Made by a program: the position numbers and the translations under genes | DNA from: Acidobacteriota bacterium | Lineage (GTDB): Bacteria > Acidobacteriota > Polarisedimenticolia > Gp22-AA2 | Direction: 5' to 3' | Length of the DNA: 31,623 bases | NCBI GenBank assembly: GCA_041486695.1 | Contig: JBGPLZ010000031.1 | Coordinates: 1 to 31,623 of the forward strand | The notes under the pieces: generated by a model | Seen by the model: the letters and a program-made list of their open reading frames with translations, nothing else | What the model was told of the DNA's origin: nothing | Databases searched by the model: none | Shown here: in pieces, positions 1 through 31,623 of the stretch | Layout of the letters: the number at the start of each line of letters is the position of its first letter | How positions within the stretch are numbered: position 1 is the stretch's first letter

Positions 1-540
1 ATCCGTTTGCTGGACCCCTTGGCGGTGCAGCTCACCGGCCAGCAACTCGGCCCGTCCGTGAGTCTCGCCGACGGCCTGGTGCTGGCGTCGCTTACGGAGA
101 ACACCGGCACCGTCTCCACGCTCGGCATCGTGCTGATGCTGGTCTGTCTGTTGCCGATTCCGTTCGGGCTCTGGCTCGTGTTCGCCCGCAACGCGAAGAC
201 GCGTCGCGGCCCGACGTGGGATTGCGGGCAACGCGGGCTGACGCCGCAGATGGAGTACACGGCGACGGGATTCTCGAAACCGATTCGCATGATCTTCAAG
301 GCGCTCTTCCAGCCGCGTCGCGAGGTCCAGCGCGAATACGACTTCTCGCCGCATTTCGCGACGAAGCTCCGATTCGAGAGCCATGTCGAGGAAGTGTTCG
401 TGCAGCGCCTGTACCGCCCGTTACGGATCTTGCTCCTGCGCGTATCCCGGCGGGTTCGGGTGCTCCAAGCGGGAAGCATTCACGCCTACCTGCTCTACAT
501 CTTCGTGACGCTCCTGTTGCTGTTGTTGTTTGCCCTATGA
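1..540 (+). CDS. C-terminal fragment of a HyfB/HycC-like (NuoL/MnhA-type) antiporter-like membrane subunit. The 5' end lies outside the window.
   Basis: The ORF runs in frame from position 1. Hydrophobic segments and a C-terminal motif '...WDCGQRGLTPQMEYTATGFSKP...YRPL...LQAGSIHAYLLYIFVTLLLLLL' match the C-terminus of formate-hydrogenlyase/hydrogenase-4 subunit B. Its stop overlaps the next start (ATGA). Confidence 0.6.
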   Translation: MRLLDPLAVQLTGQQLGPSVSLADGLVLASLTENTGTVSTLGIVLMLVCLLPIPFGLWLVFARNAKTRRGPTWDCGQRGLTPQMEYTATGFSKPIRMIFKALFQPRREVQREYDFSPHFATKLRFESHVEEVFVQRLYRPLRILLLRVSRRVRVLQAGSIHAYLLYIFVTLLLLLLFAL

Positions 541-1481
541 GCGTGAACGTGGTCTCCATCCTCGCCCAAACGGCCTTGCTGCTCTTGCTGGCGCCGCTGC
601 TGGGCGGGCTCATCAAGAACTGGAAGGCGAAGCTCCAGAATCGCCGGGGGCCGCGCATCTGGCAGCCGTACCACGACCTGATCAAGTTCCTGCGCAAGGA
701 CATGGTGATCTCCGAGCACGCCTCGTGGATCTTCTCGTTCACGCCGAACGTCGTGTTCCTGACCGCGCTTTCCGCCGGGCTGATGGTGCCGATGGTTACG
801 GCGCAAGCTCCGCTGAGCCTGTTCGGCGGGGTGTTGGCATTGGTCGGACTCATCGCGTTGGGACGTTTTTTTCTCGCATTGAGCGGACTCGACACCGCGA
901 GTGCGTTCGGCGGCATGGGGAGCAGCCGGGAGGTGACGATCGCCGCCATCGCCGAACCCGCGATGATGCTCGCCATCTTCACGGTCGCGATCACGGCGGG
1001 ATCGACGAACCTCAGCAGGATCGTCCTCGCCGGTCAGGGGCCGGGATCGACGCTTCTCGACCCGTCGCACGCGCTTGCGTTCATCGCGATGTTCATCGTG
1101 TTGCTCGCGGAGACCGGGCGCATCCCGGTGGACAACCCCGCCACGCATCTCGAGCTGACGATGATCCACGAAGCGATGCTTTTGGAGTATTCGGGCCGTT
1201 ACCTGGCGCTTCTCGAATGGGCGGCGCAGATGAAATTCTTTCTCTTCCTTGCGCTGCTCGCCAACCTGGCGCTGCCGTGGGGCGTGGCCCGCGAGCCGGC
1301 GCCCGGAGCCCTGGCGGTCGCGCTCGGGGCCCTGCTGCTGAAGCTCGCCGCCCTGGCGGTGGCGGTCGTCGTCCTCGAGACCAGGGTGGCCAAGCTGCGG
1401 CTGTTCCGCGTCCCGGAGCTCCTGGTGGTGTCGTTCCTGCTCGCGCTGCTCGCCGTGACCTCGTCGTTCCTGGTGCGCTGA
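537..1481 (+). CDS. HycD/HyfC-like membrane subunit (NuoH homolog) of a formate-hydrogenlyase-type / Ehr complex
   Basis: Start ATG at 537 overlaps the upstream stop (ATGA). The NuoH/HycD signature 'LQNRRGPRIWQPYHDLIKFLRKD' is present, with about 8 TM segments. The longer 216..1481 track ORF is an in-frame extension that overlaps the upstream gene. Confidence 0.8.
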   Translation: MSVNVVSILAQTALLLLLAPLLGGLIKNWKAKLQNRRGPRIWQPYHDLIKFLRKDMVISEHASWIFSFTPNVVFLTALSAGLMVPMVTAQAPLSLFGGVLALVGLIALGRFFLALSGLDTASAFGGMGSSREVTIAAIAEPAMMLAIFTVAITAGSTNLSRIVLAGQGPGSTLLDPSHALAFIAMFIVLLAETGRIPVDNPATHLELTMIHEAMLLEYSGRYLALLEWAAQMKFFLFLALLANLALPWGVAREPAPGALAVALGALLLKLAALAVAVVVLETRVAKLRLFRVPELLVVSFLLALLAVTSSFLVR

Positions 1482-1485
1482 TCCG

Positions 1486-2145
1486 ATGAACCCGGAGCTG
1501 TTCGCCCGCCTCGCGACCCTCGCCTCGAGCCTGGTGCTCCTGAGCGGCCTCGCCATCCTCTGGCGGCACAGCCTGCAGGCATATATCGGTGCCTTCGCGC
1601 GCCAGTCGTTCCTGCTGGTGGTCGCGACCCTGGTCGTCGCCGTGTCCTCGGGTGACCGCCGCCTCTATCTGGTCGCCGCGCTGATCTTCGCCGTCAAGGT
1701 CGTCGTGATCCCGCGTCTTCTGCGCCGGACGCAGGTACATGTCGCCGCCGACCTCGAGATCCACCCGTACGTCAACACGCCGGCCAGCCTGCTGATCGCC
1801 GGAGCCCTCACCCTCCTGGCGTACGTCGTCGCCGAGCCGCTGGTGGCGATCGGGGCGCTGCCGACGCGCGGCGGCATCCCGCTGGCTCTCGCGGTGGTCT
1901 TCCTGGGACTGTTCATCGTGATCAGCCGCCGCAGCGCCCTGACGCAGATCATCGGATTCCTGGTCCTGGAGAACGGCATCGCCCTGCTCGCGGTGCTCGC
2001 GACCTATGGCGTGCCCCTGATCGTCGAGCTCGGAGTCTTTCTCGATGTTCTCCTGGGAGTGCTGGTGATGCAGGTGTTCGTCTACCGCATACGCGAGACG
2101 TTCGACACCATCGACGTCGATCGGCTCCGGGATCTCAAGCATTGA
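1486..2145 (+). CDS. HyfE-like small polytopic membrane subunit (NuoK-related)
   Basis: 219-aa very hydrophobic protein lying between the HyfC-like and HyfF-like genes with 4-nt and 7-nt gaps. Size and position match HyfE. Confidence 0.55.
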   Translation: MNPELFARLATLASSLVLLSGLAILWRHSLQAYIGAFARQSFLLVVATLVVAVSSGDRRLYLVAALIFAVKVVVIPRLLRRTQVHVAADLEIHPYVNTPASLLIAGALTLLAYVVAEPLVAIGALPTRGGIPLALAVVFLGLFIVISRRSALTQIIGFLVLENGIALLAVLATYGVPLIVELGVFLDVLLGVLVMQVFVYRIRETFDTIDVDRLRDLKH

Positions 2146-2152
2146 GGGCGGC

Positions 2153-3619
2153 ATGATCCTGCCGATTCTGCTGGTCCTGCCTCTGGTGGCGGCGCTCTGG
2201 GCCCTTGGGGCTCCGCGCCGAGGGCCGCAGGCCGGCCGGGCCGGCGCCGCTCTGTCCGGGGCGGGGCTGCTCCTGGCGCTGGGGCTCGCCCGGCAGTGCC
2301 TCGCCGACGGAGAGGTCGGCTTCGGCGCCGGCCGGTTCCTGCGTGCCGACGCCCTCTCGGCGATCCTGGTCCTGGTCGTCTCGGGAGTGGCGTTCGTGGC
2401 GATCGCCTGCGGACGGGGTGAGATGGACCGGGCCCGGGCGGCGGGGACGATCGATGATGGCGTGGTGCGGCGCTACCACGCCCTCACGCAGCTGTTCGTG
2501 TTCACGATGCTTCTGACGGTTCTGGCCAACAACGTCGGAGTGATGTGGGTGGCGCTGGAGTCGACGACCATCATCACCGCCTTCCTCATCGGGTTGCGCG
2601 GCAGCAAAGAGGCGCTGGAGGCCTCCTGGAAGTACATTTTGATTGGCTCGATCGGCATCGCCCTGGCCTTTCTCGGCACCGTCCTGGCGTACTTCAATTT
2701 CGTGCAGCGGGTCGGCGAGATGCCGTTCGCCCTTCACTGGACCGTCCTTGCCCGGGTCGCGCCGGGCCTGGACCCGGACGTCCTGCGTCTCGCCTTCGTC
2801 TTCATCCTGGTCGGCTACGGCACCAAGGTCGGCCTCGCTCCGATGCATACCTGGCTCCCCGATGCCCACTCGGAGGCACCCGCGCCGATCTCCGCCATGA
2901 TGTCGGGGGCGCTGCTGGCCGTGGCTCTCTACGCCATCCTGCGCTGGAAGGTGGTGGTCGATGCCTGCGTCGGCTCGCTGTTCAGCGAGCGGATGCTGCT
3001 CCTGGTCGGGACGGGCTCCGTGATGCTCGCGGCGGTTCTCCTCGCCGGTCAGACGAGCTACAAGAGGATGCTGGCCTACTCGAGCGTCGAGCACATGGGT
3101 CTCTGCTGCCTCGGCCTCGCGTTGGGGCCGATCGGGACGCTGGCTGCCCTGCTGCATATCATGACCCACGCCGCCTCGAAATCGATGCTGTTCGTGGTCG
3201 CGGGCGATATCGCGGCGGGGTATCGCTCCGCCGCGATCGGCGCGGTGCGGGGCCTGGCGCGCGCGGTTCCCCGGACCGGCGGTCTCTTCCTGGTCGGCAT
3301 GCTCGCGCTGCTGGGCCTGCCACCTTTCGGCCTCTTCGTGTCGGAGTTCCTGCTGTTTCGGGCGGGCTTTCTGACGGGGCATCCCTGGGTGGCCGGACTC
3401 AATCTGGCGCTTCTGGTCTGGGCCTTCGTCTCGCTGCTCGGGGTGACCCAGAAGATGTGTTACGGCCCGCCGGCGCCGGGGGAACCACCGACGGAGCCGC
3501 CGCTCTCGGCGCGGGCGCCGCTGCTGCTCAACCTGGCCGTCCTGCTCGGGCTCGGGATCATGATCCCTCCGCCCCTCCTGGCGCTGCTGCGCCAGGCGAT
3601 GGAGATCGTCCACTCATGA
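2153..3619 (+). CDS. HyfF-like antiporter-type membrane subunit (NuoM/NuoN family)
   Basis: 488 aa and polytopic. The conserved NuoL/M/N motif 'MHTWLPDAHSEAPAPISAMMSGALL' is present. Confidence 0.8.
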   Translation: MILPILLVLPLVAALWALGAPRRGPQAGRAGAALSGAGLLLALGLARQCLADGEVGFGAGRFLRADALSAILVLVVSGVAFVAIACGRGEMDRARAAGTIDDGVVRRYHALTQLFVFTMLLTVLANNVGVMWVALESTTIITAFLIGLRGSKEALEASWKYILIGSIGIALAFLGTVLAYFNFVQRVGEMPFALHWTVLARVAPGLDPDVLRLAFVFILVGYGTKVGLAPMHTWLPDAHSEAPAPISAMMSGALLAVALYAILRWKVVVDACVGSLFSERMLLLVGTGSVMLAAVLLAGQTSYKRMLAYSSVEHMGLCCLGLALGPIGTLAALLHIMTHAASKSMLFVVAGDIAAGYRSAAIGAVRGLARAVPRTGGLFLVGMLALLGLPPFGLFVSEFLLFRAGFLTGHPWVAGLNLALLVWAFVSLLGVTQKMCYGPPAPGEPPTEPPLSARAPLLLNLAVLLGLGIMIPPPLLALLRQAMEIVHS

Positions 3620-3641
3620 TGTTTGTGGAGCCCCGATCACG

Positions 3642-5282
3642 ATGACCCTCAAGACGGCGCTCGAGAGCCTGGGAGCGCAGGCCTTCGTGGAACGCGGTCG
3701 GACGCTGCGGTGCGCCCTGCCGCGCGCGGCGATCCGATCCGCGGCCGAGATCCTGCTCGGGCGTTTCGAGCTCGATCTCGTCGTGATTCTGGCGAACGAT
3801 CGCCGTGGCGACCGCGCTCTGTTCGAGATCGTCTACCTGTTCTCCGAGTGGCGGGAGAACCGGTTCGTCGAGATCGTCGTCGATGTCCCGCCCGGCGACC
3901 CGACCTTTCCGTCGATCGCCACGCTCTCGTACCCCGCGTCGCGCTACGAACGGGAGATCCGCGACCAGTTCGGGCTGGTCCCCGCGGGCCACCCCGACCC
4001 GCGGCCGCTCGTCCGGCACGGCTTCTGGCCCGAGGACTACCATCCGCTGCGCAAGGACGCGCCGCCGCCGGGCGCCTTCAAGGACGATGGCCGCCCCTTT
4101 CCGTTCCAGCAGGTGGAGGGGGAGGGGATCTTCGAGATCCCGGTCGGTCCGGTCCACGCCGGCGTGATCGAGCCGGGCCATTTCCGTTTCAGCGTCGATG
4201 GCGAGACCATCGTCGACATGAAGGCCCGTCTCTACTACACGCACAAGGGAACCGAGAAGCTGTTCGAAGGGCGGCGCCCGGAGGAGGGGGTCGAGCTGGC
4301 CGAGCGGATCTCCGGCGACAGCTCGGTCGGGCACGCGCTCGCCTATTGCGAAGCGATCGAGGCGCTCGCCGGCGTCGGGGCGCCGCCGCGCGCCGCCGCC
4401 GCGCGCGTCGTGCTGCTCGAGATGGAGAGGATCTACAACCACATCGGCGACTTCGGGGCGATCGCCAACGACACCGGCTTCGCGGTGGCGCAGGCGCACG
4501 CCTTGCGGATCAGGGAGACCTTGCTGCGCCTCAACAAGCGCCTGACCGGGCACCGCCTGCTGCGCGGCCTGCTGACCCCGGGCGGGATCACCCGTGACCT
4601 GCCCGCCGAGCTGGCCGGCGTCGCGGGCGGCGCGGCAACGACGTCCGCCGGCGCGCGCCGCGGCGCGCCCCTGGTCGGCGCGCTGGAATCGATCCTGGCC
4701 GACTTCGAGGAGGTGGTGGCGCTCTGCCTCGACAACAGCATGCTGCGTGATCGGCTGCGCGGCGCCGGGACGCTGACAACCCGGACCGCTCTCGATCATG
4801 GGGTTCTGGGATGCGTCGCGCGCGCCTCGGGGATCGATCGCGACGCGCGCCGCGATCACCCCTGCGCCGCGTATGGCCGGCTGCGCTTCCGCGTGCCGGT
4901 CATGAGCTCGGGCGACGTGGAGGCGCGGGCGCTCATCCGCGTCGAGGAGGTGCGCGAATCGGTGGGCCTGATCCGCCAGGCCTTGACGGATCCGCTGGAG
5001 GGAACGGGGGATGGCGCGGACGCCGGGGAGAGCGAGCTGCGCACCAAGCTCCCGCCGCTCCCGCATCGGCAGAGCGGCTTCGGGCTCGTGGAAGGGTGGC
5101 GCGGCGCCATCCTCCACTGGGTGCTCGTCGACGGCGCCGGCCGGCTCGACCGCGTGAAGGTGAAGGACCCGTCGTTCGTCAACTGGCGGGCCCTGACCTT
5201 CGCGCTCCTCAAGAACATCGTCCCCGACTTCCCGCTCTGCAACAAGAGCTTCAATCTCTCCTACTCGGGGAATGATCTGTAG
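3642..5282 (+). CDS. HycE/HyfG-like large subunit (fused NuoC-NuoD fold) with all four [NiFe] cysteine ligands substituted and no C-terminal maturation tail; Ehr-type
   Basis: The N-terminal NuoC-like domain ('RYEREIRDQFGLVPAGHPDPRPLV...WPEDYHPLRKD') and the NuoD/large-subunit core ('IPVGPVHAGVIEPGHFRFSVDGETIVDMKARLYYTHKGTEKL') align closely to E. coli HycE as I recall it. At the HycE 'RVCGICGFAH' L1 position this protein has 'RISGDSSVGH'. At the C-terminal 'DPCYSCTDR' L2 position it has 'NLSYSGNDL', followed directly by the stop. Confidence 0.85.
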   Translation: MTLKTALESLGAQAFVERGRTLRCALPRAAIRSAAEILLGRFELDLVVILANDRRGDRALFEIVYLFSEWRENRFVEIVVDVPPGDPTFPSIATLSYPASRYEREIRDQFGLVPAGHPDPRPLVRHGFWPEDYHPLRKDAPPPGAFKDDGRPFPFQQVEGEGIFEIPVGPVHAGVIEPGHFRFSVDGETIVDMKARLYYTHKGTEKLFEGRRPEEGVELAERISGDSSVGHALAYCEAIEALAGVGAPPRAAAARVVLLEMERIYNHIGDFGAIANDTGFAVAQAHALRIRETLLRLNKRLTGHRLLRGLLTPGGITRDLPAELAGVAGGAATTSAGARRGAPLVGALESILADFEEVVALCLDNSMLRDRLRGAGTLTTRTALDHGVLGCVARASGIDRDARRDHPCAAYGRLRFRVPVMSSGDVEARALIRVEEVRESVGLIRQALTDPLEGTGDGADAGESELRTKLPPLPHRQSGFGLVEGWRGAILHWVLVDGAGRLDRVKVKDPSFVNWRALTFALLKNIVPDFPLCNKSFNLSYSGNDL

Positions 5283-5286
5283 ACCG

Positions 5287-8286
5287 ATGAGCCGCATGCG
5301 CAGGAGCCTCGTCGCCGCCGTTCTCCTCCTGGCGTCCTATGCCGTCATCTCGGTCCGGCGCCTCGAACCTGCCGATCGACTGTTCATCGCCGATGCGCCG
5401 CTCGTCGGCGTCGGACCGCGGCAGGTTCCGGCGGGATGGCGCTTCGTCCCGTGGCTCCTGGCCCGGGTGACCAGCTACCCCTCGACCCCCACCAAACTGC
5501 GCGTCGATCTGAGCGGAGCGCGGGCGGCCGCCAGCCGCGAAGGGGCGACGGTCGAGGTGGAGGTCGAGGTCACCTACGCCGTCGCGCCGGAGCGTCTGCT
5601 CGACCTGCACCGGGCGCACGGGCCGCGGTACGAAGCGTGGCTGGCCGAGGTGGTGGCCCGCACGGCGAGCGAGCGGATGAAGGAAGCCTCGTACGACGTC
5701 ATTCGCGATCGGGACGCCGAGTTCCAGCGGCGGGTCCAGAGCGAGGTGGCCGGGAGCGTCGCCAAGGATGGCCTCGAAGTGACGCGGCTCCGGATCATCC
5801 AGGTGGCCGCCGCCGGGGAGACCTCGGGGACGATCCTGAAGGCCGAGGGGGAGCCGCTGCAGCGCGAGGTCCTCCTGATCGGCGTCGACTCGTTCGACTG
5901 GCGGATCATCGATCCGCTGATGCGGGAGGGACGGATGCCGAACCTGGCGCGCCTGGTCGCCCGGGGCACCCGCGCCCACCTGCGCACCATCAGCCCGATC
6001 CTCTCGCCGGTCATCTGGACCAGCATTGCCACCGGGGTCAAGCCGTCACGCCACGGCATCGTCGACTTCGTGGTCGCCGCCCGCGACACCGGCGCGCTCA
6101 TGCCGGTGACGAGCGCCATGCGCCAGGTCCCGGCGCTCTGGACCCTCCTGAGCCGCCAGGGGATCGACGTCGATGTGATCGCCTGGTGGGCGACCTGGCC
6201 GGCCGAGACCGTGCGCGGCCGGATCGTGACCGATCGGGTCGCCTTCCAGCTCTTCGAGGAGCAGATGCAGGAGGATTGGAAGAGTGCCGACCCCGCCCGT
6301 GCCCGGGGCAAGACCTTCCCTCCCGAGCTGTTCGACGAGGTGCGGCCGATCATCAAGGCCCCTGCCGAAGTGAGCGATGAGGAGGTCGCGCGCTTCCTGC
6401 CGCCGGGCACGGTCGTTGCCTCCCTTAACGAAGACCGGCGGCATCAGCTTGACGAGTTCCGGACCATCCTGGCCGGGGGAGAGACTTACCATGCGGCGGC
6501 GCTCAAGCTGTTCCAGCCGGGGGCTCCGGGCCTGAAGATGATCTACTACGAAGGGCCGGACACTACCTCGCACCAGTTCATGCGCTACCGCCCGCCCCTT
6601 CTGCCGGGGGTCGACCCGTCGGACATGCGCCTGTTCGGCGGCATCGTCGACCGCTACTATGAGCTTCAGGATCGGTACCTCGGCGAGGTCATCGCGCGGG
6701 CCGGCAAGGACGCCACCATCCTGGTCGTCTCCGACCACGGCTTCAAGTCGGACAACAACCGGCCGCCGCACAGCGATCCGCGCATCGGCAAGGCGGACGC
6801 CGCCGAGTGGCATCTGCCGATCGGGGTCTTCGTGATGGCCGGTCCCGACGTGAGGCAGGGGTTCGATCTCGGCGCCGCCTCGGTGCTCGACGTGGCGCCG
6901 ACGATCCTGACGCTGTTCGGCCTGCCGGTGGCGCGCGACATGGACGGCCAGCCGCTGACCCAGGCCCTGACCGACGGCTTCCTCGCCGGCCGGCCGGTGC
7001 GCTGGGTCAATACCTACGGAGGGTTCAGACAGACCCCTCAGGAATCCGCCGCCGCCCCCTCGTCCGATGATGCCGAGATCATCGCCAAGCTCCGGAATAT
7101 CGGCTATATCGGGGACGAGCGGATGACGGCCCGCAACAACCGGGGGGTGATCGCTCTTGACGAAGGGGACGTCGATGGCGCCATCGCGGACTTCGAGCGG
7201 GCCCTCGAGAAGGGGGGGGATGCGGGCAACCTGGTGCGGACCAACCTCGCCCGCGCCTGGCTGCAGAAAGGCGATCGAGACAAGGCGCGCTCTCTCGCCG
7301 AGCAGGCGCTGGCGGAGAATCCGCGCAACAAGCAGGCCGAGACGATTCTTGCCGGCGTTGAGATGAAGGGGCAGAATTTCGAGGCCGCGGAGAAGCACCT
7401 GCGCCGCGCCATCGCCATCGACCCCACCTTCGTCCCGGCCCGCTCGCAGCTCGGCCGGCTGTACGCGAAACAGGAACGGTACAGCGAAGCTCTGGAGGAG
7501 TACCGGAAGGTGATCGAGATCGCCCCCCTCAGCGCCCCGGAGCATAACAGCATCGGCGAGATCTACCGCAAGCTGGGGCAGACGGAGAAGGCCATGGAGG
7601 CGTATCGCGAGGCGCTCCGCTGCGACGCCCAGTATTTCGGGGCCTATAACAATCTCGGGCTCCGTCTTCAAGAGAAGGGCAGGCTCGATGAAGCGAAGGC
7701 GCTGTACGAAAAGGGGCTGGCGATCCGGCCCGAGAATCCGATCCTGCGCAACAGCCTCGGGACGCTGCTGGCTCTCCAGGGGGATCGCGCCGGCGCCCTG
7801 AAGGAGTTCGAACGCGCCACGAAGGCCGATCCCGAGTGGCCGATCGCCGCCGGCAATCTGGCCACCCTGCTGTTCGAGGCGGGCCAATTCGAGGCGGCCC
7901 GGGGCGCCTTCGAGACCTGGGTCCGCCTGGAGCCCGCTGCGATCGAGGCGCGACTCGGGCTCGCATTGGAGCTGCTCATGATCGGGCGCCAGGACGAGGC
8001 GGTCGCTCAGTTCGGGGAAGTCCTGAGCCGGGATCCGCGCAACGTGCGGGCCCTCATCGCTCTCGGGGAGACTCTGGCGCGCCAGGACCATCTCGAGGCG
8101 GCCCAGGCGCGCCTCGAATCGGCGGCGCGGATCGACCCTCTTGTTCCGCGCATCCTGAACAGCCTCGGGGATGTCCTCCTGAGGCGAGGCCTGAAGCAGG
8201 AAGCGGGCGCGGCCCTTCGCAGGTCGCTGTCGGTCGATCCGAAGCAGCCGGAGATCAGACAGCGCCTCTCCGAAATCTCCAGATAG
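5287..8286 (+). CDS. Multidomain protein: N-terminal TM anchor, truncated SPFH/band-7 domain, type I phosphodiesterase/nucleotide pyrophosphatase (alkaline-phosphatase superfamily) domain, and about 10 C-terminal TPR repeats
   Basis: 'MSRMRRSLVAAVLLLASYAVISV' is a signal anchor. The SPFH-like block is 'VEVEVEVTYAVAPERLL...RLRIIQV'. NPP motifs are 'LLIGVDSFDW', 'SPVIWTSIATGVKPSRHGIVDF', 'YYEGPDTTSHQF' and 'ILVVSDHGFKSD', with the metal ligands D/D/H/D/H conserved and Ser in place of the Thr nucleophile. The C-terminus has repeated 34-aa TPR-like units. An alternative start at 5272 overlaps the upstream stop. Start 5287 is preferred because it gives a clean signal anchor. Confidence 0.75.
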   Translation: MSRMRRSLVAAVLLLASYAVISVRRLEPADRLFIADAPLVGVGPRQVPAGWRFVPWLLARVTSYPSTPTKLRVDLSGARAAASREGATVEVEVEVTYAVAPERLLDLHRAHGPRYEAWLAEVVARTASERMKEASYDVIRDRDAEFQRRVQSEVAGSVAKDGLEVTRLRIIQVAAAGETSGTILKAEGEPLQREVLLIGVDSFDWRIIDPLMREGRMPNLARLVARGTRAHLRTISPILSPVIWTSIATGVKPSRHGIVDFVVAARDTGALMPVTSAMRQVPALWTLLSRQGIDVDVIAWWATWPAETVRGRIVTDRVAFQLFEEQMQEDWKSADPARARGKTFPPELFDEVRPIIKAPAEVSDEEVARFLPPGTVVASLNEDRRHQLDEFRTILAGGETYHAAALKLFQPGAPGLKMIYYEGPDTTSHQFMRYRPPLLPGVDPSDMRLFGGIVDRYYELQDRYLGEVIARAGKDATILVVSDHGFKSDNNRPPHSDPRIGKADAAEWHLPIGVFVMAGPDVRQGFDLGAASVLDVAPTILTLFGLPVARDMDGQPLTQALTDGFLAGRPVRWVNTYGGFRQTPQESAAAPSSDDAEIIAKLRNIGYIGDERMTARNNRGVIALDEGDVDGAIADFERALEKGGDAGNLVRTNLARAWLQKGDRDKARSLAEQALAENPRNKQAETILAGVEMKGQNFEAAEKHLRRAIAIDPTFVPARSQLGRLYAKQERYSEALEEYRKVIEIAPLSAPEHNSIGEIYRKLGQTEKAMEAYREALRCDAQYFGAYNNLGLRLQEKGRLDEAKALYEKGLAIRPENPILRNSLGTLLALQGDRAGALKEFERATKADPEWPIAAGNLATLLFEAGQFEAARGAFETWVRLEPAAIEARLGLALELLMIGRQDEAVAQFGEVLSRDPRNVRALIALGETLARQDHLEAAQARLESAARIDPLVPRILNSLGDVLLRRGLKQEAGAALRRSLSVDPKQPEIRQRLSEISR

Positions 8287-8295
8287 GTCTGGCGC

Positions 8296-8325
8296 AAAAA
8301 AAGGGGCGGCTCGGCGAGCCGCCCC
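8296..8325 (-). terminator. Rho-independent terminator hairpin (GGGGCGGCTCG/CGAGCCGCCCC) with a 7-nt U-run on the minus-strand transcript; may also serve the plus-strand gene
   Basis: A perfect 10-bp GC stem at 8303..8325 is preceded on the plus strand by AAAAAAA (8296..8302). This equals a stem followed by UUUUUUU on the minus strand. It lies directly downstream of the minus-strand OMP gene and 10 nt after the plus-strand stop at 8286. Confidence 0.55.
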
Positions 8326-8349
8326 ATCGTCGATGCCGCCGTCAGTTGG

Positions 8350-9393
8350 TTATCGGGGCTTTCCGAATCGCCACACGACACCCCCGTGGAGGCTGTTGAA
8401 GGCGATGTTGTCGCGAACTCGGCTGCCGTTCCCGTCGGTACAGCATTCGGAGGACGGGAGGGGATTCGCGACCAGACCGTTCCACTCTGACGCGGAATAC
8501 CCGAGGTAGTAATCCAGGTGACCATAGTTCCAGACGGCGCGAAGGTCATAGTCTCGAATTTCGCCGCGCAGGTGGTCGTCCTTGGCGCTGTTGGCGTCTG
8601 TGGCGCCCGTATTATCGACGGCAAGGCTTTCGCCCTTGGTGTCGGCCTGGAGAAATGAGAAGGCCGCGCTGCCTTGCAAGCTGAAGTGCTTCGTGAATCC
8701 GAAGACGGCGGCGACCCCGACGCGCGGGCCGATCGCATCCGATTTGAAATGCTTGGCCTGCGAATAGGTCTGCAAACCGTAAGGGAGATAGGCACCATAG
8801 TCGATAACACCATCGAAGCGGTCCGTCTCCTCGTACGATGCGACGCGGAGGCCGGCGAGCCACTTGATTGTAGTCTTCTCCCCCACTGCGATCGGTCTCA
8901 CGTAGTCGATGTCGGTTGCCCGGGCCTTGACCTTGGAGGTCGCCTTCACGTCGATTGGGTAGGTCGTATTGCCCTGGTTGCCGATGTAATTCGAGCCGCT
9001 GTTCGAGTATCCCACGATGGTAGGGTAGACCGTCCCGAAGAGCCCGTTCTTGACCTCGCTCTGGTCGTTATCGAAGCTCCAATAGGAGACCTTGAGGCTG
9101 CCGCGCTCCTTACCGAAGCCGTACCCCACGCCGAGCCGCCAGGTCAGGTCCGAATCGGTATTCATCACGAGCCGCTTGCTGACGGTGTCAGGTGTCGTAA
9201 ATACGCGAGTGTTGGCGTAATGTTGATCGAGACTGTCTGGTTGGGTCTGCGCGAGATCGAGCGCCAGGAACCATCCCTTGTAGTCGGTGTCGGCGGCCCG
9301 GAGCGGGGTGGCCAAGGCGACCGTCGCGAGGAGAGCGAGGCCGGCGACCGCCAGACATTTCGTCGGGAGGGTCGCTCTTCGATGTTTCTGCAT
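8350..9393 (-). CDS. Outer-membrane beta-barrel protein (porin-like) with signal peptide
   Basis: Start 'MQKHRRATLPTKCLAVAGLALLATVALATPLRA' is a signal peptide, preceded by GGGGGA. The sequence has alternating amphipathic beta-strand character and is Tyr/Gly/Asn-rich. The C-terminal '...GGVVWRF' is an aromatic beta-signal. The track ORF extends to 9528, but that N-terminal extension is not signal-peptide-like. Confidence 0.6.
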   Translation of the reverse strand: MQKHRRATLPTKCLAVAGLALLATVALATPLRAADTDYKGWFLALDLAQTQPDSLDQHYANTRVFTTPDTVSKRLVMNTDSDLTWRLGVGYGFGKERGSLKVSYWSFDNDQSEVKNGLFGTVYPTIVGYSNSGSNYIGNQGNTTYPIDVKATSKVKARATDIDYVRPIAVGEKTTIKWLAGLRVASYEETDRFDGVIDYGAYLPYGLQTYSQAKHFKSDAIGPRVGVAAVFGFTKHFSLQGSAAFSFLQADTKGESLAVDNTGATDANSAKDDHLRGEIRDYDLRAVWNYGHLDYYLGYSASEWNGLVANPLPSSECCTDGNGSRVRDNIAFNSLHGGVVWRFGKPR

Positions 9394-9598
9394 CTGTCCA
9401 ATCCCCCATGAGGAAATAGAGAGCGTGATCGAGAAGACTCTTCGCGTGTCGCGCACGTCTCGGTGGCGCGTCAGGATCGTCCGGCGGGGGCGCCTCCTTT
9501 CTTCGGGTGGACTCCCGGGTCTTGTCATGGCTCGCAGTCGGTTCAGCTACTGTGGAGAGCAGGGAGGCCGAACGCAATCGCTCCCCGTCGACCAGGAG

Positions 9599-9628
9599 CT
9601 TATACACGTGGCGCGATCGGGAAGTCAA
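9599..9628 (-). promoter_or_regulatory. Candidate sigma70-type promoter for the OMP gene (TTGACT, 18-nt spacer, TATAAG), implying a ~200-nt 5' leader
   Basis: The reverse complement of 9599..9634 reads TTGACT-N18-TATAAG. It sits just downstream of the mmuM-like stop and ~200 nt upstream of the OMP start codon. This is sequence-only evidence. Confidence 0.3.
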
Positions 9629-9647
9629 GAATCCGCGTGGCGCGAAA

Positions 9648-10634
9648 TCACAATGAGTTCGCAGTGTGCCTCGAGACGGCCGGCAGCCGCGCCAGGGCGG
9701 CGATGTGATCGGGGATGGTGCCACAGCAGCCGCCGACCAGCCGGGCTCCTTCATCGATCCGGCCGGAGACCCAGCGGGCGTACCGCTCCGGCTCGTGATG
9801 GTCCGGCAGCCGCCAGCCGGTGACGTCGTCCGGTTCCCCGAGGTGGGCGTAGAGACCGTGCGGCAGCTCGGGTGACAGGGCGACGAAGGCGGGGAAGAGC
9901 GGCTCGAGAACCTCGGGCGTGGCGCAGTTCAGCAGCAGGCCCCGCAGACGGGGGCCGCCTTGATCGCGCAGCCGCGGGATCACCTCGTCGAGCGGCTCGC
10001 CCGAAAGAAGGTGCCGCGGGCCCTTCGGACAGAGGCTCAGAAGGATTTCGAGACCGGTCTCCAGGGCGGCGGCCAGGGCGGCGCGCGCTTCGCGAAGCGA
10101 ATTCATCGTCTCGATCATGATCAGATCGACGCCGAGGCGGGCGAGACATTCCGCCTGCCGGCGATGCTCGGCGAGGCACTCGGTCTCCGACGGTACCAGG
10201 TCGGGCCGGTAGCAGTCCTCGAGCGGCGCGAGACCGCCGGCCACGAGACAGACGCGTCGAGCGTCGAGCGCGGCGGGGCCGCTTCGCGCGGCTTGCAGGC
10301 CGGCCCGGGCTGCGGCGACGGCCCGGCGATTCAGCTCCTGCCAATTCCCGGCGTCGCCGAGATCCCCCTTCGCGAGGCCGCGGCGCGTCGTCCGGAAGGT
10401 GTTGGTCACCAGGATCTCGGCCCCGGCGCGCGCGTAGTCGGCGTGAATCTGGGTGAGGGTCGTAAGCCCCGCATCGGTGAGCAGCGCGTGCGCCGACCAG
10501 AGGGGGAGCGTCGTCGGGATGCCACGCCGCGCCAGCTCGGTCCCGACGGCGCCGTCGAGAAGGACCGGCCGGCCCGGCCGCGCGAGCAGCTGCTCGAGAG
10601 AGATCGTGGTCACGCGGTCATTGTAGCGCCGCAC
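9648..10634 (-). CDS. Homocysteine S-methyltransferase family protein (MmuM/BHMT-like, Pfam S-methyl_trans)
   Basis: N-terminal 'LLDGAVGTEL' and C-terminal 'GGCCGTIPDHI' are hallmark motifs. Length is 328 aa. A GTG start is inferred. Confidence 0.8.
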   Translation of the reverse strand: MRRYNDRVTTISLEQLLARPGRPVLLDGAVGTELARRGIPTTLPLWSAHALLTDAGLTTLTQIHADYARAGAEILVTNTFRTTRRGLAKGDLGDAGNWQELNRRAVAAARAGLQAARSGPAALDARRVCLVAGGLAPLEDCYRPDLVPSETECLAEHRRQAECLARLGVDLIMIETMNSLREARAALAAALETGLEILLSLCPKGPRHLLSGEPLDEVIPRLRDQGGPRLRGLLLNCATPEVLEPLFPAFVALSPELPHGLYAHLGEPDDVTGWRLPDHHEPERYARWVSGRIDEGARLVGGCCGTIPDHIAALARLPAVSRHTANSL

Positions 10635-10646
10635 CGCGCGCCGGGG

Positions 10647-10991
10647 TCAGTCGGCGCGCAGGTCTTCGGGATCGAGGAGGAGATAGGGCTCGCCGAAGGG
10701 GGGGCGGCCATCGCGCGGCGTCAGCCTCAAGCCCCAGTCGCCGCCGTAGACCAGCAGCGAGACGCCGGCTCCGGAATCATCGACCGGAGCGGCCTGCGCC
10801 TCACAGGGGGAGCCGCCGGCGGTGCTCGACCAGCCGGTGACGTCGCACCGGACCGGATCGTCAACCCCGAGCCAGTAGCGCACCGCGCGCACGGGGCGCG
10901 ACTCGCCCGAGGCCTGGAACCGCAGGCCGCACCCCTCGGGGCAGTTGGGGTTCGGATCGATGAAGATGTCGATGAAGCGCGGCCCGGCCAC
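10647..10991 (-). CDS. Hypothetical small protein (114 aa, 4 Cys), apparently co-transcribed between hppA and the methyltransferase
   Basis: Strong GC3 codon bias is consistent with real coding. It has a GTG start. It lies 36 nt downstream of hppA and 12 nt upstream of the methyltransferase start. I recognise no family. Confidence 0.45.
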   Translation of the reverse strand: MAGPRFIDIFIDPNPNCPEGCGLRFQASGESRPVRAVRYWLGVDDPVRCDVTGWSSTAGGSPCEAQAAPVDDSGAGVSLLVYGGDWGLRLTPRDGRPPFGEPYLLLDPEDLRAD

Positions 10992-11027
10992 ATCACCCTT
11001 TCGTCACGACCCGGCCGGGCGAGCCGC

Positions 11028-13193
<2,166 letters not shown>

Positions 13194-13442
13194 GCGGGCT
13201 TCCTCCTCATGAACCGTGAACCTGGCGCGTTAACGTTGATCCTGGTGCAGCGCGCCGGGTGCCTCTCGAAAGGCGGCGTATTCTACAAGAAAAGGGCCCG
13301 CAAACGCGCCCCGGAAGTGCCCCGCGCGCGGCCCTCGCCGATCGATCGTGATCGCGCTCGCCGGGCGGGACAAATCATGGAAGAATAGCGCGCTTTCCCG
13401 CAGGCCTTCACGCCTGAGCGGGTCTCGGAAGGGAGCGCACGG

Positions 13443-15776
13443 ATGAATCGACGAGGAGGCCGGGGCCGGATTGGCAACCTGGCGCTCGCGCTCGTCGGGT
13501 CGACGTTCGTGGCGTGGGGCGCGGCCTCGGGCGCCGCCGCGACGGGTGATCCCTCCGCGCCGCCGGCGCCGCCGGCGAGCTATGTCGTCCCCCGCGCCGG
13601 GGCGCCGATCACGATCGACGGGGCCCTCGACGATGAGCCATGGCGCTATGCCCTGACCTTCGATCTGCCGTACGAGATCGACCCGGGCGAGAACACCCCC
13701 GCCCCGGTGCGCACCGAGTGCTTCGTTCTCTACGACGCCGGTCATCTCTATGTCGGATTCCGCGCCCACGACCCCGATCCGGCCGCGATCCGGGCCCATC
13801 TGGCCGACCGCGATCAGGTCGATCGGGATGACGCGGTGGGGTTCATCGTCGACACCTTCAACGACGAGCGGCGTGGATTCGAGATGTTCGTCAACCCGCT
13901 CGGCGTGCAGACGGATGCCTCGCGCAACGACGTCGGCCGGGGCGACGATCTGGGCGGAGAATCGAACGAGGACTCGACCTGGGACGCCATCTGGACGTCG
14001 GCGGCCCGCATCACCTCGGAGGGGTACGAGGTCGAGATGGCGATTCCGTTCACCTCGCTGCGCTTCCCGCGCACCGAGGGGAACCAGACCTGGGGCTTCA
14101 TGCCGCTGCGCTCCTATCCGCGCGGTCAAAGGCACCAGCTCGGGTTGACGCGCCGCGACCGCAATCGTTCCTGCACCCTCTGCCAGGCCGCGAAGCTTTA
14201 CGGTTTCGCCGGCCTCGATCCGGGGCGGAACCTCGAGTTCGACCCGACGCTCACGGCGCGGCACGACGCCGCCAGACGCGACTTCCCGAACGGGCCGATC
14301 GACAGGAACGGCGTCGCCGGGGAAGGGGGCCTGGCGCTGCGCTGGGGGATCACTCCGAACCTCAGCCTGAACGGCACCTTCAACCCCGATTTCTCGCAGG
14401 TCGAGGCCGACACGGCGCAGTTGACGATCAACACCCGGTTCAAGCTGTTCTATCCGGAGAAGAGGCCGTTCTTTCTCGAGGGGGCCGACTTCTTCGCGAC
14501 GCCGCTGAACGTGCTCTACACGCGCACTGCCAGCGAGCCGGCCTGGGGGATCAAGGTTACCGGCAAGGAGGGGCCGTACGCGCTCGGTCTCTTCGTCGCC
14601 CGCGACGAGAAAACCAGCCTGATCTTTCCGTCGAACCAGAATTCGGACGATAACCGCGACGATGCCTCGTTCGAGCGGCCGCACAGCGTGGCCGGGCTGC
14701 GTTACCGTCATGATATAGGCTCTTTCTCGACGCTCGGGGTCCTGATCACCGACCGGGAGGGGGAGGGATACCACAACCGCCTCTACAGCGCCGATGGCCT
14801 GATACGGCTGTCGCCGGTCGACACCTTGCGCTTCCAGGCGATTCGATCCGACACTCTCTATCCGGCGCAGGTGGCCAGTATGTTCAATCAGATCACCGAT
14901 CCCTTCGCGGGCTCCGCGACGACGCTGCGCTATAACCATGGCTCGCGCGACTGGAATCTGTGGGGAAACTACGAGGACCTGGGACGCGATTTCCGGGCCG
15001 ACACCGGCTTCATCCCGCGCGTCGACACCCGCAAGAAGGAAGCCGGCGTCGAGCGGGTCCTCTGGGGCGGTCCGGGCTCCTGGTATACGCGCTTCCTGTT
15101 CGGAGTCTGGGGCTGGCGGATCGACGATCATTCCGGCACCCTGACCGACCAGGATCTGGGACTGCACAGCGCCCTGTTCGGGCCCCGGCAATCGATCCTG
15201 TACACGCGGGTGGCGCGCCAGAAGGAATTCTTCGACGGTGCCACCTACGACAAGACCTCCGGTGAGTTCTTCTTCAATGTCCGCCCGACCGGCGACCTGA
15301 CCCTGAGCCTCGGCGGTCGACTTGGCGACGCGGTCGACTACGACAACTCGCGGCCCGCGACCCTCACCCGCCTGACCCCCGGCCTCAGCTGCGATTTCGG
15401 GCGTCACCTGCACCTGCAGCTCGACCACACCTACGAGCGCCTGGACGAGAAGGGGGGCCGGCTCTATGTCGCGAACCTGACGCAGATCCGGCTGGTCTAC
15501 CAGTGGAGCGTCAGGACGTTCGCGCGCGCGATCCTGCAATACACCGACACGCTGAAGAAGGTCCGCCTCTACGACCCGATCCTCAACCCCGACCCGATCC
15601 AGCCTCGGGAGAGCCAGCTCCTGACCCAGCTCCTGGTCTCCTACAAGGTGAACCCGCAAACGCTGGTCTACATCGGCTACAGTGAGACGCGCACCAACGA
15701 GGACACGACCGACCTGATCCCGCTCGAAAAGGATCGCTCCCTGTTCTTCAAGATCGGCTACGCGTGGATCTCCTGA
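13443..15776 (+). CDS. Secreted protein with an N-terminal CBM9-like (carbohydrate-binding family 9-like) domain and a DUF5916-type beta-rich domain
   Basis: It has a signal peptide. 'YVVPRAGAPITIDGALDDEPW...FVLYDAGHLYVGFRAHDPDP...VGFIVDTFNDERRGFEMFVNPLGVQTD' resembles the CBM9-like/DUF5916 proteins common in Acidobacteria, Gemmatimonadetes and Bacteroidetes. The C-terminal '...FFKIGYAWIS' is beta-strand-like. Confidence 0.65.
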   Translation: MNRRGGRGRIGNLALALVGSTFVAWGAASGAAATGDPSAPPAPPASYVVPRAGAPITIDGALDDEPWRYALTFDLPYEIDPGENTPAPVRTECFVLYDAGHLYVGFRAHDPDPAAIRAHLADRDQVDRDDAVGFIVDTFNDERRGFEMFVNPLGVQTDASRNDVGRGDDLGGESNEDSTWDAIWTSAARITSEGYEVEMAIPFTSLRFPRTEGNQTWGFMPLRSYPRGQRHQLGLTRRDRNRSCTLCQAAKLYGFAGLDPGRNLEFDPTLTARHDAARRDFPNGPIDRNGVAGEGGLALRWGITPNLSLNGTFNPDFSQVEADTAQLTINTRFKLFYPEKRPFFLEGADFFATPLNVLYTRTASEPAWGIKVTGKEGPYALGLFVARDEKTSLIFPSNQNSDDNRDDASFERPHSVAGLRYRHDIGSFSTLGVLITDREGEGYHNRLYSADGLIRLSPVDTLRFQAIRSDTLYPAQVASMFNQITDPFAGSATTLRYNHGSRDWNLWGNYEDLGRDFRADTGFIPRVDTRKKEAGVERVLWGGPGSWYTRFLFGVWGWRIDDHSGTLTDQDLGLHSALFGPRQSILYTRVARQKEFFDGATYDKTSGEFFFNVRPTGDLTLSLGGRLGDAVDYDNSRPATLTRLTPGLSCDFGRHLHLQLDHTYERLDEKGGRLYVANLTQIRLVYQWSVRTFARAILQYTDTLKKVRLYDPILNPDPIQPRESQLLTQLLVSYKVNPQTLVYIGYSETRTNEDTTDLIPLEKDRSLFFKIGYAWIS

Positions 15777-15777
15777 T

Positions 15778-17661
15778 ATGTGCGGCATCGCCGGCGTCCT
15801 GCGCCCGAACGGGGAGACCGATGACCGGGCCACGGTCGAGGCGATGCTCGTCACTCTGCGTCGTCGCGGGCCGGATTGCGAGGGCATCGAGAGGGAAGGT
15901 CCCCTGACCGTCGGTCACCGGCGTCTGGCCGTGGTCGATCTGAGCGACGCCGCGCGCCAACCGATGCGCAGCCACTCGGGCCGTTTGCTGGTCACCTACA
16001 ACGGCGAGATCTACAACTTCCGGGAGCTGCGGAAGGAGCTGGGGCTGACGGAGCGCGATCTGCGCTCCAGGTCGGACACCGAGGTGCTTCTGGCCGCCTG
16101 GGAGCGCTGGGGCCCCGCCGCCCTCGACCGGATGGTCGGGCAGTGGGCCTTCGCCATTTACGATCGGGACAGCCGCCGCCTCTGGCTGGCGCGCGATCGT
16201 TTTGGGGAGAAGCCGCTCTACTATCACACCGCCCCCGGGTCGCTCAGCTTCGCCTCCAGCATCCCGGCTCTCTTGAAGGCGCCATGGGTGGGGCGGGATT
16301 TGGATCCCGAGGCCCTCGCCGAGTACCTGACCCTGCGCTACGTGATCAGCCCGCGCACGGTCGTCTCCGGCATTCTGAAGCTGCCGGCGGGTCATCTGCT
16401 GACGGTGGGGCCGGAGGGGACCGAGCTGCGCCAGTGGTACGACCCCCGCTTCGTCCCCGATGCCGAGCCGCCGACCCTGTCGTGCAGACGGGATCTCGTC
16501 GACCGGTTCGGGGCGCTTCTGCTTCAGGCGGCGGAGCGCTGCCTCGTGAGCGACCTTCCGGTCGGGCTGTTGTTGAGCGACGGCATCGACAGCAACAGCC
16601 TGCGCTCGGCCCTCCGGCTGGCCCGCCACGAGGTGCGCTGTTTTACCTACCGCGTGGGCGAGCCGGGTGGGACGCATGCGGCGGCCGCGCTCGAGGCGAA
16701 AGAGACGGCCGGCAGGACGGAGATCTGGAGCGCACCCTCCGAGCGGCTCGGGACGCTGGTGCCGGCTTTTTCGAGCTTCACCGAGCCGACGGGTGACGGC
16801 GCGGCTCTCGCCCTGTGGTATCTCATCCGCCAGGCGCGCCCGAGCGCCGGCGTCTTTCTCTCCGGGAGCGGCGGTGACGAGATCCTCGGCGGCTACCGGC
16901 TGGACCAGGATCTCCTGAGGCTCCGGGCCCTGCGCCGCTTCAGCTGGCTCCCCGAACCTCTATTGCGCAAGGTCCTTCTGCGCTATCTCGCGGGAAGCGA
17001 ATCGACCGCTGACCGGCGAACCGCGCTGCGCCGCAGCTGTCCGGAATCCGTACCGGCCCTGGCGCGCTATCTCGTCAATCGCCCCCTGCCGCTGACTTCG
17101 TTGGCGCCGCTTTTCGGCCCCGGCGCCGTCCCCGGCCGCTACCTCGGAAGCGTCGATCGACTCTATGACGAATGCGACCGGAAGGCCTCCGGGCTCGACC
17201 GGGTGCAGGAAGTGATGCTGCGCACCTTTCTCACCGAAAATATCCTGTCGCACACCGATTCGGTCGCGATGGCCTCGTCGGCCGAGCTGCGGTTGCCGTT
17301 CCTCGACCGCGACCTGGTCGATTTCGTCCTGCGGCTTCCAGCCTCGATGCGCGTGGGAGGTTTGTTCCGCCGACCGCGGACGAAAAGGATCCTGAACCTG
17401 TGGCGGGAGGAGCGCAGCCCGGGGTTCGCGTGCAGCCCGAAGAAGCGGACCTTCAATTACGGCAGCATCCGGCAGCTGCTTCCCGAGAAGGGAGGCGTGG
17501 TGCGCGATTTGATCCTCGACGCGCGCGCGCTGCGCCGGTTGCTGCCGGGGCTCGACGCCTGGGTCGGCGCACCGCCCGCCGCCTTCCGTGGCCCGGTCGA
17601 GGGAACCCTCTGGGCGCTCTTGAGTCTCGGCATCTGGTGCGAAGCGGCGGGAATCTTCTGA
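15778..17661 (+). CDS. Asparagine synthetase (glutamine-hydrolysing) family amidotransferase, AsnB-type
   Basis: The N-terminal 'MCGIAG' Ntn nucleophile and GATase-II domain are followed by the synthetase PP-loop 'LLSDGIDSNS'. The start is 2 nt after the upstream stop. Confidence 0.85.
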   Translation: MCGIAGVLRPNGETDDRATVEAMLVTLRRRGPDCEGIEREGPLTVGHRRLAVVDLSDAARQPMRSHSGRLLVTYNGEIYNFRELRKELGLTERDLRSRSDTEVLLAAWERWGPAALDRMVGQWAFAIYDRDSRRLWLARDRFGEKPLYYHTAPGSLSFASSIPALLKAPWVGRDLDPEALAEYLTLRYVISPRTVVSGILKLPAGHLLTVGPEGTELRQWYDPRFVPDAEPPTLSCRRDLVDRFGALLLQAAERCLVSDLPVGLLLSDGIDSNSLRSALRLARHEVRCFTYRVGEPGGTHAAAALEAKETAGRTEIWSAPSERLGTLVPAFSSFTEPTGDGAALALWYLIRQARPSAGVFLSGSGGDEILGGYRLDQDLLRLRALRRFSWLPEPLLRKVLLRYLAGSESTADRRTALRRSCPESVPALARYLVNRPLPLTSLAPLFGPGAVPGRYLGSVDRLYDECDRKASGLDRVQEVMLRTFLTENILSHTDSVAMASSAELRLPFLDRDLVDFVLRLPASMRVGGLFRRPRTKRILNLWREERSPGFACSPKKRTFNYGSIRQLLPEKGGVVRDLILDARALRRLLPGLDAWVGAPPAAFRGPVEGTLWALLSLGIWCEAAGIF

Positions 17662-17739
17662 AGGCCTCGCGTCCGGGCGACGCGCTCCCGGCTCCGCCCC
17701 GCGGGGGCCCGGCATCGATTCGGCTAGAATAGAAGGGCG

Positions 17740-20700
17740 ATGCAAGAGAGCCGATTTCGGATCCGCCCGCAGTGGCCCGCGGCCCTGCTTCTGGGCGCGG
17801 TCATGTCCATCGCCGGCCTCCCGGCCGGGCCGGCCGCGATCCGGACGGGCACCGCGGCCCCGGCGAACTCCACCAACCATCTGCTGGGGCAGACCAGTCC
17901 CTACCTTCTCGAGCACCTCGAGAACCCGGTTGACTGGTATCCATGGGGGGACGAGGCGCTGGCGCGCGCGCGCGACGAGGACAAGCCGATCTTCCTGTCG
18001 ATCGGTTACTCGGCCTGCCACTGGTGTCACGTCATGGCGCGGGAATCGTTCTCCGATGAGGAGATCGCCCGCCTGCTCAACCAGAGCTTTGTCGCCATCA
18101 AGGTCGATCGCGAGGAGCGGCCCGACCTGGACGCCATCTACATGGATGCGGTGGTGCTGATGACCGGCGGCGGCGGATGGCCGATGTCGGTCTTTCTGAC
18201 GCCCGATCTCGAGCCGTTCCACGGCGGGACCTATCTCCCCAGGGAGCAGTTCCGCGCCCTGCTGACCGGCATCGCCTCGACCTGGAAGGGCAACCGGGAT
18301 CAGGCGCTCGCGGTCGCCCGGCAGGTGCGCGAGAGGCTGGCGCGGCCGCCGACGCCGCCGGGTCCCTCCGGGGCCGTCCCGGCGGGGACGCTTGTCGACG
18401 GGGCGCTGGTCCAGTGGCGGGCCTCCTACGATCCGGTCCACGGAGGCTTCGGGGGCGCGCCGAAGTTCCCGTCCCCGCAGGCGCTCCAGCTGCTTCTCCG
18501 GGCGTCACGCGAGAACCGCTCTGCCCCGGCGCTCGAGATGGTGACGCGCAGCCTGGAAGCGATGGCCAACGGGGGCCTTTACGACCAGCTCGGGGGCGGG
18601 TTCCACCGCTACGCCACCGATGCGGCCTGGAGGGTGCCGCACTTCGAGAAGATGCTCTATGACAATGCCTTGCTCGCCCCGGTCTATCTCGAGGCCTGGC
18701 GGGCGACGGGACGCATCGAGTTCCGGCGGGTCGCGGAGGAGACGCTATCCTGGGTGGCGCGCGAGATGACCGACGCCCGCGGCGGGTTCTGCGCCAGCCT
18801 CGATGCCGACAGCGAGGGGGAGGAGGGCCGCTTCTACCTGTGGACGACGGCGGAGGTTCGGCGGGTCTTGGGCGATCGCGACGCCGCCTTCGCGATCGAC
18901 TACTTCGGCATGAGCGAGCGGGGCGATCTCCCCGGCGGGCGCAACGTCCTGCATGTTCGGTCGGCCCCGCCCGAGTTCGCGCCGGGGCACGGGATGAGCG
19001 ATGAGGCAGTGCGGGCGCGGGTCGTCGACCTCCGCGCCAAGCTGCTGGCGGCACGGAGCTCTCGCCCGCGTCCGCGCCGCGATGACAAGATTCTCACCGC
19101 CTGGAACGGCCTGATGATCTCGGCCTACGCCCGCGCCTACGCTCTCACCGGAGAGGTTCGCTACCGCGAAGCGGCGGCGCGCGCGGCGCGTTTCGCCCAG
19201 GACGCATTGCTCGATCGCGACGGCCGCGTCCTGGCGGTCTTCAGGCCGGGTGGGCAGGTCCCGCTGCCCGGCACCCTCGACGACTCCGCGTTTCTGGCGC
19301 GCGGCCTGCTCGACCTCTACGACGCCACGTCGACGCGCGCCTACCTCGAGGCTGCGAAGCGCATCGTGCATGACGCCGAGCGCTTCCTCGATCGGACTGC
19401 GGGAGGATACTTCTTCACCGCGGAGGATCGGCGACACTTGATCGTCAGGACCAAGAGCTTCGAGGATCAGGCGCTGCCATCGGGGAATGCCGTCCTTCTC
19501 GAATGCCAGACGCGTCTCGCTCGCGCCCTGGGTGACCCGACGCTGTTGCAGCCGGTGCGGCGCACGCTCGAGATCGCCGGTCCTGCGCTCCGCGCCGCGC
19601 CGGCCGGCTCGGCCGCGATGATCCTGGCGGCGTTGCAGCTGGATGCGCCGGAGTCGGCCGCTCCCCGGCCCGATGCGGCCGCGGCGCGCGCCCTCACGAT
19701 CTCGCTGCTCGCGACGCCTGCCCTGGCCGCGAGCCCCGCACCCGCCGCGGCTCCGCAGCCAAAGGGGACCGATGGGACCGGGGGAGGAGACCGGATCGTG
19801 CCCGGCGCCATCGTCGGCCGGGCCAATGCGCAGAAGGTCGTCGAGGCGTCCATCGCCGTCCCGGGCGGGACGGTGCGCCCCGGTCAGGCCGTCACGCTGT
19901 CGTTGCGGCTGGTGATCGCACCGGGGTGGCATATCAATTCGTCGCGTCCAACGCTCGACTACCTGATCGCGACCAGGCTCGCGTTCCCCGATCCCGCCGC
20001 AGTTCGGGTCGAAGAGATCGCCTACCCCGAAGGCTCGATCGTGCTCCTCGAGTTCGCCCAGGAGAAGCTCTCGGTCTATCAGGGGGCGACGACGATCAGG
20101 GCCACCGTCAGCCTGCCGCCGGAAGCGCCGCCGGGCCGGAGCGTGATCGCCGCCAGGCTGGTCTATCAGGCCTGCAGCGACAAGACCTGCCTCGCCCCCG
20201 AGACGATCGAGTTCCGGATCCCGGTCGACGTCGGCGGCGAGCCGGTGATGAGGACGCTGTCCCGCGTCGGTGAAAGCCCTTCGGACATCGAGGCTGCGGG
20301 GGCGCCGGCCGGAGGCAACGAAGGCGGCGCGCCGCCGACCGGCCGTGGCGGAGGGCTCGAGTCGCTCCTGGGACAGGGGCAGGGGGGCGAGGGGATCCAG
20401 GCGCTCCTCGATCGCCGCGGCCTCCTCGTGCTCCTCAGTCTGGTGTTCCTGGCCGGGCTGGCCCTGAACCTGACCCCCTGCGTCTACCCGATGATGCCGA
20501 TCACGATTGGCTTCTTCGCCAATCAGTCGCTCGGCAGCTGGGGGCGTCGGATCGGCCTGCCGGCCCTCTACGTCCTTGGGATGGCGGTGACCTACTCGAT
20601 TCTCGGCCTGGTGGCGGGACTGACCGGGACGCTGTTCGGCTCAACCCTGCAAAGTCCCCTCATCACCGGGGGGCTGGTGCTGATCTTCGTCATCATGGCG

Positions 20701-21594
20701 CTGTCGATGTTCGGATGGTTCGAGATCCAGATGCCGCGCTTCCTGACCCGCCTCAGCGGCGGCCGGCAGGGGACCCTCGGCGCCTTTCTGATGGGCCTGA
20801 CGATGGGGATCGCTGCGGCGCCCTGCATCGGCCCGTTCATCGTGCCGCTGCTGGCCTTCGTCGGGGTCTCGGGGAAGCCGATCCTGGGCTTCTGGCTGTT
20901 TTTCGTGATGGCGATCGGGATGGGGGTGCCGAACCTCTTTCTGGGTGCCTTCTCCGGCGCCATGGCGGCGCTGCCGCGCTCGGGCATCTGGTTGATCTAC
21001 GCCAAGAAGGTAATGGGCGTGGCCCTCCTGGCCGTGGCGCTCTATTTCCTGCAGCCGTTCCTGAAGGATCGCTGGCTCGGCGTCATCGCGCTCGGCTTCG
21101 CCGCCCTCTCGGGGCTCTATCTCGGTTTCCTGGATCGCACCCGGGTTGCCTCCGGTTGGTTCCGGCCGGTGAAAATCGGCATCGGGCTTCTGGTCCTCTC
21201 CGCCGGGGCGTGGGTGGCCGGGCCGCTTCTCCGCGCCCGGCCGGAGGTCGACTGGCGTCCTTACTCGCCAGAGATCCTCGAAGCGGCCAGGGCGGCGGGG
21301 CGGCCGGTGATCATCGACTTCGCCGCGGCCTGGTGCCTGCCGTGCAGAGAGCTCGAGCGCTTCACCTTCACCGATGCCCGCGTGCTCGTGGAGGCGGAGC
21401 GCTTCGCGCTTCTCAAGGCCGATCTCACTTCGTTCGAAGCGGCGCCGGTGCGCGAGATCCGGGCGCGCTTCGAGGTCGTGGGAGTACCGACCATCATCTT
21501 CATCGACGGCAAGGGAATCGAGAAAAGAGATCTCAGGGTGTACGGTTTCGAGGCGGCCGCCCGGTTCGTCGAGCGCATGCGGCAGGTCCGGTAG
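17740..21594 (+). CDS. Fusion protein: signal peptide + DUF255/YyaL thioredoxin-domain protein (SPATA20-like, with (alpha/alpha)6-barrel region) + complete thiol:disulfide interchange protein DsbD (alpha, TM beta and thioredoxin-like gamma domains)
   Basis: The DUF255 signature '[47 protein letters not shown]' is present. The DsbD-alpha-like block is '[22 protein letters not shown]...[18 protein letters not shown]'. The DsbD-beta Cys sites are '[18 protein letters not shown]' and '[17 protein letters not shown]'. The gamma domain has '[15 protein letters not shown]'. Total length is 1284 aa, roughly YyaL (~680) plus DsbD (~600). Confidence 0.8.
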
Positions 21595-21603
21595 AACGGC
21601 GGT

Positions 21604-21640
21604 GAACGCGACCCATGCGAATACTCGGACCGGCTCCTAG
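21604..21640 (+). repeat. Copy of a ~37-nt repeat family (gaacgcgacccATGcgaatactcggaccggctcCTAG) overlapping the thrC start codon
   Basis: 34/37 identical to the reverse complement of 23815..23851, and ~33/35 to 24058..24092. Confidence 0.6.
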
Positions 21641-22808
21641 CTGCCTCGACCGGCTCGAATGTTCGCTCTGCACAGCCGTTCGGCCGTTCGGCCCCGAGCC
21701 GGCGGGTCTGTGCACGTGCGGCGCGCCTCTCCTGGCGCGCTACCGGCTGGACGAGGTCCGGAAGGCGCTGCACCGGGAGGATCTCCGCGGGCGGATCGCC
21801 AGCCTATGGCGCTACGCCGAGATCCTCCCGGGGGTGACCCCGGTCACTCTCGGGGAAGGGTTCACGCCGCTCCTGCCGGCGAGCCGATTGGGCCGCGAGC
21901 TCGGCCTCCACGGACTCCTGATCAAGGACGAGTCGGTCAACCCGACCGGCTCGTTCAAGGCGCGCGGAATGTCGGTGGCCGTGTCGGTGGCGGCGGCCCA
22001 GGGGGTGAGGGTCGCGGCCACGCCTTCCGCCGGGAACGCCGGCTCGGCCCTGGCGGCCTATGGCGCGCGCGCCGGGCTCCAAGTGCAGCTCTTCCTGCCG
22101 GAGACGACCCCGCGGCCGTTCGTCCTCGAGGCGCGGCGGCTGGGCGCGCGGGTGCGGCTCGTGCCCGGCTCGATCGCCGACGCGGGGCGGGTGATGCGGG
22201 AGAGCCTGGGTCAGGGCGGGTGGTTCGACTTCGCGACCCTGCGTGAGCCGTTCCGGATCGAGGGAAAGAAGACGATGGGGTACGAGCTGGCCGAGCAATG
22301 CGGCTTCGAGCTTCCCGAGGTCGTCATCTATCCCACCGGCGGGGGAACGGGACTCATCGGCATGTGGAAGGCGTTCGACGAGATGGAAGCGCTGGGGTGG
22401 GTCGGCGGTCGCCGGCCACGGATGATCGTGGTCCAGGCGGAGGGTTGCGCGCCGATCGTGAGGGCCTTCGAGCGCGGCGCCGATCGCGCCCTGCCCTGGC
22501 CGAACCCCGAGACGGCCGCCTCGGGGCTCAGGGTTCCCGGAAGCCTGGGGGACTTCCTGATCCTGAAGGCGGTCCGGGAGAGCGGCGGAACCGCGCTCGC
22601 GGTCGCCGACCGTGAGATGATGGAGGGGTCCGCGCGGCTGGCGCGCCATGAGGGGATCGATGCCTGCCCGGAGGGGGGAGCGACGCTCGCGGCGCTGCTG
22701 CACCTGAAGCAGGAGGGGAAGGTGGGGGCCGACGAGAGGATCGTCCTCTTTAACACCGGCACCGGCCTGAAGTACTTTGATGCAGGACCGGGCATCGAGC
22801 CCGGCTAA
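21615..22808 (+). CDS. thrC: Threonine synthase (PLP-dependent, type with N-terminal Cys4 zinc-ribbon)
   Basis: 'LECSLC...LCTCGAPL' is followed by 'LIKDESVNPTGSFKARGMSVAVSVA' (PLP-lysine motif) and 'IYPTGGGTGLIG'. The start codon lies inside a repeat copy (see findings). Confidence 0.85.
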   Translation: MRILGPAPSCLDRLECSLCTAVRPFGPEPAGLCTCGAPLLARYRLDEVRKALHREDLRGRIASLWRYAEILPGVTPVTLGEGFTPLLPASRLGRELGLHGLLIKDESVNPTGSFKARGMSVAVSVAAAQGVRVAATPSAGNAGSALAAYGARAGLQVQLFLPETTPRPFVLEARRLGARVRLVPGSIADAGRVMRESLGQGGWFDFATLREPFRIEGKKTMGYELAEQCGFELPEVVIYPTGGGTGLIGMWKAFDEMEALGWVGGRRPRMIVVQAEGCAPIVRAFERGADRALPWPNPETAASGLRVPGSLGDFLILKAVRESGGTALAVADREMMEGSARLARHEGIDACPEGGATLAALLHLKQEGKVGADERIVLFNTGTGLKYFDAGPGIEPG

Positions 22809-22820
22809 AAGGAGGGGCTG

Positions 22821-23225
22821 ATGCGTCACCGAAGATTGACGGTCGGAGGAATCGCTGGCGCCGTTCTCGCCGGAGCGCTCCTGGCGGCCTCGCCGGCACC
22901 GAAGCCGACTCCCGCGCCCTCTCCGACCCCGGCGCCTGCTCCGACTCCGGCGCCCTCTCCGACTCCGGCGTCCTCCCCCTCGCCCTCTTCCGGACCGGGA
23001 GCGGCGCCCGAGCCCGCGGCGTCCCCCGCACCGGCACCACCGCTGCCGCGCATCATACGGACCGTCTGCACCGACCACATCTGCGGCAACTGCGATGGCA
23101 AGTGCCAAAAGAACGGCGGCCACGTGGCGGTCGACAAGAAAGGCCATTGCGCCTGCACTCCGACCGAGGGGAGCGCCCTCGACCAGGCCACGCGCCAGGC
23201 CTACGAGAAGAACCAGCCAAAGTGA
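22821..23225 (+). CDS. Small secreted protein: signal peptide, Pro/Thr/Ala/Ser-rich repeat linker, C-terminal Cys6/His3 mini-domain
   Basis: A strong SD (AAGGAGG) lies 7 nt upstream. The N-terminus 'MRHRRLTVGGIAGAVLAGALLAAS' is signal-like. '(PTPAPS)n' is encoded by an 18-bp tandem repeat. The C-terminus 'CTDHICGNCDGKCQKNGGHVAVDKKGHCAC' is Cys/His-rich. It ends with a TGA that overlaps the GTG of folE. Confidence 0.6.
   Translation: MRHRRLTVGGIAGAVLAGALLAASPAPKPTPAPSPTPAPAPTPAPSPTPASSPSPSSGPGAAPEPAASPAPAPPLPRIIRTVCTDHICGNCDGKCQKNGGHVAVDKKGHCACTPTEGSALDQATRQAYEKNQPK
22905..22976 (+). repeat. 4 x 18-bp tandem repeat (ccgactccggcgccctct-like) encoding PTPAPS units inside the small secreted protein gene
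   Basis: Four consecutive 18-nt units with 1 to 3 mismatches each are visible directly in the sequence. Confidence 0.7.
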
Positions 23226-23818
23226 GCCGACGACGTCCCGGCCCCGATCGGGCTCGCCTGCTGAGGGCCGCACGGCTGTTCGTCGCCGGCACGGGAGAGC
23301 GCGAGCTGCGTCGTGAGCTGACCAGGACTCCCGCGCGGGTGGCGGATGCCTGGAGCGCCGAGATCCTCTCCGGCTATCGCACCGACCCTTCCCGGGTTCT
23401 CGGGCGCCCCTTCCGGGCGCGGCAGCGCGGCATGGTCGTCGTGCGTGCCATCCCGTTCGTCTCGGTCTGCGTCCATCATCTGCTGCCATTCCATGGCACG
23501 GCCCACGCCGGCTATCTGCCGGATGGCCGCCTGGTCGGCCTGTCGAAGATCACCCGGGTCGTCGATGCGCTGTCGCGCCGGCTGCAGCTCCAGGAGCGTC
23601 TGACGCATCAGGTGGTCGAAGCGCTCGCCGCGGCGCTCGTTCCGCTCGGCGCCGCCTGCCGCATGGAGGCGGAGCACCTCTGCATGACCGTGCGCGGGGC
23701 GCGCAAGCACGGCACGCGCGTCGTCACCACCGCCTACACCGGTGCCTTCATGCAGAGCCCGGCGCTGCGCGCCGAGTTCCTGAGACTGTGCGCCGGCGTG
23801 CCGGCGCGCCGGCGCTAG
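23222..23818 (+). CDS. folE: GTP cyclohydrolase I (FolE, type 1)
   Basis: 'VCVHHLLPFHGTAHAGYLPDGRLVGLSKITRVVD...RLQLQERLT...EAEHLCMTVRG' matches the FolE catalytic core. The GTG start at 23222 overlaps the upstream stop (GTGA). The track ORF from 23102 overlaps the upstream gene and is probably too long. Confidence 0.85.
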   Translation: MSRRRPGPDRARLLRAARLFVAGTGERELRRELTRTPARVADAWSAEILSGYRTDPSRVLGRPFRARQRGMVVVRAIPFVSVCVHHLLPFHGTAHAGYLPDGRLVGLSKITRVVDALSRRLQLQERLTHQVVEALAAALVPLGAACRMEAEHLCMTVRGARKHGTRVVTTAYTGAFMQSPALRAEFLRLCAGVPARRR

Positions 23819-24092
23819 GAGCCTGTCCGAGTAATAGCATGGGTCGCGTTCGCGGCGCCGCGGGGTCGGCCGCGAGGCGCCGCGACGACCGCGATGTGAG
23901 TCATCGCGGAGGAGCGGCAACGATGCGGACGGTCCCGCGCCGCCACGAACCCGCAGGGCACGTGGGGATTGCGGCCCCATGCTTCGTTGATCGTCGTCAA
24001 CGATGCGACCACATCGTATCCTCCTCGCGCCTCGCCTGGGACTCGCAAGCCCCACGTGCGCGGCCCATGCTATTACTCGGACAGGCTCCTAG
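23815..24092. repeat. 278-bp element bounded by ~35-bp near-perfect terminal inverted repeats (candidate MITE, invertible segment or structured RNA locus) between convergent folE and accC
   Basis: The left arm (23815..23849, ctaggagcctgtccgagtaatagcatgggtcgcgt) and the reverse complement of the right arm (24058..24092) are identical at 33/35 positions. The CTAG at each end contains the TAG stops of folE (23816-18) and of accC on the minus strand (24089-91). The internal 208 bp has several short perfect hairpins, for example ccgcgatg-tgagt-catcgcgg. Confidence 0.55.
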
Positions 24093-24111
24093 GAGCCGGT
24101 CCGAATATTCG
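24089..24111. repeat. Partial inverted copy of the same repeat (ctaggagccggtccgaatattcg), abutting the right IR to form a long palindrome centred on CCTAGG; it encodes the last residues of AccC
   Basis: Its reverse complement 'cgaatattcggaccggctcctag' matches the thrC-start copy at 22/23 positions. Confidence 0.55.
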
Positions 24112-25642
24112 ACCGACGGCTGTGCATCAGGGCGCGCCGCCCGGCGAGGAGCCAGGGGCTGGCGACCGCACCAGGCTCGGAGGCCGCACTGGGCATGGAG
24201 ACCGACGCCCGCGTGCTCTCCTCGCTCGCCACGATCGCCGCGGCGATCACCGCCTCGTCCAGATCGGGGCCCGGCTCGAGCAGCGGCGCGATCAGCCGCG
24301 GCAACTCCCGATCGACGTACCCGACGTCGATCGCCCCATCCCGGAAGCCGGGATCGTTCATCACCTCGCGGTGGAACGGGATCGTCGTTTCGATTCCGGC
24401 CACCACGAACTCGTCGAGCGCGCGACGCATCCTGGCGATCGCCTGGCCGCGCGTCCGACCCCAGGCGACCAGCTTGGCGATCAGCGCGTCGTAGTACAGC
24501 GAGATCTCGTCCCCCGGGAGGAGGGCGGTGTCGACCCTGATCCCCGGCCCCGCCGGCAGGCGCAGCTCGGCGATCCGGCCGGGGCAGGGCCGGAAGTCGT
24601 GAGCCGGATCCTCGGCCAGGATGCGGCACTCGATGGCCCAGCCGCGCCGGCGGATGTTCTCCTGCCGGATCGACAGCCGCTTGCCGCGGGCGATGTCGAT
24701 CTGCTCGCGCACCAGGTCGTAGCCGGTCGTCATCTCGGTGACCGGATGCTCAACCTGGAGCCGCGCGTTGACCTCCATGAAATAGGGCTGGCCCGTGTCG
24801 CCCAGAAGGAACTCGACCGTGCCGGCGCTGAAGTATCCGGAGGCGCGCACCGCCTCGAGCGCCAGCGCTCCCATGCGCTCGCGCGTCGCCGGCGTGACCG
24901 CGGTCGAAGGGGACTCCTCGATCAATTTCTGGTGGCGGCGCTGCAGCGAACATTCCCGCTCCCCCAGATGGACCGCCTGGCCGTGGCGGTCCGCCAGCAC
25001 CTGGATCTCGACATGCCGCACCTTCTCGAGATACTTCTCGGCGTAGATGCCGTCGTCGCCGAAGGAGGCCTTGGCTTCGGACCGAGCGGCGCGCAGCGCC
25101 GCCGCGAGCTCCCCCGGGGCGTGGACGACGCGCATCCCCTTGCCGCCGCCACCGGCGGCCGCCTTGAGCAGGATCGGATAGCCAGCCTGGTCCGCGAAAG
25201 CCAGGATCGCGGCCGTGCCTGCGGGCCCGGTGGCCCGCTCGGTCAGCCCGGGGATCACGGGCACGCCGCGCGCCGCCATCCGGCGCCGCGCCTCAACCTT
25301 GTCTCCCATCGCCCGCATGGCCGCCGGCGGCGGGCCGATGAAGATCAGGCCCTGCGCTTCGCAGGCTTCGGCGAACGCCGGGTTCTCGGAGAGGAAGCCG
25401 TAACCCGGATGGACCGCGTCGGCCCTCATGGCACGGGCCGCCTTCAGGATCGCCTCGATGTCGAGGTAGGACGAAGCCGGCGGCGGCGGACCGATCGGCC
25501 GGGCGTCGTCGGCGAGGCGGATCGGCAGCGAGTCACGGTCGGCCTCGGAAAAAACCATCAGCGGCGTGAGGCCGGCGTCGCGGCAGGCGCGCAGGACCCG
25601 CAGGGCGATCTCACCGCGATTGGCGATCAGGATCCGCCGCAT
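24089..25642 (-). CDS. accC: Biotin carboxylase subunit of acetyl/propionyl-CoA carboxylase, with a ~60-aa Ala/Ser-rich C-terminal extension and no biotinyl (BCCP) domain
   Basis: 'MRRILIANRGEIALRVLRACR...', an ATP-grasp domain and the 'biotin carboxylase C' domain are present. The start is preceded by GAGGAG. The C-terminal tail 'AVIAAAIVASEESTRASVSMPSAASEPGAVASP...SNIRTGS' runs into the repeat. Confidence 0.85.
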   Translation of the reverse strand: MRRILIANRGEIALRVLRACRDAGLTPLMVFSEADRDSLPIRLADDARPIGPPPPASSYLDIEAILKAARAMRADAVHPGYGFLSENPAFAEACEAQGLIFIGPPPAAMRAMGDKVEARRRMAARGVPVIPGLTERATGPAGTAAILAFADQAGYPILLKAAAGGGGKGMRVVHAPGELAAALRAARSEAKASFGDDGIYAEKYLEKVRHVEIQVLADRHGQAVHLGERECSLQRRHQKLIEESPSTAVTPATRERMGALALEAVRASGYFSAGTVEFLLGDTGQPYFMEVNARLQVEHPVTEMTTGYDLVREQIDIARGKRLSIRQENIRRRGWAIECRILAEDPAHDFRPCPGRIAELRLPAGPGIRVDTALLPGDEISLYYDALIAKLVAWGRTRGQAIARMRRALDEFVVAGIETTIPFHREVMNDPGFRDGAIDVGYVDRELPRLIAPLLEPGPDLDEAVIAAAIVASEESTRASVSMPSAASEPGAVASPWLLAGRRALMHSRRSNIRTGS

Positions 25643-25700
25643 GGCATCTCCTCGGGCTGGCCGGCTGCGGGGGGCGGCCGCCGAACAGCCGCACCGGCTC

Positions 25701-27248
25701 CTAGAGCGGGATGTTCCCGTGCTTCTTGGGAGGATTGGTGTCCTTCTTGGTCCTCAGAAGCCGCAGGGCCTTGATCACCTTGCCGCGCGTCTGGCGCGGC
25801 TCGATCACTTCGTCGACGTAGCCGCGCTCGGCGGCGACGTACGGGTTGGCGAACTTCTCCCGGAACTCCTCGACCTTCTGGCGGCGGAGCGCCTCCCCGT
25901 CCCCGGCCGCCGCCAGCTCGCGTCGGTAAAGGACGCTCACGGCCCCCTCCGGACCCATGACGGCGATCTCGGCGGTCGGCCAGGCGAAGTTGAAGTCGGT
26001 GCGGATGTGCTTCGAGCCCATGACGCAATAGGCGCCGCCGTACGACTTCCGGGTGATGACCGTGATCTTCGGCACGGTCGCCTCGGCGAAGGCGTACAGG
26101 AGCTTGGCGCCATGCTTGATGATGCCGCGGTGCTCCTGGTCGGTGCCGGGCAGGAACCCCGGCACGTCCTCGAAGATCACCAGCGGCACGTTGAAGGCGT
26201 CGCAGAAGCGGACGAAGCGCGCTCCCTTGAGCGAGGCGTCGATGTCGAGCGTGCCGGCCAGCACGGCCGGCTGGTTGGCGACGATGCCGACGACACCGCC
26301 ATCCATGCGGCCGAGGCCGACCACCAGGTTCTTGGCGTAGTGCTCGTGGACCTCGAGGAAGGCCCCTTCGTCGAGCACGCTGCGCACGACATCCTTGATG
26401 TCGTACGGCTTGTTCGGTTCCTCCGGGATCAGCCGATCGAGCCGCTCGTCCTCACGGTCCGGGTCGTCGACGGGATCGCGGCGGGGCGGGTCTTCCATGT
26501 TGTTCGAGGGCAGATAGGACAGAAGCTCGCGGATGAGACCGAGTGCGGCGCGGTCGTCGGCCGCCGCGAAGTGGGCCACGCCACTCACCGTGGCGTGGGT
26601 CATGGCGCCGCCCAGCTCTTCCTTGCTCACCTCTTCATGGGTCACCGACTTGAGGACGTCGGGGCCCGTGATGAACATGTAGGAGGTCCCCTGCACCATG
26701 ATGTTGAAGTCGGTGATCGCCGGCGAGTAGACCGCTCCGCCGGCGCAGGGGCCCATGATCGCCGAGATCTGCGGAATGACGCCCGAGGCGAGGGTGTTGC
26801 GCAGGAAGATGTCGGCGTAGCCGCCGAGGGAAACGACGCCCTCCTGGATGCGCGCCCCTCCGGAGTCGTTGAGGCCGATGACCGGCGCGCCGACCTTCAT
26901 CGCCAGATCCATGATCTTGCAGATCTTGGCGGCGTGGGTCTCGCTCAAGGAACCGCCGAAGACGGTGAAGTCCTGGGCGAAGATGAAGACCGGCCGGTCG
27001 TCGATCGTGCCGTGTCCAGTGATCACCCCGTCGCCCGGGATCCGCTGCGACTCCATCCCGAAGTCGTTCGAACGGTGGACCACAAAGCGGTCGAGCTCCT
27101 GGAAGGACCCGGGGTCGAGCAGGAGCTCGACCCGCTCGCGGGCCGGCAGCTTTCCCTCGGCCTTCTGGCGCTGCAGACGCTCCGCTCCGCCGCCGGCCTC
27201 GGCCTCCCGGTTCCGGCGCCGCAACTCCTCGAGCTGATCGTTGGCCAA
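25701..27248 (-). CDS. Acyl-CoA carboxylase carboxyltransferase (beta) subunit, propionyl-CoA carboxylase beta / methylmalonyl-CoA carboxyltransferase family
   Basis: '...[11 protein letters not shown]...' together with the two crotonase-fold carboxyltransferase halves ('[19 protein letters not shown]', '[10 protein letters not shown]') identify it. Only a TTG start is available in frame after the upstream stop, so the start is uncertain. Confidence 0.8.
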
Positions 27249-27293
27249 GCTAGAAACCTGTCCGGGTATCGGGACGGGTCACGGTGGGGCGCC
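27249..27293. repeat. Degenerate copy of the repeat family filling the tal-pccB intergenic spacer
   Basis: 'gctagaaacctgtccgggtatcgggacgggtcacggtggggcgcc' aligns with 'gctaggagcctgtccgagtaatagcatgggtcgcgttcgcggcgcc' (23814..23859) at about 32/45 positions. Confidence 0.4.
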
Positions 27294-27956
27294 TCAGGCT
27301 TTCCGCGAGTTCTGCGGCAACTTCTCCCAATCGGCCAGAAACTTCTTCAGGCCGAGGTCGGTGAGAGGATGCTTCAGCAGGCTCTCGAGGACTGAAAACG
27401 GCATCGTGGCGATGTCGGCGCCGATGGTGGCGGCGTCGATGACGTGGAGCGGGTTGCGGATGCTGGCGGCCAGGATCTCGCACTTGAAGTCGTAGTTGTC
27501 GAAGATGGACCGGATCTGGCGCACCAGGTCCATGCCGACGTGGCCGATGTCGTCGAGCCGGCCGAGAAACGGGCTGACGTAGGAGGCGCCCGCCTTCGCC
27601 GCCAGCAGCGCCTGCGGGGCGGAGAAGATGAGGGTGGTGTTGATCCGGATCCCCTCCGATGACAGGGTCCTGATGGCGCGCAGCCCCTCGCGGATGAAGG
27701 GGATCTTGACGACCACGTTCTTGGCGACCTTCGCCAGATCGCGCCCCTCCCGGATCATCTCGTCGGTCGTCACGCTGACCACCTCGGCGCTCACCGGGCC
27801 GGGCGCGACGACGGCGCAGATCTCCTTGAGCGCCTCGATGAAGTCCCGGCCCTCCTTCGAGACCAGGCTCGGGTTGGTGGTGACGCCGTCGAGGATCCCC
27901 CAGGAGTGGGCCTCCCGAATCTCCTTGATGTTGGCCGTATCGAGATAGATTTTCAT
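27294..27956 (-). CDS. Transaldolase / fructose-6-phosphate aldolase family protein (short ~220-aa type)
   Basis: '[13 protein letters not shown]...GVTTNPSL...VVKIP...' carries the conserved Schiff-base Lys region. Length and motifs match FSA/TalC-type enzymes. Confidence 0.85.
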
Positions 27957-27971
27957 CGCCGCCTCCGGCTC

Positions 27972-30545
27972 CTAGTGATCCTTGCCGTTGCCGCCGCCGG
28001 GAGCCGGCTCCAGGGTCCCCCCGGACGGTCCGGCTCCCTCGCCCGGCTCGCTCTCCTCGCCCTGGATGCCGCCCGACGGCGACCCTCCCGGCCCCGCGAC
28101 TTCGTCGCCTTCGGCCACCGGCGCCACGGCCACGACCTTGTCGTCGTCGTCGAGGTGGATCAGGCGCACGCCCTGCGTCGGCCGCCCGAGAAGGGAGATG
28201 TCCTTGACGTTCGTCCGGATGATCTTGCCGAAAGCGGTGATCACCATCACCTGGTCGTCGGTCTCCACCTCCATCGCCTGGACCACCGGGCCGTTCTTGT
28301 CGGTGACCTTGAAGTTGATGATGCCGCTGCCGCCCCGGCCCTGCAGACGATACTCGGGGATCTCGGTCCTTTTGGCATACCCTTTCTCGCTGACCGTCAG
28401 GATGGTGCTGTCCTTGGCGGCCTTCAGGACGTCCATCTCGACGATGACGTCTCCTTCGGCCAGGCGCATGCCGATCACGCCGCGGGCGCCGCGACCCATC
28501 GCCCGGACGTCGTCCTCGGCGAAGCGGATCGACTGCCCCTGGGCGGTCGCCATGAAGATCTCCTGCTTGCCGTCGGTCAGCTTGACCGACAGCAGCTCGT
28601 CCCCTTCATCCACCCCCGTGCCGATAATGCCACCGGCACGCGGGTTGCCATAAGCCGACAGCGCGGTCTTCTTGATGATCCCCTTGCGAGTGCAGAAGAC
28701 CACGTGCTGATCGTCCCTGAACTCCTTGGTCGCGACCAGGGCGGCGACCTTCTCGCCGGTCTGGAGCTCGACAAAGTTGACGATGTTCTTCCCCTTGCCG
28801 GCGGCGCCGATCTGCGGGATCTCGTGGACCTTCAGCCAGTGCACCCGGCCCCGGGTGGTGAAGATCAGGATCGACGCGTGGGTGGAGGCGACGAACAGGT
28901 GCTCGACGAAATCCTCCTCCCGCGTGGTCATGCCGATCTTTCCCTTGCCTCCCCGCCGCTGGCTGCGGTAGAGCGACAGCGGATTGCGCTTCATGTAGCC
29001 GGCGTGGGAGACGGTGATGACCATCTCCTCCTCGGCGATCATGTCCTCGACCGAGATCTCCCCTGCCTGCGGGACGATCTCGGTGCGCCGCGCATCGGGG
29101 TGGTTCTTGCGGATCTCCTTGAGCTCTTCGACGATCATGCTGAACACCAGCCGCTCGTTGGCCAGGATCTCCTTGAGCCGGGCGATCTGCTTCAGCGTCT
29201 CGGTGTACTCGTCGACGATCTTCTGGCGCTCCAGGCCGGTCAGGCGCTGCAGCCGCATGTCGAGGATCGCCTGCGCCTGGATGTCGGAGAGCTTGAAGCG
29301 CAGGCGCATCGCCTGGCGCGCGTCGTCAGGCGTCTTGGCCGATTTGATCAGGGCGATCATCTCGTCGAGATTGTCGAGGGCGATCTTGAGCCCCTCGAGG
29401 ATGTGGGCCCGCTCCTCGGCCCGCGCCAGCTCGAACGCGGTGCGCCTCGTCATCACCTCGCGCCGATGATCGATGAAGTGCCCGATCATCTGCTTGAGGT
29501 TGAGCACCTGGGGGCGGTTGTTGACGATCGCCAGGAAGATCGCCCCGAAGCTGTCCTGCATCTGGGTGTGCTTGTAGAGGTTGTTCAGGATCACCTTGGG
29601 CACCGCGTCGCGGCGCAGATCGAGAACCACGCGGATGCCATCGCGGTCGGACTCGTCGCGGATGTCGGTGATGCCGTCGATCTTCTTTTGATTGACCAGG
29701 CCGGCGATCTGCTCTATGAGCCGCGTCTTGTTGACCTGGTAAGGAATTTCGGTGATGACGATCTTGTCCTTGCCCCGCTTGCCGCCTTCCTCGATGGTCG
29801 CCCGGGCGCGCATGGTGATGATGCCGCGGCCGGTCCGGTAGGCCTGCAGGAACCCCTCGCGCCCGAGGATGTACCCTGACGTCGGGAAGTCGGGCCCCTT
29901 GACGTGCTGCAACAGGGCGTCCATGGTGATCTCGGGGTCCTCGATCTGCGCGATGACGGCGTTCACCACCTCGGTCATGTTGTGCGGCGGGATGTTCGTC
30001 GCCATGCCGACGGCGATGCCGGAGGAGCCGTTGACCAGGAGGTTCGGGAAGCGGCTCGGCAGCACCAGCGGCTCGAGCTGCTGGCCATCGTAGTTCGGGC
30101 CGTAATCAACCGTGTCCTTCTCGATGTCGGCCAGCATCTCGTGCGCCAGCCGGGCCATCCGGATTTCGGTGTAGCGCATGGCGGCCGCAGCGTCCCCGTC
30201 GATCGACCCGAAGTTCCCCTGCCCGTCCACCAGCGGGTAGCGCATGGAAAAATCCTGCGCCATGCGCACGATCGTGTCGTAGATGGCGGTGTCACCGTGC
30301 GGGTGGTACTTCCCCATGACGTCTCCGACGATGCGCGCGGCCTTCTTGTACGGCTTGTCATGGTCGTTCCCCGCCTCGTGCATGGCAAACAGGACGCGGC
30401 GGTGGACCGGCTTGAAGCCGTCGCGGATGTCGGGCAGGGCCCTGCCGATGATCACGCTCATGGCGTAATCGAGGTAGGACCGCCGCATCTCGTCTTCGAT
30501 GTCGACTCGGGAGATCTCGCCTGGTGTCTGGGTTGTCTCGCTCAT
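27972..30545 (-). CDS. gyrA: DNA gyrase subunit A
   Basis: '[31 protein letters not shown]' carries the active-site Tyr region, followed by the GyrA beta-pinwheel C-terminal domain and a Gly/Glu/Pro-rich acidic tail. Confidence 0.9.
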
Positions 30546-30579
30546 GCGCCTGTAGGGTGGGGCCCGCGGTCCACGGTCA

Positions 30580-31623
30580 TCAGATGTCGAGGTTGCGGAC
30601 CATGAGAGCGTTCTCTTCGATGAAGCGCCGGCGTGGCTCGACGGTGTCGCCCATGAGGACGGTGAAGATGGCGTCCGCCTCGACGGCGTCGGCGATGTTG
30701 ACCTGCACCAGGCTGCGGGTCTCTGGGTTCATGGTGGTCTCCCAGAGCTGCCCGGGGTTCATCTCGCCGAGCCCCTTGTAGCGCTGGATCGCGATCCCCT
30801 TCTTCCCCTCGTCCATGAGGTAGCGCAGCAGTTCCAGACGGCCCCCGACGCTCACCTCGTGGCCGTCCTCGCAGACGAGGAAGGGAGGCTGCTTCAGATC
30901 CTTGAGATCGCGGTCGAGGCTGGCGAGCGTCCGGTATTCAATCGACGACACGAGATCCCACCCGACCGTGGCCCCGGCATGCCCGCGCGCCTGAGAGGCG
31001 ACGTCAAAGGTGTAGCGCCCGTGCTCCTCGTCCCGCGTCAGCTCCCCGGTCTTGAAGCCGGCTTTCTCGACCGCTTCGCGGACGCCCTCGAGGAGCTCGG
31101 GGGTTTCGAACACGCGCATGTCTTGCATCTGCTGGTCCAGCAGCACCTCGATGAGCGCCGGGTCGAACCCGCGCTTCTTCAGGAGATCGTGGTGCATCTG
31201 ATAGCGCACCAGGCGATCGAGCGCAGCGCGGAGCTCGTTCCCCTCCAGCCGCGATTCACGCGCCGGCACCCTGACCGCGCGCTCCAGGGCGGCGCTGCTC
31301 ATCAGGAAGCGATTCAGCTCGTCGTCGTTCGCCAGGTAGGTCTCGACGCGTCCTTTCTTGACCTTGTAGAGCGGCGGCTGCGCGATGTACAGGTGGCCGC
31401 GCTCGACCACCTGTTTCATCTGCCGGTAGAAGAAGGTCAGAAGCAGCGTCCGGATGTGGGATCCGTCCACGTCAGCGTCGGTCATGATGATGATGCGATG
31501 GTACCGCAGCCGGGTGTGATCGTAATCGTCCTCGCCGATGCCCGTGCCGAGCGCGGTGATGACCGTGCGAATCTCCTGGCTCCCAAGCATCTTGTCGAAG
31601 CGGGCTTTCTCGACGTTCAGGAT
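30580..31623 (-). CDS. gyrB: DNA gyrase subunit B, C-terminal (TOPRIM/GyrB-tail) part; the 5' portion lies beyond the window end
   Basis: '[25 protein letters not shown]' (TOPRIM), '[17 protein letters not shown]' and the C-terminal '...[24 protein letters not shown]' identify it. The ORF remains open to position 31623. Confidence 0.9.

What the first reader, a model, noticed from the sequence alone, without database searches (positions are those of the whole stretch)
1..5282. Ehr-type hydrogenase-related module: the large subunit has lost all NiFe ligands, and no small-subunit or ferredoxin genes follow
The operon hyfB'-hyfC-hyfE-hyfF-hycE/hyfG-like has the subunit order and sequence signatures of a group-4 formate-hydrogenlyase/hydrogenase-4 membrane arm plus large subunit. 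In the large-subunit homolog, the two CxxC metal-site motifs read 'RISGDSSVGH' (for RxCGxCxxxH) and 'NLSYSGNDL' (for DPCxxCxxR). The protein also stops immediately after this motif, so it has no HycI-cleavable tail. The next gene downstream is unrelated, so no NuoB-like small subunit or NuoI-like ferredoxin follows as in hyf/hyc operons. This matches the bioinformatically defined but biochemically uncharacterised 'Ehr' complexes proposed as links between complex I and group 4 hydrogenases. Their substrate and partner proteins are unknown.
Basis: partly seen in the sequence, partly recalled or inferred. Interest (0 to 1): 0.7.

Follow-up and report, generated by a model that had tools for sequence, protein, structure and literature searches.

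The report
Ehr-type hydrogenase-like membrane complex operon
This is a contig-truncated copy of a widespread, already named but biochemically uncharacterised "Ehr" operon: a relative of formate-hydrogenlyase and complex I whose large subunit cannot bind nickel-iron. The small-subunit gene that seems to be missing almost certainly lies just beyond the contig end.

Summary
Window 1-5282 encodes hyfB' (C-terminal 179 aa only), hyfC, hyfE, hyfF and a 546-aa NuoC-NuoD/HycE-like protein. All four NiFe-ligand cysteines of that protein are replaced (RISGDSSVGH; NLSYSGNDL-stop), and it ends at the position aligned with the end of the HycE L2 motif.

It is an Ehr complex, a family already described in Geobacter, Nitrospira, ammonia-oxidising archaea, candidate-phyla-radiation (CPR) bacteria and M. 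tuberculosis (Rv0082-87), with unknown function.

The claimed lack of a small subunit is most likely a truncation artefact. The window is the whole contig and starts inside hyfB. In all 16 close relatives with upstream sequence, a NuoB-like gene with four Fe-S cysteines is the first gene of the operon. The absence of a NuoI-like ferredoxin is real for this clade.

Compared with 19 NiFe-bearing relatives, 139 Cys-less sequences differ at only six of the positions conserved in at least 90% of them: C->S224, D226, D277 (aligned with Nqo4 Asp139), P510, C->S540 and C->G543. Charged residues in the membrane subunits are conserved.

Best reading: a non-hydrogenase, complex-I-like ion-translocating module with one [4Fe-4S] cluster. 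Its substrates remain unknown. This is a new member of a known kind, of modest interest.

The parts
1..540 (+). 3' end of a hyfB-like (NuoL-type antiporter-like) gene: only the last 179 codons, cut by the contig end
   Evidence: NCBIfam NF005086 hydrogenase-4 subunit B, profile positions 497-666 of 669. Aligns to residues 546-678 of the 681-aa HyfB of L002.
537..1481 (+). hyfC-like (NuoH-like) membrane subunit, 314 aa. Its ATG overlaps the hyfB stop (ATGA).
   Evidence: NuoH models, E=3.9e-20. Junction sequence. Conserved in at least 90% of 69 homologues: E140, E192, R195, D199, H204, E206, E212, E217, K269, E281.
1486..2145 (+). hyfE-like membrane subunit with a NuoK-like C-terminal half, 219 aa
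   Evidence: NF008556 hydrogenase-4 membrane subunit, E=1.4e-29; Pfam Oxidored_q2, E=1.2e-5. 76% identical to the L002 homologue.
2153..3619 (+). hyfF-like antiporter-like subunit (NuoM/N type), 488 aa
   Evidence: NF005044 hydrogenase-4 subunit F, E=8e-124; Pfam Proton_antipo_M. E136, K225, K343 and E398 conserved in at least 92% of 75 homologues. The Lys that aligned NuoM-type chains carry in the '[14 protein letters not shown]' stretch (taken to be the TM8 lysine from my own knowledge of complex I) is Ala here.
3642..5282 (+). Ehr large subunit: fused NuoC-like (aa 28-143) and NuoD/HycE-like (aa 165-546) protein without NiFe ligands
   Evidence: Pfam Complex1_30kDa, Complex1_49kDa and NiFeSe_Hases. 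HycE 7z0s_E, E=7.5e-66. Foldseek top hit 7z0s_E, TM 0.71.
4305..4334 (+). Remnant of the L1 motif, RISGDSSVGH: Cys->Ser224, Cys->Ser227, and the family-specific Asp226
   Evidence: S224 in 91% and D226 in 95% of 139 Cys-less relatives; Cys in all 19 NiFe relatives.
4470..4472 (+). Asp277 codon, a family-specific aspartate at the position of Nqo4 Asp139
   Evidence: D in 93% of Cys-less relatives, G in 79% of NiFe relatives, D in T. thermophilus Nqo4.
5253..5282 (+). Remnant of the L2 motif, NLSYSGNDL, plus the stop codon: Cys->Ser540, Cys->Gly543. The protein ends one residue after the Asp aligned with the final Asp of HycE's DPCYSCTD.
   Evidence: S540, Y541, G543 and D545 are in 100% of 139 relatives. 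Nearly all relatives end with this same motif, most often ..GNDL.

Best explanation
Window 1-5282 is the 3' five-sixths of a six-gene Ehr (energy-converting-hydrogenase-related) operon from an Acidobacteriota (Polarisedimenticolia-like) genome. The full operon in this clade is S (NuoB-like, one [4Fe-4S]) - HyfB - HyfC - HyfE - HyfF - L (NuoCD-like). The S gene and about 1.5 kb of hyfB lie beyond the contig end.

Shown:
- L cannot ligate NiFe, and it ends at the position aligned with the end of the HycE L2 motif, so it has no tail for an endopeptidase to remove.
- The remodelled site is under strong purifying selection (Ser224, Asp226, Ser/Thr227, Asp277, Ser540, Gly543).
- The NuoH-like and antiporter-like subunits keep their conserved charged residues.
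- In relatives, S keeps the four ligands of the N2-equivalent cluster.
- No NuoI-like ferredoxin and no dedicated donor module is linked to the operon.

Inferred: the complex is not a hydrogenase. It is a minimal complex-I-like coupling device. The single cluster of S exchanges electrons with a soluble donor such as a ferredoxin. It passes them to a substrate bound in the Asp/Ser-lined pocket at the L/S/HyfC interface, most plausibly menaquinone in quinone-bearing lineages such as this one. The charge change there drives H+ or Na+ movement through HyfC, HyfE, HyfF and HyfB.
For: Identity as Ehr:
- homology of every subunit; no ligand Cys, no tail; 139 relatives share the motif.
- Literature naming such complexes Ehr: PMC6349859, PMC10284858, PMC12342949, PMC3569383, PMC6728331.

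Small subunit upstream:
-. All close relatives with upstream sequence are S-first, and L002 is syntenic on the downstream side too.

Redox competence:
- S has CxxC...C...CPP in 70 of 77 homologues, aligned to the corresponding cysteine motifs of HycG and MbhJ.

Selection on the site and the pump:
- Among the positions conserved in at least 90% of the Cys-less group, only six separate it from the NiFe relatives. They include two gained aspartates, one of them matching Nqo4 Asp139.
- Conserved membrane charges in HyfC, HyfE and HyfF.

No donor module:
- The only conserved neighbour is an ArsR-type regulator.
- There are no ferredoxin motifs in S-first operons.

The taxa of the S-first, Cys-retaining clade are mostly aerobes with quinones (my own knowledge): Acidobacteriota, Chloroflexota, Methylomirabilota, Actinomycetota.
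Against: - No biochemical data exist for any Ehr. The literature gives only expression data (PMC7894505, PMC12342949, PMC6901956).
- The quinone ligands of NuoD are not retained: His38 is Ile176 and Tyr87 is Gly225.
- Family members occur in organisms that, to my knowledge, lack quinones (Acetobacterium, CPR).
- CPR-type members have lost three of the four Fe-S cysteines yet keep the L signature. The conserved core function may therefore not need electron transfer.
- With no NuoI-like subunit, the route of electrons to the cluster is unknown.
- The S gene of this particular genome has not been seen.
- The AlphaFold model is unreliable exactly at the site-forming loops, so the pocket geometry is untested.
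Confidence: 0.6

Rival explanations
1. Redox-independent transporter. The complex works as an Mrp-like cation/proton antiporter or ion-homeostasis device. The peripheral L/S cap is a structural plug or regulatory (for example redox- or metal-sensing) element rather than a catalytic site.
For: - CPR-type loci L039, L042, L044, L055 and L056 have lost three of four Fe-S cysteines but keep ERISGDSS..H and NKSFNLSYSGNDL.
- There is no electron-input module or ferredoxin in S-first operons.
- The new invariant residues are hard-ligand, proton-relay types (Asp, Ser, Thr, Asn), not redox ligands.
- The conserved neighbour is an ArsR-type regulator.
- A related six-gene 'group 4f' cluster is strongly induced by acid stress in Methylocystis (bioRxiv 10.1101/2025.08.29.672306).
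Against: - 70 of 77 small subunits, including all close relatives of this window, keep all four cluster ligands across very distant phyla. This argues for a needed Fe-S cluster.
- S-last members even carry an extra 2x[4Fe-4S] domain next to S.
- Mrp antiporters work without any NuoB/NuoD-like cap (established knowledge), so keeping a 700-aa cap needs a reason.
Confidence: 0.27
2. One reading: in this genome the complex truly has no small subunit and no Fe-S cofactor at all, and consists of the membrane arm plus the large subunit only.
For: No NuoB-like gene or ferredoxin motif anywhere in the 31.6-kb window. The gene after L is unrelated.
Against: - The window starts inside hyfB.
- Every close relative with upstream sequence has the S gene directly before hyfB.
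- The nearest relative, L002, is collinear with the window through L, the phosphodiesterase/TPR gene and the OMP gene, and it has S upstream.
Confidence: 0.04
3. A decaying hydrogenase (pseudogenised large subunit), or a cryptic hydrogenase that uses shifted ligands.
For: Loss of all four ligand cysteines.
Against: - Open reading frames are intact and closely spaced: hyfB-hyfC overlap in ATGA, and the other junctions have gaps of 4, 7 and 22 nt.
- The replacement residues are themselves 91-100% conserved over 139 sequences from bacteria and archaea.
- There are no cysteines near the site and no alternative frame.
- Family members occur in M. tuberculosis, which lacks NiFe maturation genes according to PMC6728331.
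- Ehr gene expression in N. moscoviensis did not increase in the presence of H2 (PMC12342949).
Confidence: 0.02

Closest known systems
Ehr (Ech/energy-converting-hydrogenase-related) complexes: Geobacter sulfurreducens EhrA-D,L,S (GSU0739-45), the M. tuberculosis Rv0082-Rv0087 'hyc' locus, and Nitrospira, AOA and CPR Ehr
   Same: - Six-subunit make-up: NuoL-like, NuoH-like, HyfE-like, a second antiporter-like subunit, and large and small subunits.
- The large subunit lacks the CxxC motifs.
- Function unknown (PMC7894505, PMC6728331, PMC10284858, PMC10432482, PMC7304191, PMC12342949).
- Mycobacterial loci L041, L045, L046, L053 and L057 have the same S-first order, the same L motifs and an upstream ArsR-type regulator. 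The annotated M. tuberculosis order Rv0082..Rv0087 behind regulator Rv0081 matches this (PMC6901956).
   Different: - Gene order: S-first here, against S-last in Nitrospirota, archaea and Bacillota.
- S-last members often carry a 2x[4Fe-4S] domain at S, which this clade lacks.
- The window copy has two private insertions in L (aa 326-341 and 456-463).
Cys-bearing 'Ehr'/group 4f-like [NiFe] hydrogenases of Bacillota (e.g. Desulfotomaculum ruminis Desru_3260-3265)
   Same: Same set of subunits and 39-42% identity in L (L062 Thermincola, L071, L075 Desulfotomaculum, L083). Nearly all conserved scaffold residues are shared.
   Different: - They keep ERICGACS..H and ELCY[SA]C.DR, so they may be true hydrogenases (PMC3569383).
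- Their small subunit follows L and is preceded by ferredoxin motifs.
E. coli formate hydrogenlyase / hydrogenase-4 (group 4a; HycE, HycG, HycC, HycD; Hyf)
   Same: Best solved-structure match for L (7z0s_E, E=7.5e-66; Foldseek TM 0.71) and for S (7z0s_G, E=4.5e-41). The hyfB-C-E-F-G gene order matches.
   Different: - No NiFe ligands and no C-terminal tail.
- No HycF/HyfH (NuoI-like), HycB/HyfA or FdhF partners.
- S is upstream, not downstream.
- All NCBIfam Hyf hits fall below the curated equivalog cut-offs.
Respiratory complex I core (NuoB, NuoCD, NuoH, NuoJ/K, NuoL/M/N)
   Same: - A Cys-less NuoD-like subunit fused to NuoC, as in E. coli NuoCD.
- A single N2-position cluster in the NuoB-like subunit.
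- Asp277 at the position of Nqo4 Asp139.
- Conserved Glu/Lys in the antiporter-like subunits.
   Different: - His38 and Tyr87 of Nqo4 are not retained (Ile176, Gly225).
- No NuoI, NuoE, NuoF or NuoG.
- Only two antiporter-like subunits.
- S has the hydrogenase-type CxxC rather than NuoB's adjacent Cys-Cys.

Membership tests
Ehr complex | Large subunit homologous to the group 4 [NiFe]-hydrogenase large subunit / NuoD | tested here: met
   Pfam PF00346, PF00329 and PF00374. HycE E=7.5e-66. Foldseek 7z0s_E TM 0.71.
Ehr complex | The four NiFe-ligating cysteines (L1 and L2 CxxC) are absent | tested here: met
   S224, S227, S540 and G543 stand at the four positions. No Cys nearby and no alternative frame.
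Ehr complex | Operon with NuoH-like, HyfE-like and NuoL/M/N-like membrane subunits | tested here: met
   The start/stop junctions are overlapping or closely spaced.
Ehr complex | NuoB-like small subunit encoded in the same operon | not testable with these tools
   The contig ends inside hyfB. The subunit is present as the first gene in all 16 close relatives with upstream sequence, so it is expected about 1.5 kb upstream of position 1.
Group 4 [NiFe]-hydrogenase (4a/4f) | L1 RxCGxCxxxH and L2 DPCxxCxxR/H cysteine ligands | tested here: not met
   RISGDSSVGH and NLSYSGNDL.
Group 4 [NiFe]-hydrogenase (4a/4f) | C-terminal extension removed by a maturation endopeptidase (HycI type) | tested here: not met
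   The stop codon follows directly after the L2 remnant.
Group 4 [NiFe]-hydrogenase (4a/4f) | NuoI-like 2x[4Fe-4S] subunit feeding the small subunit | tested here: not met
   No CxxCxxCxxxCP motif in the window or in S-first operons of relatives.
Respiratory complex I (NuoD/Nqo4 quinone site) | Quinone head-group ligands Nqo4 His38 and Tyr87 | tested here: not met
   The aligned residues are Ile176 and Gly225, in both the phmmer and the MAFFT alignment.
Respiratory complex I (NuoD/Nqo4 quinone site) | Asp139 of Nqo4 (partner of His38) | tested here: met
   Asp277. D in 93% of Cys-less relatives, against G in the NiFe relatives.
Respiratory complex I | NADH-input module (NuoE, F, G) and NuoI | tested here: not met
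   Absent from the window and from the operons of relatives.

The most novel reading that the evidence does not exclude
The S-first Ehr clade, to which this operon belongs, may be a minimal single-cluster relative of complex I. Its former NiFe pocket, rebuilt around two gained aspartates (Asp226, and Asp277 aligned with Nqo4 Asp139) plus Ser/Thr, would bind a new substrate or a cation. That pocket would couple its charge state to H+/Na+ pumping without any NuoI, flavin or NiFe cofactor. This would be a living intermediate between group 4 hydrogenases and complex I, whose chemistry (for example ferredoxin:menaquinone oxidoreduction) has not been described. The series seen here would then record stepwise cofactor loss: NiFe + ferredoxin-S, then ferredoxin-S, then S only, then no cluster (CPR).
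Probability: 0.35. Interest if true: 0.65.

Novelty: new member of a known kind. Interest (0 to 1): 0.3.

Why it matters
Ehr complexes are very widespread. This scan found more than 600 matching stretches in species-representative genomes, including Mycobacterium, Streptomyces, Nitrospira and ammonia-oxidising archaea. They are regularly mis-annotated as formate hydrogenlyase or NuoC, and no substrate is known for any of them.

This window adds only one more, truncated, member, so it does not make the open question more testable.

What the follow-up adds:
- A correction: the small subunit is upstream, not absent.
- A compact family signature that could guide mutagenesis in culturable members: Ser224, Asp226, Asp277, Pro510, Ser540, Gly543, and a fixed C-terminus.

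Tried and rejected
- An exact-sequence contig look-up for L found nothing, although the cluster search shows the same protein on a 31623-base contig. No upstream DNA could therefore be fetched for this genome, and relatives were used instead.
- A neighbour analysis of 84 loci (4 kb either side) looked for a conserved electron-donor partner such as formate dehydrogenase, CODH, NuoEF or ferredoxin. It found only an ArsR-type regulator.
- A neighbour-joining tree of 163 L sequences, with HycE and Nqo4 added, puts all NiFe-bearing sequences in one contiguous block of the leaf order. With so distant an outgroup it cannot settle whether the Cys-less group is monophyletic, so I draw no conclusion about one loss versus several.
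- The AlphaFold2 model of L from a shallow 16-sequence alignment has mean pLDDT 67. It falls below 50 exactly at 123-200, 375-424 and 513-546, the loops that build the site. It was used only for a fold match, not for geometry.
- Frameshift rescue of a CxxC plus tail is rejected.
- A NuoB or ferredoxin gene elsewhere in the window is rejected (the other large ORFs are OMP, asparagine synthase, a DsbD fusion, a PLP enzyme and GyrA).
- Literature searches for an Ehr structure or assay found none. Marreiros et al. 2013 is not held in the library.


Full report
**What is in the window**

The plus strand of 1-5282 carries five closely spaced genes:
- 1-540: the last 179 codons of a hyfB-like gene. 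It matches NCBIfam hydrogenase-4 subunit B at profile positions 497-666 of 669.
- 537-1481: a NuoH/HyfC-like gene.
- 1486-2145: a HyfE-like gene.
- 2153-3619: a HyfF-like antiporter-type gene.
- 3642-5282: a 546-aa fusion of a NuoC-like and a NuoD/HycE-like domain.

These assignments rest. All NCBIfam Hyf and Nuo hits lie below the curated equivalog cut-offs. The proteins are therefore relatives of these families, not orthologues. GC content is about 68% throughout.

- The best solved-structure match of the large subunit is E. coli HycE (7z0s_E, E=7.5e-66). In that alignment RISGDSSVGH lies opposite RVCGICGFAH, and NLSYSGND lies opposite DPCYSCTD.
- Direct translation confirms the two motifs at nt 4305-4334 and 5253-5282. 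The stop codon follows directly after the second motif. There is therefore no tail for a HycI-type protease.
- The protein has six cysteines, none at a ligand position. Neither alternative frame offers a CxxC or an extension.
- Downstream lies an unrelated 1004-aa phosphodiesterase/TPR protein.
- The rest of the window holds an OMP, asparagine synthase, a DsbD fusion, a PLP enzyme and GyrA. It contains no NuoB-like sequence and no CxxCxxCxxxCP motif in any frame.

**The "missing" small subunit is a truncation artefact**

- The protein database holds this exact protein on a contig of 31623 bases, so the window is the whole contig. It begins about 500 codons into hyfB.
- Four relatives on longer contigs were examined: L001; L002 from a Polarisedimenticolia MAG, 72% identical in L; L003 from Kouleothrix; and L004. 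All show the same self-contained six-gene operon: NuoB-like (171-175 aa) - HyfB - HyfC - HyfE - HyfF - L.
- L002 is also collinear with the window downstream of L, through the phosphodiesterase/TPR gene and the OMP gene.
Mapping the six subunits onto all 84 loci shows two layouts.
  - S-first: every close relative of the window with upstream sequence (L001-L011, L013, L015-L018), the Actinomycetota including Mycobacterium and Streptomyces, and CPR bacteria.
  - S-last: Nitrospirota, archaea, Bacillota and Vicinamibacteria.
- The S proteins of L001 and L002 read ...DAGSCNGCE...VGDCA...GCPP. These cysteines align with the corresponding cysteine motifs of HycG and MbhJ.
- Across 77 S homologues, 70 keep all four cysteines.
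- The window's operon therefore almost certainly begins with an Fe-S-bearing small subunit about 1.5 kb upstream of position 1.
- The lack of a NuoI-like ferredoxin, by contrast, is real. Ferredoxin motif pairs occur only in S-last operons, directly upstream of or fused to S, and never in S-first operons.

**The family**

- The word-indexed search gave 6806 hits at E<=1e-10. The exhaustive search of 50%-identity representatives gave 8718 at E<=0.001 and 1110 at E<=1e-30.
- Of 163 aligned full-length sequences, 139 have Ser/Ala - x - Ser - Gly at the four ligand positions and 19 keep at least the first three ligand cysteines (17 keep all four).
- Nearly all Cys-less sequences end with the same motif, most often NKSFN[LQ]SY[SA]GNDL.
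- The Cys-bearing sequences are mostly from Bacillota (Thermincola, Desulfotomaculum, Peptococcaceae). This matches the published note that D. ruminis "EhrL" keeps its four cysteines (PMC3569383).
- In the tree's leaf order the NiFe-bearing sequences sit together in one block. The root cannot be resolved, so I do not claim a single loss.

**What changed and what did not**

At least 90%-conserved positions of the 139 Cys-less sequences were compared with the 19 NiFe-bearing ones.
- Almost the whole scaffold is shared: Glu177, His180 and Arg182 of the EPGHFR motif, Glu205, Arg255, Glu260, Arg263, Arg305, Arg371, Asp401, Asp425, Arg487, Asp529, Asn534, Lys535, Tyr541 and Asp545.
- Among those positions the two groups differ at only six, apart from two where the same residue is merely less frequent in the NiFe group: Cys->Ser224, Ala/Ile->Asp226, Gly->Asp277, Ala->Pro510, Cys->Ser540 and Cys->Gly543.
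- Asp277 aligns with Asp139 of T. thermophilus Nqo4 in both the phmmer and the MAFFT alignment. From my own knowledge of complex I, that residue pairs with His38 in the quinone site.
- The positions of Nqo4 His38 and Tyr87 are Ile176 and Gly225. The canonical quinone ligands are therefore absent.
- The replaced site is under purifying selection, so it is not decaying.
- The membrane subunits also keep conserved charged residues. HyfF keeps Glu136, Lys225, Lys343 and Glu398. HyfC keeps Glu140, Glu192, Arg195, Asp199, His204, Glu206, Glu212, Glu217, Lys269 and Glu281.
- In HyfF, an Ala stands where the aligned NuoM-type chains carry a Lys, which I take to be the TM8 lysine.

**Context**

The only neighbour conserved across phyla is an ArsR-type regulator just upstream. 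It occurs in 32 loci, including the mycobacterial ones. No formate dehydrogenase, CODH or NuoEF module is linked to the operon.

**Literature**

- Such complexes are known as Ehr. They are described as related to group 4 (4f or 4a) hydrogenases, lacking the CxxC motifs, and of unknown function.
- They have been reported in Margulisbacteria and relatives (PMC6349859), comammox Nitrospira (PMC10284858), about half of Nitrospirales genomes, where expression in N. moscoviensis did not rise in the presence of H2 (PMC12342949), ammonia-oxidising archaea (PMC10432482) and CPR bacteria (PMC7304191).
- In Geobacter, all detected subunits are more abundant on formate (PMC7894505).
[quoted passage not shown] Its gene list, Rv0082 through hycE behind the regulator Rv0081 (PMC6901956), matches the S-first layout found here in other mycobacteria.

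**How it most likely works**

- Shown: the protein cannot be a NiFe hydrogenase. The pump-type subunits and the N2-position cluster (in relatives) are conserved. The input chain is reduced to a single cluster.
- Inferred, with about 0.4 probability for this mechanistic part: a minimal complex-I-like redox-driven ion pump. A soluble donor reduces the S cluster directly. Electrons go to an acceptor in the Asp/Ser pocket at the L/S/HyfC interface, perhaps menaquinone in quinone-bearing lineages such as Acidobacteriota.
- Main rival, about 0.27: a redox-independent ion transporter with a structural or regulatory cap. This is suggested by CPR-type members that lost three of four Fe-S cysteines yet keep the L signature.
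- The structure model could not help here. Its confidence collapses at the site-forming loops. It only confirms the HycE/NuoCD fold.

**Verdict**

The finding is a new, truncated member of a known and widespread but biochemically uncharacterised family, of modest interest.

Noticed in passing
window 5272-8286 (+): A 1004-aa protein combining a weak SPFH/Band-7 match, a type-I phosphodiesterase/AlkP-like domain and a long TPR array. Its first ATG overlaps the stop of the Ehr large subunit. It is syntenic only in the closest relative, L002 (67% identity), so it is not part of the Ehr operon elsewhere.
   Followed up: partly
window 17740-21594 (+); L001 18921-19789: A 1284-aa fusion of DUF255/thioredoxin, DsbD_N, DsbD_TM and C-terminal thioredoxin domains. 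A 1267-aa protein with the same make-up lies about 9 kb downstream of the Ehr operon in L001.
   Followed up: no
window 4617-4664 and 5007-5030 (L residues 326-341 and 456-463): Two Gly/Ala-rich insertions private to this copy of the large subunit. These columns are gaps in at least 95% of 139 relatives. They fall in variable loops and have low model confidence.
   Followed up: partly
L039, L042, L044, L055, L056 (CPR/Patescibacteria-type and allied MAGs): The small subunit has lost three of the four [4Fe-4S] cysteines (for example GDPP instead of GCPP), while the large subunit keeps the Ehr signature. This would be an Ehr with no predicted redox cofactor at all.
   Followed up: partly
L032, L033, L036, L043, L051, L061, L062, L071, L075, L078, L079, L083, L084: In operons where the small subunit follows L, one or two CxxCxxCxxxCP motifs sit directly upstream of, and probably fused to, the NuoB-like domain (S reading frames of 170-350 aa). 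This holds for both NiFe-bearing and Cys-less members.
   Followed up: partly
L066 and L073 (Nitrospirota); L008, L032, L051: Two complete Ehr operons in tandem in two Nitrospirota genomes, and a duplicated HyfB-like gene at the head of the operon in three other loci.
   Followed up: no
32 loci including L003, L007, L009, L019, L041, L053 (upstream of the S gene): An ArsR-type HTH regulator immediately upstream on the same strand is the only neighbour conserved from Methylomirabilota and Chloroflexota to Mycobacterium. It corresponds in position to Rv0081 of M. tuberculosis. It is absent from the nearest acidobacterial relatives L001 and L002.
   Followed up: partly

Follow-up and report, generated by a model that had tools for sequence, protein, structure and literature searches.

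A YyaL/DUF255 module within the DsbD of an uncultured Acidobacteriota lineage and a candidate electron relay between the two

Introduction

DUF255/YyaL/SPATA20 is a large family that extends from archaea to mammals, and SPATA20/SSP411 is linked to male fertility. The family has a solved structure (7TKV), and we know of no biochemical activity for it. In the window studied here, that is, the whole stretch of 31,623 nucleotides of contig JBGPLZ010000031.1 (assembly GCA_041486695.1, Acidobacteriota bacterium), a YyaL protein and the membrane electron conduit DsbD are encoded as one gene. Does the YyaL part of this fusion draw its electrons from DsbD? We found no paper linking DUF255/YyaL/SPATA20 to DsbD in the searchable literature library, and having both on a single polypeptide makes electron transfer to YyaL testable by the standard methods of the Dsb field.

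Domain layout of the fusion

The original prediction, made from the DNA letters, described a full-length YyaL/DUF255 protein fused in frame to a complete DsbD, with a signal peptide, one redox motif in each soluble domain and both conserved cysteines in the membrane domain. Most of this description holds (Table 1). The open reading frame is a single 1284-codon frame with zero internal stops, its product is identical to database protein P0001, and every motif that had been named is present. DUF255 in the N-terminal half and DsbD alpha, beta and gamma all exceed their Pfam gathering scores, and Pfam and hydropathy agree with the layout claimed.

Table 1 Features of the fusion gene and its downstream neighbour; positions are those of the window.
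Feature	Residues	Position	Strand	Evidence
Fusion gene: signal peptide, YyaL (Trx + barrel), linker, DsbD alpha, beta, gamma	1-1284	17740..21594	+	complete ORF, 1284 aa + stop
Signal-peptide-like N-terminal segment (11- and 22-residue stretches)	1-~33	17740..17838	+	hydropathy
DUF255 / Thioredox_DsbH thioredoxin-like domain	45-200	17872..18339	+	PF03190, 254 bits (cut-off 27)
CHWC redox motif	C93/C96	18016..18027	+	Cys invariant in 48 fusions and 62 sequences of alignment A2
(alpha/alpha)6 six-hairpin barrel of YyaL	~215-635	18382..19644	+	AF2 all-helical, pLDDT mostly > 90
Ala/Pro-rich disordered linker, 38 residues	652-689	19693..19806	+	pLDDT < 50; composition
DsbD alpha, all-beta	691-831	19810..20232	+	PF11412, 43 bits (cut-off 25); pLDDT > 90
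Alpha redox pair C812-SDKT-C817 (C-x4-C, then L-A-P)	C812/C817	20173..20190	+	invariant in 48 fusions and alignment A2
Gly-rich linker, alpha to membrane domain	832-890	20233..20409	+	composition
DsbD beta, 8 TM	896-1163	20425..21228	+	PF02683 (DsbD_TM, aa 896-1107), 154 bits; hydropathy
DsbD gamma thioredoxin domain	1171-1284	21250..21591	+	Thioredoxin_7, 92 bits (aa 1171-1256)
WCLPC of gamma	C1199/C1202	21331-21345	+	Cys invariant
Threonine synthase (thrC), downstream of fusion		21615..22808	+	NF006050, 532 bits

Structural comparisons gave the same picture. The AF2 model has a mean pLDDT of 85.6, with values below 50 in the signal-peptide-like segment, where 47 of 48 fusions carry a hydrophobic 12-mer. 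The DUF255 domain matches PDB 3IRA (E = 5e-55), and its redox motif reads CHWC in 47/48 fusions and CYWC in one. Foldseek placed 7TKV at the top (E = 4e-43, TMt 0.83, 601 aligned columns), followed by AGE-family sugar 2-epimerases/isomerases and GH76. The signature residues of the barrel are invariant or nearly so among fusions, which indicates that the YyaL module is functional. For the DsbD half, the Pfam DsbD_N match spans aa 712-825 and the NCBIfam DsbD model matches starting at model position 59; the beta domain resembles the CcdA structure 5VKV (E = 1.6e-9) and keeps two invariant cysteines, C914 in TM1 (LTPCVYP) and C1029 in TM4 (AAPCIGP), and gamma matches solved DsbD gamma structures (E ~ 1e-16 to 5e-17). 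The loops between the eight hydrophobic segments hold nine Lys and Arg on the predicted cytoplasmic side versus three in the internal periplasmic loops. Hydropathy and the positive-inside rule thus predict YyaL, alpha and gamma on the periplasmic side of the membrane.

The term full-length needs a correction for the YyaL half. Its thioredoxin domain and barrel are there, but only residues 7-574 of the 668 in 7TKV are matched, and 7TKV 575-668 have no counterpart. This canonical C-terminal domain (~95 residues, ending in [FY]-x-C-x4-C-x-x-P) occurs in 7TKV and in 65/80 YyaL genes of representative genomes; in the fusion the linker and DsbD alpha stand in its place. A C-x4-C-x-x-P lies downstream, in a canonical tail or an alpha domain, in 242 of the 255 YyaL-family sequences with CxxC that we collected, and one eukaryotic homolog has it too. 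Homology of the tail to alpha through this motif was considered and set aside, as an hhalign comparison of 70 canonical tails with 108 alpha domains detected none (2.9% probability, 27 columns), leaving a local motif resemblance only. A test for coupled loss of the two cysteine pairs had no power, since no YyaL relative in the set is without CxxC.

Authenticity and conservation

Could a sequencing, assembly or gene-calling error have joined two neighbouring genes? The DNA is a metagenome-type contig with a GC content of about 68%, at which long ORFs often occur, and we found nothing else in favour of such an error. Against it, 47 full-length relatives on separate contigs, drawn from NCBI, JGI and ENA assemblies and 39-79% identical, have the same architecture in one continuous frame, and no examined locus has YyaL as a separate gene upstream of DsbD. 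We give this explanation practically no credence, and a frameshift or assembly artefact is excluded. Across the 48 fusions, whose aligned columns average 58% identity, all eight relay cysteines are invariant, which indicates that the fusion is under selection; the other two cysteines, C351 and C589, are not conserved among the same proteins.

History of the locus

The fusion gene is the positional ortholog of the ordinary DsbD of its lineage, which is probably the class Candidatus Polarisedimenticolia of Acidobacteriota. Specifically, close relatives with identical flanking genes have a plain DsbD of 616-647 aa at its position; in relatives with the same flanks and no YyaL module, beta-gamma is 85-90% identical, and the alpha of the fusion is 53-58% identical to that of the unfused syntenic DsbDs. 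The signal peptides of these unfused proteins align gaplessly with the N-terminal one of the corresponding fusions, and the DNA around the start codon is homologous as well. The fusion would then be the resident DsbD with a YyaL module inserted between its own signal peptide and alpha. We also considered a relic DsbD signal peptide within the Ala/Pro-rich linker, as read-through from an upstream YyaL gene would leave, and rejected it: the match in the linker is gapped and of low complexity, and it is the N-terminal signal peptide that aligns.

The YyaL and DsbD halves have co-diverged at similar rates (r = 0.87), which makes a single ancestral fusion, from which the YyaL module was later lost in frame several times, the simplest history on these comparisons. 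There have been at least 3-4 such losses with DsbD retained at the same locus; DsbD function is accordingly independent of the module, and the coupling between the two could be loose. Pairs that differ in the presence of the module (L094 vs L092, L093 vs L088) offer a natural comparison of what YyaL adds. Comparisons of YyaL, of alpha and of beta-gamma all separate a second fusion clade (P0049/P0050) from the main one, and this second clade was probably fused independently, so that the architecture would have arisen twice. The full fusion is nonetheless rare and confined to a narrow uncultured lineage: a search with residues 85-1284 against 1.84 billion 50%-identity representatives returned one full-length representative among the best 150 matches listed, plus the small second clade, and none was found among the ordinary YyaL genes listed from a scan of genome contigs. 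The YyaL loci of that scan also served for the comparison of tails with alpha domains and for the survey of adjacency below.

The threonine synthase gene follows fused and unfused DsbD alike (L085, L086, L088-L094). As a functional partner of YyaL it was discarded, because the block of thrC, GTP cyclohydrolase I and SpoIID also follows unfused DsbDs and reflects lineage synteny. In some cases thrC overlaps the stop codon of the gene at the DsbD locus.

YyaL proteins with a DsbD_N-type domain

A class of two-domain proteins, for which we found no literature, combines the YyaL core with a downstream DsbD_N-type domain and, unlike the fusion, has no membrane or gamma domain. We collected 61 of them (about 750-850 aa, clustered at 90% identity), which together with the query make up the 62 sequences of alignment A2; all four cysteines are invariant. 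Examples are P0059 (Ca. Polarisedimenticolia) and P0081 and P0120, whose contigs measure 5.6-6.5 Mb. Such proteins form a much larger class than the full fusions, and in the YyaL tree they are sister to the main fusion clade; the median identity of their alpha domains to that of the present fusion is only about 34%. The pairing of YyaL with alpha has recurred independently.

Counting clear calls only, a signal peptide was found in 22/27 alpha-type versus 19/91 canonical YyaL proteins (odds ratio 16.7, p = 1.6e-8). Alpha-bearing YyaL proteins without one also exist (5/28 representatives and, depending on the criterion, roughly 22-30 of the 61 two-domain clusters). The partnership of YyaL with alpha is therefore not strictly dependent on DsbD. 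In such proteins a periplasmic gamma has no means of recharging the alpha-type domain.

Conserved adjacency of YyaL and DsbD, as in a Rosetta-stone analysis, was part of what the original prediction proposed to look for. It was not seen: tblastn with the beta, gamma and alpha domains against 84 YyaL loci (1.01 Mb) gave 0/84 loci with a CcdA/DsbD-beta homolog in the flanks of YyaL (about 6 kb), no thioredoxin match outside YyaL, and alpha matches only within the YyaL gene itself at eight two-domain loci. We also inspected the genes called next to five two-domain genes (P0081, P0059, P0120 and P0066 among them), and none of these is a beta-gamma gene.

A proposed electron relay

With some caution, we favour the reading in which the YyaL part of the fusion draws electrons from DsbD. 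Starting from the architecture, topology, cysteine invariance, thioredoxin-gamma homology and evolutionary history observed at this locus, we infer the electron-transfer steps, the direction of flow, the contact between alpha and YyaL and the role of the barrel. Electrons of cytoplasmic thioredoxin would cross the membrane through the beta cysteines C914/C1029 and pass to gamma (C1199/C1202) and on to alpha (C812/C817), the route of canonical DsbD. Alpha, on its flexible 38-residue linker, would reduce the disulfide C93/C96 of CHWC in the same polypeptide, and the YyaL thioredoxin domain would then serve a reaction of the adjacent barrel, which shares its fold with sugar epimerases, isomerases and six-hairpin glycosidases. 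Alpha presumably still serves the ordinary clients of DsbD.

The YyaL thioredoxin domain is homologous to gamma of the same protein (27% identity, E = 3e-9, CxxC in register) and so belongs to the fold class with which alpha exchanges electrons or disulfides; in the DsbD mechanism, alpha exchanges disulfides with the thioredoxin-fold gamma (PMC3322552, PMC2631958). The linker between barrel and alpha is disordered, and both domains that flank it are confidently predicted by AF2. In the periplasm, moreover, no source of thiol reductant for YyaL is obvious other than DsbD. The proposal that YyaL is a periplasmic reductant-dependent enzyme or DsbD client gains from this gamma-like domain, from the predicted periplasmic topology, from the invariance of the eight cysteines and from the enrichment of export among alpha-type proteins, but it is weakened by the rarity of the fusion, the dispensability of the module, the lack of adjacency in the loci surveyed and the YyaL-alpha forms without signal peptide.

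It is possible that DsbD serves other periplasmic clients, exactly like its unfused orthologs, and that YyaL is simply anchored to the membrane or co-expressed, with no dedicated transfer from alpha; CHWC would then be oxidised or reduced by other periplasmic partners or form a structural or regulatory disulfide. This would agree with the housekeeping DsbD locus at which the fusion sits, with the closely similar syntenic relatives that are entirely without the module, with the lack of adjacency at the 84 loci and with the rarity of the fusion. It would leave unexplained, however, why the C-terminal Cys-hairpin of YyaL is lost exactly at the place of alpha and why alpha-type domains with invariant cysteines recur on YyaL, and neither the seemingly double origin of the architecture nor the correlated divergence of its halves speaks for a passive attachment. 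We regard it as unlikely. A different arrangement, in which alpha belongs to YyaL as much as to DsbD, would make the YyaL thioredoxin domain a second gamma that exchanges electrons with alpha in either direction; the final substrate would be met by alpha or the barrel, not by CHWC, and the fusion would be two alpha-containing proteins merged by sharing one alpha. The gamma-like thioredoxin domain, the two-domain proteins without signal peptide (which would work without DsbD beta-gamma), their position as sisters of the main fusion clade and the frequent downstream C-x4-C-x-x-P, in the eukaryotic homolog also, are all in line with it. Yet a periplasmic YyaL thioredoxin domain has only DsbD as electron source, so that net flow must even then start at beta-gamma, and given the hhalign result the shared motif could be coincidence or convergence; to us this arrangement seems improbable. 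The transfer of electrons from DsbD to YyaL remains our preferred reading.

A wider and rather doubtful extension is that YyaL/DUF255/SPATA20 proteins are generally two-site thiol relays, in which a gamma-like C-x-W-C thioredoxin domain works across the barrel with a C-terminal Cys-x4-Cys-x-x-Pro hairpin domain, the hairpin being interchangeable (canonical small domain, DsbD_N-type Ig-like domain or the alpha of a whole DsbD). If so, the fusion would share one alpha between two systems and plug the relay into a membrane electron supply, revealing the partner of the family CxxC and the way in which its redox state is reset. The fusion and the YyaL-alpha class do point to a DsbD_N-type Cys hairpin as redox partner of that CxxC. 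The expectation of a direct functional clue for the whole family fared less well: for its mostly cytoplasmic and eukaryotic members the fusion adds little beyond what a CxxC thioredoxin domain already tells, and the inference to them is indirect.

Comparison with known systems

The alpha pair of E. coli DsbD is C-x5-C, and that of the fusion is C-x4-C. The fusion shares with the DsbD of Proteobacteria the alpha-beta-gamma order, one cysteine pair per domain, the signal peptide and a periplasmic alpha and gamma, and differs from it by about 650 extra residues between signal peptide and alpha. In both, the 8-TM beta domain carries PC motifs in TM1 and TM4, and the C-terminal thioredoxin domain has a CxxC. 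It scores 285.5 bits with NCBIfam PRK00293 (DsbD subfamily; curated cut-off 330) and is a member of the DsbD superfamily outside that curated subfamily model. The superfamily includes DsbD, CcdA and ScsB (Cho et al. 2012, PMC3322552).

Compared with YyaL/DUF255/SPATA20 proteins (SSP411; 7TKV, Brucella abortus Bab1_2064), the CHWC thioredoxin domain, the barrel and the family signature motifs are alike. The fusion differs in its predicted export, since a signal peptide is absent from most of the family (59/65 canonical-tail YyaL genes among the 80 representative-genome loci; 72/95 canonical representatives), and in having DsbD alpha-beta-gamma where they have the ~95-residue C-terminal domain.

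Other DsbD-family proteins with added modules have been described (PMC3322552, PMC13188914). ScsB with its enlarged alpha, TsoB and a DsbD with a C-terminal AhpC/TSA-Redoxin domain (P0326) likewise combine the conduit with an extra periplasmic domain of redox or client type. The TsoB model NF045694 gave the best score for the beta-gamma half (434.5 bits, model positions 176-571), which is below its cut-off of 805; TsoB is a rhodanese/DsbD fusion-like selenoprotein with U-x4-U, whereas the present fusion has no Pfam match to rhodanese and no selenocysteine. It neither replaces alpha nor adds a small C-terminal thioredoxin-fold domain. Its module is a two-domain, enzyme-like unit of ~600 residues placed N-terminal to a retained alpha, which extends the range of DsbD-attached modules from small thioredoxin-fold and rhodanese domains to a unit of this size.

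Architecture of the fusion protein

The gene is a single ORF without interruption, and a purine-rich AAGGG lies a few bases 5' of its ATG. The original prediction of one 1284-residue polypeptide was borne out by this single frame and by the same architecture in 47 relatives. The DsbD half is likewise complete, as had been claimed, since DsbD_N, DsbD_TM and Thioredoxin_7 each scored above the Pfam gathering score, as did PF03190 (see table). The NCBIfam DsbD model matched residues 741 to 1283 with 285 bits (below its cut-off of 330), and the top NCBIfam score of the βγ half, to the rhodanese/DsbD fusion-like TsoB model, was also below cut-off. The protein contains ten cysteines, eight of which form the predicted motifs (CHWC, CSDKTC, two β-domain cysteines and WCLPC), all found in the translation. 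Hydropathy indicated a signal-like N-terminal segment and eight membrane segments, and the β loops carry 9 K+R in predicted cytoplasmic vs. 3 in internal periplasmic positions. This charge pattern fits DsbD topology, which would put both γ and the N-terminal part on the periplasmic side.

Features of the fusion protein, the surrounding contig and the compared loci
Feature	Location	Details
Fusion gene	17740..21594 (+)	1284 residues
PF03190 (DUF255/Thioredox_DsbH)	residues 45-200	254 bits
DsbD_N	residues 712-825	43 bits
DsbD_TM	residues 896-1107	154 bits
Thioredoxin_7	residues 1171-1256	92 bits
Trx domain	N-terminal part	AlphaFold2 model
All-helical barrel	residues about 215-635	AlphaFold2 model
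Disordered linker	residues 652-689	AlphaFold2 model, pLDDT < 50
All-β domain	residues 691-831	AlphaFold2 model, confident
CHWC	C93/C96	YyaL Trx domain
CSDKTC	C812/C817	α domain
TM1 Cys	C914	β domain
TM4 Cys	C1029	β domain
WCLPC	C1199/C1202	γ domain
NADH dehydrogenase/hydrogenase-type membrane subunits	216..5282 (+)	
Fused 30 kDa + 49 kDa protein	3642..5282 (+)	NuoC/D-like
TPR/phosphodiesterase protein	5272..8286	syntenic in L088 too
Long ORF	9960..13388 (+)	1142 aa, TTG start, no Pfam family
Small Cys-rich ORF	22821..23225 (+)	
Its copies on compared contigs	L088:10052-10354, L090:10148-10441, L091:8063-8356, L092:9815-10210, L094:11637-12056	
Long ORF	23969..25774 (+)	no Pfam family; probably a high-GC shadow ORF, because the opposite strand encodes biotin carboxylase
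Biotin carboxylase	24089..25642 (-)	
Long ORF	25566..27395 (+)	no Pfam family
Transaldolase, gyrA, part of gyrB	27972..31590 (-)	

An AlphaFold2 model of residues 1-837, built from 62 aligned sequences, had a mean pLDDT of 85.6 and a pTM of 0.78. Its top Foldseek match was 7TKV (E = 4e-43, TMt 0.83), the uncharacterised Thioredox_DsbH-domain protein Bab1_2064 of Brucella abortus, followed by AGE-family sugar 2-epimerases/isomerases and then GH76 mannanases. The sequence alignment to 7TKV covers only residues 7-574 of 668. The canonical YyaL tail ends in [FY]-x-C-x4-C-x-x-P and is carried by 65 of the 80 YyaL genes of representative genomes; this C-terminal domain was sought in the fusion and not found. 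The YyaL part, with its Trx domain and barrel, is therefore not strictly full-length as had been predicted. As judged from the alignments, it is the linker and DsbD α that occupy the place of the missing domain.

Conservation and rarity of the fusion

Besides an identical protein, our search of 5.8 billion protein clusters returned 47 more full-length fusions with the same domain set (1224-1297 aa, 39-79% identity) from NCBI, JGI and ENA assemblies, and the named ones were mostly Candidatus Polarisedimenticolia or Acidobacteria (class of Acidobacteriota). All eight relay cysteines are invariant in the fusion alignment, where C351 and C589 vary, and the YyaL signature motifs are invariant or nearly so; the invariant barrel residues include H301, E303, D355 and E362. 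This shared architecture and conservation show that the fusion is real, not an artefact, and that both halves are under purifying selection. An exhaustive HMMER scan (query residues 85-1284 against 1.84 billion 50%-identity representatives) yielded, among the best 150 matches listed, one full-length representative (P0006) and one fragment. The architecture is real, yet limited to a narrow lineage.

Automated annotation of relatives already reads "YyaL (SSP411 family)/cytochrome c biogenesis protein CcdA". PF03190 also weakly matches the γ domain of ordinary DsbD (P0229; residues 500-563 of P0326), so that plain DsbDs and DsbD fragments are labelled 'DUF255 domain-containing protein', and a PF03190 match alone is unusable for counting YyaL-DsbD fusions.

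Unfused orthologs and origin of the fusion

The nearest unfused relatives of the βγ half are ordinary α-β-γ DsbDs of 616-647 residues, whose genes share their chromosomal position with the fusion gene. Downstream of them come threonine synthase, in many cases the small Cys-rich ORF, GTP cyclohydrolase I, SpoIID/SPOR, PatA_N, IPPT and Hfq; upstream of plain DsbD at these syntenic loci, no YyaL gene was found. Two pairs of contigs with identical flanking genes differ in the presence of the module: L094 (fusion P0013) vs. L092 (plain P0132), and L093 (fusion P0024) vs. L088 (plain P0130). In both pairs, blastn gave 76-89% identity in the flanks, and ~2.1 kb of the fusion corresponded to 119-137 nt of the plain gene. 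Fusion and plain genes of both pairs have their start codon region in common, and the signal peptides of plain DsbDs align gap-free to those of the fusions.

In the βγ tree, which includes other short entries that are probably contig-end fragments, plain DsbDs with confirmed context are nested within the fusion clade (βγ identity of 90% for P0130 vs. P0024 and 85% for P0132 vs. P0013). The YyaL parts of 45 main-clade fusions are monophyletic by neighbour-joining, and YyaL and βγ pairwise identities among main-clade fusions are correlated (r = 0.87, 1035 pairs). The most economical reading is that YyaL was inserted once, in an ancestor, between the signal peptide of DsbD and α, and was later deleted in frame at least three or four times, although these event numbers are approximate, as the trees carry no bootstrap support. 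The repeated loss shows that DsbD can do without the module. Two further fusions (P0049/P0050; about 40% identical), from a 58% GC locus with other neighbours, group with other two-domain YyaL proteins in YyaL and α comparisons, which suggests an independent fusion.

YyaL proteins with an α-type domain only

Many proteins (~750-850 residues) have nothing beyond the YyaL core and a DsbD_N-type domain. In the YyaL tree they are sister to the fusion clade, and CxWC and the α C-x4-C are invariant across 61 of them aligned with the query. Among the called neighbours of five examples, there was neither an adjoining βγ gene nor any shared conserved neighbour. Export of all two-domain proteins proved wrong as a generalisation: roughly 22-30 of the 61, depending on criterion, have short hydrophilic N-termini like cytoplasmic YyaL. 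Among 50%-identity representatives with clear calls, the N-terminus was signal-like in 22 of 27 proteins of the α type and in 19 of 91 with the canonical tail (odds ratio 16.7, p = 1.6e-8). Exported YyaL proteins are thus strongly enriched for the α-type domain, but YyaL proteins that are not exported can carry it as well. The α domain of the present protein is 53-58% identical to resident DsbD α vs. a median of 34% to two-domain α.

More generally, the YyaL CxWC is paired with a C-terminal C-x4-C-x-x-P hairpin, located in either the canonical tail or the α domain, in 242 of 255 collected sequences and in one eukaryotic homolog. We consider this pairing the most interesting lead.

Possible function of the fusion

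The YyaL Trx domain aligns to γ of the same polypeptide (27% identity, E = 3e-9) with CxxC in register, and the alignment recurs between relatives. It would thus be the Trx-fold type with which DsbD α naturally exchanges disulfides, α-γ exchange being part of the DsbD mechanism (PMC3322552, PMC2631958). In the best-supported model, for which we infer every step, transfer would run from cytoplasmic thioredoxin to the β Cys pair, then to γ, α and the YyaL CHWC, and finally to a barrel-associated reaction. Four observations favour this relay: the location in the periplasm, cysteines that do not vary, a linker that is flexible, and the presence of α in place of YyaL's own Cys-hairpin domain. Two less likely explanations are that the YyaL module is a tethered passenger, or that α is a shared relay domain with CHWC acting as a second γ.

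That YyaL is a DsbD client or reductant-dependent enzyme, as originally predicted, is partly supported by the fusion and by the α-type domain, but the arrangement is rare, dispensable and without neighbourhood support: the proposed adjacency survey was negative, and none of 84 loci had a CcdA/DsbD-β homolog within about 6 kb of its YyaL gene. The fusion does point to an α-type domain as the link between exported YyaL modules and the DsbD pathway. For the family conserved from bacteria to humans, which is mainly cytoplasmic and eukaryotic, the anticipated clue is modest.

Our literature search found no paper joining DUF255 and DsbD, and none giving the function of bacterial YyaL. In Leptospirillum, a cytoplasmic YyaL lies beside trxB and its role was called "unclear" (PMC7084401). 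In one analysis of phyletic coupling, DUF255 is described as a proposed redox protein and both it and SelO/YdiU as unstudied in bacteria, and PF03190 and PF02696 (SelO/YdiU) show one of the strongest negative couplings, as possible functional alternatives (PMC6822775). This coupling may be an independent hint at a role of YyaL in redox homeostasis. The DsbD superfamily evolves by domain fusion with varied periplasmic modules, including ScsB and α-less forms (PMC3322552), and TsoB is a further fusion (PMC13188914). The present protein follows this known habit and is not a new kind of system.

Other architectures encountered were an α-β-γ DsbD with a C-terminal AhpC/TSA-Redoxin domain (P0326, 789 aa), a DsbD with two DsbD_N domains (P0250, 766 aa), a YyaL fused to an aldo/keto reductase domain (P0296, 1171 aa), and two proteins of about 1110-1130 aa with roughly 450-residue C-terminal extensions that have no Pfam match (P0351 and P0387).

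Other genes at the locus

The genes surrounding the fusion are housekeeping genes, and nothing there points to a mobile element or to an operon dedicated to redox functions. The small Cys-rich ORF encodes a small exported protein that is conserved but matches no Pfam or NCBIfam family. Its place is always the same, between thrC and GTP cyclohydrolase I and two genes 3' of DsbD, whether fused or unfused. A signal peptide and a Pro/Ala-rich spacer precede a module of roughly 55 residues, VVCTDHICGNCDGKCxKxxGHVA[IV]DKKGHCACTPTEG, with six invariant Cys and two invariant His. The product may be a mini-protein that binds metal or is rich in disulfides, and it might conceivably be a client of DsbD.

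Follow-up and report, generated by a model that had tools for sequence, protein, structure and literature searches.

Dispersed repeats at gene ends of an acidobacterial contig are probably the terminal inverted repeats of a CTAG-inserting MITE with IS1182-family partners

Short related sequences lie exactly on the start and stop codons of several genes in a contig from an Acidobacteriota bacterium (JBGPLZ010000031.1, assembly GCA_041486695.1; the whole stretch of 31,623 nt that was analysed is called the window). What are these repeats, and why do they sit on gene ends? A preliminary description had placed copies at thrC, folE, accC, pccB, the tal-pccB spacer and gyrA, and every copy was recovered at the coordinates and in the position relative to the genes that it gave. 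The 11-mer CCGGCTCCTAG is found exactly at 21630, 24089 (minus strand), 25694 and 27965, and with one mismatch at 23815 (minus strand) and 24082. These six matches compare with 0.85 expected, a count reached by 0 of 100 shuffles, in agreement with the claim that the motif is commoner than chance allows. A 16-nt version with at most three mismatches is present five times in the window (0.96 expected). Every copy, followed inwards from its outer end, begins with CTAG-GAGCC(K)GTCCGAGTA. This core had been called palindromic, which does not hold: only the CTAG is a palindrome, and the 18-nt palindrome at 24082-24099 is the product of two copies abutting end to end.

Copy L, which reads rightwards from 23815, and copy R, which reads leftwards from 24092, proved to be the left and right ends of one MITE of 278 bp including both CTAGs (23815-24092), situated between the convergent folE and accC. 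The sequences at 23815 and 24058-24092 had previously been given as separate copies; their coordinates were right, and the unit with inverted ends that joins them had been overlooked. Its inverted arms extend over 66 nt with 79% complementarity, the terminal 34 nt matching at 33 of 34 positions. The left terminal inverted repeat (TIR; 23819-23848, plus strand) is GAGCCTGTCCGAGTAATAGCATGGGTCGCG, the first approximately 19 nt of which recur unchanged at the ends of IS1182-family elements; the right TIR occupies 24059-24088 on the minus strand. The left CTAG (23815-23818), target or duplication, supplies in its TAG the folE stop on the plus strand, and the right CTAG (24089-24092) is common to the right end of the MITE and to an adjoining remnant, D, its minus-strand TAG being the accC stop. 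Seven other full-length copies of 277-280 bp were found in unrelated flanks, with CTAG at each end except for one left end that reads TTAG. One of them (L179), at another site, is 94% identical to the window MITE over its full length, the six others 69-77%; different sites in one metagenome hold several copies of one subfamily. At 278 bp the unit is below the size of about 600 bp that delimits MITEs and has no capacity to code for a transposase, and a tblastn search with two IS1182 transposases detected none in the window or in the MITE.

The MITE together with D makes up the whole of an interval (23812-24116) that has no counterpart in relatives. Positions 13357-23811 of the window are collinear with the relative L190, which continues with folE-SPOR, and positions 31623-24117 with L186 and L189, which continue with accC-BCCP-HU. 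A MITE that lies exactly on a synteny breakpoint reflects either a rearrangement or a chimeric assembly. That the assembler joined two MITE copies falsely is possible though rather unlikely, and it would concern the folE-MITE-accC junction only. The window is a whole MAG contig in which a 278-bp repeat lies precisely where the two synteny blocks join, and neither accC nor folE of this strain is present in a second assembly. However, the similarity to the L179 copy is maintained throughout the MITE with no sign of a hybrid, and recombination between transposon copies is a common cause of real breakpoints. Nothing could be learnt from the GC-skew profile across the junction.

The source of the ends was sought in other genomes. 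The 19-nt end CTAGGAGCCKGTCCGARTA is present at more than 118 loci in many phyla, in plus/minus pairs spaced by 1.4-1.6 kb or by 126-323 bp. All 14 distinct elements of 1.38-1.63 kb (1382-1633 bp) bounded by it encode an IS1182-type transposase according to tblastn, and their length lies within the range of this family (about 1.3-1.9 kb between the TIRs). Two of the transposases scored 356 and 337 bits with NCBIfam NF033551 (cut-off 270) and also matched Pfam DDE_Tnp_1 and DUF772, which identifies the partner elements in other genomes as carriers of an IS1182 DDE transposase. The terminal 22-28 nt of the MITE are identical to those of the 14 transposase-bearing elements and of ISMno8. The named element ISMno8 of Methylobacterium nodulans (plasmid pMNOD02, NC_011887.1) has the same left end, CTAG-GGAGCCTGTCCGAGTA, and a right end that is its complement with one mismatch, with CTAG outside both; its transposase is 64% identical to that of L074, an element that carries the TIR of the window. 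ISMno8 is autonomous, about 1.47 kb long and contains a transposase gene, whereas the window holds a 278-bp non-coding derivative and single ends. No parent IS that shares the MITE interior was found, the similarity between MITE and full elements ending after 22-28 nt, and a literature search with the TIR sequence matched only unrelated primers. With TIRs that match autonomous elements (the 14 and ISMno8) and seven further copies at unrelated sites, the repeats are very probably the TIRs of a MITE that an ISMno8-type DDE transposase of the IS1182 family would mobilize in trans. 'MITE ends' had been among the options of the preliminary description, and this one was correct.

A MITE of the IS630/Tc1-mariner type is a very improbable alternative. 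IS630 elements insert at CTAG and duplicate TA. The element of the window shares with them insertion at this tetranucleotide; its CTAG target is strict, and a TA duplication within CTAG looks the same as a 4-bp duplication. However, the 19-28 terminal nucleotides belong to IS1182-encoding elements and ISMno8, the autonomous elements found were all IS1182 and none with these ends was of the IS630 type, the transposase family and ends of which are unrelated.

Besides the intact MITE the window contains four single-TIR remnants. Remnant A (21599-21640, minus strand) reads leftwards from its outer CTAG (21637-21640) for 38-42 nt, comprises a TIR plus subterminal sequence that is 88% identical to the left end of the MITE over 43 nt, and lies within the first thrC codons. 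The thrC start codon (21615-21617, plus strand) is inside it. Because an in-frame TGA at 21603-21605 excludes an earlier start, thrC has no other possible start than the ATG of the remnant. The conserved residues LDRLECSLC follow directly after the start, relatives reading MGGFLDRLEC and the window MRILGPAPSCLDRLEC. In L190 and L191 the dsbD-thrC junction is without the remnant and the distance from stop to ATG is 2 nt. The orthologous L190 site has no CTAG, which counts against an origin of A by insertion into CTAG.

Remnant D (24089-24111, plus strand) is a single TIR of 23 nt that reads rightwards, outer end to outer end with the MITE. It is identical to A at 22 of 23 positions, a similarity equalled in 0 of 2000 shuffles. 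On the minus strand it encodes the last seven residues and the stop of accC (SNIRTGS*), after a conserved tail GRRALM(E/H)SR, beyond which the end varies among relatives. The shared translation TRTGS* had been regarded as a side effect, and we concur. Remnant X (25682-25704, minus strand) is a degenerate single TIR that reads leftwards from the pccB stop (CTC TAG) and matches at 19 of 23 positions (equalled by 5 of 2000 shuffles). The pccB-accC spacer measures 58 nt in the window; in relatives, where pccB stops with TGA or TAA, it is 6 nt long or the genes overlap. Remnant Z (27250-27293, plus strand), a degenerate TIR with subterminal sequence, reads rightwards for 44 nt with one indel (equalled by 0 of 2000 shuffles), aligning to the left end of the MITE over 44-45 nt. 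It fills the tal-pccB spacer (45 nt in the window, 1-28 nt in relatives), and its outer CTAG adjoins the TTG start of pccB. Z also occurs in an independent, near-identical JGI contig of 1.5 kb found via tal, and tal of L186 ends in CTAG. None of the relatives L186, L187, L189, L190 and L191 contains a copy of the TIR, and their junctions are shorter. This comparison of orthologous gene ends and starts, which the preliminary description had proposed as a check, indicates that the insertions are derived. In other genomes 20 of 68 ends that have enough inward sequence are unpaired, and metagenomes contain a graded series of CTAG-bounded remnants of 35-57 nt. The single ends A, D, X and Z (23-45 nt) probably arose from older insertions by internal deletion.

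The 11-nt match at the gyrA stop, Y (27965-27975, minus strand), is either the context of a stop and a Shine-Dalgarno sequence or a tiny footprint. Its similarity ends at 11 nt, L189, a relative without the element, shares the first 7 nt (CTAGGAG) at its own gyrA stop, and the gyrA-tal spacer is not enlarged (15 against 12 nt). It is doubtful as a transposon footprint and may be no more than a stop codon followed by a Shine-Dalgarno sequence. The Shine-Dalgarno sequence of tal had been seen in the GGAG of the core; GGAGG, 5 nt upstream of the ATG, is the likelier one. The earlier conclusion that all copies are related by descent can be retained for L, R, A, D, X and Z and is doubtful for Y. 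The four short copies A, D, X and Y have a G at TIR position 10 (GAGCCGG); a T stands there in the intact MITE and in every one of the 140 ends sampled from genomes. Independent decay explains the same G in four copies poorly, and we assume that an extinct G-subfamily may have existed.

Could the repeats be a stop/Shine-Dalgarno/start junction motif that arose in place by selection in the host, and not mobile DNA? TAG followed by GGAG is a natural arrangement of stop and ribosome-binding site, and the CTAGGAG at the gyrA stop of L189 probably means that Y is accounted for in this way. However, the similarity elsewhere runs over 23-45 nt, past any Shine-Dalgarno function, the real accC Shine-Dalgarno sequence lies about 50 nt beyond the pccB stop, the copies are absent from orthologous junctions and transposons of many phyla are bounded by this sequence. 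These observations contradict the motif reading for A, D, X, Z, L and R, and as an explanation of the repeats it is highly unlikely. REP/BIME-like palindromic units, another option raised before, which a RAYT (Y1) transposase would spread, are scarcely credible: the repeats are likewise short, dispersed, at gene ends and in both orientations, and two of them abut into the 18-nt palindrome, but single units fold no better than shuffles (z = +0.14, +0.57, -0.99 and -0.70), the copies are TIR pairs around a 220-nt interior and hence ends of a larger element, and the same ends bound the 14 elements that encode IS1182 DDE transposases, with no RAYT gene among these autonomous partners.

For the MITE ends, the position on genes can be understood from the target. 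CTAG occurs 7 times in the window, whereas composition predicts about 92 occurrences and a Markov model 27, and the repeat is present at 6 of these 7 sites. The relatives that lack the element have 11 CTAGs in 64 kb, of which 7 are stop codons and 0 lie inside genes. The repeats are found on gene ends because insertion is CTAG-specific and CTAG is nearly absent inside genes. The outer flanks of the 140 ends from other genomes have nothing in common beyond CTAG, with no further direct repeat or palindromic flank apparent by inspection. That a selfish element propagates because it supplies stop-Shine-Dalgarno-start junctions, as had been suggested, is therefore unsupported in that form: only CTAG is conserved in the flanks, and the gene-end position follows from the target and its scarcity. 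A larger palindromic, TIR-like target (CCGGCTC-CTAG-GAGCCGG) was also considered, and no such consensus was present in these flanks. In other genomes 41 of 130 and 31 of 66 ends abut an open reading frame of 100 codons or more whose stop is the TAG of that end; control frames, which are imperfect, give 17/29 and 4/21. The enrichment is moderate.

The flanking CTAGs may be a duplication rather than the tips of the element itself. A Bradyrhizobium IS1182 copy with diverged TIRs has kept its CTAG flanks, and the MITE and D have a single CTAG in common. A plasmid search with the joined flanks of the Bradyrhizobium copy did not find an empty site; its left flank is the end of an IS256 element, the neighbours of which differ in every record.

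The following course of events is proposed. The element would insert only at the palindrome CTAG and leave CTAG on each side, the resulting sequence being identical whether 4 bp are duplicated or only the TA inside them. Coding sequence of this high-GC lineage is almost purged of CTAG, which survives mainly as C plus a TAG stop, because of which the element would be channelled to gene ends. Since CTAG contains TAG on both strands and would be regenerated on both sides, the host gene would keep its stop, and such insertions would therefore be tolerated, which probably is why they persist. Decay of old copies would leave single ends that are absorbed into genes, giving thrC a new start codon and accC a new C-terminus of seven residues and lengthening spacers in the tal-pccB-accC operon. 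The repeats belong to an insertion-sequence family that is common, and the finding, though real, is an ordinary one. Repeats placed exactly on starts and stops cease to be an oddity in view of two ordinary facts, a transposon specific for CTAG and the scarcity of this tetranucleotide outside stops. The genes thrC, which starts in remnant sequence, and accC, which ends in it, illustrate how transposon debris is absorbed into genes. For annotators of uncultivated Acidobacteriota, CTAG-GAGCCTGTCCGAGTA is a recognizable signature by which transposon ends, changes to gene termini and likely points of rearrangement or misassembly can be spotted.

The 220-nt interior of the MITE can be folded into two hairpins of about 50 bp closed by the TIR stem, a three-helix fold that is kept across acidobacterial classes. 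Compensatory changes occur in 33 of 98 pairs, and 95.8% of cells are paired, compared with 36-43% after sliding of the partners. As a check on whether the fold is that of an RNA from one strand, the mismatches were tallied by hand, which yielded 24 G-U and 13 A-C. A fold at the DNA level and homogenization of palindrome arms by template switching are equally possible. That the interior fold is under selection, which would make the MITE a semi-domesticated stop-codon-targeting element beyond ends around junk, is doubtful. The fold might be needed for transposition, for instance to bring the ends together or in a single-stranded intermediate, or it might be a portable gene-end module that delivers an RNA-stabilizing or transcription-blocking structure to stop codons. 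If the conserved fold is functional, the family would offer a useful example of how a structured MITE is brought to the ends of genes. Rfam returned nothing meaningful at gathering thresholds for the whole window, nor at E ≤ 10 over the MITE, and tRNA and tmRNA genes were absent from the window. The MITE as a supplier of canonical terminators was considered as well and is unsupported: a promoter and terminator scan of 21.4-28.1 kb detected no intrinsic terminators within the copies or close to them.

In the IS1182 family 4-bp duplications and palindromic targets have been described (PMC3281130, PMC8027508, PMC5678879). ISPsy36, with the target GGCC (PMC8027508), and ISPse1, with a 4-bp duplication (PMC3281130), have the same transposase family and a short palindromic target in common with the element of the window, the target of which is CTAG. 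IS1272, also of the transposase family of the MITE's partners, uses inverted-repeat targets and often inserts immediately downstream of genes (PMC5678879). Unlike in the stem-loop replacement of IS1272, no larger inverted repeat is present, on inspection, in the flanks of the complete copies, and the insertions are therefore not of that type.

Correia/NEMIS, RUP and ERIC are small, non-coding and mostly intergenic sequences with TIRs that match an autonomous IS; they are strongly folded and can alter gene ends. The MITE of the window resembles them in being small, non-coding, intergenic and strongly folded, in its IS-matching TIRs and in its ability to alter gene ends. MITEAba12 is a bacterial MITE of the same general kind (PMC6382973). 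From all four the window MITE differs in its parent family, in its host phylum, here Acidobacteriota, in its strict CTAG target and in an interior of two covarying hairpins of about 50 bp.

Six matches to CCGGCTCCTAG, four exact and two with one mismatch, were found in the window against 0.85 expected, and none of 100 shuffles reached this number. A 16-nt version gave five copies with up to three mismatches (0.96 expected). Read from the outer end inwards, all copies start with CTAG-GAGCC(K)GTCCGAGTA. The window corresponds to an entire MAG contig, and its proteins have their best matches in Acidobacteriota, several of these being labelled Candidatus Polarisedimenticolia. The gene calls, supported by Pfam, are a DsbD-like fusion (17740-21594, +), thrC (21615-22808, +), folE (ending at 23818, +), accC (24089-25642, -), pccB (25701-27248, -), tal (27294-27956, -) and gyrA (27972-30545, -). 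The preliminary description had reported a repeat family on gene starts and stops, and both the above-chance copies at their sites and this placement are borne out by the sequence and the gene calls. It had missed, however, that 23815-24092 is one unit with inverted ends: its 66-nt arms show 79% complementarity, the terminal 34 nt match at 33 positions and CTAG is present at both ends. This non-coding 278-bp unit is referred to below as the MITE, and its ends as terminal inverted repeats (TIRs).

Three relatives with approximately 81% DNA identity span every one of these junctions, and none of them has a TIR copy. Judging from this comparison, the single-TIR copies A (21599-21640), D (24089-24111), X (25682-25704) and Z (27250-27293) are derived insertions. 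Between the dsbD stop and the thrC ATG the relatives have 2 nt and ThrC starts with MGGFLDRLEC, whereas in the window the two are separated by some 40 nt that derive from a TIR (A) and the protein starts with MRILGPAPSCLDRLEC. An in-frame TGA is located in A at 21603-21605, upstream of the thrC ATG; therefore, the ATG inside the remnant is the sole usable start. D supplies the final seven codons of accC together with its stop; in the relatives, the accC product ends variably past a conserved ...GRRALM(E/H)SR. Past the Pfam domain, the biotin carboxylases of this lineage have a C-terminal extension of some 70 residues (window 24112-24310, -), which holds a conserved motif, SPW.LAGRRALMESR. The pccB-accC spacer is 6 nt or an overlap in the relatives vs 58 nt in the window, where it opens with X at a CTC-TAG stop, and the tal-pccB spacer is 1-28 nt vs 45 nt, the whole length of which aligns to the left end of the MITE (Z). 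In shuffle tests X was equalled in 5 of 2000 cases, Z and D in none of 2000. L186 is a locus of a relative in which no copies are recognisable. Its tal-pccB spacer (8415-8450) opens at the tal stop, itself CTAG, and may be what is left of a far older insertion, since strings weakly resembling the TIR are present in it (CTAGATCCTCCGAG...CGGACGGAGTCC).

The alternative that a stop-Shine-Dalgarno-start motif was selected in place accounts at most for Y, the match at the gyrA stop (27965-27975). Here the similarity is limited to 11 nt without any widening of the spacer, and the gyrA stop of the related locus L189 shows CTAGGAG too. We read Y as a stop codon in a Shine-Dalgarno context or, at the very most, as a minute footprint.

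A scan for CTAGGAGCCKGTCCGARTA in one genome per species yielded at least 118 loci in Acidobacteriota, Planctomycetota, Nitrospirota, Pseudomonadota, Chloroflexota, Chlamydiota and others. Among the matches listed, plus and minus orientations pair at a spacing of about 1.5 kb or of 126-323 bp, and each of the 14 distinct 1.38-1.63-kb units carries a gene for an IS1182-type transposase. The transposases of two long units scored 356 and 337 bits with the NCBIfam IS1182 model (cut-off 270) and also match Pfam DDE_Tnp_1 and DUF772. The short paired units are MITEs. The window MITE has seven full-length relatives of 277-280 bp, 69-94% identical and at unrelated sites, with CTAG at each end except for one left end that reads TTAG. 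MITE and insertion sequence have only the terminal 22-28 nt in common, and no transposase is encoded in the window. As the same ends bound both the IS1182-transposase units and the 277-280-bp MITEs, the window repeats are the ends of an IS1182-family MITE, each copy beyond 23815-24092 being a single end. 'MITE ends' had been one of the origins offered in the preliminary description, and this option is correct. Its REP/BIME option is rejected because single units do not fold and the partner transposases are of the DDE type. Identity of the ends to those of IS1182 elements led us to reject an IS630-type MITE as well. The terminal 20 nt or so (GGAGCCTGTCCGAGTAAT) are identical among IS1182 elements with transposases only 45-68% identical, the search pattern itself having selected for these ends; elements so ended occur in at least eight phyla (loci L006, L014, L029, L043, L047, L054, L074, L084, L114 and others).

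The predicted folding energy of the MITE is -190 kcal/mol (z = -12.7). RNAalifold analysis of eight copies predicted a terminal stem and a pair of internal hairpins, each about 50 bp long, with compensatory changes in 33 of 98 pairs and 95.8% of cells paired. Controls with slid partners gave 3-11 such pairs and 36-43% pairing, and none of 500 shuffles reached the observed values. Mismatches tallied manually (24 G-U vs 13 A-C) single out no strand; therefore, the fold may be under selection, or the palindrome arms may be corrected passively. Neither an Rfam match nor an intrinsic terminator was found for the MITE. Both hairpins of its interior (23849-24058; alignment A1, columns 35-250) are kept in the eight copies, which come from different acidobacterial lineages, and invariant GAGGAG-like and TTCCTCCTC blocks are present that are not paired together in the predicted fold.

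CTAG occurs seven times in the 31.6-kb window, against 92 expected from composition and 27 from a Markov model; GATC (367) and TCGA (333) are about four-fold over-represented. Six of the seven CTAGs bear the repeat, and the seventh (17724) is a conserved intergenic site also found in L190, another related locus. In 64 kb of element-free relatives the 11 CTAGs are located at seven stop codons and four intergenic sites, none within coding sequence. At 140 ends inspected in other genomes, the outer flanks had CTAG as their sole common feature, with no extra direct repeat or palindromic flank, and a Bradyrhizobium IS1182 copy with diverged TIRs has kept its CTAG flanks. Described IS1182 members make 4-bp duplications and target short palindromes or inverted repeats (PMC3281130, PMC8027508, PMC5678879), and we infer that CTAG is duplicated on insertion. 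Insertion at CTAG only, combined with the scarcity of CTAG in genes, would thus leave hardly any landing sites beyond stop codons and a few intergenic positions. As either strand of CTAG contains TAG, and CTAG is present again on each side after insertion, the host stop codon would survive. In other genomes 41/130 and 31/66 ends directly adjoin an ORF, 100 codons or longer, with its stop at that TAG (control frames 17/29 and 4/21), a moderate enrichment. The MITE and D have a single CTAG in common, which would be the outcome if the MITE had inserted into the CTAG beside an older copy. At three MITE copies elsewhere (L151, L134, L136) short TIR-like fragments abut the element across a common CTAG, e.g. 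CTAG-ccggtccgagtcatg and CCTAGGAGC-CTAGGAGCC, which suggests that CTAGs beside old copies are reused as targets. On two Bradyrhizobium plasmids (L194, L195) an IS256-family element ends in CTAG, followed by an IS630-family element in one case and an IS1182 copy in another; since different elements adjoin it, this CTAG is a common insertion hot spot.

Among ends with enough inward sequence, 32 were MITE-sized, 16 IS-sized and 20 partnerless. Single ends could originate by internal deletion of a long inverted repeat; deletions that harm flanking genes would be purged by selection. This would fit the graded series found in metagenomes, which runs from hairpin-like mini-elements to CTAG-bounded units of 35-40 nt that keep 0-20 nt of the second TIR. 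Position 10 of the TIR is G (GAGCCGG) in A, D, X and Y, and T in the intact MITE, in Z and in 140/140 genome-derived ends. The G form is rare (66 loci across the whole metagenome collection) and mostly occurs where a MITE has one end mutated but is normal in other respects; its presence in A, D, X and Y is assumed to stem from an extinct local G-subfamily.

Window 13357-23811 is collinear with L190, where folE is followed by a SPOR-domain gene, and 31623-24117 with L186 and L189, where accC is followed by a biotin carrier gene and HU. Between these blocks lie 305 nt (23812-24116) that consist exactly of the MITE plus D; here the gene orders ...thrC-folE and gyrB-gyrA-tal-pccB-accC meet. This breakpoint is either an element-mediated rearrangement or a chimeric join by the assembler. 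The 1284-aa DsbD-like fusion, conserved in L190 (1278 aa), combines a DUF255 thioredoxin domain, DsbD_N, DsbD_TM and C-terminal thioredoxin domains. An ORF at 22821-23225 (+) encodes a small, Cys-rich product without Pfam match, in which an 18-nt tandem repeat (22893-22982) specifies a Pro/Ser/Thr/Ala-rich linker; L190 has a 153-aa counterpart, likewise in the thrC-folE interval.

The covarying MITE interior, the channelling to stop codons via CTAG and the incorporation of remnants into gene ends all go beyond routine annotation. The element represents an undescribed MITE family within a known insertion-sequence family, of which ISMno8 from Methylobacterium nodulans pMNOD02 is a named relative that carries these same ends and is flanked by CTAG on both sides.

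What the first reader, a model, noticed from the sequence alone, without database searches (positions are those of the whole stretch)
23815..24092. 278-bp element with ~35-bp terminal inverted repeats wedged between convergent folE and accC; its CTAG ends supply both genes' stop codons
The arms (23815..23849 and 24058..24092) are 33/35 identical as inverted repeats. Similarity extends with mismatches another ~10 bp inward. The interior (~208 bp) is non-coding in any convincing frame and contains multiple perfect short hairpins. Both flanking genes terminate exactly at the terminal CTAG (TAG on each strand). This geometry is typical of a MITE or small non-autonomous IS-derived element inserted at a CTAG/TA target. 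It also fits an invertible DNA switch or a convergent-transcription terminator with structured RNA. Because the repeat arms recur elsewhere in the window, it is not a one-off palindrome.
Basis: seen in the sequence. Interest (0 to 1): 0.6.

Follow-up and report, generated by a model that had tools for sequence, protein, structure and literature searches.

The report
Miniature transposon sitting on stop codons
The 278-bp element is a non-coding miniature transposon (MITE) that carries the end sequences of IS1182-family insertion sequences and has landed on the rare tetranucleotide CTAG that formed folE's stop codon; this is a known kind of selfish DNA, and the family has a conserved Y-shaped fold and often uses TAG stop codons as landing sites.

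Summary
A 278-bp element (23815-24092) has 29-bp perfect terminal inverted repeats (33/35, then 66 nt at 79%). folE and accC both stop in its terminal CTAGs.

It is a MITE. Its terminal ~18-29 nt match the ends of 1.4-1.6-kb elements that encode IS1182-family transposases in many phyla, including the named ISMno8. More than 100 copies with a homologous ~277-bp interior occur at unrelated sites in Acidobacteriota genomes and soil and sediment metagenomes. The interior resembles none of the 15 full-length ISs sampled.

Flanks fit a TA duplication within a preferred C-TA-G target. CTAG occurs only 7 times in the window (27-92 expected). Where a gene abuts an element end, 62 of 73 stop exactly in the junction TAG. 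The stop-codon geometry is therefore a family trait that follows from target choice.

The element folds into a terminal stem plus two ~100-nt hairpins. These are kept by compensatory changes (41 of 80 pairs) with no strand asymmetry.

Two truncated ends of the same family now supply thrC's start codon and accC's last six codons. Gene order relative to the nearest relatives breaks exactly at the element. This means either a repeat-mediated rearrangement or an assembly join.

Verdict: a new member of a known kind.

The parts
23815..24092 (.). Whole feature as reported: the MITE plus flanking target bases (C-TA ... TA-G)
   Evidence: Homologous full-length copies were aligned.
23816..23817 (.). 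Left copy of the inferred TA target-site duplication. Together with G23818 it forms folE's TAG stop.
   Evidence: Flank statistics. folE ends at the position homologous to the stop in relative L123.
23818..24089 (.). Element proper (GGAGCC...GGCTCC, 272 bp)
   Evidence: The same termini bound 55 paired elements in genome loci and ISMno8.
23818..23847 (+). Left terminal inverted repeat, the presumed transposase-binding end. It is the 5' half of the terminal stem.
   Evidence: Similarity to full-length IS ends is limited to the first 16-29 nt.
23848..23950 (.). Internal hairpin 1 (~103 nt)
   Evidence: MFE fold. Helices 3, 5 and 6 show compensatory changes across 47 copies.
23951..23957 (.). Small central hairpin at the three-way junction. 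In the 47-copy consensus it is 3 bp, CCC-loop-GGG, within the conserved AACCCGAAGGG motif.
   Evidence: helix 7, 98.6% paired, invariant.
23958..24059 (.). Internal hairpin 2 (~102 nt). It contains the near-invariant unpaired TCCTCCTCGC block.
   Evidence: (helices 8, 9 and 11).
24060..24089 (-). Right terminal inverted repeat
24090..24091 (.). Right copy of the inferred TA duplication. Together with C24089 it is the complement of accC's TAG stop.
24089..24111 (+). Truncated left end (23 nt) of a second element of the same family, abutting the MITE. On the minus strand it encodes the last residues and stop of accC (NIRTGS*).
   Evidence: D2 and I6; I7. Relatives end ...AGRRALMESRFAPRARRSH*.
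21595..21641 (+). Truncated right end of a third element of the family. It supplies thrC's start codon (ATG 21615) and its first ~8 codons.
   Evidence: (I2).

Best explanation
The element is a non-autonomous miniature inverted-repeat transposable element (MITE). It has no gene of its own. It carries the ~20-30-bp terminal inverted repeats that IS1182-family DDE transposases of the ISMno8 type recognise. It is therefore most likely moved in trans by such a transposase encoded elsewhere in the genome (inferred).

Insertion goes into a TA dinucleotide, preferably in the palindrome C-TA-G. The TA is duplicated. The element's terminal G and C rebuild CTAG at both junctions (inferred from flank statistics).

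CTAG is very rare in these GC-rich genomes and is largely confined to TAG stop codons preceded by C, so the family often lands exactly on stop codons. Here it landed on folE's native stop. The rebuilt TAG keeps folE intact, and the CTAG at the other junction serves as the stop of the gene on the opposite strand.

The interior is unrelated to the parent ISs sampled. It is a conserved Y-shaped palindromic module of a terminal stem plus two ~100-nt hairpins. Its pairing is maintained equally on both strands. This points to a DNA-level cause (hairpin or cruciform formation, or templated correction of quasi-palindromes), or to a strand-symmetric transcript effect. It does not point to a one-strand RNA gene.
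For: Shown:
- Perfect 29-bp TIRs.
- The terminal motif occurs in at least 118 loci from many phyla.
- In those loci, 55 inverted pairs were found: 15 of 1376-1627 bp and about 40 of 55-425 bp.
- The long ones encode IS1182-family transposases. NCBIfam NF033551 scores 355 and 378 bits against a cut-off of 270. 25 loci are tblastn-positive.
- The curated ISMno8 has the ends CTA|GGAGCCTGTCCGAGTAAG...GGGCTCC|TAG.
- 47 full-length homologues have 82% mean column identity, and four are 91-94% identical to the window copy.
- In the metagenome set, which was not selected for CTAG, right flanks are TAG in 66, TAA in 7 and TAC in 4 of 103. Left flanks are CTA in 38, TTA in 8, ATA in 2 and GTA in 1 of 58. 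Combinations such as TTA...TAG and ATA...TAA fit a 2-bp TA duplication but not a 4-bp one.
- CTAG occurs 7 times in the window, against 92 expected from base composition and 27 from a Markov model.
- 62 of 73 genes that abut an element end stop in the junction TAG.
- 25 of 58 complete copies have at least one such gene, and 3 have one at both ends.
- The orthologous folE in L123 ends at the homologous codon and has no element.
- About 60 kb of orthologous regions in relatives carry no arm.
- Structure: 96.7% of cells are paired, against 34-41% when partners are slid. 41 of 80 pairs have double changes. 0 of 500 shuffles reached the observed values.
- In the interior hairpins there are 40 G.U cells and 34 A.C cells.

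From the literature: IS1182-family MITEs are already described (PMC3852290). The IS1182-family ISPse1 makes a 4-bp direct repeat (PMC3281130). Some IS1182 members target palindromes or hairpins (PMC4923244).
Against: - No transposase of this type is present in the 31.6-kb window. The window appears to be an entire contig: an identical accC protein is on record only on a 31,623-bp contig. So a partner in the same genome is unproven.
- No true empty site in a near-identical strain was found. The nearest relative at the folE locus is only ~82% identical at protein level and has a TGA stop.
- Published IS1182 elements are reported with 4-bp repeats or none. The TA reading therefore rests only on flank statistics.
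- Similarity to the autonomous ISs sampled is restricted to the terminal 16-29 nt. The origin of the interior is unknown.
Confidence: 0.9

Rival explanations
1. The element is primarily a functional structured RNA or a bidirectional transcription terminator or insulator between convergent genes. Its repeats reflect RNA structure rather than transposition.
For: The fold is very stable on both strands. The internal hairpins show strong covariation. The element sits at the 3' ends of two genes. Near-invariant unpaired blocks such as TCCTCCTCGC are present.
Against: - There is no Rfam family match.
- There is no stem-plus-U-tract terminator and no promoter consensus.
- G.U and A.C mismatches are equally frequent, 40 against 34, so no single strand is favoured.
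- The element shows no orientation bias relative to abutting genes: 15 genes abut the left end and 13 the right end.
- 33 of 58 complete copies have no clear gene abutting either end.
- The termini are those of transposase-bearing ISs.
- An effect on transcripts could still exist as a by-product.
Confidence: 0.07
2. The element is an invertible DNA switch, that is, a segment flipped by a site-specific recombinase acting on the inverted repeats.
For: Only the geometry supports this: inverted repeats flank a short segment.
Against: - No recombinase gene was seen among the neighbouring genes annotated: DsbD-like, thrC, folE, accC, carboxyltransferase, fsa and gyrA.
- No promoter lies inside.
- The element is nearly symmetric, so inversion would change little.
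- The same element occurs at more than 100 unrelated loci, which is transposon behaviour and not that of a locus-specific switch.
Confidence: 0.01
3. The element is a REP/BIME-type repetitive extragenic palindrome, mobilised by a RAYT (Y1) transposase or maintained by the host, rather than an IS-derived MITE.
For: It is repetitive, palindromic and extragenic, it lies at gene ends, and it is highly structured.
Against: REPs are ~20-40-nt units without long TIRs (established knowledge). Here the termini are shared with DDE-transposase ISs of the IS1182 family. The copies are discrete ~277-bp units with TA flanks.
Confidence: 0.02
4. The local arrangement (folE, element, accC tail-to-tail) is not biological. 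It is a chimeric assembly join through a repeat present at two loci of the genome or community.
For: - Both sides lose synteny exactly at the element.
- Relatives have folE followed by a SPOR gene.
- Relatives have accC followed by BCCP and HU.
- BCCP, HU and glycerate kinase are absent from the window.
- The sequence appears to be one whole metagenomic contig, and the element is a multi-copy repeat.
- GC3 is 0.86-0.88 on the left and 0.90-0.93 on the right.
Against: - Tetranucleotide profiles of the two sides are similar (r = 0.955-0.97).
- Both sides have relatives at comparable distance (74-92% amino-acid identity).
- A real recombination between two MITE copies would give the same picture.
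- This rival concerns the context, not the nature of the element.
Confidence: 0.25

Closest known systems
ISMno8 and related IS1182-family insertion sequences (for example ISMno38, and the unnamed copies in L029, L045, L117 and L041)
   Same: The terminal sequence is nearly identical: GGAGCCTGTCCGAGTAA(T/G). ISMno8 matches 17/18 and 16/18 terminal nt. The CTA...TAG flanks are the same.
   Different: These ISs are 1.4-1.6 kb and encode a 440-460-aa DDE transposase. The window element is 272 bp and non-coding, and it shares only the terminal 16-29 nt with the ISs compared.
IS1182-family MITEs described in Methanosarcina acetivorans (ISMac2-related, 160-169 bp; PMC3852290)
   Same: They are non-autonomous elements carrying IS1182-family ends, with ~25-bp inverted repeats and short direct repeats.
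   Different: They come from a different domain and have different sequence and length. No conserved Y-shaped interior or stop-codon preference is reported for them in the passages I read.
MITEPsy1 of Pseudomonas syringae (IS5-family ISPsy2 derivative; PMC3189936)
   Same: It inserts at CTAG or YTAA, the same palindromic YTAR-type target.
   Different: It is 100 nt long, has different TIRs and an IS5-family partner, and is reported to make a 4-nt duplication.
Correia elements (CREE) of Neisseria (from my own knowledge)
   Same: They are short TIR-bounded MITEs with a TA duplication. They are abundant at gene ends, fold into hairpins as RNA, and can influence neighbouring transcripts.
   Different: They are ~100-155 bp with unrelated sequence, are restricted to Neisseria, and have no clear autonomous partner.
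IS1272/TnSha1 (IS1182 family, staphylococci; PMC4923244)
   Same: They belong to the same IS family and prefer palindromic or hairpin targets, often terminators at gene ends.
   Different: They make blunt insertions with target deletion and no duplication, and show no primary-sequence target. The element here uses a sequence-defined CTAG/TA target.

Membership tests
MITE (miniature inverted-repeat transposable element) | Small (tens to a few hundred bp) and without coding capacity | tested here: met
   The element is 272-278 bp. There are no Pfam hits for its ORFs. Across 47 copies there is no codon periodicity, and indels are mostly 1-2 nt.
MITE (miniature inverted-repeat transposable element) | Terminal inverted repeats | tested here: met
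   The arms are 29 nt perfect, 33/35, and 66 nt at 79%.
MITE (miniature inverted-repeat transposable element) | Multiple copies at unrelated genomic sites | tested here: met
   At least 120 metagenome loci and several Acidobacteriota genomes carry homologous ~277-bp copies with different flanks. One genome (CBDCLS01) has at least 5 loci. The window holds one full copy plus two truncated copies.
MITE (miniature inverted-repeat transposable element) | Target-site duplication | tested here: met
   TA is present at both flanks in most copies while the outer bases vary. In the window both junctions read CTAG, so a 2-bp and a 4-bp duplication cannot be told apart at this copy.
MITE (miniature inverted-repeat transposable element) | Ends shared with an autonomous, transposase-encoding element | tested here: met
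   15 full-length elements with the same ends were found. They encode IS1182-family transposases. ISMno8 has the same ends.
MITE (miniature inverted-repeat transposable element) | Autonomous partner present in the same genome | not testable with these tools
   There is none in the 31.6-kb window. The rest of the genome is not available. A partner exists in a MAG labelled Candidatus Polarisedimenticolia (L117). Some of the named homologues of the window's thrC and accC carry that same label.
MITE (miniature inverted-repeat transposable element) | Demonstrated mobility (filled versus empty site in close relatives) | tested here: inconclusive
   The orthologous folE end in L123 lacks the element, but L123 is only ~82% identical at protein level and its stop is TGA. 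No junction-spanning empty site was found among 246 loci. For the truncated arm at thrC, three relatives lack it.
IS1182 family (for the autonomous partners) | Transposase matches the curated family model above its cut-off | tested here: met
   NF033551 scores 355 and 378 bits against a cut-off of 270. The Pfam domains are DUF772, DDE_Tnp_1 and DDE_Tnp_1_6.
Invertible DNA switch | Adjacent site-specific recombinase and a functional asymmetry (a promoter or coding end) inside the segment | tested here: not met
   The neighbouring genes annotated are DsbD-like, thrC, folE, accC, carboxyltransferase, fsa and gyrA. No promoter-like site is present.
Intrinsic (Rho-independent) terminator | GC-rich stem-loop followed by a U tract | tested here: not met
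   0 terminator-like sites were found in 23300-24600 on either strand.
Known RNA family (Rfam) | Match to a curated covariance model | tested here: not met
   No hit overlaps the element at E <= 1.
REP/BIME elements | Short (~20-40 nt) imperfect palindromes associated with RAYT transposases | tested here: not met
   The unit is ~277 bp with 30-nt TIRs identical to IS1182-family IS ends. RAYT association was not tested.

The most novel reading that the evidence does not exclude
The Y-shaped interior is not filler but a selected module. On this reading the family is a structured MITE found in Acidobacteriota, with elements of the same architecture in Planctomycetota and one Steroidobacteraceae MAG. 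It homes to TAG stop codons and carries a conserved three-way DNA or RNA junction. The junction either promotes its own mobilisation (for example by cruciform-assisted end synapsis) or makes insertions harmless or useful by insulating the 3' ends of genes in both directions. The near-invariant unpaired motifs would be protein- or RNA-binding sites.
Probability: 0.2. Interest if true: 0.55.

Novelty: new member of a known kind. Interest (0 to 1): 0.35.

Why it matters
For annotation, the element explains three oddities of this contig:
- two convergent genes share a palindromic 278-bp spacer that provides their stops;
- thrC has an N-terminus unlike its relatives;
- accC has a replaced C-terminal tail.

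It also flags the folE/accC junction as a rearrangement or misassembly point.

More generally, it documents a widespread IS1182-type MITE family in poorly studied soil phyla. Its CTAG/TA target makes TAG stop codons preferred, largely harmless landing pads. The regenerated CTAG allows further insertions at the same spot. The strongly covarying but strand-symmetric fold is a useful caution. Covariation in palindromic mobile DNA does not by itself indicate an RNA gene.

Tried and rejected
- An Rfam scan of 21000-26500 at E <= 1 found nothing on the element.
- A promoter and terminator consensus scan found nothing.
- An exact-protein look-up of the window's accC returned no contig.
- I looked for a simple internal-deletion origin by aligning the element's halves to both ends of 15 full-length ISs. 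Similarity stops after 16-29 nt.
- I looked for empty sites by joining the flanks of 59 copies and searching all loci. No hit spanned a junction.
- I looked for other abutting element pairs (GGCTCCTAGGAGCC) in 246 loci. There were none, so the window's MITE-plus-truncated-arm junction is unusual.
- I tested for an inter-genome chimera using GC, GC3, tetranucleotides and per-gene identity to relatives. The result was inconclusive.
- I considered conserved small ORFs or outward-reading starts inside the element. The ATGs in the arm and in hairpin 1 are not conserved across the family.
- The first stop-codon test, based on open-frame length, was confounded because the +2 frame is open in GC-rich genes. 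I replaced it with a GC3-based frame call.
Full report
**1. The observation**

The sequence CTAGGAGCCTGTCCGAGTAATAGCATGGG occurs at 23815-23843 on the plus strand and at 24064-24092 on the minus strand without a mismatch. None of 100 dinucleotide-preserving shuffles gave a match. Read directly, the arms are 33/35 identical over 35 nt. The gapless inverted repeat continues to 66 nt at 79%.

The ORF 23102..23818 is GTP cyclohydrolase I FolE and ends in TAG at 23816-23818. The ORF 24089..25642 on the minus strand is a biotin carboxylase (accC-type), and its stop is the complement of 24089-24091. Arm-like sequence recurs at 21599-21641 (43 nt, 88%), at 24089-24111 (abutting the right end), and weakly at 25682-25704.

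The 278 nt fold with -190 kcal/mol on either strand (z about -12.7) and z = -12.6 with DNA parameters. The fold has four parts:
- a terminal stem, 23815-23847 paired with 24060-24092;
- hairpin 1, 23848-23950;
- a 7-nt junction hairpin, 23951-23957;
- hairpin 2, 23958-24059.

**2. What it is**

I scanned one genome per species for CTAGGAGCCNGTCCGANTANT. The loci come from Acidobacteriota, Planctomycetota, Nitrospirota, Alpha- and Gammaproteobacteria, Thermodesulfobacteriota, Chloroflexota, Chlamydiota, Gemmatimonadota and others.

A looser scan of those loci found 182 arms and 55 inverted pairs. Fifteen pairs are 1376-1627 bp apart and about forty are 55-425 bp apart, falling into discrete length classes.

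The long elements carry a single ORF of ~440-460 aa. Two were tested. They match the NCBIfam IS1182-family transposase model at 355 and 378 bits (cut-off 270) and have the Pfam domains DUF772, DDE_Tnp_1 and DDE_Tnp_1_6. By tblastn, 25 of the 118 loci carry this transposase at 44-84% identity. The window carries none.

In the plasmid collection the closest annotated relatives are 'IS1182-like element ISMno8/ISMno38 family transposase' of Methylobacterium nodulans. The ISMno8 copy on pMNOD02 is bounded by ...cagCTA|GGAGCCTGTCCGAGTAAG and GTTACTCGGACGGGCTCC|TAGtca. These are the window element's ends.

The window element is therefore a short, non-coding element with the ends of a known transposase-encoding IS group, which is the definition of a MITE. 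IS1182-family MITEs have been reported before, in Methanosarcina (PMC3852290).

**3. The family**

The interior is not unique to this contig. Among the genome loci, full-length homologues were found in L064 (77%), L005, L090 and L042, with partial ones in L080, L079, L011 and L052. All are labelled Acidobacteriota or member orders of that phylum.

A metagenome scan used a pattern that fixes only CAAGCCCC-N20-TACTCGGAC. It hit its limit at 120 loci, and 58 of them held complete elements, mostly 276-283 bp.

Forty-seven full copies align with 82% mean column identity. Four are 91-94% identical to the window copy.

The interior shows no similarity to either end of the 15 full-length ISs beyond the terminal 16-29 nt. 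It is therefore not a simple internal-deletion derivative of any IS sampled.

It is also non-coding. There are no Pfam hits. Variability by codon phase is flat (0.166, 0.140 and 0.175). Gap runs are mainly 1-2 nt.

Elements of 277-289 bp in Planctomycetota (L036, L061, L067, L037; L091 less clearly) and a 233-bp element in a Steroidobacteraceae MAG (L096) fold into a similar stem-plus-two-hairpins shape. Some of the Planctomycetota copies share short motifs with the window family: GGGTTGCG in L036, L061, L067 and L037; CGAGGAGCCGC in L036, L067 and L037; and GCTTTGTTG in those same four. L040 (185 bp) lacks hairpin 1. L031 (317 bp) has an extra hairpin nested in hairpin 1.

**4. Target and duplication**

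The genome scan forced CTAG at one end, so only the mate ends are informative there. These are mostly cTA/TAg, with variants gTA...TAg, tTA...TAg and cTA...TAa.

The metagenome set is unbiased for the flanks:
- After ...CTCC, the right flank is TAG in 66, TAA in 7, TAC in 4 and TGG in 12 of 103 ends.
- The left flank is CTA in 38, TTA in 8, ATA in 2 and GTA in 1 of 58.
- Among copies with TA on both sides, the combinations are CTA/TAG 20, TTA/TAG 4, TTA/TAA 3, ATA/TAA 2, CTA/TAC 2, GTA/TAG 1 and CTA/TAA 1.

The outer base varies independently of the element-proximal base. This fits a 2-bp TA duplication in a preferred C-TA-G (more loosely Y-TA-R) target. It does not fit a 4-bp CTAG duplication.

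The literature reports 4-bp repeats for an IS1182-family IS (PMC3281130) and CTAG/YTAA targets for an IS5-type MITE (PMC3189936). I therefore hold the 2-bp reading as likely, not proven. Both models predict the same empty site here: ...CGCCGGCG-CTAG-GAGCCGG...

**5. Why the stop codons coincide**

CTAG occurs 7 times in 31.6 kb. Base composition predicts 92 and a Markov model predicts 27. Four of the seven are stop codons of real genes (folE, accC, the carboxyltransferase and gyrA). One is the end of a truncated arm.

I tested all element ends that have a flanking TAG, taking both scans and the window together (n = 276). A clearly coding frame abuts 73 of them, judged by GC3 periodicity plus at least 100 open codons. 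In 62 of those 73 the coding frame is the one that terminates in the junction TAG. The other two frames account for 6 and 5.

Among 58 complete metagenome copies, 25 have such a gene at one or both ends and 3 have one at both ends, as in the window. There is no orientation preference: 15 genes abut the left end and 13 the right.

In the closest relative of the left flank (L123), folE ends at the homologous codon (...R K R * against ...R R R *) and is followed by unrelated sequence with no element.

The inference is that the element inserted into the TA of folE's own C-TAG stop. The element's terminal G restored the TAG.

**6. The fold**

RNAalifold on five copies gives the Y structure with 32 of 103 pairs showing compensatory double changes. 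On 47 copies, 41 of 80 pairs do.

With the consensus structure counted explicitly:
- 96.7% of cells are paired, against 88.0% in shuffles and 34-41% when partners are slid by 1-3 columns.
- 295 cells carry double changes, against 83 in shuffles and 25-52 when slid.
- The covariation score is 0.253, against 0.096 in shuffles and 0.034-0.048 when slid.
- 0 of 500 shuffles reach any observed value.

The internal hairpins (helices 3, 5, 6, 8, 9 and 11) contribute most of this signal. The pairing is therefore maintained beyond what shared TIRs require.

In the interior hairpins, G.U cells (40) and A.C cells (34) are equally common, and there is no orientation bias relative to neighbouring genes. 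Selection on an RNA from one strand would tolerate G.U but not A.C. The symmetry argues for one of three things:
- a DNA-level constraint (hairpin or cruciform);
- templated correction of quasi-palindromes during replication, a known mutational mechanism (from my own knowledge);
- a transcript effect that works in both directions.

I cannot separate these. There is no Rfam match and no terminator or promoter consensus.

**7. Remnants and context**

Two truncated ends of the same family sit at gene boundaries.

At 21595-21641 the window has about 36 extra nucleotides relative to three relatives. In the relatives the DsbD-like gene's TAA is followed by CG-ATG-GGC-GGC-TTT-CTC-GAT. In the window its TAG is followed by AACGG...CCC-ATG-CGA-ATA-CTC-GGA-CCG-GCT-CCT-AGC-TGC-CTC-GAC. 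thrC's native start is gone. The only in-frame start upstream of the conserved LDRLECSLC motif is the ATG inside the element's right end.

At 24089-24111 a 23-nt left end abuts the MITE. Read on the minus strand, it encodes accC's final NIRTGS* in place of the relatives' FAPRARRSH* or FPRAPRG*.

Gene order also breaks at the element.
- The left side (asnB, dsbD-like, thrC, a hypothetical gene, folE) is colinear with L123 at 80-86% protein identity. There folE is followed by a co-directional SPOR-domain gene.
- The right side (gyrA, fsa, carboxyltransferase, accC) is colinear with L119 and L122 at 72-92% protein identity. There accC is followed by a biotin-carrier gene and HU.
- Neither of those genes, nor the next gene, is anywhere in the window.

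An identical accC protein is on record only on a 31,623-bp contig, so the window appears to be a complete metagenomic contig. The tail-to-tail junction is therefore either a real recombination between two MITE copies or an assembler's join through a repeat. Composition tests did not decide between them: GC3 is 0.86-0.88 on the left and 0.90-0.93 on the right, and tetranucleotide correlation is 0.955-0.97.

**8. Comparison and verdict**

It works like other bacterial MITEs: a passive passenger of a DDE transposase. It passes every testable membership criterion (size, TIRs, copy number, flanking duplication, shared ends with an autonomous IS). A partner in the same genome and a strict empty site could not be tested.

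The invertible-switch, REP and terminator readings each fail a defining feature.

The kind is known, namely IS1182- and IS5-type MITEs with CTAG/YTAR targets. To my knowledge, three things are not described:
- this particular family of ~277-bp elements in Acidobacteriota, with similarly folded elements in Planctomycetota and one Steroidobacteraceae MAG;
- the quantitative link to TAG stop codons;
- the strongly covarying, strand-symmetric Y fold.

I could only check this against the papers searched.

I rate it a new member of a known kind, of moderate-to-low interest, with a modest chance that the conserved fold has a function of its own.

Noticed in passing
window 23815-24111, with the flanks 15778-23818 and 24089-30545: Gene order relative to the nearest relatives breaks exactly at the MITE. 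Relatives have folE followed by a SPOR gene (L123) and accC followed by BCCP and HU (L119, L122). BCCP, HU and glycerate kinase are absent from the window. This is either a repeat-mediated rearrangement or a chimeric assembly join.
   Followed up: partly
window 21595-21641: A truncated right end of the same MITE family replaced thrC's native start region. thrC now begins at an ATG inside the element end (MRILGPAPSC..., against MGGF... in three relatives).
   Followed up: yes
window 24089-24111: A 23-nt truncated left end of the family abuts the MITE and encodes accC's last residues and stop (NIRTGS*). The relatives' C-terminal residues are different.
   Followed up: yes
window 25643-25704: The carboxyltransferase-accC spacer is 58 nt here, against 6 nt or an overlap in relatives. 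On the minus strand it starts with arm-like CTAGGAGCCGGT right at the carboxyltransferase stop. It may be a decayed element remnant.
   Followed up: partly
window 27964-27975: gyrA's stop is also a CTAG, followed on the minus strand by GAGCCGGA. This could be a short footprint of an element end, or simply a stop codon overlapping the Shine-Dalgarno (AGGAG) of the downstream fsa gene.
   Followed up: no
window 1-31623: CTAG is strongly depleted: 7 occurrences against 92 expected from base composition and 27 from a Markov model. The orthologous regions in relatives show 0-0.26 occurrences per kb.
   Followed up: yes
L128, L131, L151, L154, L157, L162, L170, L174, L214, L232 (element ends): In a sub-group of the family, positions 5-6 of the terminus are changed from CC to TG at the left end in ten copies (GGAGTG...), and the right end carries the matching change (...CACTCC) in nine of them. 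L174 has the change only at the left end. This suggests co-evolution with a variant transposase, or palindrome homogenisation.
   Followed up: no
L040 5803-5987 and L031 7483-7799: The family has modular variants. One is a 185-bp copy lacking hairpin 1. The other is a 317-bp copy with an extra ~42-nt hairpin nested in hairpin 1.
   Followed up: partly
alignment A5, columns ~207-216 and 97-103 (window ~24016-24025 and ~23910-23916): The near-invariant block TCCTCCTCGC in hairpin 2 is predicted unpaired. It is complementary to the conserved CGAGGAG in hairpin 1. This could be a long-range or alternative pairing, or a binding site. Both blocks are invariant, so covariation cannot test it.
   Followed up: no
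window 22821-23225: A small ORF between thrC and folE has a signal-like N-terminus, a long Pro/Ala/Ser-rich repeat (18-nt tandem units at 22893-22982) and a Cys-rich C-terminus. It is conserved in relative L123 (83% over 78 aa) but has no family assignment. The longest folE ORF (start 23102) overlaps it, so folE probably starts further downstream.
   Followed up: no
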